In this document: positions 1-64,000 of the stretch, in pieces
Numbering within the stretch: position 1 is the first letter of the stretch
Layout: each line of letters begins with the position of its first letter
Origin: a virus
Strand: one strand, 5' to 3'
Length of the DNA: 64,000 bases
Virus record (IMG/VR): IMGVR_UViG_3300020538_000003
Location: 32,065 to 96,064 of that record
The notes under the pieces: generated by a model
What the model was told of the DNA's origin: nothing
Database searches by the model: none
The model's input: only the letters and a program-made list of their open reading frames with translations
Translations under genes and position numbers: made by a program

Positions 1-291
1 AAAATTTAAAATATCCCAGTTTAATAAAATATAATCAGTGAATCCAAGTTCATTAAATGTATCTAACTCTTGCTTCGCTCTATCATAGTATTTATCTTTA
101 TTCGTTTTTTTAGTTATACCTTTTTCTCTCAAAGCATTTCTAACAAGAGATTTAAGCAGATCAAAACTAGAACTTTCATTATTAAGAGAAGCGTCTATTT
201 TTTTTAACACTGACTCTTCGACAGAAATCTTTGGCAAATCTACACCTACTGGTTCACAATTATCGTAATTATAAAAATCTTTAAAAATCAT
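1..291 (-). CDS. dnaE: DNA polymerase III alpha (DnaE-like) core, 5' part only, lacking the PHP domain; runs off the window edge
   Basis: Not in the ORF track. ATG at 291 overlaps the upstream TGA (ATGA). Translation MIFKDFYNYDNCEPVGVDLP...YYDRAKQELDTFNELGFTDYILLNWDILNF matches the DnaE motif Y..RL..EL..I...GF..YFL.V.D. Confidence 0.85.
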   Translation of the reverse strand, partial: MIFKDFYNYDNCEPVGVDLPKISVEESVLKKIDASLNNESSSFDLLKSLVRNALREKGITKKTNKDKYYDRAKQELDTFNELGFTDYILLNWDILNF

Positions 292-902
292 AGTTCCATA
301 TTTTTTTTAATTTCTAGAAAAATCTTGAAGCACATTTCGCAATCATAAACAGCTTCATGCAGTTTCTTTTCGTCAAATTCAATGCCAAAAAATTTCAATT
401 GTTGAATTTGAGATACTTTTGATTTTAATGACCTATCATGCATTATTTTATATTGCCATGATAAGAAATCATGTTTAGGTTTATCAAGCTTTTCTCTAAA
501 AGCTTTACCCAAACATCTTGTGTCATAAATTCTATTTAAATAAGAATAATCTGGTTTTTCGCCAAGCAATTTTTGCAAAACAGCTATCATATAAACATCA
601 AAACCAAGAATATTCTGTCCTACAATTATATAATCATCATTATATAAGTAGTTTTTAAATTTCTCCCATACCTCTTTTGGTTTTTTCTTTTTCTTATTAT
701 AAGAATCTAAATTAAATCCAGTTAATTTAATTACTGTATCATTAAGCTTTAAATCTGGATATGAAATGTATTCATCATGTTTCTCAATAACGCGATTACC
801 TTGACAAACAATCCAAGCTAGTTGCCAAGGTCTTGATGATGATAAATTTAACCCTTCAGTTTCTGTATCAAATACGATATATTTTTGATTATATGGGAGC
901 AT
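288..902 (-). CDS. DEDDh 3'-5' exonuclease (DnaQ/epsilon-like)
   Basis: ExoI VFDTETEG, ExoII GQNILGFD, ExoIII HEAVYD. Confidence 0.9.
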   Translation of the reverse strand: MLPYNQKYIVFDTETEGLNLSSSRPWQLAWIVCQGNRVIEKHDEYISYPDLKLNDTVIKLTGFNLDSYNKKKKKPKEVWEKFKNYLYNDDYIIVGQNILGFDVYMIAVLQKLLGEKPDYSYLNRIYDTRCLGKAFREKLDKPKHDFLSWQYKIMHDRSLKSKVSQIQQLKFFGIEFDEKKLHEAVYDCEMCFKIFLEIKKNMEL

Positions 903-1608
903 GATTTTCTAGATATGATTGCCAGCAAAACTCATTTGAGCAAAAATGATTTAAATTTGGATTTGAATAAGATGGATTTTTTCCATTTGAGCGATTACAA
1001 ATTGCTTTATACATTTGAAACGCTTCAAAATCTTCTTTATTTTTATAATAAATTGATTTTGCATTTTGAATTGGTTGTTTAGATCCATTCATTGTAACTC
1101 TATTGACTTGATTTTTTATAAAGAAATCAAATGGATGATTATTGTCCTCAATAAAATAAAAATGATCAAATTTGGATAGTTCCAAATGAGACAAACCGAA
1201 ATAAAATAAATTATTATAAATATAAGAGTCGTAAAATGGAACTCCTATTTTAACATTATTGAAGAATAATTCATCTACTTCAGACAAGTTTAAAACAATT
1301 TCTTTATTTTCAAAAGTTTTTGAATAGAGGGCTTTTATATTATTTATGCCATCATTGTTTTTTGCAAAGAAAATTAATTTACTAGGAAGTTCGGAAAATG
1401 AATTTTCAACAACTGATAATCTTATTCCAAAGATTAATTTAATACCAAGTTCTTGAGCAACATTATTAATACTCCTAAAGCCATAAAAAGAGTCTTCAAC
1501 AACAACAATTTCACTAAGATTATATTCTGATTTAATATCAAATATATCTTTTGGCTGCAAAATGGATCGCCCAATACTAAAGTGAGTTTTAAAAAGAGGT
1601 ATTGCCAC
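889..1608 (-). CDS. Stand-alone, degenerate PHP domain of DNA polymerase III alpha
   Basis: PLFKTHFSIGRSIL, VVVEDSFYG, IKLIFGIRL and LIFFAKNNDG correspond to the DnaE N-terminal PHP motifs (HLHVHT.YS, TDH, IK.I.G.E, L.LLAKN..GY). Confidence 0.8.
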   Translation of the reverse strand: MAIPLFKTHFSIGRSILQPKDIFDIKSEYNLSEIVVVEDSFYGFRSINNVAQELGIKLIFGIRLSVVENSFSELPSKLIFFAKNNDGINNIKALYSKTFENKEIVLNLSEVDELFFNNVKIGVPFYDSYIYNNLFYFGLSHLELSKFDHFYFIEDNNHPFDFFIKNQVNRVTMNGSKQPIQNAKSIYYKNKEDFEAFQMYKAICNRSNGKNPSYSNPNLNHFCSNEFCWQSYLENHAPI

Positions 1609-1617
1609 TAGATAAGT

Positions 1618-2664
1618 TTATAACAATTCATTGATATTGTCAAATCTAAAAGCTGGACATCCAGAATATTTTCTCTTTTCTATAGAGAAGCCAAGTCCAT
1701 TTTTTCTTTTTTTGTTTAATTCTTCTTTAACATAAGAGGAGGATATAATATTTTTATCTTCGTCTAATAAAACAAAATAGTCAAATGGAAATTTAAATGG
1801 ACAATGCCACATTAAAGTTCCATCTTTTTTTAATTGACCTTTATATTCAGCTCTTCCACATACAACCCTCCCGCTAAACCCCTCTTCTTTAGAGGGGAAT
1901 CCTTTATTATAGGCAAGACCATCAATAGCAGATTTTTCATTAAAATTATTAATTATTGATTGAATTTGTGTTAAAAAATATTCAAAGCCTTCTAGTTCAT
2001 CTTCTGCCACTTCGCTCATTTCAAGAAGACCTTCGTTTTTACAATCAAATTTCAGAAACAAAAACTCCATATCTCTTTTTAAGAAATCTGGATATAAATA
2101 TTTAACAGCAAGACAATACATTAAATTTTGCATATTATCTTCAACTTCTTGACCGCTAAAAATTTGCTTAGATGTTTTGAAATCTCTTATTAATGCTATT
2201 CTTTTTTTCTTGAATAAGAATAATTTATCTATAAACCCAAGAATTCTATAATTCTTTTGACCATTATTGACCTCTATATCAAAATCCTTTTCGCTAATAG
2301 ATTCTGTTGGTTTGCCGTATTTATTGCCAAAAAAATCATAATTGAGACCCTCCATAATCATTTGATTAATTAATTCAAGATTATCAAAATCATCAATTTT
2401 ATTCTTTCTTGCAAAAGAATTAACCATACGATTAATTGGTTTAGATGATTTTATATCTTGATGTTTTACTAATTGATCATAATGATGTTTATGTCTTGGA
2501 TCGCCAAGAACCTCAAAAACTGCATGACATATACTTCCTCTTAGACTCCCTTCATTTGTTGTGTCTGGAAGCTTTAAATGATATTTGCACCAATATTGCC
2601 AAGAACATGTTTGTAATGTTTTAATTCTTGATGCCGAAAGTGGTTTATTCACTAATTCACTCAT
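1618..2664 (-). CDS. PD-(D/E)xK exonuclease, RecB/AddB/Cas4-like
   Basis: N-terminal LSASRIKTLQTC, G..CH..FE, GFIDKL...IRDFKTSK, and C-terminal cysteines (possible Fe-S staple). Confidence 0.85.
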   Translation of the reverse strand: MSELVNKPLSASRIKTLQTCSWQYWCKYHLKLPDTTNEGSLRGSICHAVFEVLGDPRHKHHYDQLVKHQDIKSSKPINRMVNSFARKNKIDDFDNLELINQMIMEGLNYDFFGNKYGKPTESISEKDFDIEVNNGQKNYRILGFIDKLFLFKKKRIALIRDFKTSKQIFSGQEVEDNMQNLMYCLAVKYLYPDFLKRDMEFLFLKFDCKNEGLLEMSEVAEDELEGFEYFLTQIQSIINNFNEKSAIDGLAYNKGFPSKEEGFSGRVVCGRAEYKGQLKKDGTLMWHCPFKFPFDYFVLLDEDKNIISSSYVKEELNKKRKNGLGFSIEKRKYSGCPAFRFDNINELL

Positions 2665-3703
2665 AGTTAAATTTATAAAGTTTTTTAAGTTTTTTGAGAG
2701 AATCAGAAAAAGATTTATTTGTTTTTAATGTAGACTCCATTTTTTCTGCTATTGAAATAACCATTTCAATAGACTCCTTGTGACTTATATCATCGACTTT
2801 TTTAAGATAGATTTCCAAATCATTCTTTGACATTTGTCCAAAATCATTTAAATCTGGCGGTATAAAATAAATATGTTTAAAATCTATTGTATCAATAAGT
2901 TTAAATATAGACTTAATCGCACCTTCAAAACCGCGATTTCTATCAGAGAGATAATCATTGTTAAAACAAACAATGATTTTTTTAACAGGCATTAAACTAA
3001 GTTTAGATATAAATTTAGACGAAATATTTAAACCAAAACTAACTAAATTATTTTTAATGCCTTTATCAAATAAAGATAACGAGTCTCCGATAGACTCTAC
3101 AATAAAAACCTTCTCTGAATTAAAAATAGAATTCCTGCATTCTTCGATAGAATAAAATGGATAAAACCAATCTGCAACTCTTCCAATATGCAGCCATTTT
3201 GGTTTATTTTCATCTAGGTCAGCTTTTCTGCCAGAAAAACCATGTATCTTTTTATCTTTGCTAAAGATTGGGAAAATTGTTCTTTGATACATTTTGCCAG
3301 ATGTAGAAAAGCCACATTGATATTTCTTAAGAGTTCCAATAGAAATATTCTTATCTAAATAAAAATCATAATGCGGCAAAAGTCTTTGAAGTGATGTGAT
3401 TGGATATGTTTTTTCTTCTTTCAAAAATGTTTTTTCTTTAATTATATTTACACCCTTTTGTATGTCTTTCAAATAACTCTTAATTATATTATTATCATTT
3501 GTATTTAATGTACGAGACAACAACGCCTCAAATGGCATAAAAGTACTGTCCTCTACATAGTCTTTCCATACTCCAGTGTCCTTGTAAATTTGAAGTGCCG
3601 TAGTGTTATCTCCAGATCTATATACAGCATTTGTCCTCCAATATTGACCATGGTCTTTTAGATTATATCCTAGGCTTTCTAAAATTTCTCTATACTTACT
3701 CAT
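2657..3703 (-). CDS. dnaG: DNA primase (DnaG-like, TOPRIM)
   Basis: RTIFPI...GFSGR, KWLH, IVESIGD and CFNND TOPRIM-like motifs; adjacent to the helicase. Confidence 0.8.
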   Translation of the reverse strand: MSKYREILESLGYNLKDHGQYWRTNAVYRSGDNTTALQIYKDTGVWKDYVEDSTFMPFEALLSRTLNTNDNNIIKSYLKDIQKGVNIIKEKTFLKEEKTYPITSLQRLLPHYDFYLDKNISIGTLKKYQCGFSTSGKMYQRTIFPIFSKDKKIHGFSGRKADLDENKPKWLHIGRVADWFYPFYSIEECRNSIFNSEKVFIVESIGDSLSLFDKGIKNNLVSFGLNISSKFISKLSLMPVKKIIVCFNNDYLSDRNRGFEGAIKSIFKLIDTIDFKHIYFIPPDLNDFGQMSKNDLEIYLKKVDDISHKESIEMVISIAEKMESTLKTNKSFSDSLKKLKKLYKFNYE

Positions 3704-5241
3704 TGTGAAAAAATCATTGGAATGGAGTTATCTTCGTCATCTTCTTCAAGATGAACGTCTTCATTATTCATAGAACGAACAATGTCATTCAAGTCGCCTT
3801 TTTCTGTGATGCAGAAGTTTTCAAATTCAAGATTAATGAAATTAGATTTTTTACTTCCATCTGGCATTTCAACTGGATTGATTGCTCTTAATGGATCTTT
3901 GCCAAGATGCCTTGCTTTAAGATTGACTAATTTGTGAGAGCCAAATCTATTTCCCTCAGAATGAATTTCCTCAGCAATCTTTTTGCGCAACAAGAAAAGA
4001 TGTGAGCAAAATTGAGTAATTCCATCAGAGAGAGATACGACACTTTCATCATCAACAATTGAATCTGCACTCCTGTTATTTGTAATTCCAAGTCTATTTG
4101 ATTGAACAGATGTGATCATTGAAACACATGGTTTTCCATCAAAACAAAGATCTCTGTGGATAGTTTGTTTAAACTTATGAACCATATATGAAACTTGTTG
4201 CCAACCATCAACTTTTCCAATAGATCCGAAATCACTTTTGATATAATCAAAACTAAAAATCAATGGATTACCTCTACCTATCTTAGAATAATAAAATCTT
4301 TTCAAAAGAGATGCCATTTCATCTGGACTCATGCCAGCAACATTCTCGTAATAAAATTCCATATTCTTAATTGTTTTAAAAGTAGACCTCACTTTCGCCA
4401 CAACCTGTTCAGGAGTCATTCCTTTATAAGAAGATGTTCTCCATTTACCTGTTTGCAAAAGCCAGACTGGTATTCCAGTCATTGCCGAACATTGACGAAA
4501 GATCAATTCTTCTTCACTCATTTCTCCATTGTCAAAATGAAGAACTGGAACATCATGCGTTGCAGATACCTTTGTTGTGTAATCCATACAAAATTGCGTC
4601 TTACCAACTCCAGATCGAGCGACAATAACAGTTATGTTTCCAGGCAATAATAAAGATCCATACATATCGTTAATTTTATCGTGTGGACCCATAAGTCCAA
4701 ATGTATCAACTGGATTGTTACCACGTTCTTCGACAACCTCTTCCATAATCTCGAAAAGATTAATTGGGCCAGATTCATTTATTTCAAAATCTTTTATACT
4801 CTTATTGTAGATTTGGTCTGCCTTTTCTACAATTTCGCTATATTTTAAACTTGGATCTATATTCTTGACAAAAGATGCCACATCTTTGCATGTTGCATAA
4901 ATTTCTCTTCTGGCTGTAAATTTCTTTAATTCACGAACTGATGATTCAAAAACGTCTTCGCTAATTTTAAAAAAGGCAAGAGAATAAATGTATTCCGAAA
5001 CATCTATACTATCTGGAAAACTAACCTTTAGTTGATTTATTCTTTGAATCAAAATTGTTTCATCGATTAATTCAGCATTGTCCAATGCGTTTTTAAGCAA
5101 CTTAAATATGGATATATTTACCTTAGAGCTTTCGGTATAAAAATCATTGTCCTTTAAAAATGATGATACTTCAGCCCATTTTTTAGGATGTTGAATAATT
5201 CCGCTTAATACTTTTTTTTCTAATTCGTATGAAAAAATCAT
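3700..5241 (-). CDS. dnaB: Replicative helicase, DnaB family
   Basis: N-terminal ELEKKVLSGII...DFY, Walker A ARSGVGKT, GEMSEEEL, Walker B FDYI, QSNR, KARH. Confidence 0.92.
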   Translation of the reverse strand: MIFSYELEKKVLSGIIQHPKKWAEVSSFLKDNDFYTESSKVNISIFKLLKNALDNAELIDETILIQRINQLKVSFPDSIDVSEYIYSLAFFKISEDVFESSVRELKKFTARREIYATCKDVASFVKNIDPSLKYSEIVEKADQIYNKSIKDFEINESGPINLFEIMEEVVEERGNNPVDTFGLMGPHDKINDMYGSLLLPGNITVIVARSGVGKTQFCMDYTTKVSATHDVPVLHFDNGEMSEEELIFRQCSAMTGIPVWLLQTGKWRTSSYKGMTPEQVVAKVRSTFKTIKNMEFYYENVAGMSPDEMASLLKRFYYSKIGRGNPLIFSFDYIKSDFGSIGKVDGWQQVSYMVHKFKQTIHRDLCFDGKPCVSMITSVQSNRLGITNNRSADSIVDDESVVSLSDGITQFCSHLFLLRKKIAEEIHSEGNRFGSHKLVNLKARHLGKDPLRAINPVEMPDGSKKSNFINLEFENFCITEKGDLNDIVRSMNNEDVHLEEDDEDNSIPMIFSQ

Positions 5242-5462
5242 AGTGATATATTGTCTTCGTTGTCTTCAATAAAAAGTTCAATTGTTTTCTTAAGAGCCAT
5301 GTTTACACACATGTTATCAAATTTATTTAAAATAGATGGAATGCCATCTGAATTAACATAAGCAAGAATAAAGCCTTTCGTTCCAGATGATGATGTACCT
5401 GTAAGATCATAAAGTTTATGGACTATTGATTCTGGTAATGTAAATGGTTCATTTTCCTTCAT
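5238..5462 (-). CDS. Hypothetical protein
   Basis: 74 aa, coupled by ATGA overlaps within the operon. Confidence 0.7.
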   Translation of the reverse strand: MKENEPFTLPESIVHKLYDLTGTSSSGTKGFILAYVNSDGIPSILNKFDNMCVNMALKKTIELFIEDNEDNISL

Positions 5463-5866
5463 AAGATTTCTAAATTCTTTAAGAGTTCCTCGTCTAGTTT
5501 ATCCGATTCCAATATTCTTACAAGCTTAATATTGTTGACATCGCAAAAAAGTTCCTTTTTTTCATCTCTTTGTAATTGGGCTAAAAAATTTTGTCTTGAA
5601 TTTGAGTGAAAAAATTTATTAAATTTATAATGTTGATTTCCGTCTACTTCAATAGCAATTTTTTTATTTGCATTATAAAAATCAATTGTTAATCTTGTGC
5701 TAATAACTGGCATTTCTTCAAAAACAATATCTGCAATCCAGTATTTTTTTAATAAATCTTTAACTCTTTTTTGAATTTTACTTTTACATGTACTATTCCA
5801 CTTTATTAAATAACGAGTTGAGTTTTTTAATTTTACTGATTTACCTGATGTCGATAAAAATATCAT
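5459..5866 (-). CDS. DUF559/Vsr-like endonuclease
   Basis: IDFY....IAIEVDGNQH...RD..K.......I.LVRI. Confidence 0.85.
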   Translation of the reverse strand: MIFLSTSGKSVKLKNSTRYLIKWNSTCKSKIQKRVKDLLKKYWIADIVFEEMPVISTRLTIDFYNANKKIAIEVDGNQHYKFNKFFHSNSRQNFLAQLQRDEKKELFCDVNNIKLVRILESDKLDEELLKNLEIL

Positions 5867-6975
5867 TTTGATAGAAAATTATCTTTAACAAACTTTGCCA
5901 ATGCAATTGTTACTTCTTCATTTTCTTCAAGAAAATCGTAAATAGATTGCATTCCTTGAAATTTATCTTTAATTGATAAATTTTGTGATTCCAGATAAGT
6001 TTTAACTTCGGGGTCAATAGCAAACCAAGATCCAGATTTTTCTACTAACCCCCACATTGTCATCATTTCGACAACCTCTCTCTCAACCCAAATAGACTTA
6101 CCATTTGAGCGACCATGTTTAATGGGGTATTTTACCACCTGACCAGTTGATTCATTTGTCGATTTGCAGATAAGAATTTTCGCCATATGGCCAAAAATTT
6201 TATTATCGACTCCAATTTGTTGATTTGGTTTTTCAAGAATTTTGTCTGATTTGTTTTGTTTTTGAAATTCAAGAATCCAATCTGGATAATGCAATAATGC
6301 ATTCCCACCACTTGAGTTTGTTTGGTTATTTGGATCTCCTTTAGCATAAGGATTAATGTCAACCTTTGCTCTAACTTGAGAGATCATGATGCACATATGC
6401 CCAAATTTTGACATTCCAAGACTAACTCTTTTAAGAAAATCTGAACTCATTAATGCGCCAGCGGCAACTTTTGCAGCTTCACTTGTGGATTTTTCTAATT
6501 CTGCTTTTGGAAGTAAACCATCCATGCTATCTACAACAATACAAAACTTTTCTTTATCTGGATTATTCCTAAGCAAACCTCTTAAAAAATCAAAAACAGT
6601 ATCGTACACATTGCACTCAAACACCAAACATGTGCCGATAACCCATTCTTCAGCATTAAAAACAAAATTAAGACCAGATCTTTCACGGACATCTTTTGAA
6701 AGTCTGCCTTCTGCTTTAATGTAAAGACCTTTTGAATCACCAACACTTTTTAACATATTAAGCATGACATGAAGAGCTTCATTTGTTTTGCCGCCTTCGT
6801 TTGCTCCAATAAATCTATGCATTCCACTTCCAAACCCCCCTCCAAGATAAGAGTCTAAAATCATACTACCACTTGAGACTAAATAGTCTTCTGCGGTATT
6901 TTCTAAATTATAATGAAATTCCTTGTTGCTTTTAAGGAATTCTTTCGTGTAGTCTATTGTGTTTATTTTACTCAT
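5863..6975 (-). CDS. recA: RecA/UvsX-like recombinase
   Basis: SSGS..LD..LGGG, Walker A GANEGGKT, VVDS, ISQVR, SSGGNALLHY, VEKSGSWF. Confidence 0.93.
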   Translation of the reverse strand: MSKINTIDYTKEFLKSNKEFHYNLENTAEDYLVSSGSMILDSYLGGGFGSGMHRFIGANEGGKTNEALHVMLNMLKSVGDSKGLYIKAEGRLSKDVRERSGLNFVFNAEEWVIGTCLVFECNVYDTVFDFLRGLLRNNPDKEKFCIVVDSMDGLLPKAELEKSTSEAAKVAAGALMSSDFLKRVSLGMSKFGHMCIMISQVRAKVDINPYAKGDPNNQTNSSGGNALLHYPDWILEFQKQNKSDKILEKPNQQIGVDNKIFGHMAKILICKSTNESTGQVVKYPIKHGRSNGKSIWVEREVVEMMTMWGLVEKSGSWFAIDPEVKTYLESQNLSIKDKFQGMQSIYDFLEENEEVTIALAKFVKDNFLSK

Positions 6976-7348
6976 TATCTAAAAATTGTCTTATTGTTCT
7001 TTTTTTATTTTGTATAACATCATCTCCAACTTTCTCACCCAAGTCTATTGCACTTTCAATTTTTTTAGGCTTATATTTAAATTCCTTATATTTTAAATCA
7101 AGAAATTTAACGCCATCTTTAGTAAGAAACCATTTTATACTTGCCTCCATTTTAAATAATGGTTTAACCTTTGAAAGGAAATCAACATCATTGTCAAATC
7201 TTTCAAAGATTTGAGTGGCAATTTTCATATCTAAAGCAATATTGCTGGATTTTTTATTATCCAGCAATCTTTTAACAAATTCCTTTCTCTCCTTAAAAAA
7301 GGGTTTAGGAGCTTTTTTGGGCTTAGCTGTTTTTTTACTTTGCGCCAT
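6968..7348 (-). CDS. Basic hypothetical protein (start probably MAQSKK at 7348)
   Basis: Track ORF 6968..7408; the internal ATG at 7348 gives a short overlap with the gmd stop. Confidence 0.7.
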   Translation of the reverse strand: MAQSKKTAKPKKAPKPFFKERKEFVKRLLDNKKSSNIALDMKIATQIFERFDNDVDFLSKVKPLFKMEASIKWFLTKDGVKFLDLKYKEFKYKPKKIESAIDLGEKVGDDVIQNKKRTIRQFLDNE

Positions 7349-8411
7349 TAAACTCTTTATAATAGAGATTAATGTCATTGTCAACCATTTTTCTAACCAA
7401 TTTATCAAAAGACGTTTTGGGCATCCATTTTAATTCTTTCCGAGCTTTCGTGGAATCCCCTAAAAGCAAATCAACTTCTGCGGGGCGATAAAATTTTTGA
7501 TCAATTTGAACTAATTTTAATTCTGGAACACCTGCAAAATCATTTAAGTAATTTGGCAGTAAATATAAAGTATCTAAGTTTTCGCCAACCCAAATACCAT
7601 CAATGCCAGCAGCCTTAAAAGCTAACTCCACAAATTCTTTTATTGTGTGAGTTTCATTAGAGGATAGCACATATTCTTTAGGTTCGTCTTGATTTAACAT
7701 TAACCATACACCCTCTACGAAATCTTCAGCATCGCTCCAATCTCTTTTAGAATCTAAATTACCAAGTCTGAGTGTTTCAAATGGAATTTGATTTTCAATA
7801 GCGTGTTTGATTCTAGCAACATTTTTTGTAATTTTGCGCGTTACAAATTCTTCGCCACGGCGAGTTCCTTCGTGGTTAAACAACCAACCCTGAATAGCAT
7901 AAAGGTTATAAGACTCACGGTAAACTTTAACAAGATGTCTTGCTGAGGCTTTAGATGCTCCATATGGACTTCTAGGGCGCAATGGATGTTCCTCCGTTTG
8001 AGGGGCAACTATTACGTCACCAAACTCTTCTGAAGATCCAGCATTATAATAACGACATTGTGGGGCAAATTTTCTGATAGCTTCTAATTGATATAAAACT
8101 GCCATACAATTAGTATTCATATGATTTACTGGCATAGTCCAACTATTACCAACAAATGAATTTGCCGCAAAGTTAATAAAATAATCTGGATTTTCTTCTT
8201 GAATAACTCTGTCCACATTGGATTGGTCAGTTATATCAAGATCAATTAATTTAAATCTTGAATTATTAATAAGATGTTCAATGTTTTGATGATTTTTAAC
8301 GCTCAGTCTTCTAACTCCAGCAACAATAGTATGGTCTGTTTCTTTTAAAAGAAAATCGGCCATAAAACTTCCATCTTGTCCAGTTATTCCAGTTATTAAT
8401 ACTTTTTTCAT
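7335..8411 (-). CDS. gmd: GDP-mannose 4,6-dehydratase
   Basis: MKKVLITGITGQDGS, SSEEFG, SPYGASK, FNHEG.RRGEEFVTRKIT, LGNLDSKRDW, YRPAEVDLLLGD. Start trimmed to 8411. Confidence 0.97.
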   Translation of the reverse strand: MKKVLITGITGQDGSFMADFLLKETDHTIVAGVRRLSVKNHQNIEHLINNSRFKLIDLDITDQSNVDRVIQEENPDYFINFAANSFVGNSWTMPVNHMNTNCMAVLYQLEAIRKFAPQCRYYNAGSSEEFGDVIVAPQTEEHPLRPRSPYGASKASARHLVKVYRESYNLYAIQGWLFNHEGTRRGEEFVTRKITKNVARIKHAIENQIPFETLRLGNLDSKRDWSDAEDFVEGVWLMLNQDEPKEYVLSSNETHTIKEFVELAFKAAGIDGIWVGENLDTLYLLPNYLNDFAGVPELKLVQIDQKFYRPAEVDLLLGDSTKARKELKWMPKTSFDKLVRKMVDNDINLYYKEFNGAK

Positions 8412-8428
8412 AAAAAAATAAACATTAT

Positions 8429-9187
8429 TTATTGATTTGGATTTCCTCCAATATGTGTGCAATCAACATATTCTTGATTAAAAAATGCAAAATGATTTTC
8501 GCTTGATGTTAAATGTTTAAAGCCCCATCCAGATTGCAACTCTATATGCATATTTTTAATATGCTCATAATATTGACTAATAAATTTATATGCAAGCCAT
8601 GCATCTCTAGTTCTAACTATATTTGGCTGAAAAGTAAAAGTTGATCCATATGGAGTTGATTTATCTGTTTGTATAAAATAAATATCTTTATCTATATTAA
8701 CATCTTTATTTACTTCAGATATTTCATGATTAAATCTAAAACAAAGTAGATCTTTATTAAGGTTTAACTCTTTGATTGCATAATTAATATAATATTCTAA
8801 ATCATATTTTTTTATATTTATAATCCAATCGTCCTCCAACCATAAGGAATATGGTTGAGAATGTAGTCTGTTATTGCTAAATGATTTTATTATATCTTGC
8901 GTATAACCAATCGCATGGCTTTCTTTATCATGACTCCAAGCACCAATTGTTTTATCAACTAAAAAATTAAATGACAAAAGAATCTTTTCCATCTGTTCAG
9001 CAATATGCTCTTCATTTGGAGAAACTTTAATATGAGCGTATTTAAAAAATAAATTTGGATTTATCTTTTTAAATAAATCCTCAATAGTCTTTTGATAAAT
9101 TTCTTTATTACCAAAGTGACCTTTCGTAGTAGTAAATAAAACTAAATTAATCATTGTTCTTTCATAGATATTTTTTATTAAACCCAC
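8429..9187 (-). CDS. Glycosyltransferase, GT-A fold
   Basis: LWLEDDW DxD-type motif, FTFQP and C-terminal HIG. Start may be 9154. Confidence 0.75.
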   Translation of the reverse strand: MGLIKNIYERTMINLVLFTTTKGHFGNKEIYQKTIEDLFKKINPNLFFKYAHIKVSPNEEHIAEQMEKILLSFNFLVDKTIGAWSHDKESHAIGYTQDIIKSFSNNRLHSQPYSLWLEDDWIINIKKYDLEYYINYAIKELNLNKDLLCFRFNHEISEVNKDVNIDKDIYFIQTDKSTPYGSTFTFQPNIVRTRDAWLAYKFISQYYEHIKNMHIELQSGWGFKHLTSSENHFAFFNQEYVDCTHIGGNPNQ

Positions 9188-9939
9188 CAGTTTAAAATAT
9201 AATCTTCTCTTCCATCATAATTCGGAAAATCTAATTTGTCAATTGGATATTCATTTTTGTCTAATTTAAATAATGGATAATCTTTTCTTAAAAAAGAAAT
9301 TTCTAAAGAATCTGGAAAATCTATATATCTTGGAGAGTGATTATTAGCATGAATATGAATAATATTATAATATTGGCAAATTTTTTTAAAGAATTCTTGT
9401 TTTATATGTTTATCTTTTTTTATGGATGAAATTGGTTCTTCTATGGTCCATTTTTCAGGAATCTCTTCAATAAGTCCATGAATTTCAATTGAAATTTGAT
9501 CAAAGTGCTTGCTTATAAAATCAATATCATTATTAATGACTTCATATTCATAACCTTCAATATCCATTTTTAAAATCATGTTTTTTTCATTTTCATGATT
9601 ATTTTCTTTGATGTGATTTTTGATTAAACTTTTAAATAAAAATTCTGACTTAAAAATAAAATTTGGATGATTTACTGGTGGATTATTTATTGATCCATCA
9701 TACATATAAACATTTTTATTTTGATCAGCGCAATCTAAATCAAAACGCAATCCTTGTGGATCAGATCCAATACCATACGAATAAACTATATTTGACTTAT
9801 CAAATAATTCTTGTAAAAAAACATAACTTCCATCTTTAAATCCTCCGTATCTTTTTTTAGTAAAATCACTTAGATATGGATATATTATTTTTTTTAAAAA
9901 ATTATATTTATTTGGTTCTCTTGGATCAAAGAATATCAT
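9178..9939 (-). CDS. FkbM-like SAM-dependent methyltransferase
   Basis: RYGGFKDGSY, VYSYGIG, LKMDIEGYEY, QISIEIH, HIHANN. Confidence 0.85.
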   Translation of the reverse strand: MIFFDPREPNKYNFLKKIIYPYLSDFTKKRYGGFKDGSYVFLQELFDKSNIVYSYGIGSDPQGLRFDLDCADQNKNVYMYDGSINNPPVNHPNFIFKSEFLFKSLIKNHIKENNHENEKNMILKMDIEGYEYEVINNDIDFISKHFDQISIEIHGLIEEIPEKWTIEEPISSIKKDKHIKQEFFKKICQYYNIIHIHANNHSPRYIDFPDSLEISFLRKDYPLFKLDKNEYPIDKLDFPNYDGREDYILNWWV

Positions 9940-10690
9940 GAATTTTTGGAATTTCCGTGCATGTCATTTTATAGAATTCTTGATTAAATTCAAGTTGATT
10001 TTCTTTTTCGTTCCATTTATAAGAACAAATGCCATTATATCTTTTGAGTTGATAATTAACTTTCGCTTTAAGAAATTCTGAATCTCCACACCAAGAATAA
10101 TGTATTGGATTGCATATTTCTTTCGGTACTTCTAAAATTGGAAGTTGTTTATAGTCTATTAATTCATTATTAATATTATATGCTATATCATTTTCATAAT
10201 AAAAATGGCTTATTGTTTTTTTACCATTAGCATTAACAGCAAATATTCTAGGAGGATTGAATCCTTCTATATATGTTTTTTCTGAAAAAACAAAATTTTT
10301 AAAATTTATTTTATATGTGCAAATATTTTGATTATTTTTAATAAAGTCAATTGTCTTATTTATTTCCTGTTCGGAATATATTTCATCTTGATCAAGTAAC
10401 CATATATAATCTATATCATGGGTTAGTAAATGATTTAAAGGAGAATTCCTTGAGAAAGAATCATTAGATTGTTTTCCCAAACAAATATAATCAATAAAAT
10501 CTCTATGCTCTGTCAATAATTGTATTGGAGTTTCTGTGTCATCAACATCCCAACCACATTCAGCATAATCTTGATATTTATAACTTGATACAGCAACACA
10601 TGAGATTTCTTTAATATTTTTCCATGCAGCTAATACTTTACTTGTATATTGCGGAAATCCATAAAAATTACAAAGAAGACCTATTTTCAT
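9926..10690 (-). CDS. Glycosyltransferase, GT2-like
   Basis: DDTET, SRN..L, DYIWLLDQDE, PPRIF, HYSW...KVNY. Confidence 0.8.
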   Translation of the reverse strand: MKIGLLCNFYGFPQYTSKVLAAWKNIKEISCVAVSSYKYQDYAECGWDVDDTETPIQLLTEHRDFIDYICLGKQSNDSFSRNSPLNHLLTHDIDYIWLLDQDEIYSEQEINKTIDFIKNNQNICTYKINFKNFVFSEKTYIEGFNPPRIFAVNANGKKTISHFYYENDIAYNINNELIDYKQLPILEVPKEICNPIHYSWCGDSEFLKAKVNYQLKRYNGICSYKWNEKENQLEFNQEFYKMTCTEIPKIHDIL

Positions 10691-10694
10691 ATTT

Positions 10695-11486
10695 TTAAAT
10701 TGTTGGCCATAATGGTTGTGAAAAATTATGTTTGTATTTATTTATTGAATTAAATTCATTTGGATCAATAAATATATCGTTTGCTTCTATTTTTTTGTTT
10801 TGAGATAAACTTTTTCTTTCACTCCAAATATCTTTCCAAAAATTTTTATTTAATTGCGATCTTCTGTTTAAGTCAAGGAATCCTAAATGAAATATTTTTA
10901 TAGAATCATCTGTTGCATTCAAACAGCCTAAACAATTAATTAAATTGCCATCTTTGTCTATTAATTCACATGTATCAGATTTTTCGGGATCAAATACTTC
11001 ATTATTTATTTTAGAAAAATTTACAGCACCTCTATAGCAATCTTTTTTTGTATGAATATACCATTTTTGTCCTATATTTTTATAATGATCCAAATCAAAA
11101 AATAAATCAATACTTTTTAACATAAAACTACATGATTTATTTTGACTTATTAAAATATTATATAAATTTATTAAAGAATTTTTGCTGCCAGAGACCCTTT
11201 CATCTAAATCTATTTGAAATACAATTTCATTTGAACAATTTTGTAGACTATGATTTTTTAGAATTCCATCCCAATATAAATTATTAAAATCAATATCTAC
11301 ATCAACAATTTTTATTTTTTCAAAAAATTTATAATTTTTTATTTCTTGTTGTATATCTTCTAGGTCTTTAGTTACCGTACAAATAACTACTTCGTCAAAA
11401 TAATAAAACCAGTTATCTAAAGCTTCAATTAATGATAATTGAATATTTTTTAAATTAAAAACAGTTGTGTAAGCACTAATTTTCAT
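10695..11486 (-). CDS. Glycosyltransferase, GT2-like
   Basis: MKISAYTT, DEVVI, KNHSLQNC, FQIDLDER, IFHLGF. Confidence 0.82.
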   Translation of the reverse strand: MKISAYTTVFNLKNIQLSLIEALDNWFYYFDEVVICTVTKDLEDIQQEIKNYKFFEKIKIVDVDIDFNNLYWDGILKNHSLQNCSNEIVFQIDLDERVSGSKNSLINLYNILISQNKSCSFMLKSIDLFFDLDHYKNIGQKWYIHTKKDCYRGAVNFSKINNEVFDPEKSDTCELIDKDGNLINCLGCLNATDDSIKIFHLGFLDLNRRSQLNKNFWKDIWSERKSLSQNKKIEANDIFIDPNEFNSINKYKHNFSQPLWPTI

Positions 11487-12319
11487 ATTTTTATGATTAA
11501 AGAGAAGTCATGTTTGTCTATCTGATCTCTTGCGCCAAGAAATTCATATCTATACCAGTCGTTGAGTATTTTTTCACTATTAACAGATTCTTTTAAAATT
11601 TCTGTTAAGCCAATTGTTTTAATACATTCTTTTATTGAATTAAGGTCAAGTTGATTATAACCTAACCGCATAATTTCATTAAAAAATTTATATCTAATTT
11701 CATATCTTTGATTTATAAAATCAGCATCATGTTCAAAATGCAAAACTAAATGATTGCTTTGTGGAAACAAATAATATTTCATAAATGCATTAACCCAATG
11801 TAGAGATTCTCTTAATTTAGGGCGTAAATTTTCAAAATATGAATCTTTCCAAAATTCTGTTTGAGTTAATTCAATAGGTTTTTGAGAACCTTTAATTCCT
11901 TCATGTGGATTTCCAACAAATTCATTATATTCATTAAATCTAAACATAAATCTTTTATTGTACAAATAAACTCCATCAATATCATTAATGTTTAATATTT
12001 TAATTAAATCTTTTAATGAGGATGTAAATTCTGGAGATAGTTTTTCTAAAGTATCAATAACAACAAACCAATCTCCTATTCTCATCGGACCTTGAAACAA
12101 ACAATGATTTCTACTGAAATGCAATCTATTGCACCATTTTGTGTATATTATTTCTCCATCACCTTTTACTGATTCTAAATATTCAGAACCCTCATCTTTC
12201 GGATAATGAAATGTCCAAATTAATCCATCAAAATCATCTTTAATTGGATCAATTAAAGATTTTAAATTTTCTAAATTTCCACTAGATGTTAATCCAGTGA
12301 GCCATAGTTTGTTTTGCAT
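11483..12319 (-). CDS. Glycosyltransferase-like protein, GT2-like
   Basis: DEGSEYL, FSRNHCL, WFVVIDTLE (degenerate DxD), FVGNPHE. Confidence 0.65.
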   Translation of the reverse strand: MQNKLWLTGLTSSGNLENLKSLIDPIKDDFDGLIWTFHYPKDEGSEYLESVKGDGEIIYTKWCNRLHFSRNHCLFQGPMRIGDWFVVIDTLEKLSPEFTSSLKDLIKILNINDIDGVYLYNKRFMFRFNEYNEFVGNPHEGIKGSQKPIELTQTEFWKDSYFENLRPKLRESLHWVNAFMKYYLFPQSNHLVLHFEHDADFINQRYEIRYKFFNEIMRLGYNQLDLNSIKECIKTIGLTEILKESVNSEKILNDWYRYEFLGARDQIDKHDFSLIIKI

Positions 12320-12326
12320 TTGGACT

Positions 12327-12355
12327 ATTTTATCAAATAAAGTAAATGTTTTCTA
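12327..12355 (-). promoter_or_regulatory. Putative sigma70-type promoter (TAGAAA-N17-TAAAAT, extended -10), near-leaderless
   Basis: The -10 hexamer ends 7 nt before the ATG at 12319 and is preceded by TGn. Confidence 0.4.
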
Positions 12356-12375
12356 TTTTTTTTATTTAAAAAATT

Positions 12376-13143
12376 TTATTGCCAATAAGTAAAGCTATGT
12401 TTTTTTTCTTTTTCTGGTATTTGTCCATCAATCCAACCATTATTTAGTACAAGCTCCCATTCTTCATCATTAAAATATGGAAAATCAAATTTTTCAGTTG
12501 GTTTTTTTATCATCCACAATTCTTTTGTATCTGTTCTGTGTTTCCACATACTTCCATCTGGATTACTTCTATGACTCCATTTGCCATTATTAAAAAATAT
12601 TGGAATATTTGAATTAAAATAAACACTTTGGTAAGTTAATTTATTTTCAATGATATAATTTTGTATACATTCTTCGGTCCATTTAATTTTATGCCATGGC
12701 CCTGGACCTCCAATTGATTTTGGTATTGAATTATAAAATTCAACAGAAATAAATTGCGCTCTTTCAGAATATTTACCATGACATTGATCTCCCGCTAAAT
12801 CAACATAAGAAAATCCTTTCTCTTCTATTAAATCAATAAAAATTTCAATATGTTCATTATTTAGTTCTGCGGCTAAAATATGATCTGACTGAATATAAAA
12901 AGCATATTTACTTTGACATTGAGCAAATAATTGAATTGTTCCTGCACCACACCCTACATTAACATCATTTAAAATTAACTTATTAATTAAACCTTGTTCT
13001 TTTAATTTTTTAGCATAATCTTGTCTTCCGCCATTTGAAAGAAAAGTTACAATATATGGAAATTTACTATATTGTTTAATGCTATTTAAGAGAAGGGTCG
13101 CCTCTTCTTCTCTTTCGTAATCTAAAATTAAATATTCTATCAT
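12376..13143 (-). CDS. Glycosyltransferase, GT2-like
   Basis: LILDYER, LSNGG, NVGCGAG, FYIQSDH. Confidence 0.7.
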   Translation of the reverse strand: MIEYLILDYEREEEATLLLNSIKQYSKFPYIVTFLSNGGRQDYAKKLKEQGLINKLILNDVNVGCGAGTIQLFAQCQSKYAFYIQSDHILAAELNNEHIEIFIDLIEEKGFSYVDLAGDQCHGKYSERAQFISVEFYNSIPKSIGGPGPWHKIKWTEECIQNYIIENKLTYQSVYFNSNIPIFFNNGKWSHRSNPDGSMWKHRTDTKELWMIKKPTEKFDFPYFNDEEWELVLNNGWIDGQIPEKEKKHSFTYWQ

Positions 13144-13174
13144 AAAAAACCTCTGAGTTAAAAACCCAGAGGTT
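13144..13174 (-). terminator. Intrinsic terminator downstream of hsp20
   Basis: On the - strand: AACCTCTGGG-TTTTTAA-CTCAGAGGTT followed by TTTT. Confidence 0.75.
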
Positions 13175-13193
13175 CAAGTTTATTGAACAATGG

Positions 13194-13625
13194 TTACTTA
13201 ACTTTTATAGTTATATCTCTTTTTTGTTCTTTTTCAAGAGGTATTTTAATAGAAAGTAAACCATTTTTATATGATGCGTCAATTGCATCTTTATCAACAT
13301 TATCATGCAAAGTAAATTGCTTTTTAATGCTACGGCGAGATATTTTTTGATGATAAACCTCACCCTTGTTGGTTTTTTCTTTTGCTAATGCTTCAACTTT
13401 TAATGTTTGTCCAGAAACAAATACTTTGATGTCTTCTTGTTCTAGCCCAACTAGGGCGAATTCAAGAATAATATTTCCATCTTTATCCTTATAGATATCA
13501 TAAGGATCAGAGGTCCAAATATCATTTTCATGATTTGTTTCAAGATAATTAAACATTTTCTTGAAAATATCCCCTTCAAAAATAAAGGGGGACGATAGGT
13601 TGTTGTATTTTAATGTCATAGTCAT
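13194..13625 (-). CDS. Small heat shock protein (Hsp20/IbpA family)
   Basis: PYDI, LEFALVG...EDI.V, HQKISRR, A.YKNGLL.I.IP. Confidence 0.93.
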   Translation of the reverse strand: MTMTLKYNNLSSPFIFEGDIFKKMFNYLETNHENDIWTSDPYDIYKDKDGNIILEFALVGLEQEDIKVFVSGQTLKVEALAKEKTNKGEVYHQKISRRSIKKQFTLHDNVDKDAIDASYKNGLLSIKIPLEKEQKRDITIKVK

Positions 13626-13685
13626 ACTACTTTTTAGTTAGTTTGTTTTTTTAATGCATCCATTTAGGTATGCAGTAAAAATTTT

Positions 13686-13844
13686 TTATAAAAAGAGTTC
13701 TTTTTCAGTTTCTTGATCAAAGAATTCTTTTTTAATTCTACCAATTATAAAATTCAAAGTTTCATCTTCTATTTTTTCTCCTTGGTTTTCGTCAAAAAAA
13801 ACATTAGATTCTTTTACTTCAGAGTCTGTAGGTAGAAAAATCAT
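13686..13844 (-). CDS. Small acidic hypothetical protein (52 aa)
   Basis: Not in the track. MIFLPTDSEVKESNVFFDENQGEKIEDETLNFIIGRIKKEFFDQETEKELFL fills the gap between nrdA and hsp20. Confidence 0.55.
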   Translation of the reverse strand: MIFLPTDSEVKESNVFFDENQGEKIEDETLNFIIGRIKKEFFDQETEKELFL

Positions 13845-13882
13845 TGCTTATGTATATACAAGCAAAAATTAATTTTGGGAAA

Positions 13883-15547
13883 TTAAGATTCACATGTTGA
13901 ACATGATAAGATTGATCTACTAAGCTCTTGAGCTGGATTGCTTGAGCGTTGATAATATAATCCTTTAATTCCTTGCTCCCAAGCAAAGATCATTAATTCA
14001 TTAACCTCTTTAGGTTTTGTGTTTGGCGGAATCATTAAATTAAGAGATTGTCCTTGATCAATATACTTTTGTCTTTGTGCGGCCTGTATTACAATTTCTT
14101 TTTGTGAGATTTCTCCAAAAGTTTTAAAAATATTTTTTTCTTCTGTAGTAAGAAAATCTAAATGTTGAACAGATCCACCATGGGTAAGAATATCTTTCCA
14201 TGTATCTTGATCATTTTTACCTTTTTCTTTAAGAAGCTTCTCAAGATATGGATTACGATATGTAAACTTACCTTTAGCAAGATCTTTAACAAAGTAATTA
14301 CTATTTAGTGGTTCAATAGATGGTGATACTTGACCAAGAATAAATGAACTGCTGGTAGTAGGTGCTACTGCAAGAGTGGTTGAATTACGACGACTATATC
14401 CCTTTAACATAAATGGCTCTCCAAAGATATCTGCAAGTTCAGATGTAGCTTTATCAGATCTTTCTCTAATAGTTTTCCAAATTTGACTATTAAGTAATTT
14501 AGCATCAATTGATTCAAATGAAATCAATTTTGATTGAAGTAGTGAATGCCACCCAAGAACACCAACGCCAAGAGCGCGTTGATTAATAGCAAATTTACGA
14601 GGCGCTCGCATAAATTTATCTGTATTTAATCCAGATCCAGTTTTAAGAATAAATTCAGACATTACTGCATCAAGGAAGTAAACAAGAGTTTCGACCGCAT
14701 CTGTTTCAGCAATCTCATCCCATTTTTCAAGATTAAGTGATGAAAGATTACAAACAAATGATTCATCTTCTGAATTGGAAAGCATAATTTCATTGCAAAG
14801 ATTTGAATTATTAATTTTTAATCCTTGATCTTTATACATTTGTGGAGCTTGGTTGTTAGCGTTATCAGAGAAAAAGATATAAGGATATCCAGACTCAAAA
14901 CGCTTTTTAATAACAAGACCCCATATTTTACGAGCCTCTTTATCTCCATTGATCATTTTATTCATCCATTCATCAGAAACACAAACCCCGATTGACATCT
15001 CTTGAATTTCATGACCTTCACCACGAATTTTAAGAAACTCTTCAATATCTGGATGATCAATTGGAAGATATGCGGCAAAAGAACCTCTACGAACATTTCC
15101 TTGAGAAACAACATTCATTAACTTATCATAAAGCTCCATGAAGTGAACTGAACCAGTAGACTTGCCACCAGATGAAATCTCTGCGCCTCTGCCACGTAAT
15201 GCTCCAAAATATGCACTTGTTCCACCTCCGCATTTAGTCATTTGACCCACTTCCGCTATCTTTTCAAGAATAGAAGACATTTCATCAGCGATAAAACTGC
15301 CAAAACAAGAAATTGGCAAACCTCTTTCACGGCCAAAGTTACTCCAGATTGGACTTGATAAAGAGTAAAAACCTTTGGCCATATAATCATAGAACTTATC
15401 TGAAAATCCATCCATGTCACCCAATAAATATTGTGCCTTATCAGCTACATCTTTAATTCTCTGCTCTGGGGTTTCACCTTCAAGTAGATAACCTCTTTCA
15501 AGAAACTTTCTTGAATCTTTATTTAACCAATATATTTCGCTCTTCAT
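13883..15547 (-). CDS. nrdA: Class I ribonucleotide reductase alpha subunit (short, no ATP cone)
   Basis: SSPIWSN.G...GLPISCF, QGNVRRG, SNLCNEI, APTTSSS, IDQGQSLN, KGLYYQR, C-terminal CSTCES. Confidence 0.96.
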   Translation of the reverse strand: MKSEIYWLNKDSRKFLERGYLLEGETPEQRIKDVADKAQYLLGDMDGFSDKFYDYMAKGFYSLSSPIWSNFGRERGLPISCFGSFIADEMSSILEKIAEVGQMTKCGGGTSAYFGALRGRGAEISSGGKSTGSVHFMELYDKLMNVVSQGNVRRGSFAAYLPIDHPDIEEFLKIRGEGHEIQEMSIGVCVSDEWMNKMINGDKEARKIWGLVIKKRFESGYPYIFFSDNANNQAPQMYKDQGLKINNSNLCNEIMLSNSEDESFVCNLSSLNLEKWDEIAETDAVETLVYFLDAVMSEFILKTGSGLNTDKFMRAPRKFAINQRALGVGVLGWHSLLQSKLISFESIDAKLLNSQIWKTIRERSDKATSELADIFGEPFMLKGYSRRNSTTLAVAPTTSSSFILGQVSPSIEPLNSNYFVKDLAKGKFTYRNPYLEKLLKEKGKNDQDTWKDILTHGGSVQHLDFLTTEEKNIFKTFGEISQKEIVIQAAQRQKYIDQGQSLNLMIPPNTKPKEVNELMIFAWEQGIKGLYYQRSSNPAQELSRSILSCSTCES

Positions 15548-15550
15548 AAA

Positions 15551-16522
15551 TTAAAACAAATCGTCTTCACTGAATGATTGATTCTTCTTGCTGTATTCCA
15601 CTGGTCTTGAGTGAAAGAAATCAGTCATGTTGTTGCCTAAAAGTTCTTCATCAAACCATGTTGTAGATGATATAAGATTTTGATCAATTTTAAATACTTT
15701 TGGGAAATTAATTTGAGATAAAGATTCATTAATTCTATTTTTAATAAATTCTTTTAAGATATCTGCGGATAATCCGTCTTGATTAATTTCGTTAATCATC
15801 CAATCAACAATTTTTGATTCTGATTTAAAAGCTTCTTCAGCTTCGTGTAGAATCCTTTCCTGGAGTTCTTCATCAAAAAGCTCTGGATGTTCGTCACGGA
15901 TAGTATTAATAATTTTAATACCAACTAAAGCATGAATATTCTCTTCGTTGCGAGTATATTTTACCTGTTGATCTGTATCCTTCAGAACATTTTTAAATCT
16001 CGCAAACCAGTTAATAACATAGAATTGCGAGAACAAAGAAACGTTTTCAACAAATAACGTAAATAGAATCAAAGCATAAAGATATTGTTTCTTAGAGTCT
16101 TTATAAAATTTATGAGTATACTTTTTTAGGTATTTTACTCTTCCTTGAATCCATTCAAGTTTAAGGTTTTCATCAAAAACGTCTTCTAAATCAAGGATGC
16201 TAATAAGTCTTTCGTATGCGTTATTATGAATAACTTCGATATTAGCCATTACATAACCAAGATCTTGAAGAGATGGGTGTGGCAGATTTTCGCCAAGCTT
16301 AGCCCAAAATGTTTTTACCGCTACTTCAATTTGACCAATTGCCGATAAAGTACGAATAATTGTTTCTCTTTCTTGATCTGTTAGTTCTGTTTTAAACTGT
16401 TGCACGTCAGCCTTAAATGAAAACTCTTTATCTGTCCAAAAACCATTATGCATAGCCTCGATAAATTGTTCCGTCCAAGGATATTTGTTTGGTTTGCGAG
16501 AAATTTGCTCTTCGAATATCAT
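15551..16522 (-). CDS. nrdB: Class I ribonucleotide reductase beta subunit (class Id/NrdBi-like)
   Basis: QIEVAVK, EVIHNNAY, ENVSLF, EENIH, DFFHSRPVEY. Confidence 0.95.
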   Translation of the reverse strand: MIFEEQISRKPNKYPWTEQFIEAMHNGFWTDKEFSFKADVQQFKTELTDQERETIIRTLSAIGQIEVAVKTFWAKLGENLPHPSLQDLGYVMANIEVIHNNAYERLISILDLEDVFDENLKLEWIQGRVKYLKKYTHKFYKDSKKQYLYALILFTLFVENVSLFSQFYVINWFARFKNVLKDTDQQVKYTRNEENIHALVGIKIINTIRDEHPELFDEELQERILHEAEEAFKSESKIVDWMINEINQDGLSADILKEFIKNRINESLSQINFPKVFKIDQNLISSTTWFDEELLGNNMTDFFHSRPVEYSKKNQSFSEDDLF

Positions 16523-16530
16523 AGTTAATT

Positions 16531-16536
16531 TTACAC
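16531..16536 (-). promoter_or_regulatory. GTGTAA motif upstream of nrdB (putative phage-specific promoter)
   Basis: Recurrent motif located shortly before start codons; see findings. Confidence 0.55.
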
Positions 16537-16594
16537 AGTCTATGGGATCATGAATATTTTAGCAAGCAAATTTTTCTTAAATAATTTTTTTCCC

Positions 16595-16669
16595 ATATTA
16601 TTACGAACGTAGTGAGTAATAATATTACGTAACCTTTACTCTTTATTCTTTACTTAACCTTTACTCTTT
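16595..16669. repeat. 10-bp inverted repeat plus direct repeats (ori-like region)
   Basis: ATATTATTAC-GAACGTAGTGA-GTAATAATAT at 16595-16625; AACCTTTACTCTTT at 16631 and 16656. Confidence 0.75.
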
Positions 16670-16698
16670 TACGAAACCTCAAAAAGCGAACCCTTTAC

Positions 16699-16726
16699 AT
16701 TATAGGGTTATTTAAAAATCTGTCAA
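16699..16726 (-). promoter_or_regulatory. Consensus sigma70 promoter TTGACA-N16-TATAAT, leftward
   Basis: Plus strand reads ATTATA at 16699-16704 and TGTCAA at 16721-16726. Confidence 0.8.
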
Positions 16727-16740
16727 GATAAAAAAAACTA

Positions 16741-16768
16741 TTGACAAAAAAAATATTTTTGTTAAACT
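16741..16768 (+). promoter_or_regulatory. Sigma70 promoter TTGACA-N16-TAAACT for the dUTPase operon
   Basis: The -10 hexamer ends 7 nt before the ATG at 16776. Confidence 0.75.
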
Positions 16769-16775
16769 AGTTGAT

Positions 16776-17282
16776 ATGTTAGATACTGTGAATGTTTCAA
16801 ATTTTTACTCTATAATCTCGCCTCAGAATAAAGGAGATTCTGGTTATGATATAATTGCGAGTTCAGAACCCTCAATTCAAGGAATTGAATTAGATGGTGA
16901 TGGAAATTATCTTTCGATTGACTTTATTGAATACGAAACAAATTTAATTATTCAGCCTCAAGAGGGATATCATACATATATCTTTCCAAGGTCTTCGATT
17001 TCAAAATATAATCTTGTTTTAGCCAATTCCATTGGTTTAATAGACAACGGCTATCGTGGGACACTTAAACTTAGATTTAAATATATTGCTCAACCAATTG
17101 ATTATAAAATTTACGAAAATAATAAGTTATGCATTAACATAAATAAGAACAAAATTTACAAAATGAAAGATAAAATAGCGCAATTAGTTTTTGGTGAGAG
17201 TATTACACCTATTCTTAAAGAGGTAAATGAATTCCATGATACTGAAAGAAATATTTTAGGTTTTGGAAGCACTGGCGTATGA
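16776..17282 (+). CDS. dut: dUTPase (trimeric)
   Basis: GDSGYD, PRSS, GLIDNGYRG, IAQL, R...GFGSTG. Confidence 0.95.
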   Translation: MLDTVNVSNFYSIISPQNKGDSGYDIIASSEPSIQGIELDGDGNYLSIDFIEYETNLIIQPQEGYHTYIFPRSSISKYNLVLANSIGLIDNGYRGTLKLRFKYIAQPIDYKIYENNKLCININKNKIYKMKDKIAQLVFGESITPILKEVNEFHDTERNILGFGSTGV

Positions 17283-17893
17283 AAGTTATAGCTATATCAG
17301 GAATCGCTCGGTCTGGCAAAGATACAATTGCAGATAAACTTTCAGAAGTCATCTCTGAAATGAACCCTGGCTTAAAAATTTCTAGAGAAAGTTTCGCTTC
17401 AATTTTAAAGCAAGAGATGTCTACGTTTATTTACGAAAAATTTAATAAAGACATCTTTAGCCTAGAAGGACAAGACAAAGAGAATTTAAGACCACTTTTA
17501 GTTGCATACGGTTCAGCAAAAAGAAATCTTAGCAATGGTAGATATTTTATAGAAGCATTGCAAAAAAAGATTAGTATAGAAAACAATGATTTATGCATCA
17601 TTTCAGACTTGAGATACGCTGATAAAGATTTTGACGAGCTTCATTGGCTTAAAAATGAAATGGGCGGTAAATTAATCCATATCAAAAGGTATAGCGTTAT
17701 AGATAATCAAAAAAAACAAAAAAAGTTTCTTTTGCCGCCAAATGAAGATGAAAAAAGAAATGATCCAGTTTTAAATAAAAACTCTGATTTCAATATTATT
17801 TGGCCATCTGCTAAAAATGATATCGAGTTAAACGAAATGGCTAGAAATTTTTGTGAAGATTTTTACTATAAAAATATATCATATCTTATCTAA
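17279..17893 (+). CDS. Deoxynucleoside monophosphate kinase
   Basis: ISGIARSGKDT, SFA..LK, RPLLVAYG...R, IISDLRY. Confidence 0.88.
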   Translation: MKVIAISGIARSGKDTIADKLSEVISEMNPGLKISRESFASILKQEMSTFIYEKFNKDIFSLEGQDKENLRPLLVAYGSAKRNLSNGRYFIEALQKKISIENNDLCIISDLRYADKDFDELHWLKNEMGGKLIHIKRYSVIDNQKKQKKFLLPPNEDEKRNDPVLNKNSDFNIIWPSAKNDIELNEMARNFCEDFYYKNISYLI

Positions 17894-18483
17894 TGCAACC
17901 ATCTGATCCATTATTAGCCAATTTAGTAAAAGAGTCCAATGATGAGGGCGCTTTAAAAGAACTTATTTCTCGTCATTCTGGAATATACCTTGATATGATC
18001 AAAAAATTTGGATCTAGATCTTTGAGTAGTAATCAAATAAGTGATATGGTAGAAGATAAAAACTATCAAATTTATAAAGCCGCGCTTGAATATGATGAAA
18101 GCAAGAGCAAGTTTTCAACCTACCTGGCGCTAAAAACTAAATATCTTTGCTTGACAAATAAAACAAACAATAAGAAAAATTCTAATATTGTTAATTTTGA
18201 TGAAATTGAATTTACTCAAGAATACAAGGGTTTCGACCCAAGTGAAGAATCTTCTAGAAATGAATCATTTTTAAAAATTTATAATTTAATAAATAACCAT
18301 TACGATGAAAGAATAAAGATTATATTTAGAGAAAGATATTTTTCAAACACAAATGGATCTTTAAAACCATGGAAGCAAATAGCGTCAAAAGTTGGACTGT
18401 CAATCCAAGGATGCATCAACATACACAATAAAACAATAAAAGAATTTCAAGAAAAAATAACAAATGAACAACTTAATTTTTGA
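17893..18483 (+). CDS. Sigma70-like transcription factor
   Basis: Region 2-like A...YD...SKFSTY; region 4 HTH PWKQIASKVGLSIQGC. Confidence 0.8.
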   Translation: MQPSDPLLANLVKESNDEGALKELISRHSGIYLDMIKKFGSRSLSSNQISDMVEDKNYQIYKAALEYDESKSKFSTYLALKTKYLCLTNKTNNKKNSNIVNFDEIEFTQEYKGFDPSEESSRNESFLKIYNLINNHYDERIKIIFRERYFSNTNGSLKPWKQIASKVGLSIQGCINIHNKTIKEFQEKITNEQLNF

Positions 18484-19552
18484 CGGACCAATTAACCAAC
18501 TCAGTCTTGGTAATGTATCTTATAATTTTCTAAAAGAAATATGGAAAAGAAATGTAAAAACAAGTATTTTTCCAGTTGGCAACTCGGCTAATTTTGATTC
18601 TTTTGATAGAGCTAATCAAGATTTTTTAGAATGGATTAAATTTAATTCTTTTAATAGGCTAAAAACCTTTAATCATGAAACTCCAGTTTTGAAAAATTGG
18701 CATATAAATGGATCTGAATCAAGATTTTCTAAAAGACAATATTTGTATACATTTTACGAAGTAGACTCTCCAACAGAAGAGGAGATTAATATAGTTTCAA
18801 ATCAAGAACACGTATTTTTTTCATCATCAGAATCTTGCGATATTTTTAAATCTAAAGGTTGCGATAATGTATCTTATGTGCCACTCGGTTTTGATGAAGA
18901 TTTTTTTGAAACAAATAAAAGCTATCTTGATAATGGTGTGATTCATTTTGGACTAATTGGAAAACTTGAACACAGAAAGAATACGCAAAGAATAATTCAA
19001 CTTTGGTTAAAGAAGTATGGAGATAATCCAAGATATCAATTAACATGTTTAATCAATAATCCGTTTTTTAAACCAGAAGATTTTGCTCAAATTATAAATC
19101 AAACCGTTTCTAATAGAAAATGGAAAAATATTAATTTTCTTCCATTTCTTAAAACAAATTCTGAAGTTAATGAGTTAATGAATGCTATAGACATTGATTT
19201 ATCTGGTATATCCAATGGCGAAGGATGGAACTTGCCAGCATTTAACGCCACAGCATTAGGCAAATGGTCTGTTGTCTCAAATTGCTCTTCTCATAAAGAT
19301 TGGGCCACAAGAGAAAATTCTATTTTAATTGAAGCTAACAACAAACAACCTTGTTATGATAATTTCTTTTTTAGACAAGGAGCGCCATTTAATCAAGGTA
19401 ATTATTATCTTATAAAAGACGAATCAATTATCGATGGATTTGAAAGAGCTGAAAAACTTGCAAAAACAGTAAATGAAGAAGGAAAAAAACTTAAAAATAT
19501 ATTTACTTATTCAAAATCTATAGATAAAATTTTTGAAACTATAAAACAATAA
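18464..19552 (+). CDS. Glycosyltransferase, GT-B fold (GT4-like)
   Basis: YVPLGFD, IGKLEHRKN, SNGEGWNLPA..A.A.GK..V. Confidence 0.88.
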   Translation: MNNLIFDGPINQLSLGNVSYNFLKEIWKRNVKTSIFPVGNSANFDSFDRANQDFLEWIKFNSFNRLKTFNHETPVLKNWHINGSESRFSKRQYLYTFYEVDSPTEEEINIVSNQEHVFFSSSESCDIFKSKGCDNVSYVPLGFDEDFFETNKSYLDNGVIHFGLIGKLEHRKNTQRIIQLWLKKYGDNPRYQLTCLINNPFFKPEDFAQIINQTVSNRKWKNINFLPFLKTNSEVNELMNAIDIDLSGISNGEGWNLPAFNATALGKWSVVSNCSSHKDWATRENSILIEANNKQPCYDNFFFRQGAPFNQGNYYLIKDESIIDGFERAEKLAKTVNEEGKKLKNIFTYSKSIDKIFETIKQ

Positions 19553-19932
19553 TGCCTACTTATATTTACAAACATCCAAATGATGAAATTTACAAAGAAA
19601 TCGTTCAGACTATGAATGAAGCTCATGTTTATTTCGAAGATGATGTTGAATGGAAAAGAGTCTTTACTATACCTCAGGCTTCAATTGACTCTCATGTGGA
19701 CCCATTTTCATCAAAAGAGTTTGTCGAAAAAACTGGTAAAATGAAAGGCACATATGGCGATCTAATCGACTACTCTTCAGAAATGTCAAATAAAAGAGAG
19801 GAAAAATGTGGCACAGAAGATCCGATAAAAAGAAAATATTTTAACGAATATAAAAAGAAAAATAAAGTAAAACACGTGCAAGATAAACCAAAAATTATTG
19901 AAAATAATAATTTTCGAATAGATTTACCTTAA
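19552..19932 (+). CDS. FmdB-like small protein lacking the Zn cysteines
   Basis: MPTYIY...E..Q.M...H...WKRVF resembles the FmdB N-terminus. Confidence 0.55.
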   Translation: MPTYIYKHPNDEIYKEIVQTMNEAHVYFEDDVEWKRVFTIPQASIDSHVDPFSSKEFVEKTGKMKGTYGDLIDYSSEMSNKREEKCGTEDPIKRKYFNEYKKKNKVKHVQDKPKIIENNNFRIDLP

Positions 19933-19944
19933 TACATATTTTAT

Positions 19945-22900
19945 TTATACGTATGGACCTTTATAATTAACTGGAAGTGGAGTTTGATTTCTTTTAATTC
20001 CAGTTTTATTTTCATAACCTGTTGGAAATGATGTTAATATTCCAGACATAAACTCACCTCTTTGCTTATCGTTTTTGAAAGTATCTCTTCCTTCATGATA
20101 ACGGATTGGTTGACCATTTGGGAAATATCCATTATATCCACCGTACAGATGAGCTGAATGCCAATTAACACCTTTTTTTAATGGAAGGTTACTTATTTTG
20201 CTTTTATTTAGATAACCTAAAAAATTCTTTTCGGGAATGGTAAGTTGTGCATATGCTAAATTATCTGCAATAAGATTATTATTCGGATAAATAAATGACA
20301 AGCCTGAAAAATTTGAAGTTGGTTCGACACTAGAATTAATGACTACAAATCCCGTCCCTATATTAAGATCACGCTGATTAATCTCTATTTTACTTGGAAT
20401 ATACCTTCTTTCTAGTTTAAATCTGTTGCCGCTAATTTCATGTGGATAATAATCAACCCAATCAAAAATATTATTATCTGATATAGGCTCCGTAATATAT
20501 ATTTTATGTCCAGAATTTAATGCATTTGCAATTCCAGTTCCGTTTATTCCAGTTTCAGCAACACTATATGTAAATTCTTTTGTTTCTATATCATAAGAAA
20601 GAAGTCCACTTATAAAACCAGTACATTTATATGAAATAAAATCATACTCTTCAATTAATGAAGCATCAACAAGATTAATAATATTATTAATCGGAGGATT
20701 AGCATTTATTCTAGCAACAAGTGGATGTGCAAATGTTGTTATCCACCATGGACCTTCTTTCCAAAAAGCAGCCCCTGTTCTTTTGCTAAGAAAAATTCGT
20801 TCTGCACCAGTAAAAGGATGTGTAATCAAAGATTCAGAATATGGATTATTGCCACCTGTTCCAGTATTGCCCCAATCCCATCCATTTTGGTCCGAAATAG
20901 GGTAACTTTTGCCCCCAGAGAAGAATAAGTATGCTCCAGTTTGACCTGTGTTAGGAGTAAATTTAATTGGCCATGAACCCAAACAATCTTTTTTGTATTT
21001 ATATGGTATTATGTTAGTGAATTGTATTTCAAATTCTCCCATACCTGGACACGAATAAGCATTTCGAGTAAATGGCCCATCAAAAGCCATGACATTATTA
21101 ACGCTACTATCATCCGTAGTAAAATACATCTCTGGAATTATGTTACAAAATTTTAATTGTGATGCATTTCTCATCCATTGATTTTCTAAATTCGCAGTTC
21201 CAACATTCCAAGTAAAATCAAAATCTAAAGGTAGTTGTTTTAGTATTCGACCTTCTTTACTATCAAAATAAACCATACGAACGTTATTAAAACAACCAAC
21301 AAATTTACCCCTTGGCTTCTTTTCTTCAAAAATATTAACATCTCTGTTTAGGTCTCTTTCTATAATAACATCAAATTCTGAAGGATCGTCTTGATAAACA
21401 GCGCATGAAGAATCAGCACTGGGAAAATTTTCATTTACATAACTAAGATTTGTATCTGCTATATTTATAGAACCATAACCTTGTGCAAAATGGTTATCTT
21501 TTAAATACAAATTACATGCATTAAAATTATCTGTGATCTTTAGATGCTCAGGAGCGTAAATATGACGCATCCAATCTTGCGGTTGAGTTGATATTTTTCT
21601 TTGAAATTCATCTACCCATGGAAAATCAGCAAATTCTTCAAAAGAATAATCTCTACATCTAGAAGATGGTGGATCATATCCCAGGATTTGCCAATCATAA
21701 GGACAATATTCTTTTATTTTATGCAAATGAATTCTTAGTATTTCTATTGTAACCAATGTTCCCTTCGCGGAAATCTGAGTTTTGTCTATTGGAAGAATTA
21801 ACTCCCAATATGACTCCATTTCACCATATTCATTTGTGATACATTGAGCGTCAGTAAATAGTTTTTTAATTGGAACTGTTGTTATTGGAGTAATAAATTT
21901 TGGAACTCCATTATAACTAGGTCTTATGGATGCAGAATACTCTAATTGAGGTATGCTAGTACTTATTTTTAACACAACCTTTAAATAATCCGTGTCATTT
22001 GATACCATAAAATTAATAGATGGATATCTATTTGGATCAACATGAATATTTACTCCTGGAGTCCAGTAAAATGATCCATATTTATCTACTCCATGAAGTC
22101 CTACAATTTTACTTATTTTGCCGAAATTTTCATTATCATAAGAGCCAGAAAAATTATTAAGACTGTAATATAATTCATTTAAAAGATTAAAATTCTCTTT
22201 AGATCTTGAATCATCACCTAGTATAAATGAATCTTCAACGAAATCAGAAGAAATGTTAAATGTGCCATAATACAACTGTATTCTTTCTCTAAAGTTATTA
22301 GAAGAAATATCTTTATTTACAAATGAATCAAATACTACTTTAGAATCATTCTCATAAGAATTTGGAAAAAATAAAAATGGCATGTCAATTCCATTTGGAC
22401 TAAAATAAAATTGATCTGGTGTATAAGGAATGTAACCATTGTTGCTATAATAGCCACTCCATCCACTTATAGACATTCCAATTGTTCCAGTTTGACTTGG
22501 AAAAAATCCAGTAGTGGGCGCATTAAAATTCTCAACATATTTTCCGTTATCAAATTCATAAAGTGTTTTGCTGGTAAAGTCAAGACTAAAAGTGCGCCAA
22601 AAGGCATCTCTCATCATGTCTTCATTGATATAAAAATCTGTATATATGCCTGTATAATCAGGTAATGTTCTCCCAGTAATATACGATTTATCATACACTG
22701 CTTTAATTTTAATTTCTTGAAACCACCGATCTGGTTGTCCATAACCTAGAGAAGCATAACCGCTATTCATATCTAGTCCTTTTATAATATAGTCTCCAGT
22801 TTCATTGAAAACAATATCAAAACCTGACCATGTTGATTGTGGAACAACAAAACGATTAATATTCTTGAATTGGTTGTTGCCAGAATTTTTGTAAACTTCT

Positions 22901-23643
22901 ATCCAAAGCCCACTTTCTCTAGGAATAACATATGGTTCAACACATTGAACTTCGTCATAGCGTCTATAGTTAAAACTAACTTCACCACTCCATGAATTTC
23001 CTGATAAATTATTTGTATAATTTCCTGTTGTTTGTAAAAAAACAAGTGATTTGCCAAATTTATTATATTTATCAGCTCTTTCAATTTTAATTATTGATCT
23101 ATCTAAACCAATGCTGGAAGCATAATATTTATCAGAAAGTCCATATTGAAATCCAGGTTCCCATCCACCAACATTATATTCCCAGAATCCATCATTATCC
23201 CACATTGCCGCAAATTTTTCTCTATACCAAAGAGTAACATATCCCATCAAATTTATTGGCTCCCAAGGAAAAACAGTATCATTAAGATCAACTGTTGGCC
23301 TCCAATATGGTTTTGGACCATTAAAAAATACACAATTTATTTTTTTACAATTATTAAACTCTCTATTTAAACCTGTAACATCTTTACCTATAAAAACATT
23401 TCGTGTCGAGATTGGAAAAAAACCACTAGAGATACTGCCATTTACTCCATCTGAAATTACAACTTCTGTAATTGTTTGTGGTAAAGCTGTGTTTTGAAGT
23501 TCGTAACTAGTAACATGATAGCCGTCTACGCTTGGAGGTAAAGTTATTCCCTGTACCGACATCGAACCTCTATAATTAATTATTTTAGCATAATCATTGC
23601 TTAAAATATTATATTCCCATTTATTTCCCGAATCTATTGGCAT
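19945..23643 (-). CDS. Large virion protein, probable tail fibre/receptor-binding protein with a BspA-LRR-like N-terminal cap
   Basis: 1232 aa, aromatic- and [ST]G-rich, downstream of the tail fibre gene. N-terminal AKIINYRG..ITLP.SVDGY.VT and VFF.G..P. Confidence 0.55.
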   Translation of the reverse strand: MPIDSGNKWEYNILSNDYAKIINYRGSMSVQGITLPPSVDGYHVTSYELQNTALPQTITEVVISDGVNGSISSGFFPISTRNVFIGKDVTGLNREFNNCKKINCVFFNGPKPYWRPTVDLNDTVFPWEPINLMGYVTLWYREKFAAMWDNDGFWEYNVGGWEPGFQYGLSDKYYASSIGLDRSIIKIERADKYNKFGKSLVFLQTTGNYTNNLSGNSWSGEVSFNYRRYDEVQCVEPYVIPRESGLWIEVYKNSGNNQFKNINRFVVPQSTWSGFDIVFNETGDYIIKGLDMNSGYASLGYGQPDRWFQEIKIKAVYDKSYITGRTLPDYTGIYTDFYINEDMMRDAFWRTFSLDFTSKTLYEFDNGKYVENFNAPTTGFFPSQTGTIGMSISGWSGYYSNNGYIPYTPDQFYFSPNGIDMPFLFFPNSYENDSKVVFDSFVNKDISSNNFRERIQLYYGTFNISSDFVEDSFILGDDSRSKENFNLLNELYYSLNNFSGSYDNENFGKISKIVGLHGVDKYGSFYWTPGVNIHVDPNRYPSINFMVSNDTDYLKVVLKISTSIPQLEYSASIRPSYNGVPKFITPITTVPIKKLFTDAQCITNEYGEMESYWELILPIDKTQISAKGTLVTIEILRIHLHKIKEYCPYDWQILGYDPPSSRCRDYSFEEFADFPWVDEFQRKISTQPQDWMRHIYAPEHLKITDNFNACNLYLKDNHFAQGYGSINIADTNLSYVNENFPSADSSCAVYQDDPSEFDVIIERDLNRDVNIFEEKKPRGKFVGCFNNVRMVYFDSKEGRILKQLPLDFDFTWNVGTANLENQWMRNASQLKFCNIIPEMYFTTDDSSVNNVMAFDGPFTRNAYSCPGMGEFEIQFTNIIPYKYKKDCLGSWPIKFTPNTGQTGAYLFFSGGKSYPISDQNGWDWGNTGTGGNNPYSESLITHPFTGAERIFLSKRTGAAFWKEGPWWITTFAHPLVARINANPPINNIINLVDASLIEEYDFISYKCTGFISGLLSYDIETKEFTYSVAETGINGTGIANALNSGHKIYITEPISDNNIFDWVDYYPHEISGNRFKLERRYIPSKIEINQRDLNIGTGFVVINSSVEPTSNFSGLSFIYPNNNLIADNLAYAQLTIPEKNFLGYLNKSKISNLPLKKGVNWHSAHLYGGYNGYFPNGQPIRYHEGRDTFKNDKQRGEFMSGILTSFPTGYENKTGIKRNQTPLPVNYKGPYV

Positions 23644-23648
23644 AAAAA

Positions 23649-26396
23649 TTATCTACATAAAAATATTTTTGTCTGCAAAGCTCCATATTCATCAACAAAA
23701 GAAAATGATTGTTCAGAATAAAAAACCCCTGTTGAAACAATAAGAAATTGACCACTTACATTTACTGTTGGAATTTTATCAAAATTCTTTTGTCCGCTAA
23801 TTATCTGATTGCCATTTGTCATTACAAAATCAGCATTTCCACTAACATCAGGAATTCGATAAACTCTATTTGCCGCAATTGGATTCTCAAAATTTACTGA
23901 TATAGAATTTGATGAAATATTACTTTTAAATATAAGTCCAGTTAAATTTGAATTTATTATTTGAAGTTGTTGGTTAAATATTTTTGATCCACTAATTAAT
24001 TGATCTCCAGATGTCATTACAAAACTAGCATTGCCACCAATATCAGGAATTGTATAAACTCTATTGCCACTAATTAAAGGTGCTGAAATATTAATTGCGC
24101 TTCCAGATTGACCTGTTCTAAAAGATAACTGGTTTCCAGTTGATTGAAATATACCTGTTGCTTGAAATATAGTTGGACTTAAAAAATTCTTAATTCCACT
24201 AATTGACTGATCTCCTTGAGTCATTACAAAATTAGCATCTACGCTAACATCGGGGATTCCATAAACCCTATTTCCACTAATTAAAGGTGCTGAAATATCA
24301 ATTTTATTTCCAGCATCACCAGTTCTAAAGGTTAATTGATTCCCTGTTGCTTGAAATATAGCCCCACTTAAAAAAGTTTTGCTTCCACTTATATTTTGAC
24401 TCCCAGTGACGATAACAGCATTACTTATACTACTTCCCCCTTCTCCTGAAAGCAAAACCCCAGTTCCATTTACAAATGGTCGCGTTGTAAAAGTTTTTAT
24501 TCCACCAATCGCCTGATCGCCAGTTGTCATTACAAAACTACCATCTCCGTTAACATCGGGAATTGTATAAATTCTACTACCACTAATTAATGGTGCTGAA
24601 ATATTAATGAAACTCCCAGCATCACCAGTTCTAAAAGTTAATTGATTTTGCGTTCTTTGAAATACAGCTCCACTTAAAAAAGTTTTACTTCCACTTATAT
24701 TTTGACTTCCAGAAGTATAAATTACATCGCCAATTATTAAACTTCTTTCGAAAGTTCCAGTATTTGTTACAAGACCATTATCCCATGAAATTATTGATTC
24801 ATTATTTAATTTAAATAAACCGCTTTTACCATTACCAAACCCAGTTATATTTCCACTTAAAGCTGCTTCAAAATTTCCTTCAGTAGTAATTAAACCATTT
24901 CTCCATTCAACGTATTGTAAACTACCAAGTGAAGTTGGTATAGATAAACTGCCATTTGTACCAAATTCTGGGAAACTTGTAATTTGATTATCTCCCTCTA
25001 ATGTAGAACTCAATACGCCATTATCCCATGAAATTATATTATCAATGGTTTCAGAACCACCAAGATCAATTTGTCTTTTTTGCAAAGACCCTATATTACT
25101 ATTATTAAATTGATCCCACGCACCATTATTACCAATAAATTTAACCCACTTGCCATTATTGTGTAAAAATAAATTATTATCTAAAAATTCAATTTGACCT
25201 TTTGCGCCATCATCTTCGCTATTGAGTGGATGATCATTAGTTCCATTAATAGCGTCTCCATTTTTAATAAAAAGTCTGTCTAAAAAAATAGTTTCATTTG
25301 CAAAACTTTTTTTTCCATTTATAGTCTGATCTCCTGTTAATGTGACTATATCTGTATAATCAATAATGCCAGTACCGCCACCGCCACCGCCACCTAAATC
25401 TAATCCATTTACTTCTCCCCAAAAATTAACTGGCCCATAAAAATCTGTAACTGAATCTTCTTGTAAAGAAAGATAGCCTCCATTTATCGACAAGGCTCCT
25501 CCAGTCATATTTAACGCAAGTCCGCTATTAATATTAATACCTTGATTATCAAAAATAATACGATCATTGCCAATATTAAGACTAGCGGAATTAAGACTAC
25601 CCAGTGTATTAACTACGCCAGAGAAATTGGAAGTAGAATTTGAATGCGTGGAAAATTGTCTTGCGCTTTTGATTGTTAAATTTGTATTTAAATCTAAAGC
25701 GCCAGCTATGTCCAAATTACCAGAAAAAATACCAGAAGCGCCAGTTGCTAGATATAAATTTTTATTATTTTTTATTGTTAAGCTTGAATTTAAGTCTAAA
25801 TCACCAAAAAAACCAACATGGCCAGAAAAAATACCAGAAGAATTTTCTCCCAAGTAAAGTATTGTTTCGTCTATTAGCAAATCATTATTTACTACAATAT
25901 CTCCATTAATATCTATTCCGTTTTCAAAATTTATATATAATTTATTAGAAGTATCTGCAATGATTGTATCATTTGTTATATCTGAAATTATTACAGAGCC
26001 ACTTATATTTTCATTTATAATAGAGTTTTTACCAGCTAACACTGTACAAAATCTAGAACCTTTTTCAAAAATAGATCCATCACAGTTTAAATCTAAATTT
26101 TGAAAACCAGAAACGTTAGAGTTTATAGAATTAATGATTGCATTGCCAGTGCCAATGATTCTATTATTTTGACCGCCCAAAATAACATTTCTAACATCTC
26201 CAAATATATTAGAGGAGTCTGTTGTATAAACTTTAGAGCCATTTAAAGTTAAACCACCAGTAATACTAAAATTTCCAGCTAAACTCCTATTTAAGTTTCC
26301 ATGAACATAATTTGTACCTTGTTGGAAGAAAATATCTCCACTAGGACTTGAAAAAGTATGAATTTCAATTTGTTCTGGTTGAATTTTGTTGTACAT
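23649..26396 (-). CDS. Tail fibre protein with internal repeats
   Basis: Beta-helix-like GGQNNRI/SG repeats, a poly-Gly hinge, and repeated V.TTGDQ.ISG.KTF modules. Confidence 0.8.
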   Translation of the reverse strand: MYNKIQPEQIEIHTFSSPSGDIFFQQGTNYVHGNLNRSLAGNFSITGGLTLNGSKVYTTDSSNIFGDVRNVILGGQNNRIIGTGNAIINSINSNVSGFQNLDLNCDGSIFEKGSRFCTVLAGKNSIINENISGSVIISDITNDTIIADTSNKLYINFENGIDINGDIVVNNDLLIDETILYLGENSSGIFSGHVGFFGDLDLNSSLTIKNNKNLYLATGASGIFSGNLDIAGALDLNTNLTIKSARQFSTHSNSTSNFSGVVNTLGSLNSASLNIGNDRIIFDNQGININSGLALNMTGGALSINGGYLSLQEDSVTDFYGPVNFWGEVNGLDLGGGGGGGTGIIDYTDIVTLTGDQTINGKKSFANETIFLDRLFIKNGDAINGTNDHPLNSEDDGAKGQIEFLDNNLFLHNNGKWVKFIGNNGAWDQFNNSNIGSLQKRQIDLGGSETIDNIISWDNGVLSSTLEGDNQITSFPEFGTNGSLSIPTSLGSLQYVEWRNGLITTEGNFEAALSGNITGFGNGKSGLFKLNNESIISWDNGLVTNTGTFERSLIIGDVIYTSGSQNISGSKTFLSGAVFQRTQNQLTFRTGDAGSFINISAPLISGSRIYTIPDVNGDGSFVMTTGDQAIGGIKTFTTRPFVNGTGVLLSGEGGSSISNAVIVTGSQNISGSKTFLSGAIFQATGNQLTFRTGDAGNKIDISAPLISGNRVYGIPDVSVDANFVMTQGDQSISGIKNFLSPTIFQATGIFQSTGNQLSFRTGQSGSAINISAPLISGNRVYTIPDIGGNASFVMTSGDQLISGSKIFNQQLQIINSNLTGLIFKSNISSNSISVNFENPIAANRVYRIPDVSGNADFVMTNGNQIISGQKNFDKIPTVNVSGQFLIVSTGVFYSEQSFSFVDEYGALQTKIFLCR
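23785..24725 (-). repeat. About four imperfect tandem repeats in the tail fibre C-terminus
   Basis: NQLTFRTG..G..I.ISAPLISG.R.Y.IPDV...A.FVMT.GDQ.ISG.K repeated; near-identical DNA at 24356-24407 and 24661-24712. Confidence 0.85.
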
Positions 26397-26422
26397 TCTT
26401 TACTATAAGTTATCAATAAAAA

Positions 26423-26428
26423 TTACAC
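26423..26428 (-). promoter_or_regulatory. GTGTAA motif upstream of the tail fibre gene
   Basis: Recurrent motif. Confidence 0.55.
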
Positions 26429-26436
26429 CATTTCAA

Positions 26437-27021
26437 ATGAAATATACTTTATATAAACCTAATTCAAAAAATACTGGTTCAGCTTTTAGTTTCGAGATTG
26501 GGACTTCAAAGAATGGAGAGACCGCACTTTATGTATCAATGATCCAACAACATAGTTGGAACGATGTAACAAAAAATGGATCTTTTAAAGAAAATTCTAA
26601 AAATCCAGAAAAATCAGCCTCAATTAAAATTTCCGTAACAGAAGCTGGAGAATTTCTTTCTTCTTTTAAAACCAGAATACCTTACACGGCTTTTCATAAA
26701 ACAAAAGAGGATAGCACAATAATTAAATTAAATCCATGGGACAAAGTTAGAAAAATCAAAGAAATGGATGGAGAAAAATCTTATAATTCGCCAGCATTTG
26801 GTTTTTCTGTTTCTAGAAATTCAAATCAAAATTTTAAACTTCCGCTTGAAGCTGGAGAGGTTGAAGTATTAGCGCAGCTTTTAATTGAATACATCAAAAC
26901 ATCTTTTACCTTTTCAAGAAAGCAGGAAAATAATAATCAAAACACATATCAACAAAACAAACAATACCCATCAAAGCCAAAATCCGAACAAGTTGAATTA
27001 GAGGACGATGCCCCATTCTAA
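26437..27021 (+). CDS. Probable ssDNA-binding protein (PC4/Whirly-like)
   Basis: Start trimmed to MKYTLYK. Two beta-beta-beta-helix halves (I...EAGEFL / L...EVEVL), a Q/N-rich linker, and an SSB-type acidic tail EDDAPF. Confidence 0.6.
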   Translation: MKYTLYKPNSKNTGSAFSFEIGTSKNGETALYVSMIQQHSWNDVTKNGSFKENSKNPEKSASIKISVTEAGEFLSSFKTRIPYTAFHKTKEDSTIIKLNPWDKVRKIKEMDGEKSYNSPAFGFSVSRNSNQNFKLPLEAGEVEVLAQLLIEYIKTSFTFSRKQENNNQNTYQQNKQYPSKPKSEQVELEDDAPF

Positions 27022-28723
27022 AATTAAAATTCTTTTTCATTCTAATTATAGTAGAATGGTAACTGGATTTGGCAAAAATATGCGAAATCTATTACTTGCG
27101 CTACATAATGATCCAGATATAGAAGTTATTGAAGCCGCTAATGGTGTTCCATATGGGGCTGATGTTAAAACTCCATGGAAATGCTATGGAACAGCTCCTT
27201 CTGATCCTAATTTAATGAATGAAATAGGAAATGATGGAATGAAGCAAAGAATGGCTTCATATGGTTATTATTGTATTGATAAAATTATTGAAGAATGTAA
27301 GCCAGACATATATTTGGGTATTGAAGATATTTGGGCATTCAAAGATTTTGAGAAAAAACCATGGTGGAATACTTTGCGCACAATAATTTGGACTACACTT
27401 GATAGTGTTCCAATTTTACCAGACGCATTTCATATTGCGCCTAAATGTGATGAATTTATTGTATGGGCATCTTTTGCAGAACAGGAAATGAAAAAAAATG
27501 GTTTTCAAAATGTCAAAACTATTCATGGAGCTATTGATTATTCAGATTTTAAACCTCTTGCAGAAAGAGATCAAATTAGGTCAAAGTTCAATATAAACGA
27601 AGATTTTGTAATTGGCTTTGTTTTTAAAAATCAATTAAGAAAATCTGTTCCAAATCTTTTAGATGGATTTAGACTATTTAAAGAAAAGAATCCAAAGTTA
27701 AAAACCAAATTACTTCTTCATACAGATTGGTCTGAAGTTAATCATGGATGGGATATTCCAAGATATATTAAAGAAAAAAACATAAATGAAGATGATGTTT
27801 TAGCTTCTTACATATGTCATCAATGTGGAGAATTCTTTTTGCACAAATACATTGGAGAAAAGAAAGATTGCCCTTCTTGTGGAGCTAAGGAAAGAGTTCA
27901 TACAAAAAACAGTGGACTTGGGGTTTCCGAAGATCAATTGAATCAAATATATTCTTGCATGGATGTTTATTGTCATCCATTTACAAGTGGTGGTCAAGAA
28001 CTTCCAATTCAAGAAGCAAAAGCTGCTGGATTAATTACATTGGTTACAGAGTATTCATGCGGAACAGATTCTTGTTATCCTCATCAAGGTGGACTGCCTT
28101 TAAAGTGGAATGAATACAGGGAACCCCATACTCAATTCATTAAAGCAACAACCTGTCCACAAGATATTTGTGAAAAACTTGATAAAGTACTTAAAATGAG
28201 TTTTGATGAAAAACAATCTTTAATTCAAAATGGCAAGAAAACAGTTAGTGAAAAATTTTCTGTACAAAAAATTACAAATGATTTAAAAAACTTATTTATT
28301 GAATTAAAACAAAAGCAGAAGCCTTTTGCAGAAAATATAGAAAAAAATAACGATCAAAAACCAATAACATTAGAAGATCTTTTAGATAAAGATGACGCTG
28401 GAAAAAGAATTGCTGTCGTTATGCCAGAATCTGCTGGTGATGTATTGATGATAAATTCTTTATTAGATAATTTAAAATTAACATATCCAGACTACAATAT
28501 ATATGTAATAACAAAGCCGTCATATTATGATATGATAGAAGATAATGAAAATGTACATAAATTAATACCGTATCAAAATGGAATAGATAACTTATTATTT
28601 TTAGAAGGTCAAGGTCATCATCAAGGTTATTTTGAAATAGCATTTTTACCAAATATTGGCACTCAAAAATATTTGAACTACTTGCACAACGGAAAAGATA
28701 AAATACAATTTAATATAAAATGA
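27008..28723 (+). CDS. GT4-like glycosyltransferase with an internal Zn ribbon and a C-terminal GT9-like domain
   Basis: TGFG, KNQLRK, CHQC...CPSC, GGQELPIQEAKAAG; C-terminal MPESAGDVL...LK..YPD. Confidence 0.85.
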   Translation: MPHSKIKILFHSNYSRMVTGFGKNMRNLLLALHNDPDIEVIEAANGVPYGADVKTPWKCYGTAPSDPNLMNEIGNDGMKQRMASYGYYCIDKIIEECKPDIYLGIEDIWAFKDFEKKPWWNTLRTIIWTTLDSVPILPDAFHIAPKCDEFIVWASFAEQEMKKNGFQNVKTIHGAIDYSDFKPLAERDQIRSKFNINEDFVIGFVFKNQLRKSVPNLLDGFRLFKEKNPKLKTKLLLHTDWSEVNHGWDIPRYIKEKNINEDDVLASYICHQCGEFFLHKYIGEKKDCPSCGAKERVHTKNSGLGVSEDQLNQIYSCMDVYCHPFTSGGQELPIQEAKAAGLITLVTEYSCGTDSCYPHQGGLPLKWNEYREPHTQFIKATTCPQDICEKLDKVLKMSFDEKQSLIQNGKKTVSEKFSVQKITNDLKNLFIELKQKQKPFAENIEKNNDQKPITLEDLLDKDDAGKRIAVVMPESAGDVLMINSLLDNLKLTYPDYNIYVITKPSYYDMIEDNENVHKLIPYQNGIDNLLFLEGQGHHQGYFEIAFLPNIGTQKYLNYLHNGKDKIQFNIK

Positions 28724-29853
28724 GTCACTTAGTAGAAGAATACGCAAAGTCTTGTGGGGTAAAAATTGGTATACCAAAAATTAATCCTCATTTTTTTCCT
28801 GTTGTCGAAGATAGGTACATTACCATTCATAATGATAAAAAAGTTGAATCAAAAGAATATTCTTATTGGCCGCAAGTAATAGAATTGATAAAACCTATTT
28901 TGTCAAAGAAAAATATTAAAATAATTCAAATTGGATCTAGTGGAGAAGCTACTATTAATGGCGTAGATAAACATATTGTCACAAATACATTGAAACAATG
29001 TTCTTTCATCATAAAGAATTCTTTGGCTCATGTTGGTATTGATAGCGTACCTGTTCATATAGCAAGCGCCTTTGATAAACCAATTGTTTCAATATATTCA
29101 CATACATATGCTGCAACATGCAAACCTTATTGGAATAAAAAATCAAAAACTATATGTATAGAGTCTCATAGGGGAGGCAATAAGCCATCTTTTTCTATAA
29201 AGGAAAGTATTCAAACAATTAACTTTATTTATCCAGAAAAAATCGCCAATTCTTTATTGGAGGTATTGGATATAAATGAAAAGATTAATTTTGAAACAAT
29301 TCTTATTGGCGAAAGATTTAATCAAAAATTTTTAGATGTGATTCCATCAAAAAAAACCTTAATATTTAATGAGACAATTAATGTAAGAATGGATCACTGT
29401 CACAATGAAGATGTTTTAGAAGATCTATTGTTAAGAAATAATGTAGAGATAACTACAAATAAAATCATTAATGATAGAATTTTAAATTCTAAAAAAATAC
29501 GATGTATTAATTATATTGCAGATGAATTCGATGTTGATTTTGTTAAAAAAATTAAAAAATTAGGAATCAATCATATTTTATTATGTTCTAAAGAGGAAAA
29601 CCTTTCTGACGAAAGAAAAAAACTTTTTGACTTTCAAATAAATTCTTTTAATCAAAAAGAAATAATAGAGTCAAATAAATTAAAATTAAAAAATGTTGAT
29701 TTAAACAAAGTAAAATTTTATTCAAATAAAAAAATTATTTGTGGAGATCAAGTTTACGATTCTTTGTTTGAATTTTATAATAAAAGAAATGATAGCGATT
29801 TTTTTATTGACTTAGATTGGTTTTATGTTTATAATGAAAATTATGAACGATGA
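28720..29853 (+). CDS. GT9 (heptosyltransferase-like) glycosyltransferase
   Basis: K.Y.YW..V, IIQIG, HVGIDSVPVHIASAFDKP.V. Confidence 0.85.
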   Translation: MSHLVEEYAKSCGVKIGIPKINPHFFPVVEDRYITIHNDKKVESKEYSYWPQVIELIKPILSKKNIKIIQIGSSGEATINGVDKHIVTNTLKQCSFIIKNSLAHVGIDSVPVHIASAFDKPIVSIYSHTYAATCKPYWNKKSKTICIESHRGGNKPSFSIKESIQTINFIYPEKIANSLLEVLDINEKINFETILIGERFNQKFLDVIPSKKTLIFNETINVRMDHCHNEDVLEDLLLRNNVEITTNKIINDRILNSKKIRCINYIADEFDVDFVKKIKKLGINHILLCSKEENLSDERKKLFDFQINSFNQKEIIESNKLKLKNVDLNKVKFYSNKKIICGDQVYDSLFEFYNKRNDSDFFIDLDWFYVYNENYER

Positions 29854-30610
29854 AAAATCACAAGTTACTCCATTTGAAAAATTTCAAAGAAATGAATTTG
29901 GTTTAATTAAAAGTATTAATTACTCTTTTAACGAAGATGGTTCGATTAATTGGAGAGACATGATTAAATCAGAGTTCCTTTATCCAAATAAGGGATGGTT
30001 TGACATTAGAAATCAAAGTGTTCCAAATTCAATGGATGGCTTGAATGATAAACAATTGCTTATTATGTTGGGTGGCATCAAGGAATTAGCTAAATTGCGC
30101 GGGTTTACTGATGTGGCATATCAAGTTTCCCACATTAAAGAAGATTATGTTGTGGCTAAGTGTCAGATTACGTGGATTGGAAACTATGAGACAAATGATA
30201 GATCTGTTCTTTTTGAAGATGTGGCTAATGCCACAGCGAATAATACGGATGATTTTTGTATTAAATTTTTAGAAACTATTGCTTGCAATAGAGCGTTTGT
30301 CCGTTGTGTGCGTAACTTTTTAAATATTCATATTGTTGGTGCAGACGAAATTGATCGCTCTAAAAATAATTTATATTCATCGGAATCTCCAGAAAATGTA
30401 GATGACCTTACAGTGCTAAAGCCAAGTGGTCTTTTAGAAAAAATTGTTTCTGAAAAAGGCATGAAATCGTTTGATGATTTTGTTGTTTGGCTTAGGGATC
30501 AATGGACATCTAATTTATATAGAAATGAAGATGTAAAAAATTGGGTTCAATATAAAGACATCCCAGCGAAAGAATGTAGAAAATTAATTGTTTTGTTAAA
30601 AAAGCATTAA
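29843..30610 (+). CDS. Putative ssDNA annealing protein (Rad52/Sak-like)
   Basis: LGGIKELA..RG, VVAKCQI, ETIACNRAFVRCVRNFLNI..VG.DE resemble the conserved Rad52-family helix. Start trimmed. Confidence 0.5.
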   Translation: MNDEKSQVTPFEKFQRNEFGLIKSINYSFNEDGSINWRDMIKSEFLYPNKGWFDIRNQSVPNSMDGLNDKQLLIMLGGIKELAKLRGFTDVAYQVSHIKEDYVVAKCQITWIGNYETNDRSVLFEDVANATANNTDDFCIKFLETIACNRAFVRCVRNFLNIHIVGADEIDRSKNNLYSSESPENVDDLTVLKPSGLLEKIVSEKGMKSFDDFVVWLRDQWTSNLYRNEDVKNWVQYKDIPAKECRKLIVLLKKH

Positions 30611-32880
30611 TTAATTTTTAAGAAATTTTTAGTTCCAGCGCTAAATATCTTACTAACAGCTTGTGTATTTGTAATAGAAATATTTGAATTAGTTAAGAAA
30701 TTAGATTGATCTGGAGGTAAGAAAGCTTTGTTGCTTTTACTTATTGTTGTGCTAACACCATCACTAGATACACTTAAAGAAATAGAATCAATGTCAATAG
30801 TTATACTATTTGGTATTTCAAAATCATAATAAGTAACAGAAGACGATTTTATAGCGCTAGGATTCGCTCCATTTAAACTAGTAAAATTTGCTGCAAGAGT
30901 TTTTGATTCTGAGTAAGATGCATTATAGGATTTTAATTCACTTTTGTTAAAGTCATTTGGTTTTTGAGATTTTATTTGAGAATAAACTTGTTGATAGTCT
31001 ATTTCTTCTTCTTCTTCTTGGTCATCTTGGTCATCTTCTTCGTCATCTGGAGGCGAGACATCTACCTTTGCTAATGTTATATGATTTTTTAAATTTCCTA
31101 ATGCTTTTGAATATAATTTTTTTGAACTATTTAAATTTTTTGTCAAACCAGTTTTTACTGATTCGTCTTGCACACCAATAAATGGATTATTACTATATGT
31201 AAAATAATCAACTTTTTGCGAAAGATCATCAAAATTATCGACAGAATCTTCTGGCATTAATTGTTTTTTTGTTATAGCTATAAAATAATTCTGTCCTTTC
31301 GCCATACCAGCATAATCAGCCAATGTTGCTACTGTAGGAATAGTAAAACCCTTGCTTTGTAAAAGATCAACGATATCTGCAAAAAAACCTATTTGACTTA
31401 TTTTTGTATTACCTTTATATGGTCCATCAACTGTAACACCATCTGAAGAAAGTAATGTTGCTTTTTTTACAAATATATTGCTATAACCCCTAGAGATAAA
31501 AACAGTTCCAAAAGTGTTATAATATCCTTTCAATAAGGTATAAAGTGGCGTTTCGCTTGCTTTAGCCATAACTTTATCATCCGTATCTAATAAAAGAAAA
31601 AAAGAAGCGCCATCTCCCAATAAACTTCTTGTTTTAGAGGTTTTATATGCATTGGTATCTGTTCCAACAATATTGCTTATTTTTCTTGATGTTTTATTTT
31701 TGGGTTTTTGCGGATAATAAGTGCCGCCATCAAAAGCTCCATAAAAACAAGAAGAGCAATAAATTAACTTATCAAAACTTCCTGGAGAATTTGCATGTGG
31801 AGAGCAAAAAAATGAATAAAAACATTCAATAAGAGCTGGTGATAAGCTTGATTGTAAAGCTGAAAAAAGTTTATTGAAATCTACTCTCTTTAGTTGTTTT
31901 TTTCTTAATTGCGCACCAGTCCCGCTAGTATTCATAATAGTAGAATTAGAGGAAGAAGATGGTGTAGAAGAAGTGGAGCCATTAAATGATGCAACGATTC
32001 TAGGGGTTCTGCCTCCTTCTGTAAAAGATGCTGATAAAATTTTTGGATTTGTATCGGTTGTTGGATTAGAAATTTGTATTGAATTAGCCCCAGCAGAAGA
32101 AATAAATTTTATTGATTTATTATCAACATACCAATAGTATCCAAAAAATGAAGCGATAGATGATAAGCATGATCTTATTGTCCCAGATGTATCAAATAAT
32201 ATTGAATCACTACTAGGCGCTCCAGTTATAGTTAATCCAACAGATCTTAAGGCTGCAAAAAAATCTGAAACTAAATAACCATATTTAAGTGATGCTTTAT
32301 TTGCATCTAATTCTTCGACAGCTGCATTAGCATAAGAAAGATTGCCAGCAAGACTTTTTTTATTATAAGCTAAATATATCTTCTTTGATTCTTCCATCAC
32401 GCTATATATAGAATAACTTTTTCCAAGAATGATAATTCTATCAGATGACAAAACTTTATTTCCAACTCCAGTAACATTAACAACTGGTTGTTTTGGTTTT
32501 ATTTTATAAACTCCTGGAAATTCTGAATGCGCATATACTGCTCCATCATAAGATAAATCACTTGTTCCTACTGGAGCAGTAGTACCTCTACATAAGACAA
32601 CCCAAGAATCTAAAAATTTTGAAAGTGAATCTATATATTTATAACTTTTTTTAATTCCAAAAGAATCTTTTGTAGTAGTTGTTTCGTCTAAAACAAAATC
32701 TTTTAATAATTTATCTACCTCAGATTTTGTAAAAGATGACCTTTCTCCAACTTTTCCAATTACAGAACCAAGCGAAGCAGACCCACAAGTAGAGGAGGCG
32801 TTTGAAGTTGTTACTGTGGCGCTATGAGATCCACCACTAGAAGAAAAATTCACCTCAACATTAGTAATAACTTCACTCAT
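30607..32880 (-). CDS. Tail tip/baseplate hub-like structural protein
   Basis: Position in the tail module; GTIRSCLSSIASFFGYYWYVD is hub-like. Confidence 0.6.
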   Translation of the reverse strand: MSEVITNVEVNFSSSGGSHSATVTTSNASSTCGSASLGSVIGKVGERSSFTKSEVDKLLKDFVLDETTTTKDSFGIKKSYKYIDSLSKFLDSWVVLCRGTTAPVGTSDLSYDGAVYAHSEFPGVYKIKPKQPVVNVTGVGNKVLSSDRIIILGKSYSIYSVMEESKKIYLAYNKKSLAGNLSYANAAVEELDANKASLKYGYLVSDFFAALRSVGLTITGAPSSDSILFDTSGTIRSCLSSIASFFGYYWYVDNKSIKFISSAGANSIQISNPTTDTNPKILSASFTEGGRTPRIVASFNGSTSSTPSSSSNSTIMNTSGTGAQLRKKQLKRVDFNKLFSALQSSLSPALIECFYSFFCSPHANSPGSFDKLIYCSSCFYGAFDGGTYYPQKPKNKTSRKISNIVGTDTNAYKTSKTRSLLGDGASFFLLLDTDDKVMAKASETPLYTLLKGYYNTFGTVFISRGYSNIFVKKATLLSSDGVTVDGPYKGNTKISQIGFFADIVDLLQSKGFTIPTVATLADYAGMAKGQNYFIAITKKQLMPEDSVDNFDDLSQKVDYFTYSNNPFIGVQDESVKTGLTKNLNSSKKLYSKALGNLKNHITLAKVDVSPPDDEEDDQDDQEEEEEIDYQQVYSQIKSQKPNDFNKSELKSYNASYSESKTLAANFTSLNGANPSAIKSSSVTYYDFEIPNSITIDIDSISLSVSSDGVSTTISKSNKAFLPPDQSNFLTNSNISITNTQAVSKIFSAGTKNFLKIN

Positions 32881-33647
32881 AATAATATAGACTCTAAAGA
32901 ATAAATTTCTGTAAATATTTTTGGCTCCAATCCAGTCACTATAAGAGTTACACCTGTATTCAACTCAATCCATATATTTTTTTCTTGCTCCATACCGTTA
33001 ACATACAAATTTGTTTCATTTTCAATAAATCTTACACCATACAAATCTGCTTCATTTTTAACAAATTGCGTTGCTTTTTGTTTTTGTGGAATCGCAAAAA
33101 TTTTTCCAGTAACCTGCATTCGATAATTAAATCCAGTATTATTTATTATTAAATAAGAGCCACTTCCACTATGTAATTTTTGTCCGTTTAGAAAATAATT
33201 TAATTTAGTCAAATTGCCAGTATATTCTGTCATTTTTTGTCTTAAATCATTCATTAAAGAGGCTTGAATGGCAGAACTTGAAGTGCCTGTACCAACACAT
33301 GCTTCTTGAGTTGGTCTTAAATCAAATATTAATTTTAATTCATTAATATTACTTAAAAAACCATTATCATCAAAATAAATTGTGGAAATTGATTCGCCTG
33401 TTTTAAAATAAAAATCCCCATCTGTTTTATAAATTTTTTCAAATATTGTCTCATTAATAGTTGGAGTTCTTTCAACAACTGTTTGAGAATTAAGTGAAGC
33501 GATAAAATCATGCGTACCAGTTCTATTTACTAATGGTATATTAAAGTTATTTGAATAATAATCTGCAAGTTGATTATTATCTCTATTTATTGAAATTGAT
33601 TCATAAATCAATTCACTTCCAGTTTTTATTTCGTAATTATAAATCAT
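32877..33647 (-). CDS. Tail-associated structural protein
   Basis: YFLNGQKL and LYVNG motifs; synteny. Confidence 0.6.
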   Translation of the reverse strand: MIYNYEIKTGSELIYESISINRDNNQLADYYSNNFNIPLVNRTGTHDFIASLNSQTVVERTPTINETIFEKIYKTDGDFYFKTGESISTIYFDDNGFLSNINELKLIFDLRPTQEACVGTGTSSSAIQASLMNDLRQKMTEYTGNLTKLNYFLNGQKLHSGSGSYLIINNTGFNYRMQVTGKIFAIPQKQKATQFVKNEADLYGVRFIENETNLYVNGMEQEKNIWIELNTGVTLIVTGLEPKIFTEIYSLESILL

Positions 33648-35020
33648 ATTCTTTTTTCTAAAAAGTATATGTAGTCTTTCTTAAAAAATTCAATAGATTT
33701 TGAATCTAATTGAACTCCAGATGAAGCTGCACCAGTCTCAAATACCTTTCCAGTTAATGGTGTTTGTACATAACCACTTATTTCACTTGTATTCCCAGTT
33801 AATGCTGTTGTTCCATAAATTGGAACTGTAATGCTATCAAATTTCATTCCAGTCACCTGCGTATAAACTTCGACTTGAATTATATCTCCTTGAAGACCTA
33901 ATGTATCAAACGCATTGTTTCCAGTTGGATCATATTTGCCAAAATTTGGTGGATGCAAATAACCAACTTCTTCTTTGTATGGTAAACCTTGAGCAGAATA
34001 ACCAGTAAAATATCTTCCACCTTCAGCTACAGATCTTACTCCGCTAAGAGTTGTTGCGCCCGTTATATAAGGTGTTCCTGTTTGAATTTGTTGATATCCT
34101 ATGATTCCAGTTAAATATCCAGTTACTCCTGTTTTATATATAATTGATGTATTGTATCCAGTTATAGTATTAGACTCGGTTACAATGCCACCACTATAAT
34201 AATAATCTGAAACAAAACCAGAAGATATGTTATATAAAAATTCTTTAGCTAATCTTCCAGAAAAAACGCACATTTCGCCTAAATATCCATCAAATTTTGG
34301 TTGCAAAGGATACTGTAAATTATAATAAGTTGGAGATGTACCCAGATATAATAAATCAGAATTTTTTATATAATTTGTATCAACAATAAAATTCTCAGAT
34401 TGAATGTCTTGATTTAATAAATCAAATCTAAAAATTTCAATTTCATTTTCAGAAATAGATAATCCAGCAATATTTTCTTTACTTAATTCAATTGAATTTG
34501 CCACAAAAATATAATCACCGTCTTTACCAACTGATTGGAAAAATAATTTACCTCTTGAATTTATTCCAAAATTAAAACCATTTGAGTATCTGTATTTTAT
34601 ATCATTTATCGTATCCTCAAAAACTCTTAAAGATCCAAATAATATAGAATCTTTGTAAGATTTATTAGAAAAATTAAATAACATAGAACAATCATTAACA
34701 TTAAAATCTGGTTGACCAGAAATAACTAATGGAAATGATGATAAATCTCCAGATCCATTATTTTTTAAAAATCCATATTCACCAGTTATATAATAGTTAA
34801 TAGAATTTATTGTATCGATACCAGTATTTTTTAATCCGTAAATTTCAGCGTGATTTTTGTTTGAATTAAATGATGGAAATGTATTTTTTAAATATGGAAT
34901 ATAATAAGTGCCACTTTGATATATTGAAACAGAACCTGTATCAAAATCATAATAAATCTTTAATCTTTCATTAGATAAGATGTTTGTATTTAAAATATAT
35001 GATAAAGCTTGTTTACTCAT
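33644..35020 (-). CDS. Tail structural protein with a LamG/ConA-like domain and a TG-rich C-terminus
   Basis: YYDFD...GFNFGINSRGKLFF...LYLG...FDGYLGEMCVFSG is LamG-like. Confidence 0.65.
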   Translation of the reverse strand: MSKQALSYILNTNILSNERLKIYYDFDTGSVSIYQSGTYYIPYLKNTFPSFNSNKNHAEIYGLKNTGIDTINSINYYITGEYGFLKNNGSGDLSSFPLVISGQPDFNVNDCSMLFNFSNKSYKDSILFGSLRVFEDTINDIKYRYSNGFNFGINSRGKLFFQSVGKDGDYIFVANSIELSKENIAGLSISENEIEIFRFDLLNQDIQSENFIVDTNYIKNSDLLYLGTSPTYYNLQYPLQPKFDGYLGEMCVFSGRLAKEFLYNISSGFVSDYYYSGGIVTESNTITGYNTSIIYKTGVTGYLTGIIGYQQIQTGTPYITGATTLSGVRSVAEGGRYFTGYSAQGLPYKEEVGYLHPPNFGKYDPTGNNAFDTLGLQGDIIQVEVYTQVTGMKFDSITVPIYGTTALTGNTSEISGYVQTPLTGKVFETGAASSGVQLDSKSIEFFKKDYIYFLEKRI

Positions 35021-36580
35021 TTAGTAATTTGATGTTATTGTGTAAGATATTTCGCTTTGTCCAACGGTTGATGTTTCATTTATTATTTTGCAGTTTTTAT
35101 TTAAATATTGTTTCGCTATATTTTTTAAAGTAGGCAAAGAACTTTCTAAATTATTTGCTGTTGCAGTTACACTTAATTCGCCAAGCATTCTATTTGCTAC
35201 AAGTTGATTTACTAATCCATTCATTCCATTTTTAAACATTGTAACAGCAACTGGTCTTGTATCAGATATCGATACTTCGCAATCATTTAATTGTCCGTTT
35301 GATGGGTCTATATTATTATTATAACTATACGAATAAGAAATTTTAGTTTCAAATGGGTTTTTATTAATATTTTCCGCGATAGCCTTATTATTTAAATAAC
35401 TACTCGATTCATATTGATTATTAGATAATGATATGAATGATGAAAAATGCTCTAATGCAAGTTGATATGGATTAATAGTGGAAATTCTTTGTTGTAATTT
35501 TGCAAATCTTGCGCTAGATTCTAAACTTCCACCAGTATATATATCATTTGGGCCATTATATTTTAATTCTCCATTAACGGAAACAGTAATTAAATTAGAG
35601 TCCTTGGTCGCACTAATTGAAACGGTATAATTGTTTAGCACATCTTCATTTCTTGTGTCAGTCGCATTAGTGAATTCAAATGAAAAAGAAATTGTATTTG
35701 ATGCTTGATTATGGGTATAATTATAAGAACTTGGACCTCTTGAAATTATATCATAAATATTGTTTTCAAAATTTGATTTTGATTTAATTAATGCGTTTGA
35801 AGCGAATTCTTTAGCTTTGTTTGAGTCAAATAAATTTTCCGAAACCTGTTCTCCATTAACACTTCCAATAATATCTCCATTTACAGAAATTTTAACAGAA
35901 TCACCTTTAGAATATGAAATCTGTACTTTAGGGCTAATAATAGCGTTATTAGAGATAGGATTTTTGCTTACATCAAGTTTCCAATTTCGCGTTAAAGAAT
36001 AAAATCCTCTAAAACGATCATATTGTTCTATTTCTGATCTTAAAAAAGCATTTTGTCCAGAATGAAAAAAACTATAATCTTTAAAAGAATCAAGAGAAGA
36101 AGAAACAAAATTAATTGCTTGGTCTATTGCAGTTGAACTATCCACCTTTAATCCTACGGCGGAAATAGTGTTTGTTACATCAACAATTCTACCATCTTGT
36201 TCAGAATATGACCAAGTATTTACTGGGTCTTTAATTCCATAATAATTAGAAAAGCTTGTATCTTCGTAAGCCTCTAATTCAATTGAGTAAGGTAAAATTC
36301 TACTTAAATTTGACTCTTGAAAAGAAATGGAGACTGGTTTTACAAAATTAAAACTTTCAGAATCAATTGTTAAATTTTGATATTCAGATAAAAACCCACT
36401 AATTAATTTTTGTTTTGTTGTATGAATTTTTAATAAATTTTCGCCAGTTATTTTTCCGATTAAAGTAATTTTTTTAGAAAGATGATCCAAAGAACCTTCC
36501 ATATAAATAGGGTTATCATCTATCGCCACAAATGGAGATGGTTCTGGTAATGTATAAGATCCATAAGATACTGTGCTCAT
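35021..36580 (-). CDS. Tail tip structural protein
   Basis: Beta-rich; downstream of the tape measure gene. Confidence 0.6.
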   Translation of the reverse strand: MSTVSYGSYTLPEPSPFVAIDDNPIYMEGSLDHLSKKITLIGKITGENLLKIHTTKQKLISGFLSEYQNLTIDSESFNFVKPVSISFQESNLSRILPYSIELEAYEDTSFSNYYGIKDPVNTWSYSEQDGRIVDVTNTISAVGLKVDSSTAIDQAINFVSSSLDSFKDYSFFHSGQNAFLRSEIEQYDRFRGFYSLTRNWKLDVSKNPISNNAIISPKVQISYSKGDSVKISVNGDIIGSVNGEQVSENLFDSNKAKEFASNALIKSKSNFENNIYDIISRGPSSYNYTHNQASNTISFSFEFTNATDTRNEDVLNNYTVSISATKDSNLITVSVNGELKYNGPNDIYTGGSLESSARFAKLQQRISTINPYQLALEHFSSFISLSNNQYESSSYLNNKAIAENINKNPFETKISYSYSYNNNIDPSNGQLNDCEVSISDTRPVAVTMFKNGMNGLVNQLVANRMLGELSVTATANNLESSLPTLKNIAKQYLNKNCKIINETSTVGQSEISYTITSNY

Positions 36581-38058
36581 GATGTTACATAATTAATTGT
36601 GCGAGTTGTTGTTCCATTTGCTGAATCTATTGAAATCTGATCGGACTCAATATATCCATTTATAATTGGAGCATTATTTAATAAATATGTTTCTCCAAAT
36701 CTAAGCCCTTTAGATTTAAAAGGAACCACAACCATTGACAAACTCCCTCTTCCATTGCCCTTCTTATCAGATGTAGCAATTTTTTCATTTAAATCAGAAA
36801 GATCAATTACTTTTTCAAATATATCTGTTGGATCAGTTGTTGATTTTGTTGTTTTGAATTTTAAAATGCCATTATTAGTATTATAAGAACTGTCTGTAGA
36901 AAAAATAACGTTATCGTTGATTTTACCTTCATGCTTTATAAATGATGTAGATCTTGATTTTTCATATACAGATCCAACAGATGAAAATAAAGAATTTATT
37001 TTGCTGCTATATGTAGATTGAGTTGAAGAATAAATATTTTTTACATTTTGAAATCTAGTTTCAAGATTTTTTCCTTCAGAAATGTAACTTATATTTATTT
37101 GATATTCATAATACGCCCCGCTTTTTTGTTTAGATACTTCATATGAAATAACACTTTCTTGATTTTTATTTGGATTATTGGTGAATGACATTTTTAATGT
37201 AATAACACCACTGTCTTTACTAATACCTTTTTCTATCAATATTGGACGACCATATGTTGAGTTTTCTGTTGAAACTATTTCATCTATTTTTAATTTTGCG
37301 GCACTTAAAGCATTTTCCTCAATTGGCTCTTTCAAGGCTTTTATTTGTATGTCGTAAGATTTGTTTTTAAAACCATTATCATCAACACTTGTTGTAAAAG
37401 AAGAAGTGAAAGAAATATTATTCACTATATACGTAGATGATTGAAAATTTTCTGTAAAAGAAACAGATAAATCTATAAGATTAAAGTTTTCCGTTTTATT
37501 TGTTTTCCAACTTGTTGTAGCGGCATTTCCATATTGCGGTCTATTATTAAAATAAAAGTTATTTAAAAATATTTTTGCATTATCTAAAAACTGACTTCCA
37601 GCATCTTGCTTATATTTTATAGAAACACTTCTATCAAAAGAATAACTATCGTCTGAATATGATGAATTTAAATTTTCTTGAAAAGATTCTATCCATTGTG
37701 GGCTTGCAAGACTTTGAGCAAAACTGTTGTTTGAATATGAATTTAATCTTTTAGACTCTTGTATTGCTATTGTCGCAGTTGTTGAACCAGCAAGAGATGT
37801 TTCTTTGAAGGATAAGGATGTTAGTCTTCCATTAAGAAATTCATCTCCTCCAATTCTAGCGACAATATTTTTTCTAGCATATGCGGCCTTCAAAGCTTGT
37901 TGCCCAACAAGTAAAACATTATTTTCTTCAAATTCAACGTCAGAAATATCAACCGTATAACTTGCTAAAACTTCATACCCAAATAAATTAACAGAATCAA
38001 AATAGTTATAATTTATTTGAATTGAAGAATTTGTAACTTTATTTATTAGTAAACTCAT
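36577..38058 (-). CDS. Distal tail-like structural protein
   Basis: First gene after the tape measure gene; beta-rich; resembles the next gene in composition. Confidence 0.6.
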   Translation of the reverse strand: MSLLINKVTNSSIQINYNYFDSVNLFGYEVLASYTVDISDVEFEENNVLLVGQQALKAAYARKNIVARIGGDEFLNGRLTSLSFKETSLAGSTTATIAIQESKRLNSYSNNSFAQSLASPQWIESFQENLNSSYSDDSYSFDRSVSIKYKQDAGSQFLDNAKIFLNNFYFNNRPQYGNAATTSWKTNKTENFNLIDLSVSFTENFQSSTYIVNNISFTSSFTTSVDDNGFKNKSYDIQIKALKEPIEENALSAAKLKIDEIVSTENSTYGRPILIEKGISKDSGVITLKMSFTNNPNKNQESVISYEVSKQKSGAYYEYQINISYISEGKNLETRFQNVKNIYSSTQSTYSSKINSLFSSVGSVYEKSRSTSFIKHEGKINDNVIFSTDSSYNTNNGILKFKTTKSTTDPTDIFEKVIDLSDLNEKIATSDKKGNGRGSLSMVVVPFKSKGLRFGETYLLNNAPIINGYIESDQISIDSANGTTTRTINYVTS

Positions 38059-38063
38059 GATGC

Positions 38064-41000
38064 TTAATTTACTTGACGTAATCTTTTTTCAATATCTAAA
38101 AGTCTTTGATTAATCGTAGTTGATAATCTGTTTAAATTGCCTGTAAATTCTTGGAATCCCTTTACGTTATCACTTGCATTGAATATCGATTCTGATAAAG
38201 CTTCCATAGCTTTAGGTATTCCAGTTGGTTTAAAATCTTCTGAAAACTTAGCAATCCTTTCGTTAAGATTTTTTAATTCTAGGGAAGTCCTATTCCTTTC
38301 ATCTTCCAATTTTTTAATATCATCTTTATTTTCATCTGGTTTGCCAGCTTTAACACCAGTTAAAGCAGCTTGAATAGTTTTTCTTGACTGATCAAATCTT
38401 GAACCTTGCATTTTTTCATCTATGAGTTTTTGTAATGCAGGAACATTTTTAACATCAAGTTTTGCCGCTTCTATAGCTTTTTGTATATCTGACGGTAATT
38501 GATTTGAACCTAATGATTTTAATAACGCATCTTCAATTCCTTTATAATTTATTTGTGATGCAGCAGTACCAGCGGTTAAATTTTGAGTTTCCTTTAAACC
38601 AAGTCCAGAAGATTCGGCTAATTTTCTAGCAGCCTCTTCGCCAAAAATTTCCCTAAATTTAACAAACTGCTCAGAAACTCTATCTATAATTTTAGCAGCT
38701 TCCTCTGGATTTGTTGCTGAAATTTTTGCCGCTTCTGAAAACGCTTTAGAAATTGCAAGAGGATCAATTTTTGGACCTTGTGTTATTGATGATAATTTTT
38801 CTGTGATTCCAGAAATAGATGATGTTATTTTTGATTGTATTTCTTTATTAGTGGTGATTAATTTGTTTTCTAAGTCTGTTCTTTGATTAATCATTCCTTT
38901 CATTGTCTCAGCAACATTATTTCTAAATGTTTGCGCAGATGAAATTACATTATCTTTAAATTTTTGAGCAGCTTCGCCTTCAAGATTAATATATTTTGAC
39001 AGTTCTTGAGTTACTCCTTGAGAGCCTTTTTCCATATAGGCTTTAAATACATCAGCAGAAACTATACCAGAAATTTCAGCACCCGTTTTGCCTGACAATT
39101 GCGATTGTTTAACCTGGTTCATCATACTAGCAAAATCAGAACTAGCGAAATTTCCCCTAAAATCTACAGCAGATTTAGTGCTTTGAGTTACGCTTTGTTG
39201 CGTTTCAACTGCTGATTTTACAGCACCTGAATATTTAGATCCTTCTTTCGCTGTAAATCCTCCCGCTATTCCCTCAAGAAATGATTGTTGTTCTAATTTA
39301 GTAGATACAAGATCTAATGTTTTAGAAAACTTCGCTGCAGACTCCTGTATTTTTTTTGCAAAATCTTCTGTAAAATTAATGTGATCCAAACTATTTTTCG
39401 CTCTTTTTATAGCCTCTATATATTGAAAAGATGCTTCGTTTTTATCTTCTTCTGTAGAAGTTTGCTCTTCGTAAATTTTTTTCAAATTAGATTCTGCGTC
39501 CTGTAATGGTTTTATAGACATACTTCTATCTTTTAACGCTTTGATTAAATCTTGTTGAGCGGATGCAGCGTCTTTGTTGGTTTCAGAACCAAATGCTTCT
39601 TGTCGGCCCTTCCTTACAGCGGTTAATCCCTTAAGTTTTTTATTAACTTCTTCTTGTATTTTAACACCCTCCTCTTGTTTGTTTTTTACATCTTTATAAG
39701 CGTCTACTACAGACATTACCACTCCAGCAGCAGCACCTACTGCTACACCATATGGACCAAAAACAGATCCAATTGAAGCAAATTGAGCGGCTGAAGAAGT
39801 TATTGTTTTAGCAGCGCTAGTCATAGACGAGTCTAATTCTTCTGCTGGGCCGATTAAAGATGGAACAGAGGAAAGAGCCATAGATAACGCAATAGAGGCT
39901 CCACTGAATTTTTCAAGTGAAAATTTAACTTTTCCATCTATGTCGTCAGGTGCTTTAGCTGCATAATTAGGGATAAAACCACGAGCTGCTCCATATAATT
40001 TTGGATTAGCCCCTTCTTTTCTTGCGCGACTAATTCCTTGAATACCACCAGCTGGTTCATCACGACGATTAGCAACCATTAATCCCATTGGATTCATGGA
40101 GTTCTTTAATGATGAATTTTGGTCTACATAAATTTGTGAAGCTGGAACCCCAGCAGACATTTCGCGGCCAATAGCCTCTTTAAGTGGATCTGCAAAATTA
40201 GGAATGTATCCAGTCGCTTTATTTTTTTTAGAAATTGATTTGCTAATTGCATCATTAATTTTTGCAGAATATTCTTTCTTAACTTTAGCCGCCATGCTTT
40301 CTTTGTTTGTTTCTGCCGAATATTTGAAATCTGCTAATCCACTAGATACAATTGAATCTTCTCCAAATAGTTTTTTAATAGAATTTATTTGTTCGCCAGT
40401 AGCTCCAGCGGTTCTTACATCAAAATTACCGCCAGAAGCTGGATTTAATGCTTTGTATTGCAAGGTAGAGCTGATTGCAGCTTCAAATAAAGATCCAGAA
40501 GCAGATCTAATAGCGCCTTTAAATCCTTCACCACCCATAACTTCTTTAACTGAATCTGGTTCTGCTGGTTTTAAATCTAACGCTTTTGCTAATACTCGTG
40601 ATTGATTTAAAATGAATTTTCTTGCTACTTCCTCTATTTCTGTTTCTCCAAAGTTTTTTTCAAAATTTTGCCTAAGTTCATCTGTACCTCCTGCTTTAAA
40701 AGCGTCGAAAACATATTTTAATTTAACGCCAGAATCTTTTAAGTTTTGTGTATAAGTAATGTCTTTTGAATTATCATTAGGCGTTAACATGGTTGGCATT
40801 TTAGTTCCAATTATAGAACTAACATCTAAAATAATACCTTGTTTCTGTGATTTTTCATCAAGCATTTTTTTAGCATTTGCCGCTCTTTGTTTAGAGATTG
40901 GATCATCACCTTGATATGCAGCATAGTCTCTTAATTTATTAGGAGATGTACCTGGAGGAATGGAAGAACTTCTTGCTTTTACAAAATTAGGAATAAATCC

Positions 41001-43253
41001 TTTGGCCGCATTAATTAAATTAAAATTACGAGATTTTGATTTAACATAACCCATAAAATCAAACTGATTTAATGGCGCATAAGTTGTTCCTTTTAATTGT
41101 TTTTTACTTCTTAAATCCCCTTCTTCTGCGACCGTTCTTCCAGCTCTTCTAGATAAGATATCAAGATTTTTTGCATAAAGATAAGACACTTTACCGTCAG
41201 AACCATTTACTGCTGAAATTATAGCTTCTAAATTTTTAGATATACCACCTCCTTTTGCACGAGCAGCTCCAGAAAGAATATCAATTTCGGTGGCATTAGA
41301 CACATCATCAGCATTAGAAAGAAATTTTCCTGTTCTACCAGCTAATGTCGATTTGCCCGATCCCGCTGGACCAATAATAAGATTCTTTTTAACTTGAGAA
41401 GCAAGAACTGCTTTTAAGGTAGCCCCTTTGTCTGGAGCAATCCTATCGGAATCATAAATGTATTTTGCAAAGTTAGGAATATAACCTTTATTATACATTG
41501 GTATAACAGCAGAATCTCCATTTTTTCCGAATTTTGGTATTTCGATTTCTTCATTATTCATGATGAACTTTTGTCCACCAATTTTGCCTTTGCTCATTTT
41601 AGCCTTAACATTCGGACTTGCTCCTAACATTCGCGCCTGAGCCTCCTCAACCATAAATCCAGCAGCAAAAGTTTTTTTGCCTTTGCCAGTAAAGCCCTTA
41701 TCTGGACTGTATCCAACAACACCTCTTTGAGCTGCTGCCGTAGCAATACTTCTTAATAACTGTTCTTGTTGTCTTAATAAATCATTTTCTGCTTTAATTG
41801 CATTAATAACAGCCTGTTCTTTTTGCGCTTGCGTTGCTGTTGAACTAGCTATAATTGCTCTTAATTGCTGATCTCTTGACAAAAGACCAACAATTCCACT
41901 TTCAATATTTTTAATTTTTTCTGATTCAGAACCGATTTGTAATACAGTTTTAAAACCTTCTTTTGCAAATTTTGCAACAAGAGAAAATATTTTTAAAAAT
42001 CCTGTTGTTATAAGAACCAAACCTGGACCAGAAAGAAAGTTTCCAATAGCGTCAAATATTCCTTGAATAAATTTATTACCCTTTTCTGGATCAAATGCTG
42101 TTTCTAAAAAGGATGTAAACTCATTAGCCAAGCTTAAAAGATTTTTTATAATTGGCCCGAACGTTATTGTCCCAATTTTTTCTGATAAATTTGTTAAACC
42201 AACAACTAACGCATTCATTTGAGAGTTGATCATTTCATTTAATGCGGCATTTTTTGTAAACGCTTCATCCATCGCTGATGCAGATTTGCTTGCCGCTTGA
42301 GAAAAAATAGATGTATCCGAACCCAAATCCTTGAGTGCGGCACTAACAATGTTTATTTGATAAACGCCACCAGCCAATTCTTTAATTTTATTAGCTACAG
42401 TTGGATCGCTTATATTTTCAAGTGATTGAGATAATGCTTGAAGTTTTTGAACGCCACTTTGAGAAGAATTAATCTCGACACCAAGTTCCCGCAAATCTTC
42501 TACAACAGAACCTCTGCCTAATCTAGTAAATATAGATTTTAATGCGTTACCAATAACTGCTCCACCACGAGATGTTGTTTGTTCAACAGCAGTAACTATA
42601 CCTAAAAGTTCATCGAAACTAACTCCAGCATCTTCTGCGGTAGAACCAGCTCTACTAAATGCTTCAGCCAAATCTTGAGCTGAAACAGCAAACGCTGTAT
42701 CAACAGCAACAAGTTTGTTGGTTATTTGTTCTGCGGTTAATCCAGCGCTACTAAATCCATTAATTGCGGCGGTAAGAGCTTTTACTGATTTAACTGAATC
42801 AAGACCAGAAATTCTCGTTAAAACCAATGCAGACTCAAGTCTTTTTGCAGTTTCCTCTGCATTTAAACCCTGTCTTGCTAATTCTGATGCGGCATCTGCA
42901 ACAACATTAAAAGATTGTCCAGTGGTTTTTGCAACATCAAAAATTGTATTTCTAAAATCGTTAAGCTGGGAACCTGTAGATCCAATTATTGTACTTATTT
43001 CCGTTAATCTTTTTTCAACATTTATCGTATTAGCAATAAGCCCTTTGAACGCTTGAGAAACTCCATTTAATATAGAGGTAGTAGCTCCGAAAGCAAATAC
43101 ACGAGCAGTTGAAGCGTCAAGTGATTTTTGAAACTCTGAAGCTTGACCCGTAATCCTTCCTAAAGCTTGTTGAACCTGTTTTGACGCAGCATTAATGCTT
43201 TGGGGATTCAGGGTTAAATTACCTGTAATATTAATACCTGATGTGTTGGCCAT
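38064..43253 (-). CDS. Tape measure protein (TP901-type core) with internal enzyme-like cargo domains
   Basis: A..LARQG, DKLVAVD..FAVS..DLAEA..RAGS.A, GG.VIGNALKSIFTRL; 1729 aa, helical, with TM-like segments. Confidence 0.92.
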   Translation of the reverse strand: MANTSGINITGNLTLNPQSINAASKQVQQALGRITGQASEFQKSLDASTARVFAFGATTSILNGVSQAFKGLIANTINVEKRLTEISTIIGSTGSQLNDFRNTIFDVAKTTGQSFNVVADAASELARQGLNAEETAKRLESALVLTRISGLDSVKSVKALTAAINGFSSAGLTAEQITNKLVAVDTAFAVSAQDLAEAFSRAGSTAEDAGVSFDELLGIVTAVEQTTSRGGAVIGNALKSIFTRLGRGSVVEDLRELGVEINSSQSGVQKLQALSQSLENISDPTVANKIKELAGGVYQINIVSAALKDLGSDTSIFSQAASKSASAMDEAFTKNAALNEMINSQMNALVVGLTNLSEKIGTITFGPIIKNLLSLANEFTSFLETAFDPEKGNKFIQGIFDAIGNFLSGPGLVLITTGFLKIFSLVAKFAKEGFKTVLQIGSESEKIKNIESGIVGLLSRDQQLRAIIASSTATQAQKEQAVINAIKAENDLLRQQEQLLRSIATAAAQRGVVGYSPDKGFTGKGKKTFAAGFMVEEAQARMLGASPNVKAKMSKGKIGGQKFIMNNEEIEIPKFGKNGDSAVIPMYNKGYIPNFAKYIYDSDRIAPDKGATLKAVLASQVKKNLIIGPAGSGKSTLAGRTGKFLSNADDVSNATEIDILSGAARAKGGGISKNLEAIISAVNGSDGKVSYLYAKNLDILSRRAGRTVAEEGDLRSKKQLKGTTYAPLNQFDFMGYVKSKSRNFNLINAAKGFIPNFVKARSSSIPPGTSPNKLRDYAAYQGDDPISKQRAANAKKMLDEKSQKQGIILDVSSIIGTKMPTMLTPNDNSKDITYTQNLKDSGVKLKYVFDAFKAGGTDELRQNFEKNFGETEIEEVARKFILNQSRVLAKALDLKPAEPDSVKEVMGGEGFKGAIRSASGSLFEAAISSTLQYKALNPASGGNFDVRTAGATGEQINSIKKLFGEDSIVSSGLADFKYSAETNKESMAAKVKKEYSAKINDAISKSISKKNKATGYIPNFADPLKEAIGREMSAGVPASQIYVDQNSSLKNSMNPMGLMVANRRDEPAGGIQGISRARKEGANPKLYGAARGFIPNYAAKAPDDIDGKVKFSLEKFSGASIALSMALSSVPSLIGPAEELDSSMTSAAKTITSSAAQFASIGSVFGPYGVAVGAAAGVVMSVVDAYKDVKNKQEEGVKIQEEVNKKLKGLTAVRKGRQEAFGSETNKDAASAQQDLIKALKDRSMSIKPLQDAESNLKKIYEEQTSTEEDKNEASFQYIEAIKRAKNSLDHINFTEDFAKKIQESAAKFSKTLDLVSTKLEQQSFLEGIAGGFTAKEGSKYSGAVKSAVETQQSVTQSTKSAVDFRGNFASSDFASMMNQVKQSQLSGKTGAEISGIVSADVFKAYMEKGSQGVTQELSKYINLEGEAAQKFKDNVISSAQTFRNNVAETMKGMINQRTDLENKLITTNKEIQSKITSSISGITEKLSSITQGPKIDPLAISKAFSEAAKISATNPEEAAKIIDRVSEQFVKFREIFGEEAARKLAESSGLGLKETQNLTAGTAASQINYKGIEDALLKSLGSNQLPSDIQKAIEAAKLDVKNVPALQKLIDEKMQGSRFDQSRKTIQAALTGVKAGKPDENKDDIKKLEDERNRTSLELKNLNERIAKFSEDFKPTGIPKAMEALSESIFNASDNVKGFQEFTGNLNRLSTTINQRLLDIEKRLRQVN
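39960..41486 (-). repeat. Four G[YF]IPN[FY] peptide motifs inside the tape measure protein
   Basis: GYIPNFA 41466-41486, GFIPNF 40983-41000, GYIPNFA 40191-40211, GFIPNYA 39960-39980. Confidence 0.9.
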
Positions 43254-43262
43254 TTTTATTAA

Positions 43263-43268
43263 TTACAC
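43263..43268 (-). promoter_or_regulatory. GTGTAA motif upstream of the tape measure gene
   Basis: Recurrent motif, 9 nt before the ATG. Confidence 0.6.
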
Positions 43269-43271
43269 ACA

Positions 43272-44153
43272 TCAAGTCAAAAAGTCTTCTGCCTTTAAAG
43301 AACCTCCCCTAGCAGCGCTTTTAATTTTTAAATCCTCAACACCATGACTTACATTAGATTTTTTTGCATCTTCTTTTTCCACATAATCTAATATTTTTAT
43401 TGGATCTTCTAATATTGAATCAGGGATTGAATAATTTTTAAATTTATTCAATAAAGAGTTGGCGTAAATTAATATATTTTTTTGATAAATTGTTAAATCA
43501 AAACCAGATTTATTAAATATAACATGAGGTTGCCTATAGTGCAAACTCATTAATTCAAAGAAGGACGGATTATAGGCGCTATAAACAATTATTTCTTTAG
43601 AATTTAAATCAGACATTTTATTAAATAATTCAGAATGATAAATAATTGATTCTTCTTCACTAACTGGTTCTGTAAAAGATTTATCTTTGAAAAAACAATT
43701 TGCTATTAAATTTTTAAATTTTTTATTTTGAGCAAAATTTTCGGCACTAAATTTTACCAAAAGATCTTTTTCATTCTTTAATTTTTCTAAATCTTTAGAT
43801 TTGCTTTCGACATTTTGTTTTAAAGAAAGCTTTTGTATCGGATCATTCATCTTTTTTTCGGCTTCAACAAGCTTGGCCATCATCCATTTTAACGATTTAA
43901 TCTCTTCTTCTTTATCTATTGTCCAATAACCATTTTTGATCGCAGAATCAATAATTTCTTTTTCTGTTTTAATGCCAGCTTTTTTTGCTGATCTTAAATA
44001 AAAGTCATAAGTTTCTTCTATTAATAGAATTTCACTTAAGGCAAAATGTTTAAAATAAAATTCGTGGTTTTCAGTATGTATTATACTAAAACCACGAACA
44101 ATATCAATTAAAGCGGAGTGTGCTTTAGAATTTAACTCATCTTTATTTTTCAT
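43272..44153 (-). CDS. Probable tail assembly chaperone 2
   Basis: Immediately upstream of the tape measure gene; helical and charged. Start trimmed to MKNKDEL. Confidence 0.55.
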   Translation of the reverse strand: MKNKDELNSKAHSALIDIVRGFSIIHTENHEFYFKHFALSEILLIEETYDFYLRSAKKAGIKTEKEIIDSAIKNGYWTIDKEEEIKSLKWMMAKLVEAEKKMNDPIQKLSLKQNVESKSKDLEKLKNEKDLLVKFSAENFAQNKKFKNLIANCFFKDKSFTEPVSEEESIIYHSELFNKMSDLNSKEIIVYSAYNPSFFELMSLHYRQPHVIFNKSGFDLTIYQKNILIYANSLLNKFKNYSIPDSILEDPIKILDYVEKEDAKKSNVSHGVEDLKIKSAARGGSLKAEDFLT

Positions 44154-45036
44154 TTGAGTTATCTTTTTCGATAACTTCATCAACTTGCTCTTCAGAATCT
44201 TGTTTGTTTATTTCGGAATCAGCTTCTATTTTTGCACTGTCTTCAATGAGATTTTCTGAAGAATCACCAAACATTTCATTTATCGCTTTTTCAATATCCT
44301 CTTGTTTTTCTGCAATCTTATTGTACCATATACTTGCCGTTCTTACTAAAGTATTAAATGATTGATCGAATATATTTTTTATTTTCAATAAAGATTGATC
44401 ATCTATGTCTTCTATAGACTCACACAACTCAAGATAAAATCTTCTTTTTTGATCAAAACTATCTCCTTGAAAAATTGGAAATAATTGTTTTTTAGAATCA
44501 ACTTCTTCTTCGTAATAAGACAAATTAAAGACGAGCCATTCAATAAGCTTTTGCTCTGCCTTCGCATCTGCTGTTTGTGAAAACTGAGATCTCATTGATT
44601 GTTCGTATTCAAAAATATCATTTTTTGTACTAACAAAAATTCCTTTTGCTTCTTGTAATTTTTCTTTTTGCTCTTCTGTTAAATCCGTTGATTCTCCAAA
44701 AAATTCAATTGTTCTAGAAGCCTCCATATTATCAATAATGGATTTTTGTAATTTTTCTATTGAAATTTTTGAAGAAAAACCTCCAATATCGCCCATTTTT
44801 TTATTTAACATAGCTTTAGTTAAAAAGCCAGAATTGATATATTCATTGAATTTTTGACCATAAAAAAACTCAGCCTCTTCTATTGTTGCCATTGAAGGTT
44901 TCACGAAAACAACTCGATTTGGAGTACACTCAATTACTTTTTTTGTTGATTCTACGCTACCATCTTTAGTTTTTTTTATATATGGTATTGTTTTTTCTAC
45001 TTTTCTTTCTATCTTAAAGCTGTAAATTTCTTTCAT
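44143..45036 (-). CDS. Probable tail assembly chaperone 1
   Basis: Lies between the tail tube and tape measure genes; acidic C-terminus. Confidence 0.55.
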   Translation of the reverse strand: MKEIYSFKIERKVEKTIPYIKKTKDGSVESTKKVIECTPNRVVFVKPSMATIEEAEFFYGQKFNEYINSGFLTKAMLNKKMGDIGGFSSKISIEKLQKSIIDNMEASRTIEFFGESTDLTEEQKEKLQEAKGIFVSTKNDIFEYEQSMRSQFSQTADAKAEQKLIEWLVFNLSYYEEEVDSKKQLFPIFQGDSFDQKRRFYLELCESIEDIDDQSLLKIKNIFDQSFNTLVRTASIWYNKIAEKQEDIEKAINEMFGDSSENLIEDSAKIEADSEINKQDSEEQVDEVIEKDNSNEK

Positions 45037-45498
45037 TTATGAATTAGTTTTTAATACTATATTATCTAAACTTATTAAAGAATTTCCATTAAAATCATAT
45101 AAGTAATAAAAATTTGAGTTTCTTAAGTCCTCAATTAAAACAGATGCTTGAGAGTCGTTTATTTTATTAAATTCAATTGCATTGATTGGATAAAAAGCAT
45201 TATATGGTATATTGTTTGAAACAAGGGTATTGTCATAATAATAACTTATCCTACCCTGATCTTCAAAAAAATACATTTTTATTGAAAATTGTTTTCCGCT
45301 ATAATATCCTCCAAATAAATTATTATTTTTATCAAATAAATATCCACTATAGCCAGAAAAACTAACAGATGGTAAAAATAAATTATCACCAGATCTATAA
45401 CCTAAAGAAAATGAAAAACCTGATTCTGGTGAATTTATTGTAAGCCCTGCATCTATCGCAAAACTTTCAAAAGTGCTTATATCTTTATAAACTTTCAT
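45037..45498 (-). CDS. Small structural protein
   Basis: SG-rich beta protein in the tail module. Confidence 0.55.
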   Translation of the reverse strand: MKVYKDISTFESFAIDAGLTINSPESGFSFSLGYRSGDNLFLPSVSFSGYSGYLFDKNNNLFGGYYSGKQFSIKMYFFEDQGRISYYYDNTLVSNNIPYNAFYPINAIEFNKINDSQASVLIEDLRNSNFYYLYDFNGNSLISLDNIVLKTNS

Positions 45499-45506
45499 AA
45501 TATTTA

Positions 45507-46400
45507 TTATGTACTTGGCATTAATATCCTTGATATAGAATTTTTATTTAAACTAAATTCATAATTAAAATCAATTGTTGCATTATCATCTAATTGTGAA
45601 TTTTCGGATATGGAAGTAAGAGAACAACCGCTTACAATATATCTTAATATTGGATTACTTAAATTTTGATTTAAATTTATTGTAAAGCTTCCTTTATTTA
45701 ATATTATACTGGACAAATCTATTCCAGTGATTTGATTTTTCATAACAGAAAAATTTAATGTTCCATTTATTGGAAGCTCTGGATATCTAAATTGTGAAGA
45801 AGCGTTGCCAAGGATAGTTATTGCTTTTCTTTTTATTGGAACTTTTAATTCAAAAGATTGTATATTAAAATTATTGTTAGAAATAGACTCTCCAAAATTA
45901 CCTGAAACCATAATTCTATGAGGTCTAAACGCACAAGCAATATCATTATTTAAATTATTTGTAGTTAATCGTCCACCTGTATTATAACTTATATCGTTAG
46001 CTTCATATTCAACAGAACCAACAACAAAATTATCCAAAGAACCATTTATAGAATAAGATGTTAAATATGCACCGCTAACAATATTTTCTCCAGCAAAATT
46101 TCTGAAACTTAAATTAAAAGTTTCTGTTGATAGTAAACCAGATGTTTGAAATTGATAAAACGGATCGCAAACGAATCTATTTGCATTAATTGGTGAATTA
46201 TTATCAATTAAAATAAAATCTAAACTTACATTAATTTTTTGATTTGGATTTAAAATTCTGTTAGTTACGCTATATGAACCTAAATCTTGAATTTCAGCAA
46301 AATCTTTTGTCTCATTAATTGAAAAAGATTGAACTCCAGTTAATCTTTGATTTTTTATAAAAACTTCAGATTCACTTGAATGAATTCTATCTACGCGCAT
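45507..46400 (-). CDS. Tail tube protein paralog
   Basis: Shares A.L.SY, IQS....VP..R..I..LG....F..PE.PIN and LDD..T.D motifs with 46489..47700. Confidence 0.7.
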   Translation of the reverse strand: MRVDRIHSSESEVFIKNQRLTGVQSFSINETKDFAEIQDLGSYSVTNRILNPNQKINVSLDFILIDNNSPINANRFVCDPFYQFQTSGLLSTETFNLSFRNFAGENIVSGAYLTSYSINGSLDNFVVGSVEYEANDISYNTGGRLTTNNLNNDIACAFRPHRIMVSGNFGESISNNNFNIQSFELKVPIKRKAITILGNASSQFRYPELPINGTLNFSVMKNQITGIDLSSIILNKGSFTINLNQNLSNPILRYIVSGCSLTSISENSQLDDNATIDFNYEFSLNKNSISRILMPST

Positions 46401-46408
46401 ATAAGATA

Positions 46409-46414
46409 TTACAC
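46409..46414 (-). promoter_or_regulatory. GTGTAA motif
   Basis: Directly after the terminator, 8 nt before the ATG. Confidence 0.6.
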
Positions 46415-46426
46415 ATTATTGCAAAT

Positions 46427-46464
46427 AATAAAACCTTACCAGGCCAATCTAGTAAGGTCTTATT
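46427..46464 (-). terminator. Hairpin terminator after the major tail gene
   Basis: AATAAGACCTTACTAG-ATTGGC-CTGGTAAGGTTTTATT. Confidence 0.7.
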
Positions 46465-46488
46465 AAATTTTACATTAATTATGAGTCA

Positions 46489-47700
46489 TCAAACTCCACT
46501 TATAAACAAAGGTCTATCAGCATCACTTCCAATAACACCAATTCCATTATAAGCTCCGCTCATGAAAAGACCAGCTGTTGTAGAAAGCGCTCCAGCAATT
46601 TGAGCGGAAAATACCAAATCAACAGTTTCCGAGTCGTCTAATCCAATCGAAAAGTTTTGAGAATCCAAAACAGCATTTTGTAAAATCCATCTCATTGCAG
46701 TATTTGCATTGTTGCAACGATCTTTAACATCAATTGTTATATTAGTCGAACCCCCAAACGCACAACCTGTAAGAATTCCAGCAATATCTCCTTGAGCGTA
46801 ATCTGTAACTAATCCATTGATTGAACAAGTTACATTAATTGGAAATTCAAGAGGCTTAGCAAATGGTAATTCATTGCCCAATCTTTCAATTGGAGTTCTT
46901 GTAAGAGGCACTTCAATACTTGCGCTTTGAATATGCATACCACTTAATATAACACCACCAAGATTAGCTACAGTGTTATTGCTAAATAAAACTGAAACGT
47001 CTCCAGGTTTTAAAACGTCTGATGCGAACGTATCTCCAGTATTTGGCGCAAGAAGAATGGCTCTGCCAGTATCTGCTATAGTAGCCAAAGATCTGTTTAA
47101 AGAAGGGTTTAAGATTCCAGAACTTCTTCCAGTAGCAAAGGCTACGTTAGAGCACTCGAATTCTACATCAGCTCTTGGTATTTCGCCAACTGCAAAATTA
47201 GCCGTATAGCTTGAAAGGGATGCGTTGCCAAAAGAAATAACGTCATGCAAACCTCTACTTCCACTAAAGGTAACTCCATCAAATGCATCAACTCCATCTT
47301 GAGTTGTTAATACATAAAGATTTCTGTCTCTTTTTATAATATCTTCTGTTAATTGCCCAGAAATAAATTGAGATGTTGGGACAGATGCTCCAGTCATTCC
47401 ACGAATATTAAGTCCAAGATTATGTTCATTTTCACCATTATTCAAATAATATCCTATGGAACAAGTAGCGCCTATTTCTGACATTCGAACAGCACCGACT
47501 CTGTTTAATTGTCCAAATTCACGTATATCCATTCTAGATCCAGCTAAGTCAATATCAAAAGAAAAGGTATCGACTTTTGATAATTGAGTTGGGACAAGTC
47601 CAGACATGGGTACAGAAACACCTCCATGTGTTGTTGCTAATAGACCTGTTGGTGAAACATAAACGGCTTTGGTTTGTGATATTATTCTTGTGCGTGGCAT
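46489..47700 (-). CDS. Major tail tube protein
   Basis: Gly/Ser/Thr-rich beta protein after the neck genes, followed by a terminator, as expected for a highly expressed gene. Confidence 0.75.
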   Translation of the reverse strand: MPRTRIISQTKAVYVSPTGLLATTHGGVSVPMSGLVPTQLSKVDTFSFDIDLAGSRMDIREFGQLNRVGAVRMSEIGATCSIGYYLNNGENEHNLGLNIRGMTGASVPTSQFISGQLTEDIIKRDRNLYVLTTQDGVDAFDGVTFSGSRGLHDVISFGNASLSSYTANFAVGEIPRADVEFECSNVAFATGRSSGILNPSLNRSLATIADTGRAILLAPNTGDTFASDVLKPGDVSVLFSNNTVANLGGVILSGMHIQSASIEVPLTRTPIERLGNELPFAKPLEFPINVTCSINGLVTDYAQGDIAGILTGCAFGGSTNITIDVKDRCNNANTAMRWILQNAVLDSQNFSIGLDDSETVDLVFSAQIAGALSTTAGLFMSGAYNGIGVIGSDADRPLFISGV

Positions 47701-47720
47701 AATATTTTATTTTTTACTAA

Positions 47721-47726
47721 TTACAC
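47721..47726 (-). promoter_or_regulatory. GTGTAA motif upstream of the major tail gene
   Basis: Recurrent motif. Confidence 0.6.
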
Positions 47727-47730
47727 AAAT

Positions 47731-48609
47731 TTAAATTCTTGGGAATCTATAAGTTGATAAATCAAAATCTAAAAATCCAATTAAAAAGTTTTTATTTAAA
47801 TTTTTTCTAACACTTTCTGAAATCACCTTCGATGCTGTTACATTAGTAATTAGTGATTTATTTTGCGAAATATTTGGTTGAATATTTTTTAAATTTATAT
47901 ATTGATATGGGAATGTTTTCGTTGAGAAGAAGGCTCCATATGGGAATTGTTCATATGGTATGTGAACAACCATACTTCTAACAGTATCTCTGAAAGCTGA
48001 TAAGATAGCATCTAGCGTATAATTATCGCTAGTCAAAACTGTAACTCTAATCCTTGTTTGCGTATCTTCTTGTCCACCAAAACTAAATTCTTTATTTTCC
48101 GCAGATGCAAGAGAAATAAAACATGCTGGTAGAAAATAAGTTTTTTCGTCTAATTTTTCCGTTTTATTATAAAAATATGGGTTATTTTGACCCAATTCTA
48201 AAAAATCTCCATGTAATATAAGCTCCTCTTCATCTTCATTAGTAATATATGTATTTACTTCTTTTACAGTTGAATTAGACGTAATGGTTAAATTTTTTCC
48301 AGAAGCTTCAGGAAGAATTACTCTTCCATTTTCATAATCTATATAAATATTAGATAAATTAGTATCTCCAGTAACAAAATTAGAATTAATAAAAATACCT
48401 GAGTTAGGATTTTCAATAGAATGTTCCGCAACCAATTGTCTAAATTGACCTTGATATCCGATATATCCACTTGGAATATCATGAAAATCTATATACTTAT
48501 AAGTATTATTTAAATTGGAATTATAAGCCTTGACTTTAGGACCAACTAAATGGTTTTCGAACCATAAATAAAAACTTGATAAAATATTATGATCAAATTG
48601 TGTTATCAT
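47731..48609 (-). CDS. Tail terminator/neck protein
   Basis: Position; LPACFIS...F.FGG.......IRV.V is terminator-like. Confidence 0.6.
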   Translation of the reverse strand: MITQFDHNILSSFYLWFENHLVGPKVKAYNSNLNNTYKYIDFHDIPSGYIGYQGQFRQLVAEHSIENPNSGIFINSNFVTGDTNLSNIYIDYENGRVILPEASGKNLTITSNSTVKEVNTYITNEDEEELILHGDFLELGQNNPYFYNKTEKLDEKTYFLPACFISLASAENKEFSFGGQEDTQTRIRVTVLTSDNYTLDAILSAFRDTVRSMVVHIPYEQFPYGAFFSTKTFPYQYINLKNIQPNISQNKSLITNVTASKVISESVRKNLNKNFLIGFLDFDLSTYRFPRI

Positions 48610-49232
48610 TTAATTTCACTAATTTTATTTTTAAAATCACTCAATATTTTAGATAAATATGGAGTATTTCTAAGCTTTACACTAGAAGTTCTTTTTTTAA
48701 CTTGTATACCTGTTCCAGAGTTCGATTCATCAAATCCAACACTTGAATATAAATACCTACCTAATCCACTTATTCCCTTTTCTATTCCATCAACCCAGCT
48801 TCTGCCCGATAGCCATGGTATTGGTGATGCTGCGTAAATTTGTTCTTTTGTTGGCGCTTTTATTGTAATTATAAATTTTCCATCACTGCCAGATTTCTTT
48901 ACAGTTGTTGTTGTTGTTTTATTTATAATAGTGGAAATTATTTGTATTGGAGAATCTCCTGAAGAAAAACCAATAAATGAAAATAAATTTCCATAACCAC
49001 CAAGAAGTCCACTTGAATTTGCGGAATTGGGTCCAGAACTTATTTCTTTTGTAACTGGATGTGATTCAAAGTCTTGAATCATTTTTTTATGAGCCTCTTG
49101 AACTTTTGGCTCTACATATTGTTGAATTAATGAACTCAATTCGTTTCCATTTTTTTCAACGACTTCTCTCAATAATTGTTTTGCATTTATCTTAACAGCA
49201 AATTTTGACGAACTAATGAAATTAGTTTTCAC
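48606..49232 (-). CDS. Neck/tail completion protein (HK97 gp10-like)
   Basis: GNLFS.I, W...IEKG, PYL; position. Confidence 0.55.
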   Translation of the reverse strand: MKTNFISSSKFAVKINAKQLLREVVEKNGNELSSLIQQYVEPKVQEAHKKMIQDFESHPVTKEISSGPNSANSSGLLGGYGNLFSFIGFSSGDSPIQIISTIINKTTTTTVKKSGSDGKFIITIKAPTKEQIYAASPIPWLSGRSWVDGIEKGISGLGRYLYSSVGFDESNSGTGIQVKKRTSSVKLRNTPYLSKILSDFKNKISEIK

Positions 49233-49668
49233 GTTTTAAATATAATGTATAAAAATTTTGTGAAATTTGATCTTCAATTTTAAAATCAGAATCCAACACA
49301 TATAGATTGTCGTCTATTTCAATTTTGGAGCAAATTTTTATTTTTTCGACAGCTTCTAGTTTAACTTTTATTCTAACTCTTCCCTCAGAAGCAATTAAAT
49401 TTGTTTGAGCATTGAAATCTGAAATTGATTGATTTTGTGATGATGGATAATAAATTCTCGCCTTATATTGGTATTTTGTTAATACTTTATTCAACTGGCT
49501 ATTAGATTGATTTTTTACTCTACCATATAAAGCGTTGTAATTTAAATTTATTGGCATAGATTGCACCTCTTCAACATAAACATAAATATCTCTAGCAAAG
49601 GTATCATGCATGTTATTTAATGCTTGATCAAAAGCGTTTTTTTGAGAAGGTGTTATGAATGACGGCAT
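49222..49668 (-). CDS. Head closure (stopper) protein
   Basis: Synteny; small beta protein ending LYLKREN. Confidence 0.55.
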   Translation of the reverse strand: MPSFITPSQKNAFDQALNNMHDTFARDIYVYVEEVQSMPINLNYNALYGRVKNQSNSQLNKVLTKYQYKARIYYPSSQNQSISDFNAQTNLIASEGRVRIKVKLEAVEKIKICSKIEIDDNLYVLDSDFKIEDQISQNFYTLYLKREN

Positions 49669-50192
49669 TATAATGATCTCCTATAAGAATTGTCTCTATA
49701 GTAATCGAATCCATTAATTGGAACAGTACCGTCTATTCCAGCAACTTGGCCAGGTGAAGATTGATTCATATTGTATTGATAAAGAAGGTCTGATAGTTTT
49801 TTTTCTGCTTGTTTTACAAACGAAGAGAACTCACTAGAAATACTCGCCTTGCTTTGTCTTTGGATTGTCGTATCTCCTTCTTTAATCATTATCCAATCTC
49901 CAGCCGAGTCTGAAGATGTTGGATATACCAATGATCTTAAAACTTCTCTACTAGCCTTTTCGTAATAATGGATTTCATATAATGTAGAAAAAATATGAGA
50001 TTCTTCTTTCGTCAGATTTCTTGGTTGAAAGCTTCCACTTTCATCTAAATAAAAATCTTGATGAAGATACGTGTTTAATTCGCCAATATGAGCGTCAAGC
50101 CAACCAGAAATATATGAAATTGGGAAACGACTTGCGTCTTCTTTAAATTCATATTTAATTATACTATAAGCTAAATTACCAAGATCGTTCAT
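49668..50192 (-). CDS. Head-tail adaptor protein
   Basis: Synteny; helical with an IKEGDTTI hairpin. Confidence 0.55.
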   Translation of the reverse strand: MNDLGNLAYSIIKYEFKEDASRFPISYISGWLDAHIGELNTYLHQDFYLDESGSFQPRNLTKEESHIFSTLYEIHYYEKASREVLRSLVYPTSSDSAGDWIMIKEGDTTIQRQSKASISSEFSSFVKQAEKKLSDLLYQYNMNQSSPGQVAGIDGTVPINGFDYYRDNSYRRSL

Positions 50193-50626
50193 TAAATACC
50201 CTCTTTAAAGAGTCTTACAACAGATTCGTAATTTGGGGAACTTGGATCTATGACTGGTCGAGCAGCAACAGAAGATCCTATGTTGTGTTGTCTGATATAA
50301 ATTTCCAAAGATCTTTTTAAATTTTTCTTTAATTCTATGTTGTTTCTTGCTGGTGGTATTCCAACTCTTATAGCTAAATTTTGAAGATCAGTTAATGTCA
50401 TTGAATCTATTCTTTCAGCAAAAATTTCCTGATTTAATGTGCCGTAAGGATTAACGTCCTTAACACCAAGCAATTCCTCTAAATCACGCAAATGTTGAAT
50501 GTCCTGTTCTTTTCTACTCTTACCGTCAACAATGTCAAATTCTTCAAGATGAGTGGTATCAAAATATTTTTTTGGATCTTCGTTTTTAAATTGTGAGATT
50601 TTTTTATCGTATTCTTGTGGATTCAT
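50192..50626 (-). CDS. Hypothetical protein after the capsid gene (HeH/Rho-N-like)
   Basis: Start trimmed to MNPQEY; MTLTDLQNLAIRVGI...ELKKNL. Confidence 0.6.
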   Translation of the reverse strand: MNPQEYDKKISQFKNEDPKKYFDTTHLEEFDIVDGKSRKEQDIQHLRDLEELLGVKDVNPYGTLNQEIFAERIDSMTLTDLQNLAIRVGIPPARNNIELKKNLKRSLEIYIRQHNIGSSVAARPVIDPSSPNYESVVRLFKEGI

Positions 50627-50658
50627 ATTATATAATAATATTTTTTTTAAAAAAATCA

Positions 50659-50694
50659 AAAAAAAAGAGCCACCCAATTAAGGGTGACTCTTTT
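50659..50694 (-). terminator. Intrinsic terminator after the major capsid gene
   Basis: AAAAGAGTCACCC-TTAATT-GGGTGGCTC followed by a long T tract. Confidence 0.88.
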
Positions 50695-50707
50695 AATTTT
50701 TTTTACA

Positions 50708-51844
50708 TTAAACGTAAATTCCAACAAGAGCGCGATCATCAAGAACAACGCGACCCTCTTCAAGACGGCCATAGTAACCAATCTTATTTTGACGAAGAGA
50801 GAATTGATCATCAACCGCTACTGTAAGCTCATTTGAACTTCCTTCTTCAAGAAGAACTGGACGAATAAGAGCATCACGGGAACGGTCAACACCAATAAGA
50901 ATTTCGTCATCAGTTTGCGACCAATTAGTAAGGGTGACGCTATTAGCTGAACGAACTGCATCAAAAATCTTATTGAAGCGTTGGTTGATACCCATTTCAA
51001 GCACTTCAATGATATTGATGCCATAGAAGCTTGGAAGGCCAGCTGCACTGTAGAGTTGCTCACGAAGAGAATCTGGAGCAGCAAGTGAAGTAGCTCCACT
51101 TGTAGTAACAGCTCCACTACGAGTATTTACAGGGTTGTAAGCCATTGCACGAAGCTCTTGAACCATTTCTGGAGAAACAAGAAGATCTGTAACACCAATC
51201 TTTGAACCTCCAACTGGAGTGCCAGCTGAGAAGGAAGCATTGATGCGCTTACTAAGAGTAATCAATCTATTGAAATCATTAAGCGTGAATTGATTAGCGG
51301 TAGTTGCTTCAATAATATGATTGCCTTTTGCCATACTGCCACCAGGAGCTGATTTAGTATTCCCGTTAACAAGAGCTGTTGCAAGAACATTAAACGCTGT
51401 TTTTTCTTGTTTAAGAAGGATTTCTTGAGCCATGCGAGTAAATGTTTTGCTGACAACATCAAGTCTGCTCTTGCGAGCATATTTACGATCAAATGCATAA
51501 GCAGTATCGAGCGTATAAGTGCTGAACTTGAGTTCGTTGTGTGCAGGGAAGACTTGACTATATGGAAGTCCACCAGCAACTTGCTGAGAATAAACCTGAA
51601 TGTAATCTTCGTCTGTGATATCGTGAAATAGATCAAGAGGAAGAGAAGGATTATCGTCAGATTGGTAGGTGAATGTTGAGAATAAACTACCAACGGATTG
51701 AGCGTTGTTAATTACCTCACTAAGCACTGGACCAATAAGAGTTGCAACCGCAGCTTGAGCTTCATAAGCCTCTTCACGATTATTGCTTGCCATAGCCTTA
51801 ACTAATGCAAGTTGTTCGTCTGTTCTTTTAATTGTAATTTTCAT
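50708..51844 (-). CDS. Major capsid protein (HK97 fold)
   Basis: Gene order protease-decoration-capsid; LLVSPE, FYGINI, IGYYGRLEEGRVVLD; biased codons; strong terminator. Confidence 0.88.
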   Translation of the reverse strand: MKITIKRTDEQLALVKAMASNNREEAYEAQAAVATLIGPVLSEVINNAQSVGSLFSTFTYQSDDNPSLPLDLFHDITDEDYIQVYSQQVAGGLPYSQVFPAHNELKFSTYTLDTAYAFDRKYARKSRLDVVSKTFTRMAQEILLKQEKTAFNVLATALVNGNTKSAPGGSMAKGNHIIEATTANQFTLNDFNRLITLSKRINASFSAGTPVGGSKIGVTDLLVSPEMVQELRAMAYNPVNTRSGAVTTSGATSLAAPDSLREQLYSAAGLPSFYGINIIEVLEMGINQRFNKIFDAVRSANSVTLTNWSQTDDEILIGVDRSRDALIRPVLLEEGSSNELTVAVDDQFSLRQNKIGYYGRLEEGRVVLDDRALVGIYV

Positions 51845-51863
51845 TTTCGTGATTTATTAAGAG

Positions 51864-52505
51864 TTAGAGATCAATTTTAACCATTGCGTAATAACCTGTA
51901 AACGCATCGGCATCTTGTGCTGACTCGCGTGTTCCAGTTGCTAAAACAACTCCGACTTTACAGTTCATATAAGCTTGCTTATCTGCAGTTCTGATGCCCG
52001 TAAAAGCTCCGTCAACACTTGGAACAATCCAATCACCAACTGCTGGACGGTGTGCGCCACCAAGACCTGCATTGGTAAATGCGGTTTGAGTGAACGTAAG
52101 AACTCCTTTAGTAAGGACTGGAACTGCCTCGCCAGAAAGTACGCACTGAAGCTCTTCTCTCTTCTGAGGATAGTAAAGAAGATTTTCACCGTTTTCGTCA
52201 ACTGCACGTACATCTCTAAGCATAATGCCAAGAGGAGCACCGCTAAAAAAGTCTCCTGTTGATACAACTTTGGATACTTTGTAAGGAACCTCTGGATAAA
52301 GAGATGTTGAGTGAGCTAATGCATTTAAATACCCATAAGCATCGCCACGGGTAACATAGTTAACTGGATCTTGATCAAGGTTAGCGTTGCTGACTTTAAC
52401 GAGTGATCCAGCCGCACCAGTTACTTCGTTTAATGAGTAGAAATTAACTACATCATTTTCGTTGTACTGGCGGAATGGTAATATTCTAGATAATGTATTT
52501 GCCAT
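51864..52505 (-). CDS. Capsid decoration/cement protein
   Basis: Lies between the scaffold and capsid genes; PLGIML, GEAVPVLTKG. Confidence 0.7.
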   Translation of the reverse strand: MANTLSRILPFRQYNENDVVNFYSLNEVTGAAGSLVKVSNANLDQDPVNYVTRGDAYGYLNALAHSTSLYPEVPYKVSKVVSTGDFFSGAPLGIMLRDVRAVDENGENLLYYPQKREELQCVLSGEAVPVLTKGVLTFTQTAFTNAGLGGAHRPAVGDWIVPSVDGAFTGIRTADKQAYMNCKVGVVLATGTRESAQDADAFTGYYAMVKIDL

Positions 52506-52536
52506 AATATTTTGTTTTTAGATTATATTTTATATT

Positions 52537-54114
52537 TTATATTTTAACTTCGACAGAAAAACTGTCTTTCAACTTTTGAATAAGTGAAACTTTTGTAGAA
52601 ATCTCCCCATTGTTATTAGGAATATTTGCTTCAGATTCTTCTACTTCCAAATCTTCTTCTTGCTCTTCTTCAACAATCTTTTCTTCAACTTTTGAAGCGC
52701 TTGAAGTTTCGAGTCTTTTTGTAACTTCTTGTTCAATGCGATTTCTTACCTCTTCTTCCAAAGAGGAAATTGTTGATTTAAGTTTATGAGCGAAAAGAAC
52801 AGAAAGTTTTTCTTTATATTGTTCGAATGAATCTTCTGAGTCTTCAAGTTGTTTTACCTCAGCAACAACAAATTGCATTTCTTTTTCTGAAAAGCTATAT
52901 TGATCCTCCAAGAAGTTCATGCGAGAATTAAATAAATCAGCTGCAGCTTTAATTGCATTTTCTGCTCTTATCTCGTCCAATTCTTTTTTAGCGTCCTCAA
53001 AAGAAGCTTTTAATTGAAGGAGATCGTTTTCAATTTGTTGTTTTGATTCGCGCTCTTGCTGAACTTGAGATTTCCATGAATCTGCTTGTTCTGCTAATGC
53101 ATCCCTCATAATCAAACTAATTGATTTGGCTTGAGACTCTTCAGAACTGATTGAAGCAATGCTTTGCTCTAACTTTTCTAAGAATTGGTCGAATTGTTTG
53201 TCGTTCATATTTAAAATGTTTTTAAATTTTTTAATCTTTACAATGTTTTTATTAATTAGGGAATTTTTTTGTTTATTTTCTTTTGAAGAATTATTTAGTA
53301 ATTCAATATTTGATACACTTTCTTGATTATCGTCGCCATCTTCTTCTTCGCGCTCATCTTCTTCTTCATCTTCCTGTAGTAGATATACGCCAGAAACATT
53401 TGCTGCTGGATTTGTTGTTAATGCCGCCCCAAGTGGATAAACTTCTCCGACAATTAATCGATTTACCATTTGTCCATCTTTATCTAAACCCTTGCCGCCA
53501 AAACCTTTTAAATGTTTTTTCATTTCCTGAGCTTCTGATTCATTTTCAATAATTTTTGAATCTTGCAATCTATCTGATGCTCCGTAAGCTATTTTATAAT
53601 CTTTAAAAGCTAATTCCCAACTTGTTGAAATTGATTGATATTCTTTGTTTTCTTTGTCTGAAGCTTGAATAATTGCATTAGCTAATTCTGGATAAATATT
53701 TTTATAAATTAAACCTGCAGCAGTTATATAATAGGGGTCTTTTCTTTTAGAAAAAGATTGAACGTCATTGTCTTTAAAGTCTAGTTCTTTATCCGAAAAA
53801 GATGCATTTAATATGTGTCCAACAATTTTATTTTTTTTATGCTCAATATTTATTGGTTTATTAGCGAAGCGTTTAACTGCGTTTATTGCTGTTTCGGAAT
53901 CTATACCATCTCCATTAGCATTAAATTTATTAACAACCGCCAGATTAAAAACAACAGGCAATACGTCAATGTTGCTTTTAGCATCAAAAGATTCTGGCAT
54001 CAAAGATTTTGCTTTTTCTATTACGGAACCTTTTGATATACCAAATTTTCCAAATTCATTCTCAGAAATGACTTTTATTGTTCCTTCAAATTTTGTAAGT
54101 AATTCTTCTGACAT
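52537..54114 (-). CDS. Prohead protease fused to a C-terminal scaffold
   Basis: NANGD, KPINIEH, IVGHI, STSWE, GAALTTNPAA.V; acidic linker; coiled-coil C-terminus. Confidence 0.85.
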   Translation of the reverse strand: MSEELLTKFEGTIKVISENEFGKFGISKGSVIEKAKSLMPESFDAKSNIDVLPVVFNLAVVNKFNANGDGIDSETAINAVKRFANKPINIEHKKNKIVGHILNASFSDKELDFKDNDVQSFSKRKDPYYITAAGLIYKNIYPELANAIIQASDKENKEYQSISTSWELAFKDYKIAYGASDRLQDSKIIENESEAQEMKKHLKGFGGKGLDKDGQMVNRLIVGEVYPLGAALTTNPAANVSGVYLLQEDEEEDEREEEDGDDNQESVSNIELLNNSSKENKQKNSLINKNIVKIKKFKNILNMNDKQFDQFLEKLEQSIASISSEESQAKSISLIMRDALAEQADSWKSQVQQERESKQQIENDLLQLKASFEDAKKELDEIRAENAIKAAADLFNSRMNFLEDQYSFSEKEMQFVVAEVKQLEDSEDSFEQYKEKLSVLFAHKLKSTISSLEEEVRNRIEQEVTKRLETSSASKVEEKIVEEEQEEDLEVEESEANIPNNNGEISTKVSLIQKLKDSFSVEVKI

Positions 54115-54122
54115 AATTTTGA

Positions 54123-54128
54123 TTACAC
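54123..54128 (-). promoter_or_regulatory. GTGTAA motif overlapping the portal stop codon, upstream of the protease gene
   Basis: Recurrent motif, 8 nt before the ATG. Confidence 0.5.
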
Positions 54129-56144
54129 TATAATTTTATTTGAGTGATATAAAATTGCGGCAGATAAGTCGTCTAACTGATGCTTTGATGCAATATCTAA
54201 TATTTCTGTTGAAATTCCAAGATCTTGAATTGAATCAAAATCATCAAGTATTGCTGCTAAAGTTAATTCCCATTGATCTTTTTCTTTTGAAACAATAATC
54301 GATTCACAAACGCTAGAAACTAAATCTTTTTTATTATTCTCTAAATCCTCAACTCCATATTTTTCTGCAAATTCTGCGAATGCCTTAAATTCAAATTCAT
54401 TTATTAATTTTGTTGCTTCAATAATGTTTTTTCTAGAAAAAGCGTTTTTAGCCTTACTCGTGCCAATTGGTCTTCCTCCAGAAGGAGCAGATGTAGTAGC
54501 TGTTTTGTTATTAGGCTTAACTGGAGTTTTTTGAATAGTTTCTTTGTTGTTTGTTTTTTGTGGCACAGTATCTAACTCAGCTTCTTGTTTGAGATTAATG
54601 CTGTTAACTAATGGCATATAATAACCATCTTCTCTATTCTTTAAGAATTTTTCTTGAGCAGATATAAGATCATTTTCATTAGGGAAAGAACCGCTGTTAA
54701 TTGTTTTTATTCCTTGTTCTGGAGTAAGAACACCAAGTTCCATCATTCTTGTTACAAGTTTTTGTAAATCAGAGTTATCTAATGTATCTGTTTTAACAAA
54801 TTTTACCATAGGCCAATTCCTCATACCCATAGCCTTACAAAGTCGCTTGACTTCTGGTTGTAAAAACTCTTTAATGAATAAGTCTCTGGCCTCATCTAAT
54901 CTTTGCATGAAAATTTTAAGTTTTAATTGGGTATCTGCATATTTAGATTCGCCAATTAAAATATTTTGAAGTCCTTCTTCTATATCTTTATTCAAAACTT
55001 CATATTTTTCTTTGCCTATAACTTTTCTTAAATCTGGAATGATAAAATCAGCTTTTGTTGTATAGTCAGAAACAAGAACTCTGCCAACACTTTGATTTTT
55101 AAAAATTTGTTGCATTGCTGCAAGATTTCTATGATTAATGCCACCTTTATCTGGTTCAGCTCCCATTGTAACTAACAAAACAACATTCTCAATTGAACGG
55201 GCTATTGCTTGATCAATTTTCTTTAATTCCATTTTTTTATTAATATCATCTAAAACTGGAAAACCCATTGGTATAGAAAGTGGTTCGTAATCTTGTTTTT
55301 TAGAAAAAATAACATGAAGAAAATCAGAATCTAATTTAATATACAAACGTTCAGATGTTGTTGCCACACCAGTTTTAATTCTTACTTGAACATCCTCTGG
55401 AAGAGAGTTAAACATTTCTTTTTCATGCTCTGTTTTTGGCTCTCTTAATCTTGATATTTCATATGGTGTTAATACTTTGAAATATTGATATTGACTAAAA
55501 GATATACTACCCTTAACAGCTATATCAGAAGGGTTAAGCATTAAATAACGAATAGGCACTGGAGTTTTTGTTGTAGTAGCTCCATAAGATTCAAGTATTT
55601 TTTGAGCGTTATCTGTTTTAATCTTTCCGTCTAATCTATACATGAAAACATTTCCTGAGCGATAATATTCTCTAAAATATTGAGCCTTAAGGTCATGCAT
55701 TCTAATTCTTTTAAACCATGCCTCGATAAAGCTTTTTGCTTTTTCTGAACCACCTTCTAAATAAATGTCCGAATCTGCAAATTCTGACATTAAATCTATT
55801 GTTGATTTAAATGATGGAATATTAAAATAAGCTCTTTGACAAAGTTGAATTGCATCTCTAGCATCTACAGAATCGCTAGAATAGTCGTATGGCAACAGAC
55901 CATCATCTATGTTTTTAAATCTTTTCGTTGTATAGCTTGATGTTATAGCGTTTTGTCTAACATCGGTTCTACTTCCAAATGATAATTTATTAACATTTTG
56001 AACTGATTCGTATAAACTTTCACCCACTAAATCTGGCGCAAAACTATCTAAAGGTGTACTGAAATTTTCAATTGAGCTTTCGTTTTTTTCAAATTTTTTC
56101 CAATAATCAGATCTTTTTTTATAACTTCTTCTTTCTTTGCTCAT
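54123..56144 (-). CDS. Portal protein
   Basis: Follows the terminase; AY...P.....IDLMSEF, FREYYRSGNVF, LNP, C-terminal GGRP. Confidence 0.85.
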   Translation of the reverse strand: MSKERRSYKKRSDYWKKFEKNESSIENFSTPLDSFAPDLVGESLYESVQNVNKLSFGSRTDVRQNAITSSYTTKRFKNIDDGLLPYDYSSDSVDARDAIQLCQRAYFNIPSFKSTIDLMSEFADSDIYLEGGSEKAKSFIEAWFKRIRMHDLKAQYFREYYRSGNVFMYRLDGKIKTDNAQKILESYGATTTKTPVPIRYLMLNPSDIAVKGSISFSQYQYFKVLTPYEISRLREPKTEHEKEMFNSLPEDVQVRIKTGVATTSERLYIKLDSDFLHVIFSKKQDYEPLSIPMGFPVLDDINKKMELKKIDQAIARSIENVVLLVTMGAEPDKGGINHRNLAAMQQIFKNQSVGRVLVSDYTTKADFIIPDLRKVIGKEKYEVLNKDIEEGLQNILIGESKYADTQLKLKIFMQRLDEARDLFIKEFLQPEVKRLCKAMGMRNWPMVKFVKTDTLDNSDLQKLVTRMMELGVLTPEQGIKTINSGSFPNENDLISAQEKFLKNREDGYYMPLVNSINLKQEAELDTVPQKTNNKETIQKTPVKPNNKTATTSAPSGGRPIGTSKAKNAFSRKNIIEATKLINEFEFKAFAEFAEKYGVEDLENNKKDLVSSVCESIIVSKEKDQWELTLAAILDDFDSIQDLGISTEILDIASKHQLDDLSAAILYHSNKIIV

Positions 56145-56153
56145 ATGTAATTG

Positions 56154-56159
56154 TTACAC
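56154..56159 (-). promoter_or_regulatory. GTGTAA motif upstream of the portal gene
   Basis: Recurrent motif, 9 nt before the ATG. Confidence 0.55.
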
Positions 56160-56186
56160 TTAACTTTAAAAAGTTACTTTCAACTT

Positions 56187-58082
56187 TCAAATTGAAAATG
56201 GAATAAAAGTATTAAATTCTTTTTTTTCTTCTTTTACGTTGCCAGAGTCGAATAATATTTTTGAAAACCAATTTCCAAGAACTAAAGCTGAATAAGAGTC
56301 TTTTCTAGCTCTATTTGGACCTTTTTGGCGTTTTAAATTTTGTGGAAGTTGAAATGATTGAGTTCCTTGTGGATTCGAAACGACCTCAATGTTGGCGCAT
56401 TCAGATTTTGTTAATTCTATCATTGTTTTTTGATGATCAATAAAATCAATCATTGCCGCCGCTTGTGAAGTTTTTGACAATTTTAAATCCCACTTTAAAT
56501 TTTCTACAGGAATTGTTTTTTTTCTTTGTTCGTCAAAATGTTCGTCAATAGCTCTAGATGCAAACAAGATTCTTTTATGATCAATTGATGCCTGAAGCAT
56601 TTCATTTGCAGATCTAATCCAAGAAGCAGATGGTTTTCTTAAAATACAATATCTTCTTTCTTTTTGGTTATATTGATTTTTAAACATTAATAATTCTTCA
56701 TGATATAATTCTGGTTTATCAAAATCAACTTCAATTGTATTAATTTTTAATGCAGCTTTTTTGAATAATTCACTTTCATTGCATGAATTTATAAATTGAA
56801 CTCCTCCATTATAGTCTCCACATATTCCTACAATATTAAAGTGATTGATCAAATAAAAGAAATAAAACATATGTTCTTTTAAATCAACTCCAGCAATAGC
56901 ATAACTATGAACAAGACATACTTTTTGATCTTCTCTATTTACTTTAAATACTTGTATGGCAAAATGGTCTGCGCTGCTATTTCCAGCCCAGTTGGGGTCA
57001 AATGAAATGATATATTCATCACTAGGATTACCAATAACTTCAACTGCTGGAAAATCTCCATCAGGAATTGTGCAAGCAGCCATTTTAGATAGTCTAAAAT
57101 AACCATCACTTTCATCAACAAATTGCGCTCCGAATTCTCTTTTAAATTGCATTTCACTCATTGTTGCTTTTGCTTGTTTAAGCAAATTTTGATCATACAG
57201 CCTTTGTGGAGCGCAATCATAACTTAATTGCATTATTAAACGATAGGCATTATCACTTAATTCATCTTCATCTTCATTTTCTTGACTAAGATCTTCTCCA
57301 AAAATTAATGATTCGTACTTTTTGTAAAGTTTATACATATATTCAAATTTAAAGGACGGAGATGATAAGATTATCAATTTATTATTGGGCCACACATATC
57401 TTTCATCTTCTTGCATCTCGCCTTTATCGATTATTCTCGATTCTAATTTATGAAGCTCCTCTCTTTCAATGGGGTTTTCAATAACCCCTAAGAATGGAAG
57501 AATAACTTCCGTAAAGATTTTTTCTGGTATAGTTAAGAACTCATCAAGAACTATTCGATTAAATCGAAAACCACGTAAGCGTTCTCCATTAGCTAATGGC
57601 AAAGCAATTGCCCTGCTATTGCCAATAGATAGTGTCCACATATCTGTGCCTTTTGTAATTTTAACACCACAATCTTTTGCTAATTTTGCTTCTGGCTTAG
57701 ACAATATATCTTCCATTTTTTGGAAAATTTGTTTAGACTGCCTAAAACTTCCCGCAATAACACCGATATTAGCTCTTGGATTTAATAAACATTCAAGCAA
57801 TACATAAATTGCAGTAGAATACGTTTTAGACATACCCCGTGAAAACACAAACATTGAATAATCGGAAACCATCATTCCTTTAATTGCCATTGTTTGGAAC
57901 GGAAATAATTTAACTCCTAAAAATAATTCTGCAGTATAAGCAATATTATTTCTTAGAAAACGATATAATTCGTATTTCGCTTCTTCTTCAGATAGATTTC
58001 TATCTATTAATTTTAGATGCTCGTTTAATTGATTAGCCGAATAATCAAGTCGAAATCTTTGTTTTCCTTTTTGCCATGCCAT
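56187..58082 (-). CDS. terL: Terminase large subunit
   Basis: LFPFQ (Q motif), SRGMSKT, RLRG.R....VLDE, LSSP; RNase H domain ISFDP...D...KDSYSA. Confidence 0.92.
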   Translation of the reverse strand: MAWQKGKQRFRLDYSANQLNEHLKLIDRNLSEEEAKYELYRFLRNNIAYTAELFLGVKLFPFQTMAIKGMMVSDYSMFVFSRGMSKTYSTAIYVLLECLLNPRANIGVIAGSFRQSKQIFQKMEDILSKPEAKLAKDCGVKITKGTDMWTLSIGNSRAIALPLANGERLRGFRFNRIVLDEFLTIPEKIFTEVILPFLGVIENPIEREELHKLESRIIDKGEMQEDERYVWPNNKLIILSSPSFKFEYMYKLYKKYESLIFGEDLSQENEDEDELSDNAYRLIMQLSYDCAPQRLYDQNLLKQAKATMSEMQFKREFGAQFVDESDGYFRLSKMAACTIPDGDFPAVEVIGNPSDEYIISFDPNWAGNSSADHFAIQVFKVNREDQKVCLVHSYAIAGVDLKEHMFYFFYLINHFNIVGICGDYNGGVQFINSCNESELFKKAALKINTIEVDFDKPELYHEELLMFKNQYNQKERRYCILRKPSASWIRSANEMLQASIDHKRILFASRAIDEHFDEQRKKTIPVENLKWDLKLSKTSQAAAMIDFIDHQKTMIELTKSECANIEVVSNPQGTQSFQLPQNLKRQKGPNRARKDSYSALVLGNWFSKILFDSGNVKEEKKEFNTFIPFSI

Positions 58083-58995
58083 GAATTTTATTATCTATGT
58101 AATATTGAAGATCAACGTTCCATAATTGATCTCCATAATATAATATTTTAGGTATTATTTTTGTAGCCCCTGATCTAGACGAGGCAAAAATAATTTGTAA
58201 ATTTTTAGGATAATCTATAATAAGATTTCTTAAATTGTGCCAGACAAAGCCCAAATTGGACTTAAAATTTGATGTCTCGTTATCTTGTTCAATCTTATCA
58301 ATGCTAGATTCAACCACAACGAACATATAACAGTTAAACTTAACGCACCTATCCATTTCACGCCTAAATCTATCAATATCTTTACCAAATGTCTGTCTAA
58401 AATCATCTTGTGCTTTTCTGTCTATAAATGTTTTTGTATAAAAATCTCCTCCAGCAGTATAGTCTCCAAAATCTAGTTTCTGTTGAAGAGAGTTCTTATA
58501 TATGATAGGATTTTTTTCTCTAGTGTCTATAAATATTTTTAATTCGTCGCAATTTTGATTCCAAAAATTTTCTGGTATTTTTTTATTGAACCATTGATCT
58601 ATTGAAAGTTTTTTTAAAAAAAATGAGTATGAACCAAATATTTTTTTATAATTATTTATATCAGCCATTTCTGAAAGTTGATAATATAAATTTGGCGGAG
58701 ATATAGATATATTTTTTTCTTCAAATCTTTGCTTTGCTTTTTCTATTACATAAGGTTCTGTGGTAAAAGAGTCGTTACAGTCTAACCAACTTAGATAATT
58801 ATCAAATGAATTAAAGTCTTCACGAAAATATTGATCGTAGCTTTTAAAAGCTAATAAATTTTTTGTAAATAAATCATGTTTTTTATAATGCTTTACATAA
58901 TAATCGCCAATTCTTAAAGAATGAGCTTTAAGATGATGATGAAAACTTTTGCGGCTTTGAAATTCTTCGCCACATTCTTTGCATTTATAATCCAT
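58045..58995 (-). CDS. C2H2 zinc finger plus ERCC4 (XPF/Mus81-like) nuclease
   Basis: CKECG...F...HLKAH; IDTREK...GDY...IDRKAQDDF...VVVE. Confidence 0.8.
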   Translation of the reverse strand: MDYKCKECGEEFQSRKSFHHHLKAHSLRIGDYYVKHYKKHDLFTKNLLAFKSYDQYFREDFNSFDNYLSWLDCNDSFTTEPYVIEKAKQRFEEKNISISPPNLYYQLSEMADINNYKKIFGSYSFFLKKLSIDQWFNKKIPENFWNQNCDELKIFIDTREKNPIIYKNSLQQKLDFGDYTAGGDFYTKTFIDRKAQDDFRQTFGKDIDRFRREMDRCVKFNCYMFVVVESSIDKIEQDNETSNFKSNLGFVWHNLRNLIIDYPKNLQIIFASSRSGATKIIPKILYYGDQLWNVDLQYYIDNKIHGMAKRKTKIST

Positions 58996-60056
58996 TATAA
59001 TAATTCTCGTTTGGAAATGCCAAGAATTCTAGCTTTAAATTCATCCATGGATTCCAATCTGTCAGCTTCTTGTTCAATTAATTTGTTTTGAAGTTCGGCC
59101 ATCATGATCATTCTATCTCTTTCTTCTTTATCTTGGAATGCTTCAACTAAAGCAAAAATATTACCACTTTGCTCTCCCTTCTCTTTAAGTCTAGCTTGAC
59201 GACTACCATTAAGATCTTTGGTTAAAGATTCAATTCGTTTTTCACATTGATTGAGTTCTTCGCTAGTTGCCTTAATAATCTCAGTTAAACGCATAGTGAT
59301 ATCTCTATCATTATCAGCGTCATTAAGTAAACCATTTAGTCTATCCATTCTTTGTTGAATGTGCTTCTGGCGTACATAATTAGCGCAAACAGTAATATAA
59401 AGGTTTTGTTCGTCTACTGTAAGATCTGGCTTATCCCAGACTACACGCACATATTCACTTTCAAATAACTCTCTATCTGATATGGTTGAATATTGATTAA
59501 TTATATTTATAAACCTTGGGCTTCTTAAATAAATTAAAAGCTTTTCACAAAGCCTTTTCTGTTTGGTTGACATTGTTATTTCGTCTAAATTAACGCCAGC
59601 CCAATCATTGATTTTTTTTATAACTCTGGATATAGACTTTGGCGGTGTCCAACGATCAGAGGTAATTTGATCCTCTTCATTTATTATTTCGGGCCTATTT
59701 CTTTTAAGAAATTCTGTTACCACCCTGTGCTTTATACTTAAGGATTGTATACTCCTATCTTTAAAAGCTAATCTGCTCGCTTCAAGTGCATTAATACCAT
59801 TTTCAATATTATCACTCATTAAGAACTCTTTTTGTTCTTTTGTTAATTCTATTTCATCAACTTTTTCAACTAATGATGTTTTATAATTGAGATTTTGTTT
59901 ACTTAAAAACGATCTAACTAGTCTTCCCTCGATACTCCTTCCATCAATGTTGGGGTTATTAAATACTTTTTTTGTTAATTCTCTCAAATCAGGAGTCTTT
60001 GCGAAGCCTTCTAATATAAGTTTCTTTTGATCTTCTGTAAGCTCTTGTTCGTTCAT
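58995..60056 (-). CDS. Hypothetical protein, candidate terminase small subunit
   Basis: Two N-terminal ELT..QK helical repeats and a C-terminal coiled coil; upstream of terL. Confidence 0.4.
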   Translation of the reverse strand: MNEQELTEDQKKLILEGFAKTPDLRELTKKVFNNPNIDGRSIEGRLVRSFLSKQNLNYKTSLVEKVDEIELTKEQKEFLMSDNIENGINALEASRLAFKDRSIQSLSIKHRVVTEFLKRNRPEIINEEDQITSDRWTPPKSISRVIKKINDWAGVNLDEITMSTKQKRLCEKLLIYLRSPRFINIINQYSTISDRELFESEYVRVVWDKPDLTVDEQNLYITVCANYVRQKHIQQRMDRLNGLLNDADNDRDITMRLTEIIKATSEELNQCEKRIESLTKDLNGSRQARLKEKGEQSGNIFALVEAFQDKEERDRMIMMAELQNKLIEQEADRLESMDEFKARILGISKRELL

Positions 60057-60733
60057 AAAATATCATTATTTTTTAATACATTAATGGCAATCTCATAAAA
60101 TTTCTTCTTTAAATTATTTATTTGCTTGTATCTTATTGTTTTTCTTTTCGATGAATCTGCTTTAAATTTAAAAAAAACTGCAATTTGCTCTTCAGAGTAA
60201 TTTTCTATATAAAGCATCTTGTAAACAATTTTATGCTTTTCATTTAATTCATTCATAACCAAAGAATGAAGTTTATTCTGAGCTGAGTCATAATTAAAAT
60301 TATCTTCGATATAAGTTTCGCCAAGAAACAATCCATCTTCCATTGGTAATGGCAGTTTTAAGTTGTACGCTTTTTCTTTTTTCTTTTGCCATTTAGAATA
60401 AGAGTCGCATTCAGAATTTTGTTTTCCATTTTTAGTAAATGAGCATGAATCACCTCCCAAATAAAACGGACACTTTAAACATGGTTTTGCAAAATTAGAA
60501 TAATTATTCCTAATCATATTTTTCATTTGATTAGATATAATCATTGCCGCCCATGGTTTAAATGGGCGATCTTGATCCCACAAGTGCCATTTTTTAAAAA
60601 TATGTAATCTTATCATTTGACAGACATCATCATAGTCTAACCATGAGATGGCATCCAATTGCCATTTAGCGCGATATTTCTTAAGAAGCTCTTCTAGTTC
60701 TTCGTTTTTTTCCTCATAAGTAAAATTATTCAT
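60053..60733 (-). CDS. Sigma70/ECF-like factor with a Cys-rich insertion (candidate late sigma)
   Basis: DYDDVCQ.IR......W...D..RPFKPW...I..NQ..N..R (region 2); CLKC..C..C; region 4-like YSEEQIA. Confidence 0.75.
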   Translation of the reverse strand: MNNFTYEEKNEELEELLKKYRAKWQLDAISWLDYDDVCQMIRLHIFKKWHLWDQDRPFKPWAAMIISNQMKNMIRNNYSNFAKPCLKCPFYLGGDSCSFTKNGKQNSECDSYSKWQKKKEKAYNLKLPLPMEDGLFLGETYIEDNFNYDSAQNKLHSLVMNELNEKHKIVYKMLYIENYSEEQIAVFFKFKADSSKRKTIRYKQINNLKKKFYEIAINVLKNNDIL

Positions 60734-61109
60734 CAGATATTTCAGTAACTTTAGATGTAGAACATTCCTTGCGGATTTGAGCTAAAAGCTCATCGCCTTC
60801 TGGTCCAAGAAAACCATCTCTTTTAAAGCCATCTCTTGGAGCTGGGTTTGACCAAAGATCATCTAATGTAAGATTTTTATTAAATCCTTCATAAGAAATT
60901 GATTTTTTTAGTTTGGAAATATCTATATCATCTAAGTTAAATTCTTCATCAAAATCATCTTCTTGATTATGAGATCTGATTACTTTTTTCTCGGCAGAAT
61001 TTACTTTAGTTGTTGTATTAAAGGGGTTACCACAACCAGCGCAAAATTTGGGCCTTGAAACTTCAAATACGTTTTTAAAACCACACTGAATACAAAATTC
61101 TTTGTTCAT
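60726..61109 (-). CDS. Double zinc-ribbon protein
   Basis: FCIQCG...PKFCAGCG. Confidence 0.75.
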   Translation of the reverse strand: MNKEFCIQCGFKNVFEVSRPKFCAGCGNPFNTTTKVNSAEKKVIRSHNQEDDFDEEFNLDDIDISKLKKSISYEGFNKNLTLDDLWSNPAPRDGFKRDGFLGPEGDELLAQIRKECSTSKVTEISDE

Positions 61110-61123
61110 ACACTTATTTTACA

Positions 61124-61804
61124 TTAAAAATTCTTTTTTTCTATTTTTTCTATAATATAAGTTATAATTGGATCACGAATTATATCAGTTTTATCAAATG
61201 CTAAATTATAAATGCCCATTGACTGACTTTCTTCGTCGTTAAATATTTCTGAGAATTTTTCAAAACCAGTAGAACGTATATCGCTCTGCATTATATCTCC
61301 GCATAAAAATATCTTACTGTTTCTGCCGATACGAGTTATAATTGTTGTTAATTCTTTAACAGACATATTCTGAGCTTCATCAACAATCACAATTTTCTCG
61401 CGCCAAGATTGGCCGCGAATAAAATTTATTGGTTCGGCGCTAAGAACTTGTTTTTGTTTTAAGTATATTTTTTCTGGCTCATTTAAAAGCTCATCTATTT
61501 TATCTTCCAAGGGAGCCATATATGGCCCGAATTTATCATTCATAGAACCCTTTAAGAAACCAAGACTTCTATCCGCACTTTCAATAACACTTCTTAAATA
61601 TAAAATACTTAAAAGAGAATCGGCGCTATAAAGTTGAAGAGCAGTATAAACAGATAAAAATGTTTTTGCAGTTCCAGCTGGTCCACTTAAGAATACTATC
61701 CTAGTATTCGGTGAACTCATTATTTTGTAGAAATTATCTTGCTTTGGAGTTAATTCTATATGTGACAACAATAGACCATTAGAGTAGCCGCTTTTTTTTG
61801 ACAT
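61124..61804 (-). CDS. phoH: PhoH-like ATPase
   Basis: GPAGTAKT, LGFLKG, FIRG, DEAQN, TRIG, GD..QSD. Confidence 0.95.
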   Translation of the reverse strand: MSKKSGYSNGLLLSHIELTPKQDNFYKIMSSPNTRIVFLSGPAGTAKTFLSVYTALQLYSADSLLSILYLRSVIESADRSLGFLKGSMNDKFGPYMAPLEDKIDELLNEPEKIYLKQKQVLSAEPINFIRGQSWREKIVIVDEAQNMSVKELTTIITRIGRNSKIFLCGDIMQSDIRSTGFEKFSEIFNDEESQSMGIYNLAFDKTDIIRDPIITYIIEKIEKKNF

Positions 61805-61817
61805 TCAATAACATAAT

Positions 61818-61823
61818 TTACAC
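61818..61823 (-). promoter_or_regulatory. GTGTAA motif upstream of phoH and the packaging operon
   Basis: Recurrent motif, 13 nt before the ATG. Confidence 0.55.
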
Positions 61824-61828
61824 CAAAA

Positions 61829-62074
61829 ATGAATTTACCAATAAGATTTAATAACTACGAAGACTGTTTAATGGGAATAGCGCAGTCTCATAATGATGCA
61901 GTTTATATTTATGATAAGGAAAAAATATTAACTAAAATAATGAAAACCTCAAATTGCTCTTATAAAGAAGCGTTGGGTTTTTTTGATAATCATGTAAACA
62001 AAGACTTTGGTAAAAGAGGTCCAGTTTATTTTTCAAGAATAGATCAAATGATTGAAGTAGATGGAAATGAATAG
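61829..62074 (+). CDS. Small hypothetical phage protein
   Basis: 81 aa with AT-rich codon usage; YD..KI...M......EA..FF..........P.Y. Confidence 0.7.
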   Translation: MNLPIRFNNYEDCLMGIAQSHNDAVYIYDKEKILTKIMKTSNCSYKEALGFFDNHVNKDFGKRGPVYFSRIDQMIEVDGNE

Positions 62075-62238
62075 GTTTAAATAAAGGGGTGGGGTTTGGT
62101 TTGAATTTGATAAATGTATGGTGTTCACCCCCTCCCCCTACTTTTTCGAAAAATCAATTTTTGCAAAATTTCAGAAAAACCCACCCCCTTGTCAAGAAAA
62201 AGATGTGAAAAAAAATAGTGAAAAAAATCTTTTTTTTG

Positions 62239-62266
62239 TTGCGTTTGTGGGGGAATCTGGTAATGT
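62239..62266 (+). promoter_or_regulatory. Early promoter 1: TTGCGT-N16-TAATGT with extended -10 and upstream A/T tracts
   Basis: ATG begins 7 nt after the -10 element (leaderless). Confidence 0.75.
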
Positions 62267-62272
62267 TCTTAC

Positions 62273-62443
62273 ATGTCAAACGAACTCCAACTCCTCCGCA
62301 TCGGTGATGTAATCGAATCCAAGCAAGGCAAATTCAAGGTTGCCGACATTGTAGAAGAACAATGGTATGAGCCTTGGGTTGTCTTGGTAAAGTGGAACGG
62401 GAACGCTTGGGAAGATACGAGAATCCAATTCAAAGACCTCTGA
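62273..62443 (+). CDS. Small early protein (56 aa), leaderless
   Basis: Not in the track. MSNELQLLRIGDVIESKQGKFKVADIVEEQWYEPWVVLVKWNGNAWEDTRIQFKDL (SH3/KOW-like beta pattern). Confidence 0.75.
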   Translation: MSNELQLLRIGDVIESKQGKFKVADIVEEQWYEPWVVLVKWNGNAWEDTRIQFKDL

Positions 62444-62462
62444 AAATAAAAAATCTTTTTCC

Positions 62463-62490
62463 TTGCTCTAACCTCAAAATCTGCTAACTT
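62463..62490 (+). promoter_or_regulatory. Early promoter 2: TTGCTC-N16-TAACTT
   Basis: Followed by TCTCTC-ATG. Confidence 0.75.
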
Positions 62491-62496
62491 TCTCTC

Positions 62497-62655
62497 ATGT
62501 CCAACGAACTCCAAGACCTCTACCACATCGACACTCTCGAAGCCCTCGCCATGCTCAATGACATCACGGCGCGTTTCGAGGAACTTGCAACGCGCACGGG
62601 TGAAAATGCCCAAGCATTCCGCGAAGAGTGCGAAAAAATAAAATGGGAAAAGTGA
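62497..62655 (+). CDS. Small early protein (52 aa), leaderless
   Basis: Not in the track. MSNELQDLYHIDTLEALAMLNDITARFEELATRTGENAQAFREECEKIKWEK. Confidence 0.75.
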   Translation: MSNELQDLYHIDTLEALAMLNDITARFEELATRTGENAQAFREECEKIKWEK

Positions 62656-62664
62656 AAATTTTTC

Positions 62665-62692
62665 TTGCGTTCCCTCTCTCATCTGCTAACTT
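62665..62692 (+). promoter_or_regulatory. Early promoter 3: TTGCGT-N16-TAACTT
   Basis: ATCTGCTAACTTTCTCTCATGTCCAAC is identical to cassette 2. Confidence 0.75.
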
Positions 62693-62698
62693 TCTCTC

Positions 62699-63007
62699 AT
62701 GTCCAACACAACTACCATGACCACCCCAACAATCGAATCATTCATTGCTCGCGTTCCAGTCGGAAGCCTTACCACCTACGGCATCTTCCTTGGTTTCGAT
62801 GATCAAAAAGCAACCTTCAAAGGCCGCATGAAAACAGGTTCTAAAGATGTCTTGGAAGTTGCCTTGAATGCCAAGCTGATTGGTGGTGACTTCACCTTGG
62901 ACAAGGTGCAAGTGACAACCCCCGAACAAGTTGCACAACGCAACAAAGCAAACGCCGAAAGCATGAGCGCATTCTATGAAGCTCGCCCCAACCTTCTCAA
63001 TGACTAA
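62699..63007 (+). CDS. Early hypothetical protein (102 aa), leaderless
   Basis: Track ORF; starts at the promoter 3 transcription start position. Confidence 0.8.
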   Translation: MSNTTTMTTPTIESFIARVPVGSLTTYGIFLGFDDQKATFKGRMKTGSKDVLEVALNAKLIGGDFTLDKVQVTTPEQVAQRNKANAESMSAFYEARPNLLND

Positions 63008-63009
63008 CC

Positions 63010-63042
63010 CACACACACACACACACACGCACACACACACAC
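63010..63042 (+). repeat. (CA)n tract directly upstream of an ATG
   Basis: CACACACACACACACACACGCACACACACACAC then CATG. Confidence 0.9.
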
Positions 63043-63043
63043 C

Positions 63044-63217
63044 ATGAAATACGACCACACCTTTGAAATCTTCGGCCAAACCTTCGTTAGCTCCTCTTTT
63101 GAACTCTTTATGTCAATTCTCTTGGTGGCTGGACTCGCGATGCCATTGTTGACAATCGGCCTTTTTAAAATCTTTTCCTTCGTCAGCAATCTCATCGAAA
63201 AAACAAAAAACAAATAA
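63044..63217 (+). CDS. Small membrane protein (57 aa)
   Basis: Not in the track. MKYDHTFEIFGQTFVSSSFELFMSILLVAGLAMPLLTIGLFKIFSFVSNLIEKTKNK: one TM helix with a basic tail. Confidence 0.7.
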   Translation: MKYDHTFEIFGQTFVSSSFELFMSILLVAGLAMPLLTIGLFKIFSFVSNLIEKTKNK

Positions 63218-63236
63218 AAACAAACATACACACACC

Positions 63237-63416
63237 ATGAAACACACACTAGCAATCCTTGGCTCTGCCATCATCACCATGTCGCCCGTCTTTAGCCTTT
63301 GTGCCTTCTGTATCTACGGAGGACGAAGCGAAGTGTTCGACGCTGTATGCTTCTTAACCTTTGGCGCGACCTGCTACTGCCTCGCACATCTTCAATCATA
63401 CATCAAACATAACTAA
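63237..63416 (+). CDS. Small Cys-rich membrane protein (59 aa)
   Basis: Not in the track. MKHTLAILGSAIITMSPVFSLCAFCIYGGRSEVFDAVCFLTFGATCYCLAHLQSYIKHN: two hydrophobic segments; CA-rich leader. Confidence 0.65.
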   Translation: MKHTLAILGSAIITMSPVFSLCAFCIYGGRSEVFDAVCFLTFGATCYCLAHLQSYIKHN

Positions 63417-63419
63417 CAC

Positions 63420-63644
63420 ATGAGCGCACGAAACAAAGCACGAAAGATGATCAACGCACAAGTCTACGCAATCACAGGCTTGTCACTCGATGATCTGCCT
63501 GATACCGCTCTTCTATGTGATCACGTGGACACATTGGAAGAGATGATAGAAGAAGCAGACAGCATGACTCCCATGAGTGAGCTACTTGACTACGCACAAG
63601 AAGCCGCAATGGAATTTCTAGAAGAAGAAGGAATGTCGGCATGA
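63420..63644 (+). CDS. Small acidic early protein (74 aa)
   Basis: Track ORF; TGLSLDDLPD and a very acidic C-terminal half. Confidence 0.75.
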   Translation: MSARNKARKMINAQVYAITGLSLDDLPDTALLCDHVDTLEEMIEEADSMTPMSELLDYAQEAAMEFLEEEGMSA

Positions 63645-63751
63645 GTGAAGAACTGCATGACATAGTTGCAAGCGCCGTGTGCTTTACTACTACGCTTGTA
63701 GTAGTATGGCACATTGTGCATAGCATAACTACATTGCCACTGCCTCTGTAA
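63641..63751 (+). CDS. Putative 36-aa membrane peptide
   Basis: ATGA overlap with the previous gene; MSEELHDIVASAVCFTTTLVVVWHIVHSITTLPLPL. Confidence 0.45.
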   Translation: MSEELHDIVASAVCFTTTLVVVWHIVHSITTLPLPL

Positions 63752-63824
63752 CTCGTTGACAATGAGTGAGTTACGGGCGGGGGCGGGGCCGCGCCCCGTA
63801 ACTGCTTGAAAATGAATAAGTTAC
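63748..63824. repeat. Two GTAAC-N17-GTTAC palindromic boxes 50 bp apart, flanking a GC-rich hairpin
   Basis: GTAACTCGTTGACAATGAGTGAGTTAC (63748-63774) and GTAACTGCTTGAAAATGAATAAGTTAC (63798-63824). Confidence 0.85.
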
Positions 63825-63906
63825 GAATGCGCGAATCATCATGCTTTGCTCAATCTGTCAAGAAAAAACACAGAAAAAATGCAGAAAAAAAAGATGAAAA
63901 AAGATG

Positions 63907-63935
63907 TTGCATTTTGTCGGCTCCGAGGTTATTCT
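63907..63935 (+). promoter_or_regulatory. Early promoter 4: TTGCAT-N17-TATTCT with upstream A tracts
   Basis: Same upstream TGTCAAG plus A-tract architecture as promoter 1. Confidence 0.65.
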
Positions 63936-63941
63936 TTGCGC

Positions 63942-64000
63942 ATCGAGCTTCGGGTACTCGCTAAATCACTCTAGAGAGTTGAGCATCTCTTAAAACTGCT
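63942..64000 (+). ncRNA. Putative structured RNA or 5' leader with two tandem H-type pseudoknots (truncated by the window end)
   Basis: CGAG/CTCG with loop GGGT pairing ACTC; AGAGA/TCTCT with loop AGCA pairing TGCT. It starts at the predicted TSS with no ATG. Confidence 0.45.

Follow-up and report, generated by a model that had tools for sequence, protein, structure and literature searches.

Folded modules between copies of a conserved joint peptide in the tape measure protein of an uncultured phage: a possible array of exchangeable, virion-delivered cassettes

The window studied here, a stretch of 64,000 nucleotides from the IMG/VR virus record IMGVR_UViG_3300020538_000003, encodes a tape measure protein (TMP) whose middle part is built of folded modules, each set off from the next by a copy of the short peptide G[YF]IPN[FY]. 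As judged by aligning this protein and its gene with those of related phages, the peptide is shown to be a joint at which whole cassettes are gained, lost and reordered in frame and are exchanged horizontally. What could such an array do? We lean towards the view that its cassettes fold independently of one another, are held in a row between conserved bookends and would supply the host cell with pre-made proteins. A published description of such a cassette architecture in a TMP was not found in the literature.

The tape measure protein and its setting

The gene P0001 encodes a TMP of the TP901 family, as seen from its profile matches: Pfam PF10145 is recognized with E=6e-25, and twelve of the 13 PHROG matches are tape-measure families, the best of them with E=4e-40. 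It is the longest open reading frame in a co-oriented block that leads from the terminase (56187-58082) to a capsid-like gene and on to a fibre protein bearing BppL_N. The preliminary description of this DNA, made from the letters alone, had already called the protein a TMP with four motif copies at about aa 590, 752, 1015 and 1092; all four start at just these positions, and the short strings that it quoted (ADD, LSRRAGR, GSLFEAAI, NFDV, LADFK, REMSAG and VANRRDE) all occur in the translation. The array also lies between hydrophobic segments, as had been proposed, because one hydrophobicity peak precedes it and two follow (Table 1).

With regard to the long C-terminal part, its composition makes it look like a helical region of the coiled-coil type, and the PDB matches of the equivalent region in the family profile are coiled-coil proteins only. 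Pfam gave neither a protease domain nor a muralytic domain for the TMP of the window. That the next open reading frame downstream (36577-38058) might be a split-off C-terminal part was considered and rejected, since the longer relative P0009 shows no similarity to it. Scans of the window for Rfam families and for tRNAs found nothing.

Table 1. Features of the tape measure protein gene and its product; nucleotide positions refer to the window.
Feature	Amino acids	Nucleotides	Strand	Basis or remark
TMP gene P0001	1729 aa	38064..43253	(-)	open reading frame list and translation
TP901-type TMP core (PhageMin_Tail)	104-295	42369..42944	(-)	PF10145, 88.7 bits, cut-off 33.2
Hydrophobic segment 1	402-431	41961..42050	(-)	Kyte-Doolittle 19-residue window, peak 1.80
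Left bookend	518-589	41487..41702	(-)	translation; before the array
Joint motif 1, GYIPNF	590-595	41469..41486	(-)	motif match; pLDDT <50 in the model
Module 1 (C1), predicted P-loop NTPase domain	596-751 (156 aa)	41001..41468	(-)	AlphaFold2, conservation, embedding
Joint motif 2, GFIPNF	752-757	40983..41000	(-)	motif match
Module 2 (C3)	758-1014	40212..40982	(-)	disordered N-terminal linker and folded core
Module 2, folded core	807-1008	40230-40835	(-)	AlphaFold2, pLDDT 82-95
Module 2, conserved residues	E924; D945; D975-x-K977	40482-40484; 40419-40421; 40323-40331	(-)	alignment
Joint motif 3, GYIPNF	1015-1020	40194..40211	(-)	motif match
Module 3 (C2)	1021-1091	39981..40193	(-)	conserved terminal bookend of the array
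Joint motif 4, GFIPNY	1092-1097	39963..39980	(-)	motif match
Hydrophobic segment 2	1116-1137	39843..39908	(-)	Kyte-Doolittle, peak 1.47
Hydrophobic segment 3	1158-1187	39693..39782	(-)	Kyte-Doolittle, peak 1.67
C-terminal part	1188-1729	38067..39692	(-)	no Pfam domain

The joint peptide

From the composition of the protein itself, 9e-5 copies of G[YF]IPN[FY] would be expected by chance. In the 474 copies collected from 120 TMPs, the G, P and N are invariant despite varying codons, and the logo extends over ten residues, [AG][AS]xG[YF][IV]PN[FY]A. AlphaFold2 models the joints as disordered linkers between the folded modules. Protein-level selection on the joint peptide is shown by these alignments, and an origin as a chance or low-complexity repeat was discarded in view of the expected copy number and of the invariance across the 474 copies. 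Self-cleavage of the 2A-like stop-go or intein-like type was set aside on the basis of the sequence: features of the kind of NPGP, His-Asn or a nucleophile after Asn would be looked for in such sequences, and the joint has none of them.

Gain, loss and exchange of cassettes

Each of the 119 metagenomic relatives examined has from 2 to 11 copies of the joint motif in its TMP. Over the whole set of 120 proteins, the segments between motifs fall into about 40 module classes, and the TMPs differ in which of these they have and in what order. The protein of the window carries two unrelated folded modules, and up to ten inter-motif units are present in relatives; its own order is C1-C3-C2, while other TMPs have C3-C1-C2, C1-C2 or C3-C2. 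The expectation that the inter-motif domains vary among homologues is thus borne out (about 40 classes, 119 relatives), and both bookends are conserved. As for the nature of the cassettes, a GNAT acetyltransferase domain lies between two motifs in the relative P0117. Most of the other classes scanned have no Pfam match, so that the term enzyme is established for few of them.

The boundaries of the exchanged pieces can be read in the DNA. The blastn blocks shared with the loci L002-L004, at 90-94% identity and in phages with a TMP core only about 42% identical, run exactly from motif to motif (aa 588/590-757 and aa 1017-1097): joint motif 2 ends a 93%-identical block common to the three, and the second block begins at joint motif 3 and ends at joint motif 4. 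Joint motif 2 is also where the sole divergent stretch relative to L001 starts. In the shared blocks of C1, the codons differ at only 8-9% of the positions with identical residues, which points to a recent transfer. At the protein level, P0009-P0023 match the TMP of the window at 91-94% in C1 and at 90-97% in C2, their N-terminal cores are 41-43% identical to its core, and they have no match to its C-terminal half. More generally, C1 and C2 keep 62-99% identity across TMPs with cores about 40% identical, and by this measure both classes are under strong purifying selection.

Closely related phages give a complementary picture, since those that are nearly identical differ by exactly one motif-to-motif unit, with 160-260 aa gained or lost in the array. 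For example, P0007 is without exactly aa 754-1016, the deletion junction falling inside joint motif 2, and elsewhere it is 96-100% identical, save for the hydrophobic stretch after the array (79%); this junction and that of P0004 were read at the protein level only. Modules that are shuffled, added and dropped, DNA breakpoints at the motif and few synonymous changes all agree with the cassette-swapping joint, in a modular "cargo bay", that the preliminary description had envisaged. No prophage copy of C1 or C2 turned up when 185,579 prokaryote species genomes were searched in two scans for peptide patterns; as these patterns were few and exact, this is weak evidence of absence.

The modules of the window

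Module 1 is supported as a P-loop domain that is kinase- or zeta-toxin-like by its predicted fold and by language-model embedding, in line with the kinase-like domain first suspected at this place. Its Walker A, GPAGSGKS(T), occupies aa 628-636 (nt 41346-41372) and has the form GxxxxGK[ST]. The AlphaFold2 model (pLDDT 78, pTM 0.75) was compared with known structures by VIA, and all of the best matches are P-loop kinases: adenylate kinase (Z 6.7), polynucleotide kinase (4gp6, Z 6.5) and zeta toxin (6epg_B, Z 6.2 over 135 residues), with rmsd values of 3.5-4.4 over 108-135 residues and the best Z below 8, which is short of the level needed to exclude a common structural arrangement. Foldseek likewise returned kinase-like matches, with E of 0.009 or worse, and in the ESM Atlas the ten best named matches are all Zeta_toxin/AAA_33 (0.91, with 170-177 shared features). 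Apart from the P-loop itself, nothing in the module scores above the thresholds of the Pfam, PHROG and PDB searches by sequence: Pfam lists AAA_33 with E=0.12 over 17 residues, the P-loop only, and does not list Zeta_toxin; a profile of the module alone matches P-loop stretches only in the PDB; and tblastn against 50,697 deposited phage genomes yields chance-level P-loop matches (E ~0.5).

The conservation in module 1 resembles that of an active site. Across 90 copies, P629, G631, G633, K634, T636, R703, R706, D713 and R715 never change, and R702, like R703 and R706 an arginine of the putative lid, is retained in 88; within the Walker A, G628 is kept in 62 and S635 in 82. The usual position of the catalytic base after strand 2, D650, is Asp in 64 of the 90 copies (71%) and Gln in 23, and the invariant acidic residues D601, D603 or D713 could be alternatives to it. 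By its predicted fold, module 1 would have the P-loop kinase fold class in common with the zeta/PezT toxins and the AAA_33 kinases (PF06414, PF13671), from which it differs by its length of only 156 aa, by the variable catalytic-base Asp and by a score below the threshold of the family profiles.

Module 2 is an orphan domain, restricted to TMPs, with a nuclease-like acidic...D...[DE]xK constellation in its alignment. Among 60 relatives, G920, F923, F963 and K977 are kept in 100%, positions 924 and 975 are always acidic (E/D924, D/E975), and D945 is Asp in 82% and Asn in 10%; an alignment of the module alone has the same pattern. In the predicted secondary structure of the model, these residues fall on a helix (158-180), a strand (195-196) and a further strand (222-225), which gives the succession known from PD-(D/E)xK enzymes: an acidic residue on a helix, an Asp that opens a strand, and (D/E)xK on the core strand that comes next. 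The model has a helix between the two catalytic strands, whereas the canonical PD-(D/E)xK fold has a hairpin there. Structure searches (Foldseek against PDB and BFVD, VIA wide, pdb_via) returned no nuclease and no known fold, the best structural Z, 5.8, covering the helix pair only. Neither Pfam (E up to 10) nor PHROGs, PDB sequences and the ESM Atlas gave anything usable, and the same is true of full-length and module-only profiles against the PDB. Among 1.84 billion representatives, the domain is seen only inside TMP-sized proteins. Of the PD-(D/E)xK-like domain proposed earlier, the residue pattern has therefore stood, being kept across the family, and the structure, profile and embedding searches did not find the nuclease; the latter is an unproven candidate because there is no match to a fold or family and because the domain occurs only inside TMPs.

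Module 3 had been taken for a short spacer. By comparison among relatives, it is instead a strongly conserved unit with which almost all arrays end: its class closes 72 of the 120 TMPs, and a shortened form closes the others. Its sequence is 90-97% identical to the copies in phages with a TMP core about 42% identical, and nothing similar was found by tblastn in the 50,697 deposited phage genomes. The AlphaFold2 model is a small alpha-beta-beta-alpha unit with pLDDT 55-69. On the other side of the array, the left bookend has two degenerate motif copies, IPKF (572-575) and IPMY (584-587), and its equivalent in relatives is conserved, with two further [IV]PNF copies. A resemblance between module 3 and this segment before motif 1 had also been noted, and it holds for about 12 residues; by BLASTP the match is the motif itself only, and the profile-profile comparison gives a 12-column match with E=0.046 and a probability of 1%.

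Proposed function and alternatives

In the reading that we favour, the left bookend and the module 3 bookend would hold the cassettes, each fenced by a flexible ten-residue joint, and the phage of the window would carry two of them, the P-loop kinase/zeta-toxin-like domain and the orphan nuclease-like domain. Because the TMP leaves the tail before the DNA at infection, the cassettes could enter the host cell with it as ready-made proteins. Their targets in the first seconds of infection might be nucleotides, nucleic-acid ends, cell-wall precursors or host defences, and they may act either still attached to the TMP or once cut free at the joints. The tail would then probably bring into the host a stock of finished proteins that can change from phage to phage. 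A wider version of this idea is tentative, and we are inclined to doubt it: in a large uncultured group of aquatic phages, the TMP would be a plug-and-play injection rack and the joint both a recombination joint and a processing site, so that any cassette, whether kinase-like, nuclease-like, an acetyltransferase or one of dozens of folds not yet recognized, could be loaded into the tail, released at infection and traded between unrelated phages. It counts against the effector reading that a tail tube would hardly accommodate three folded globular domains in each TMP chain, and that the naive topology given below would leave the array in the periplasm. The sub-threshold matches of module 1, its variable D650, the lack of any structural or family match for module 2 and the many cassette classes with no Pfam match weigh in the same direction.

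Is the joint, rather, a place where the chain is cut? The array could belong to a polyprotein with the joint as the site of a host, phage or self protease, the precursor being cut at every motif during tail maturation or after ejection, so that the modules are freed and the termini become the working ruler and channel. The models, which place the joints in disordered and exposed linkers between folded domains, agree with this, and the conservation of the joint goes far beyond what a passive linker would need. The gain or loss of 160-260 aa would also be easier to tolerate if the array stood outside the tail-length count. Cutting of TMPs during tail morphogenesis is known from T5 and lambda (PMC10038345), and the T5 cut site, ...SFVPR|AEGG, has F-V-P in common with the joint motif, but no more than these three residues are alike, and the array and the C-terminus of pb2 align by BLASTP with E=0.25. 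No protease domain was detected in the TMP, and P23-45 gp96 is full-length in virions (PMC10770324). Taken together, the polyprotein is possible, though doubtful.

Or do the cassettes work elsewhere than in the cytoplasm of the target cell? They could dock to the envelope or membrane, form channels or act as plugs, or they could serve tail assembly in the producer cell, with the peptide as a docking site for the tail assembly chaperone or the tube lumen; the P-loop would then need ATP in the producer cell alone. Like most other classes, module 2 occurs only in TMPs and has no resemblance to a cytoplasmic enzyme, and the recurrence of a short peptide at fixed positions is what one expects of a binding site. 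Hydrophobic segments flank the array, and a naive topology with these three segments puts it on the C-terminal side, that of the muralytic lysozyme in relatives, and hence in the periplasm. We nevertheless consider such a role unlikely: the Walker A, the arginine-rich lid and the acidic/Lys constellation are conserved and look catalytic, GNAT and kinase-like domains require cytoplasmic cofactors, and single cassettes are freely present or absent between near-identical phages, which speaks against an essential structural part. Diversifying selection on a region of the TMP seen by defence sensors, with cassettes as interchangeable decoys or shields, would account for the fast turnover and the horizontal exchange of modules, and TMPs are reportedly among the phage proteins sensed by bacterial receptors (PMC13581612). 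The purifying selection on C1 and C2 is the opposite of what a decoy under diversifying selection would undergo, and the residues that resemble an active site are invariant; this last explanation is highly improbable.

Relation to known systems

The proposed delivery of cassettes into the host has its closest precedents in gp96 of the Thermus phage P23-45 and in the polyvalent proteins. The former is a TMP with an active virion RNA polymerase at its N-terminus, and it is located on the phage DNA 5 min after infection (PMC10770324). As is proposed for the array, an enzyme with a task in the cytoplasm forms part of the TMP, where it precedes the membrane and peptidase parts; the virion brings this enzyme along, and it works from the onset of infection (PMC10770324). 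Unlike the array, gp96 has one fixed enzyme and neither a repeated joint peptide nor cassette exchange; no sequence relation between the two was seen, and delivery is demonstrated for gp96 whereas we infer it for the array.

Polyvalent proteins (Iyer et al. 2017, PMC5512222) join many effector-type domains in a single chain, which enters the cell together with the DNA of the phage or conjugative element; related proteins differ in the domains they contain, and it has been proposed that they are processed into units (PMC5512222). The TMP array likewise joins two unrelated folded modules, candidates for effector-type domains, and its content varies between relatives. The hallmark domains of the polyvalent proteins (MPTase and others) were not detected by Pfam in the TMP of the window or in six relatives. 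Polyvalent proteins are packaged in the head, whereas the carrier of the array is the tail ruler. No conserved joint peptide is described in that paper, and tape measure or tail proteins are mentioned 0 times in it (PMC5512222).

Cutting of the ruler is exemplified by T5 pb2 and lambda gpH, TMPs with hydrophobic stretches and with an enzymatic domain that a cut separates from the ruler (PMC10038345). In pb2, the cut is made after R1127, between the hydrophobic stretch and the enzymatic domain (PMC10038345), at a sequence, ...FVPR|A, that is loosely joint-like, a likeness that the BLASTP comparison above makes non-significant. A single cut near the C-terminus frees a muralytic domain there, whereas the array has four joints, and elsewhere up to 11, in the middle of the protein. 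Enzymatic domains embedded in a TP901-type TMP are also present in SPbeta YomI and in relatives with lysozyme, chitinase, VanY or SLT; in P0009, the one relative checked, the lysozyme (aa 1935-2059) lies far downstream of the array and not between motifs.

Implications

Enzymes borne by TMPs have so far been isolated cases, namely the RNA polymerase of P23-45 and domains of the muralytic type. Should the cassettes indeed be delivered, phages would have in the tail lumen a general way, open to evolution, of injecting proteins made beforehand, and the roughly 40 classes in 120 proteins, most of them without a known family, would point to a rich store of phage effectors that act early and have yet to be described. 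Such a mobile system of effector cassettes, if true, would have a logic comparable to that of integron cassettes or polymorphic toxins, applied to proteins delivered by virions.

Other uses follow from the architecture. The joint peptide allows cassettes to be found in metagenomes and excised automatically, and the joint may offer a natural permissive site at which foreign domains are loaded into a phage tail. Module 2 and the small P-loop domain are compact targets for work on structure and function.

The Tape Measure Protein and Its Joint Motif

The array is carried by a tape measure protein (TMP). Its aa 104-295 match Pfam PhageMin_Tail (88.7 bits vs a cut-off of 33.2), and its first ~600 residues match 12 PHROG tape-measure families, with weaker matches extending further. 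The gene belongs to a block of co-oriented structural genes extending from the large terminase to fibre-like proteins. Because 18 of the 20 neighbouring proteins tested in this block are without a PHROG family at E≤0.001, the only two matches being a tail protein and the large terminase, this phage, with a G+C content of about 30%, is a divergent and uncultured one, and its virion module is very divergent from those of cultured phages. Directly upstream of the TMP gene there are two ORFs that overlap by 41 nt and have no PHROG match; judged by position, they occupy the place of the tail assembly chaperone pair, which usually arises by programmed frameshift.

The motif G[YF]IPN[FY], on which the preliminary description was built, is indeed present four times, starting at aa 590, 752, 1015, and 1092, while the composition of the protein itself would give 9e-5 copies by chance. 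Translation and motif scan also located the Walker A, the lid-like arginines, and the acidic/Lys strings of module 2 where they had been placed, and the hydrophobic peaks around the array were recovered as well (aa 402-431, 1116-1137, and 1158-1187). The four motifs delimit modules 1, 2, and 3 (aa 596-751, 758-1014, and 1021-1091), which belong to the cassette classes C1, C3, and C2, respectively.

Of the 395 protein clusters found by searching with aa 560-1130, the best 120, all TMP-sized metagenomic proteins, were analysed. The motif is present in every one of these 120 TMPs, with 2 to 11 copies each and 478 in total; G, P, and N do not vary in any of the 474 copies whose flanks are complete, and the extended logo reads [AG][AS]xG[YF][IV]PN[FY]A. 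The codons at the variable positions differ among the four copies of the window, so that what is constrained is the peptide, and the motif is more than just a DNA repeat. Both motifs flanking module 1 have a pLDDT below 50 in the model. In this TMP, domains that fold on their own follow one another in an array, with a conserved and disordered peptide as the joint between them.

Features of the window and their coordinates
Feature	Position (nt)	Strand	Remark
DnaB-type helicase	3700-5241
Class I/II-type ribonucleotide reductase, large subunit	13883-15547
Protein with BppL_N match	23649-26396	minus	915 aa
Group-1 glycosyltransferase-like protein	27008-28723
Structural block	30607-56144	minus
TMP ORF	38064-43253	minus	1729 aa; ORF list and translation
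Segment of module 2 differing in contig L001	40827-40982		L001:3487-3684
ORF upstream of TMP gene	43272-44183	minus
ORF upstream of TMP gene	44143-45036	minus
Tail protein (PHROG)	45507-46400
Large terminase (PHROG)	56187-58082
Region of higher G+C	62001-64000

Array Layout and Cassette Exchange

When the 120 TMPs were cut at the motif and the pieces clustered, about 40 inter-motif classes were obtained, together with a few classes for the segment preceding the first motif. In the window, the left bookend (aa 518-589) is followed by C1 (156 aa), C3 (257 aa), and C2 (71 aa); relatives display C3-C1-C2, C1-C2, C3-C2, C12-C5-C2, and more, with up to ten units per protein. Both order and content vary among relatives. 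C2, wherever present, is the final unit, and the TMPs seemingly without it finish with a shortened C2-like unit. Module 3 is thus a conserved right-hand bookend and not the spacer it had been taken for. Its supposed resemblance to the segment before motif 1 extends over no more than a 12-residue stretch, with weak significance. The module is modelled, with modest confidence (pLDDT 55-69), as a small alpha-beta-beta-alpha unit.

The common left bookend, as found in contigs L002-L013 of relatives, has two extra [IV]PNF[AN] copies that lie ~20 residues from one another, some 240 nt ahead of the first full motif (e.g., L008:2743-2982); in the divergent left bookend of the window these copies are degenerate (IPKF, IPMY). 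As for the other end of the protein, most of the relatives P0009-P0120 are 2200-3000 aa long, and their C-terminal ~500 residues contain conserved D-[DI]-[VI]-P-A-x-L-x-x-G-E repeats that match the solved TMP chains 8zdo_S and 8iyk_H. Neither this part nor any muralytic domain is present in the window TMP and the TMPs closest to it (1500-1740 aa).

At the joint peptide, cassettes are gained, lost, reordered, and horizontally transferred in frame. In one group of relatives (P0009-P0023), C1 and C2 are 91-94% and 90-97% identical to those of the window, vs 41-43% for the N-terminal core, 31-37% for C3, and no match for the C-terminal half. Comparison of the window by blastn with three IMG/VR contigs of this type (L002-L004) gave only three matches: one of 64% in the TMP core, a block of 93% identity over aa 588/590-757, which begins with the first base of motif 1 and ends with the last base of motif 2, and a block of 90-94% over aa 1017-1097, which stretches from motif 3 to motif 4. 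The two high-identity blocks adjoin in the contigs, while in the window they are separated by C3. At the synonymous level, only 8-9% of the C1 codons for identical residues differ, so that the high identity reflects a recent transfer and not just strong purifying selection.

Closer relatives differ by single units. P0007 is 96-100% identical to the window TMP, except for the hydrophobic stretch directly after the array (79%), and is without exactly aa 754-1016, one motif-to-motif unit, the junction falling within the motif; in P0004, from a near-identical phage, C1 is missing instead. An 85-kb contig (L001) is 99.5% identical, and its sole difference is aa 758-809, starting right after motif 2. 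These first ~50-65 residues of module 2 differ in L001 and are related to the start of module 2 in L003 and P0004. The exchange therefore also involves a smaller sub-module or linker, starting at the motif. The motif-to-motif blocks and the one-unit differences are direct sequence evidence for the proposed recombination joint, and modularity and swapping of the cassettes are strongly supported at this level.

Fold and Identity of the Cassettes

The fold of module 1, modelled from an alignment of 50 relatives, is confident (pLDDT 78, pTM 0.75), and P-loop kinases make up all of its top structural matches, namely adenylate kinase 7owe with Z 6.7 (rmsd 4.4 over 108 aligned residues), polynucleotide kinase 4gp6 of Clostridium with Z 6.5 (rmsd 3.5 over 112 residues), and the zeta toxin 6epg_B with Z 6.2 (rmsd 3.9 over 135 residues). 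The same families rank, weakly, in Foldseek. Taken alone, these Z values would be compatible with a generic P-loop arrangement. In the ESM Atlas, an independent comparison, the ten best named matches are all Zeta_toxin/AAA_33 (score 0.91, 170-177 shared features). In 90 copies of the module, the Walker A residues P629, G631, G633, K634, and T636 are invariant, and so are R703, R706, D713, R715, D601, and D603; R702 is retained in 88/90, E656 in 92%, and D658 in 84%. At the usual catalytic-base position only 71% of the copies have an Asp, which speaks against a clean family assignment. The description of this module as P-loop kinase-like is moderately supported by fold and embedding, but sequence-profile searches gave no match reaching beyond the P-loop. 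We read module 1 as a real NTP-binding domain, probably a phosphotransferase.

Module 2, modelled jointly with module 3 from an alignment of 59 relatives, begins with ~50 disordered residues followed by a confident core (aa 807-1008, pLDDT 82-95), in which a four-stranded sheet precedes long helices and two further strands. Among 60 relatives there is no exception at G920, F923, F963, or K977, an acidic residue (Asp or Glu) occupies positions 924 and 975 throughout, and D945 is retained in 82%; a module-only alignment gives the same acidic/D/Lys conservation. In the model, these residues lie on a helix, a strand start, and a strand, as in PD-(D/E)xK enzymes, but a helix lies between the two strands. 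The PD-(D/E)xK-like pattern noticed earlier is thus conserved, but structure, profile, and embedding searches returned no nuclease and no other fold or family. Because none of these searches matched, it is from the residue pattern that the nuclease reading derives, and we regard it as possible, though short of probable. Module 2 occurs only in TMP-sized proteins or short fragments (45 matches in 1.84 billion representative proteins).

Other cassettes are also informative. In P0117, a GNAT acetyltransferase domain (aa 1359-1419, 26 bits vs a cut-off of 20.7) sits between motifs at 1339 and 1523, so that a cofactor-dependent cytoplasmic enzyme type does occur as a cassette. P0009 has a lysozyme at aa 1935-2059 and its array ends near aa 1153; the predicted wall-degrading domain is in another part of the protein than the array. 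A Pfam scan of the cassettes of four other long relatives gave no match.

Possible Function and Precedents

What would these cassettes do? TMPs fill the tail tube and exit ahead of the DNA. By analogy with the known TMPs described below, we infer that the cassettes would travel in the tail and pass into the host along with the TMP, as pre-made proteins. There, module 1 would phosphorylate a host or phage target, or hydrolyse NTP on one, and module 2 might cut nucleic acid. Three points count against this explanation, which we consider the best one: by naive topology the array would face the periplasm, folded domains would not fit easily within the tail tube, and the majority of the cassettes are confined to TMPs.

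One of the closest precedents is gp96 of phage P23-45, whose N-terminal part is an active RNA polymerase, present in virions within the full-length TMP and found on the phage's DNA 5 min into infection (PMC10770324); however, gp96 has a single fixed enzyme and no joints. The other is that of polyvalent proteins (Iyer et al. 2017), in a paper silent on tape measure or tail proteins. The joint might be a cut site as well. The TMPs of T5 and lambda are cleaved in tail morphogenesis (PMC10038345), and the T5 cut site, ...FVPR|A, has three residues in common with the joint motif, in an alignment that is non-significant (E=0.25).

A full-text literature search for the joint motif found no relevant paper, and literature searches on TMPs in connection with P-loops, polyvalent proteins, effectors, or anti-defence returned no description of such an array. 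Among 50,697 deposited phage genomes modules 1 and 3 have no real match, and in prokaryote genomes two scans with peptide patterns revealed no prophage copy of C1 or C2. Polyvalent virion proteins, and TMPs that have an enzyme built in, are known kinds; we consider the universal joint peptide at which cassettes are traded the genuinely new element.

Other Features of the Window

At the end of the window, the G+C content reaches up to 44% vs about 30% elsewhere; scans of this region gave no Rfam family and no tRNA. The 915-aa protein matches BppL_N, the lower baseplate protein N-terminal domain, with E=4e-18 over the whole protein. Because this match is significant as a whole and no single stretch reaches the threshold alone, the sequence suggests a fibre or receptor-binding protein with many weak repeats. 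Lastly, the helicase, reductase, and glycosyltransferase genes suit a lytic phage of ~100 kb that has a nucleotide and glycan metabolism of its own.
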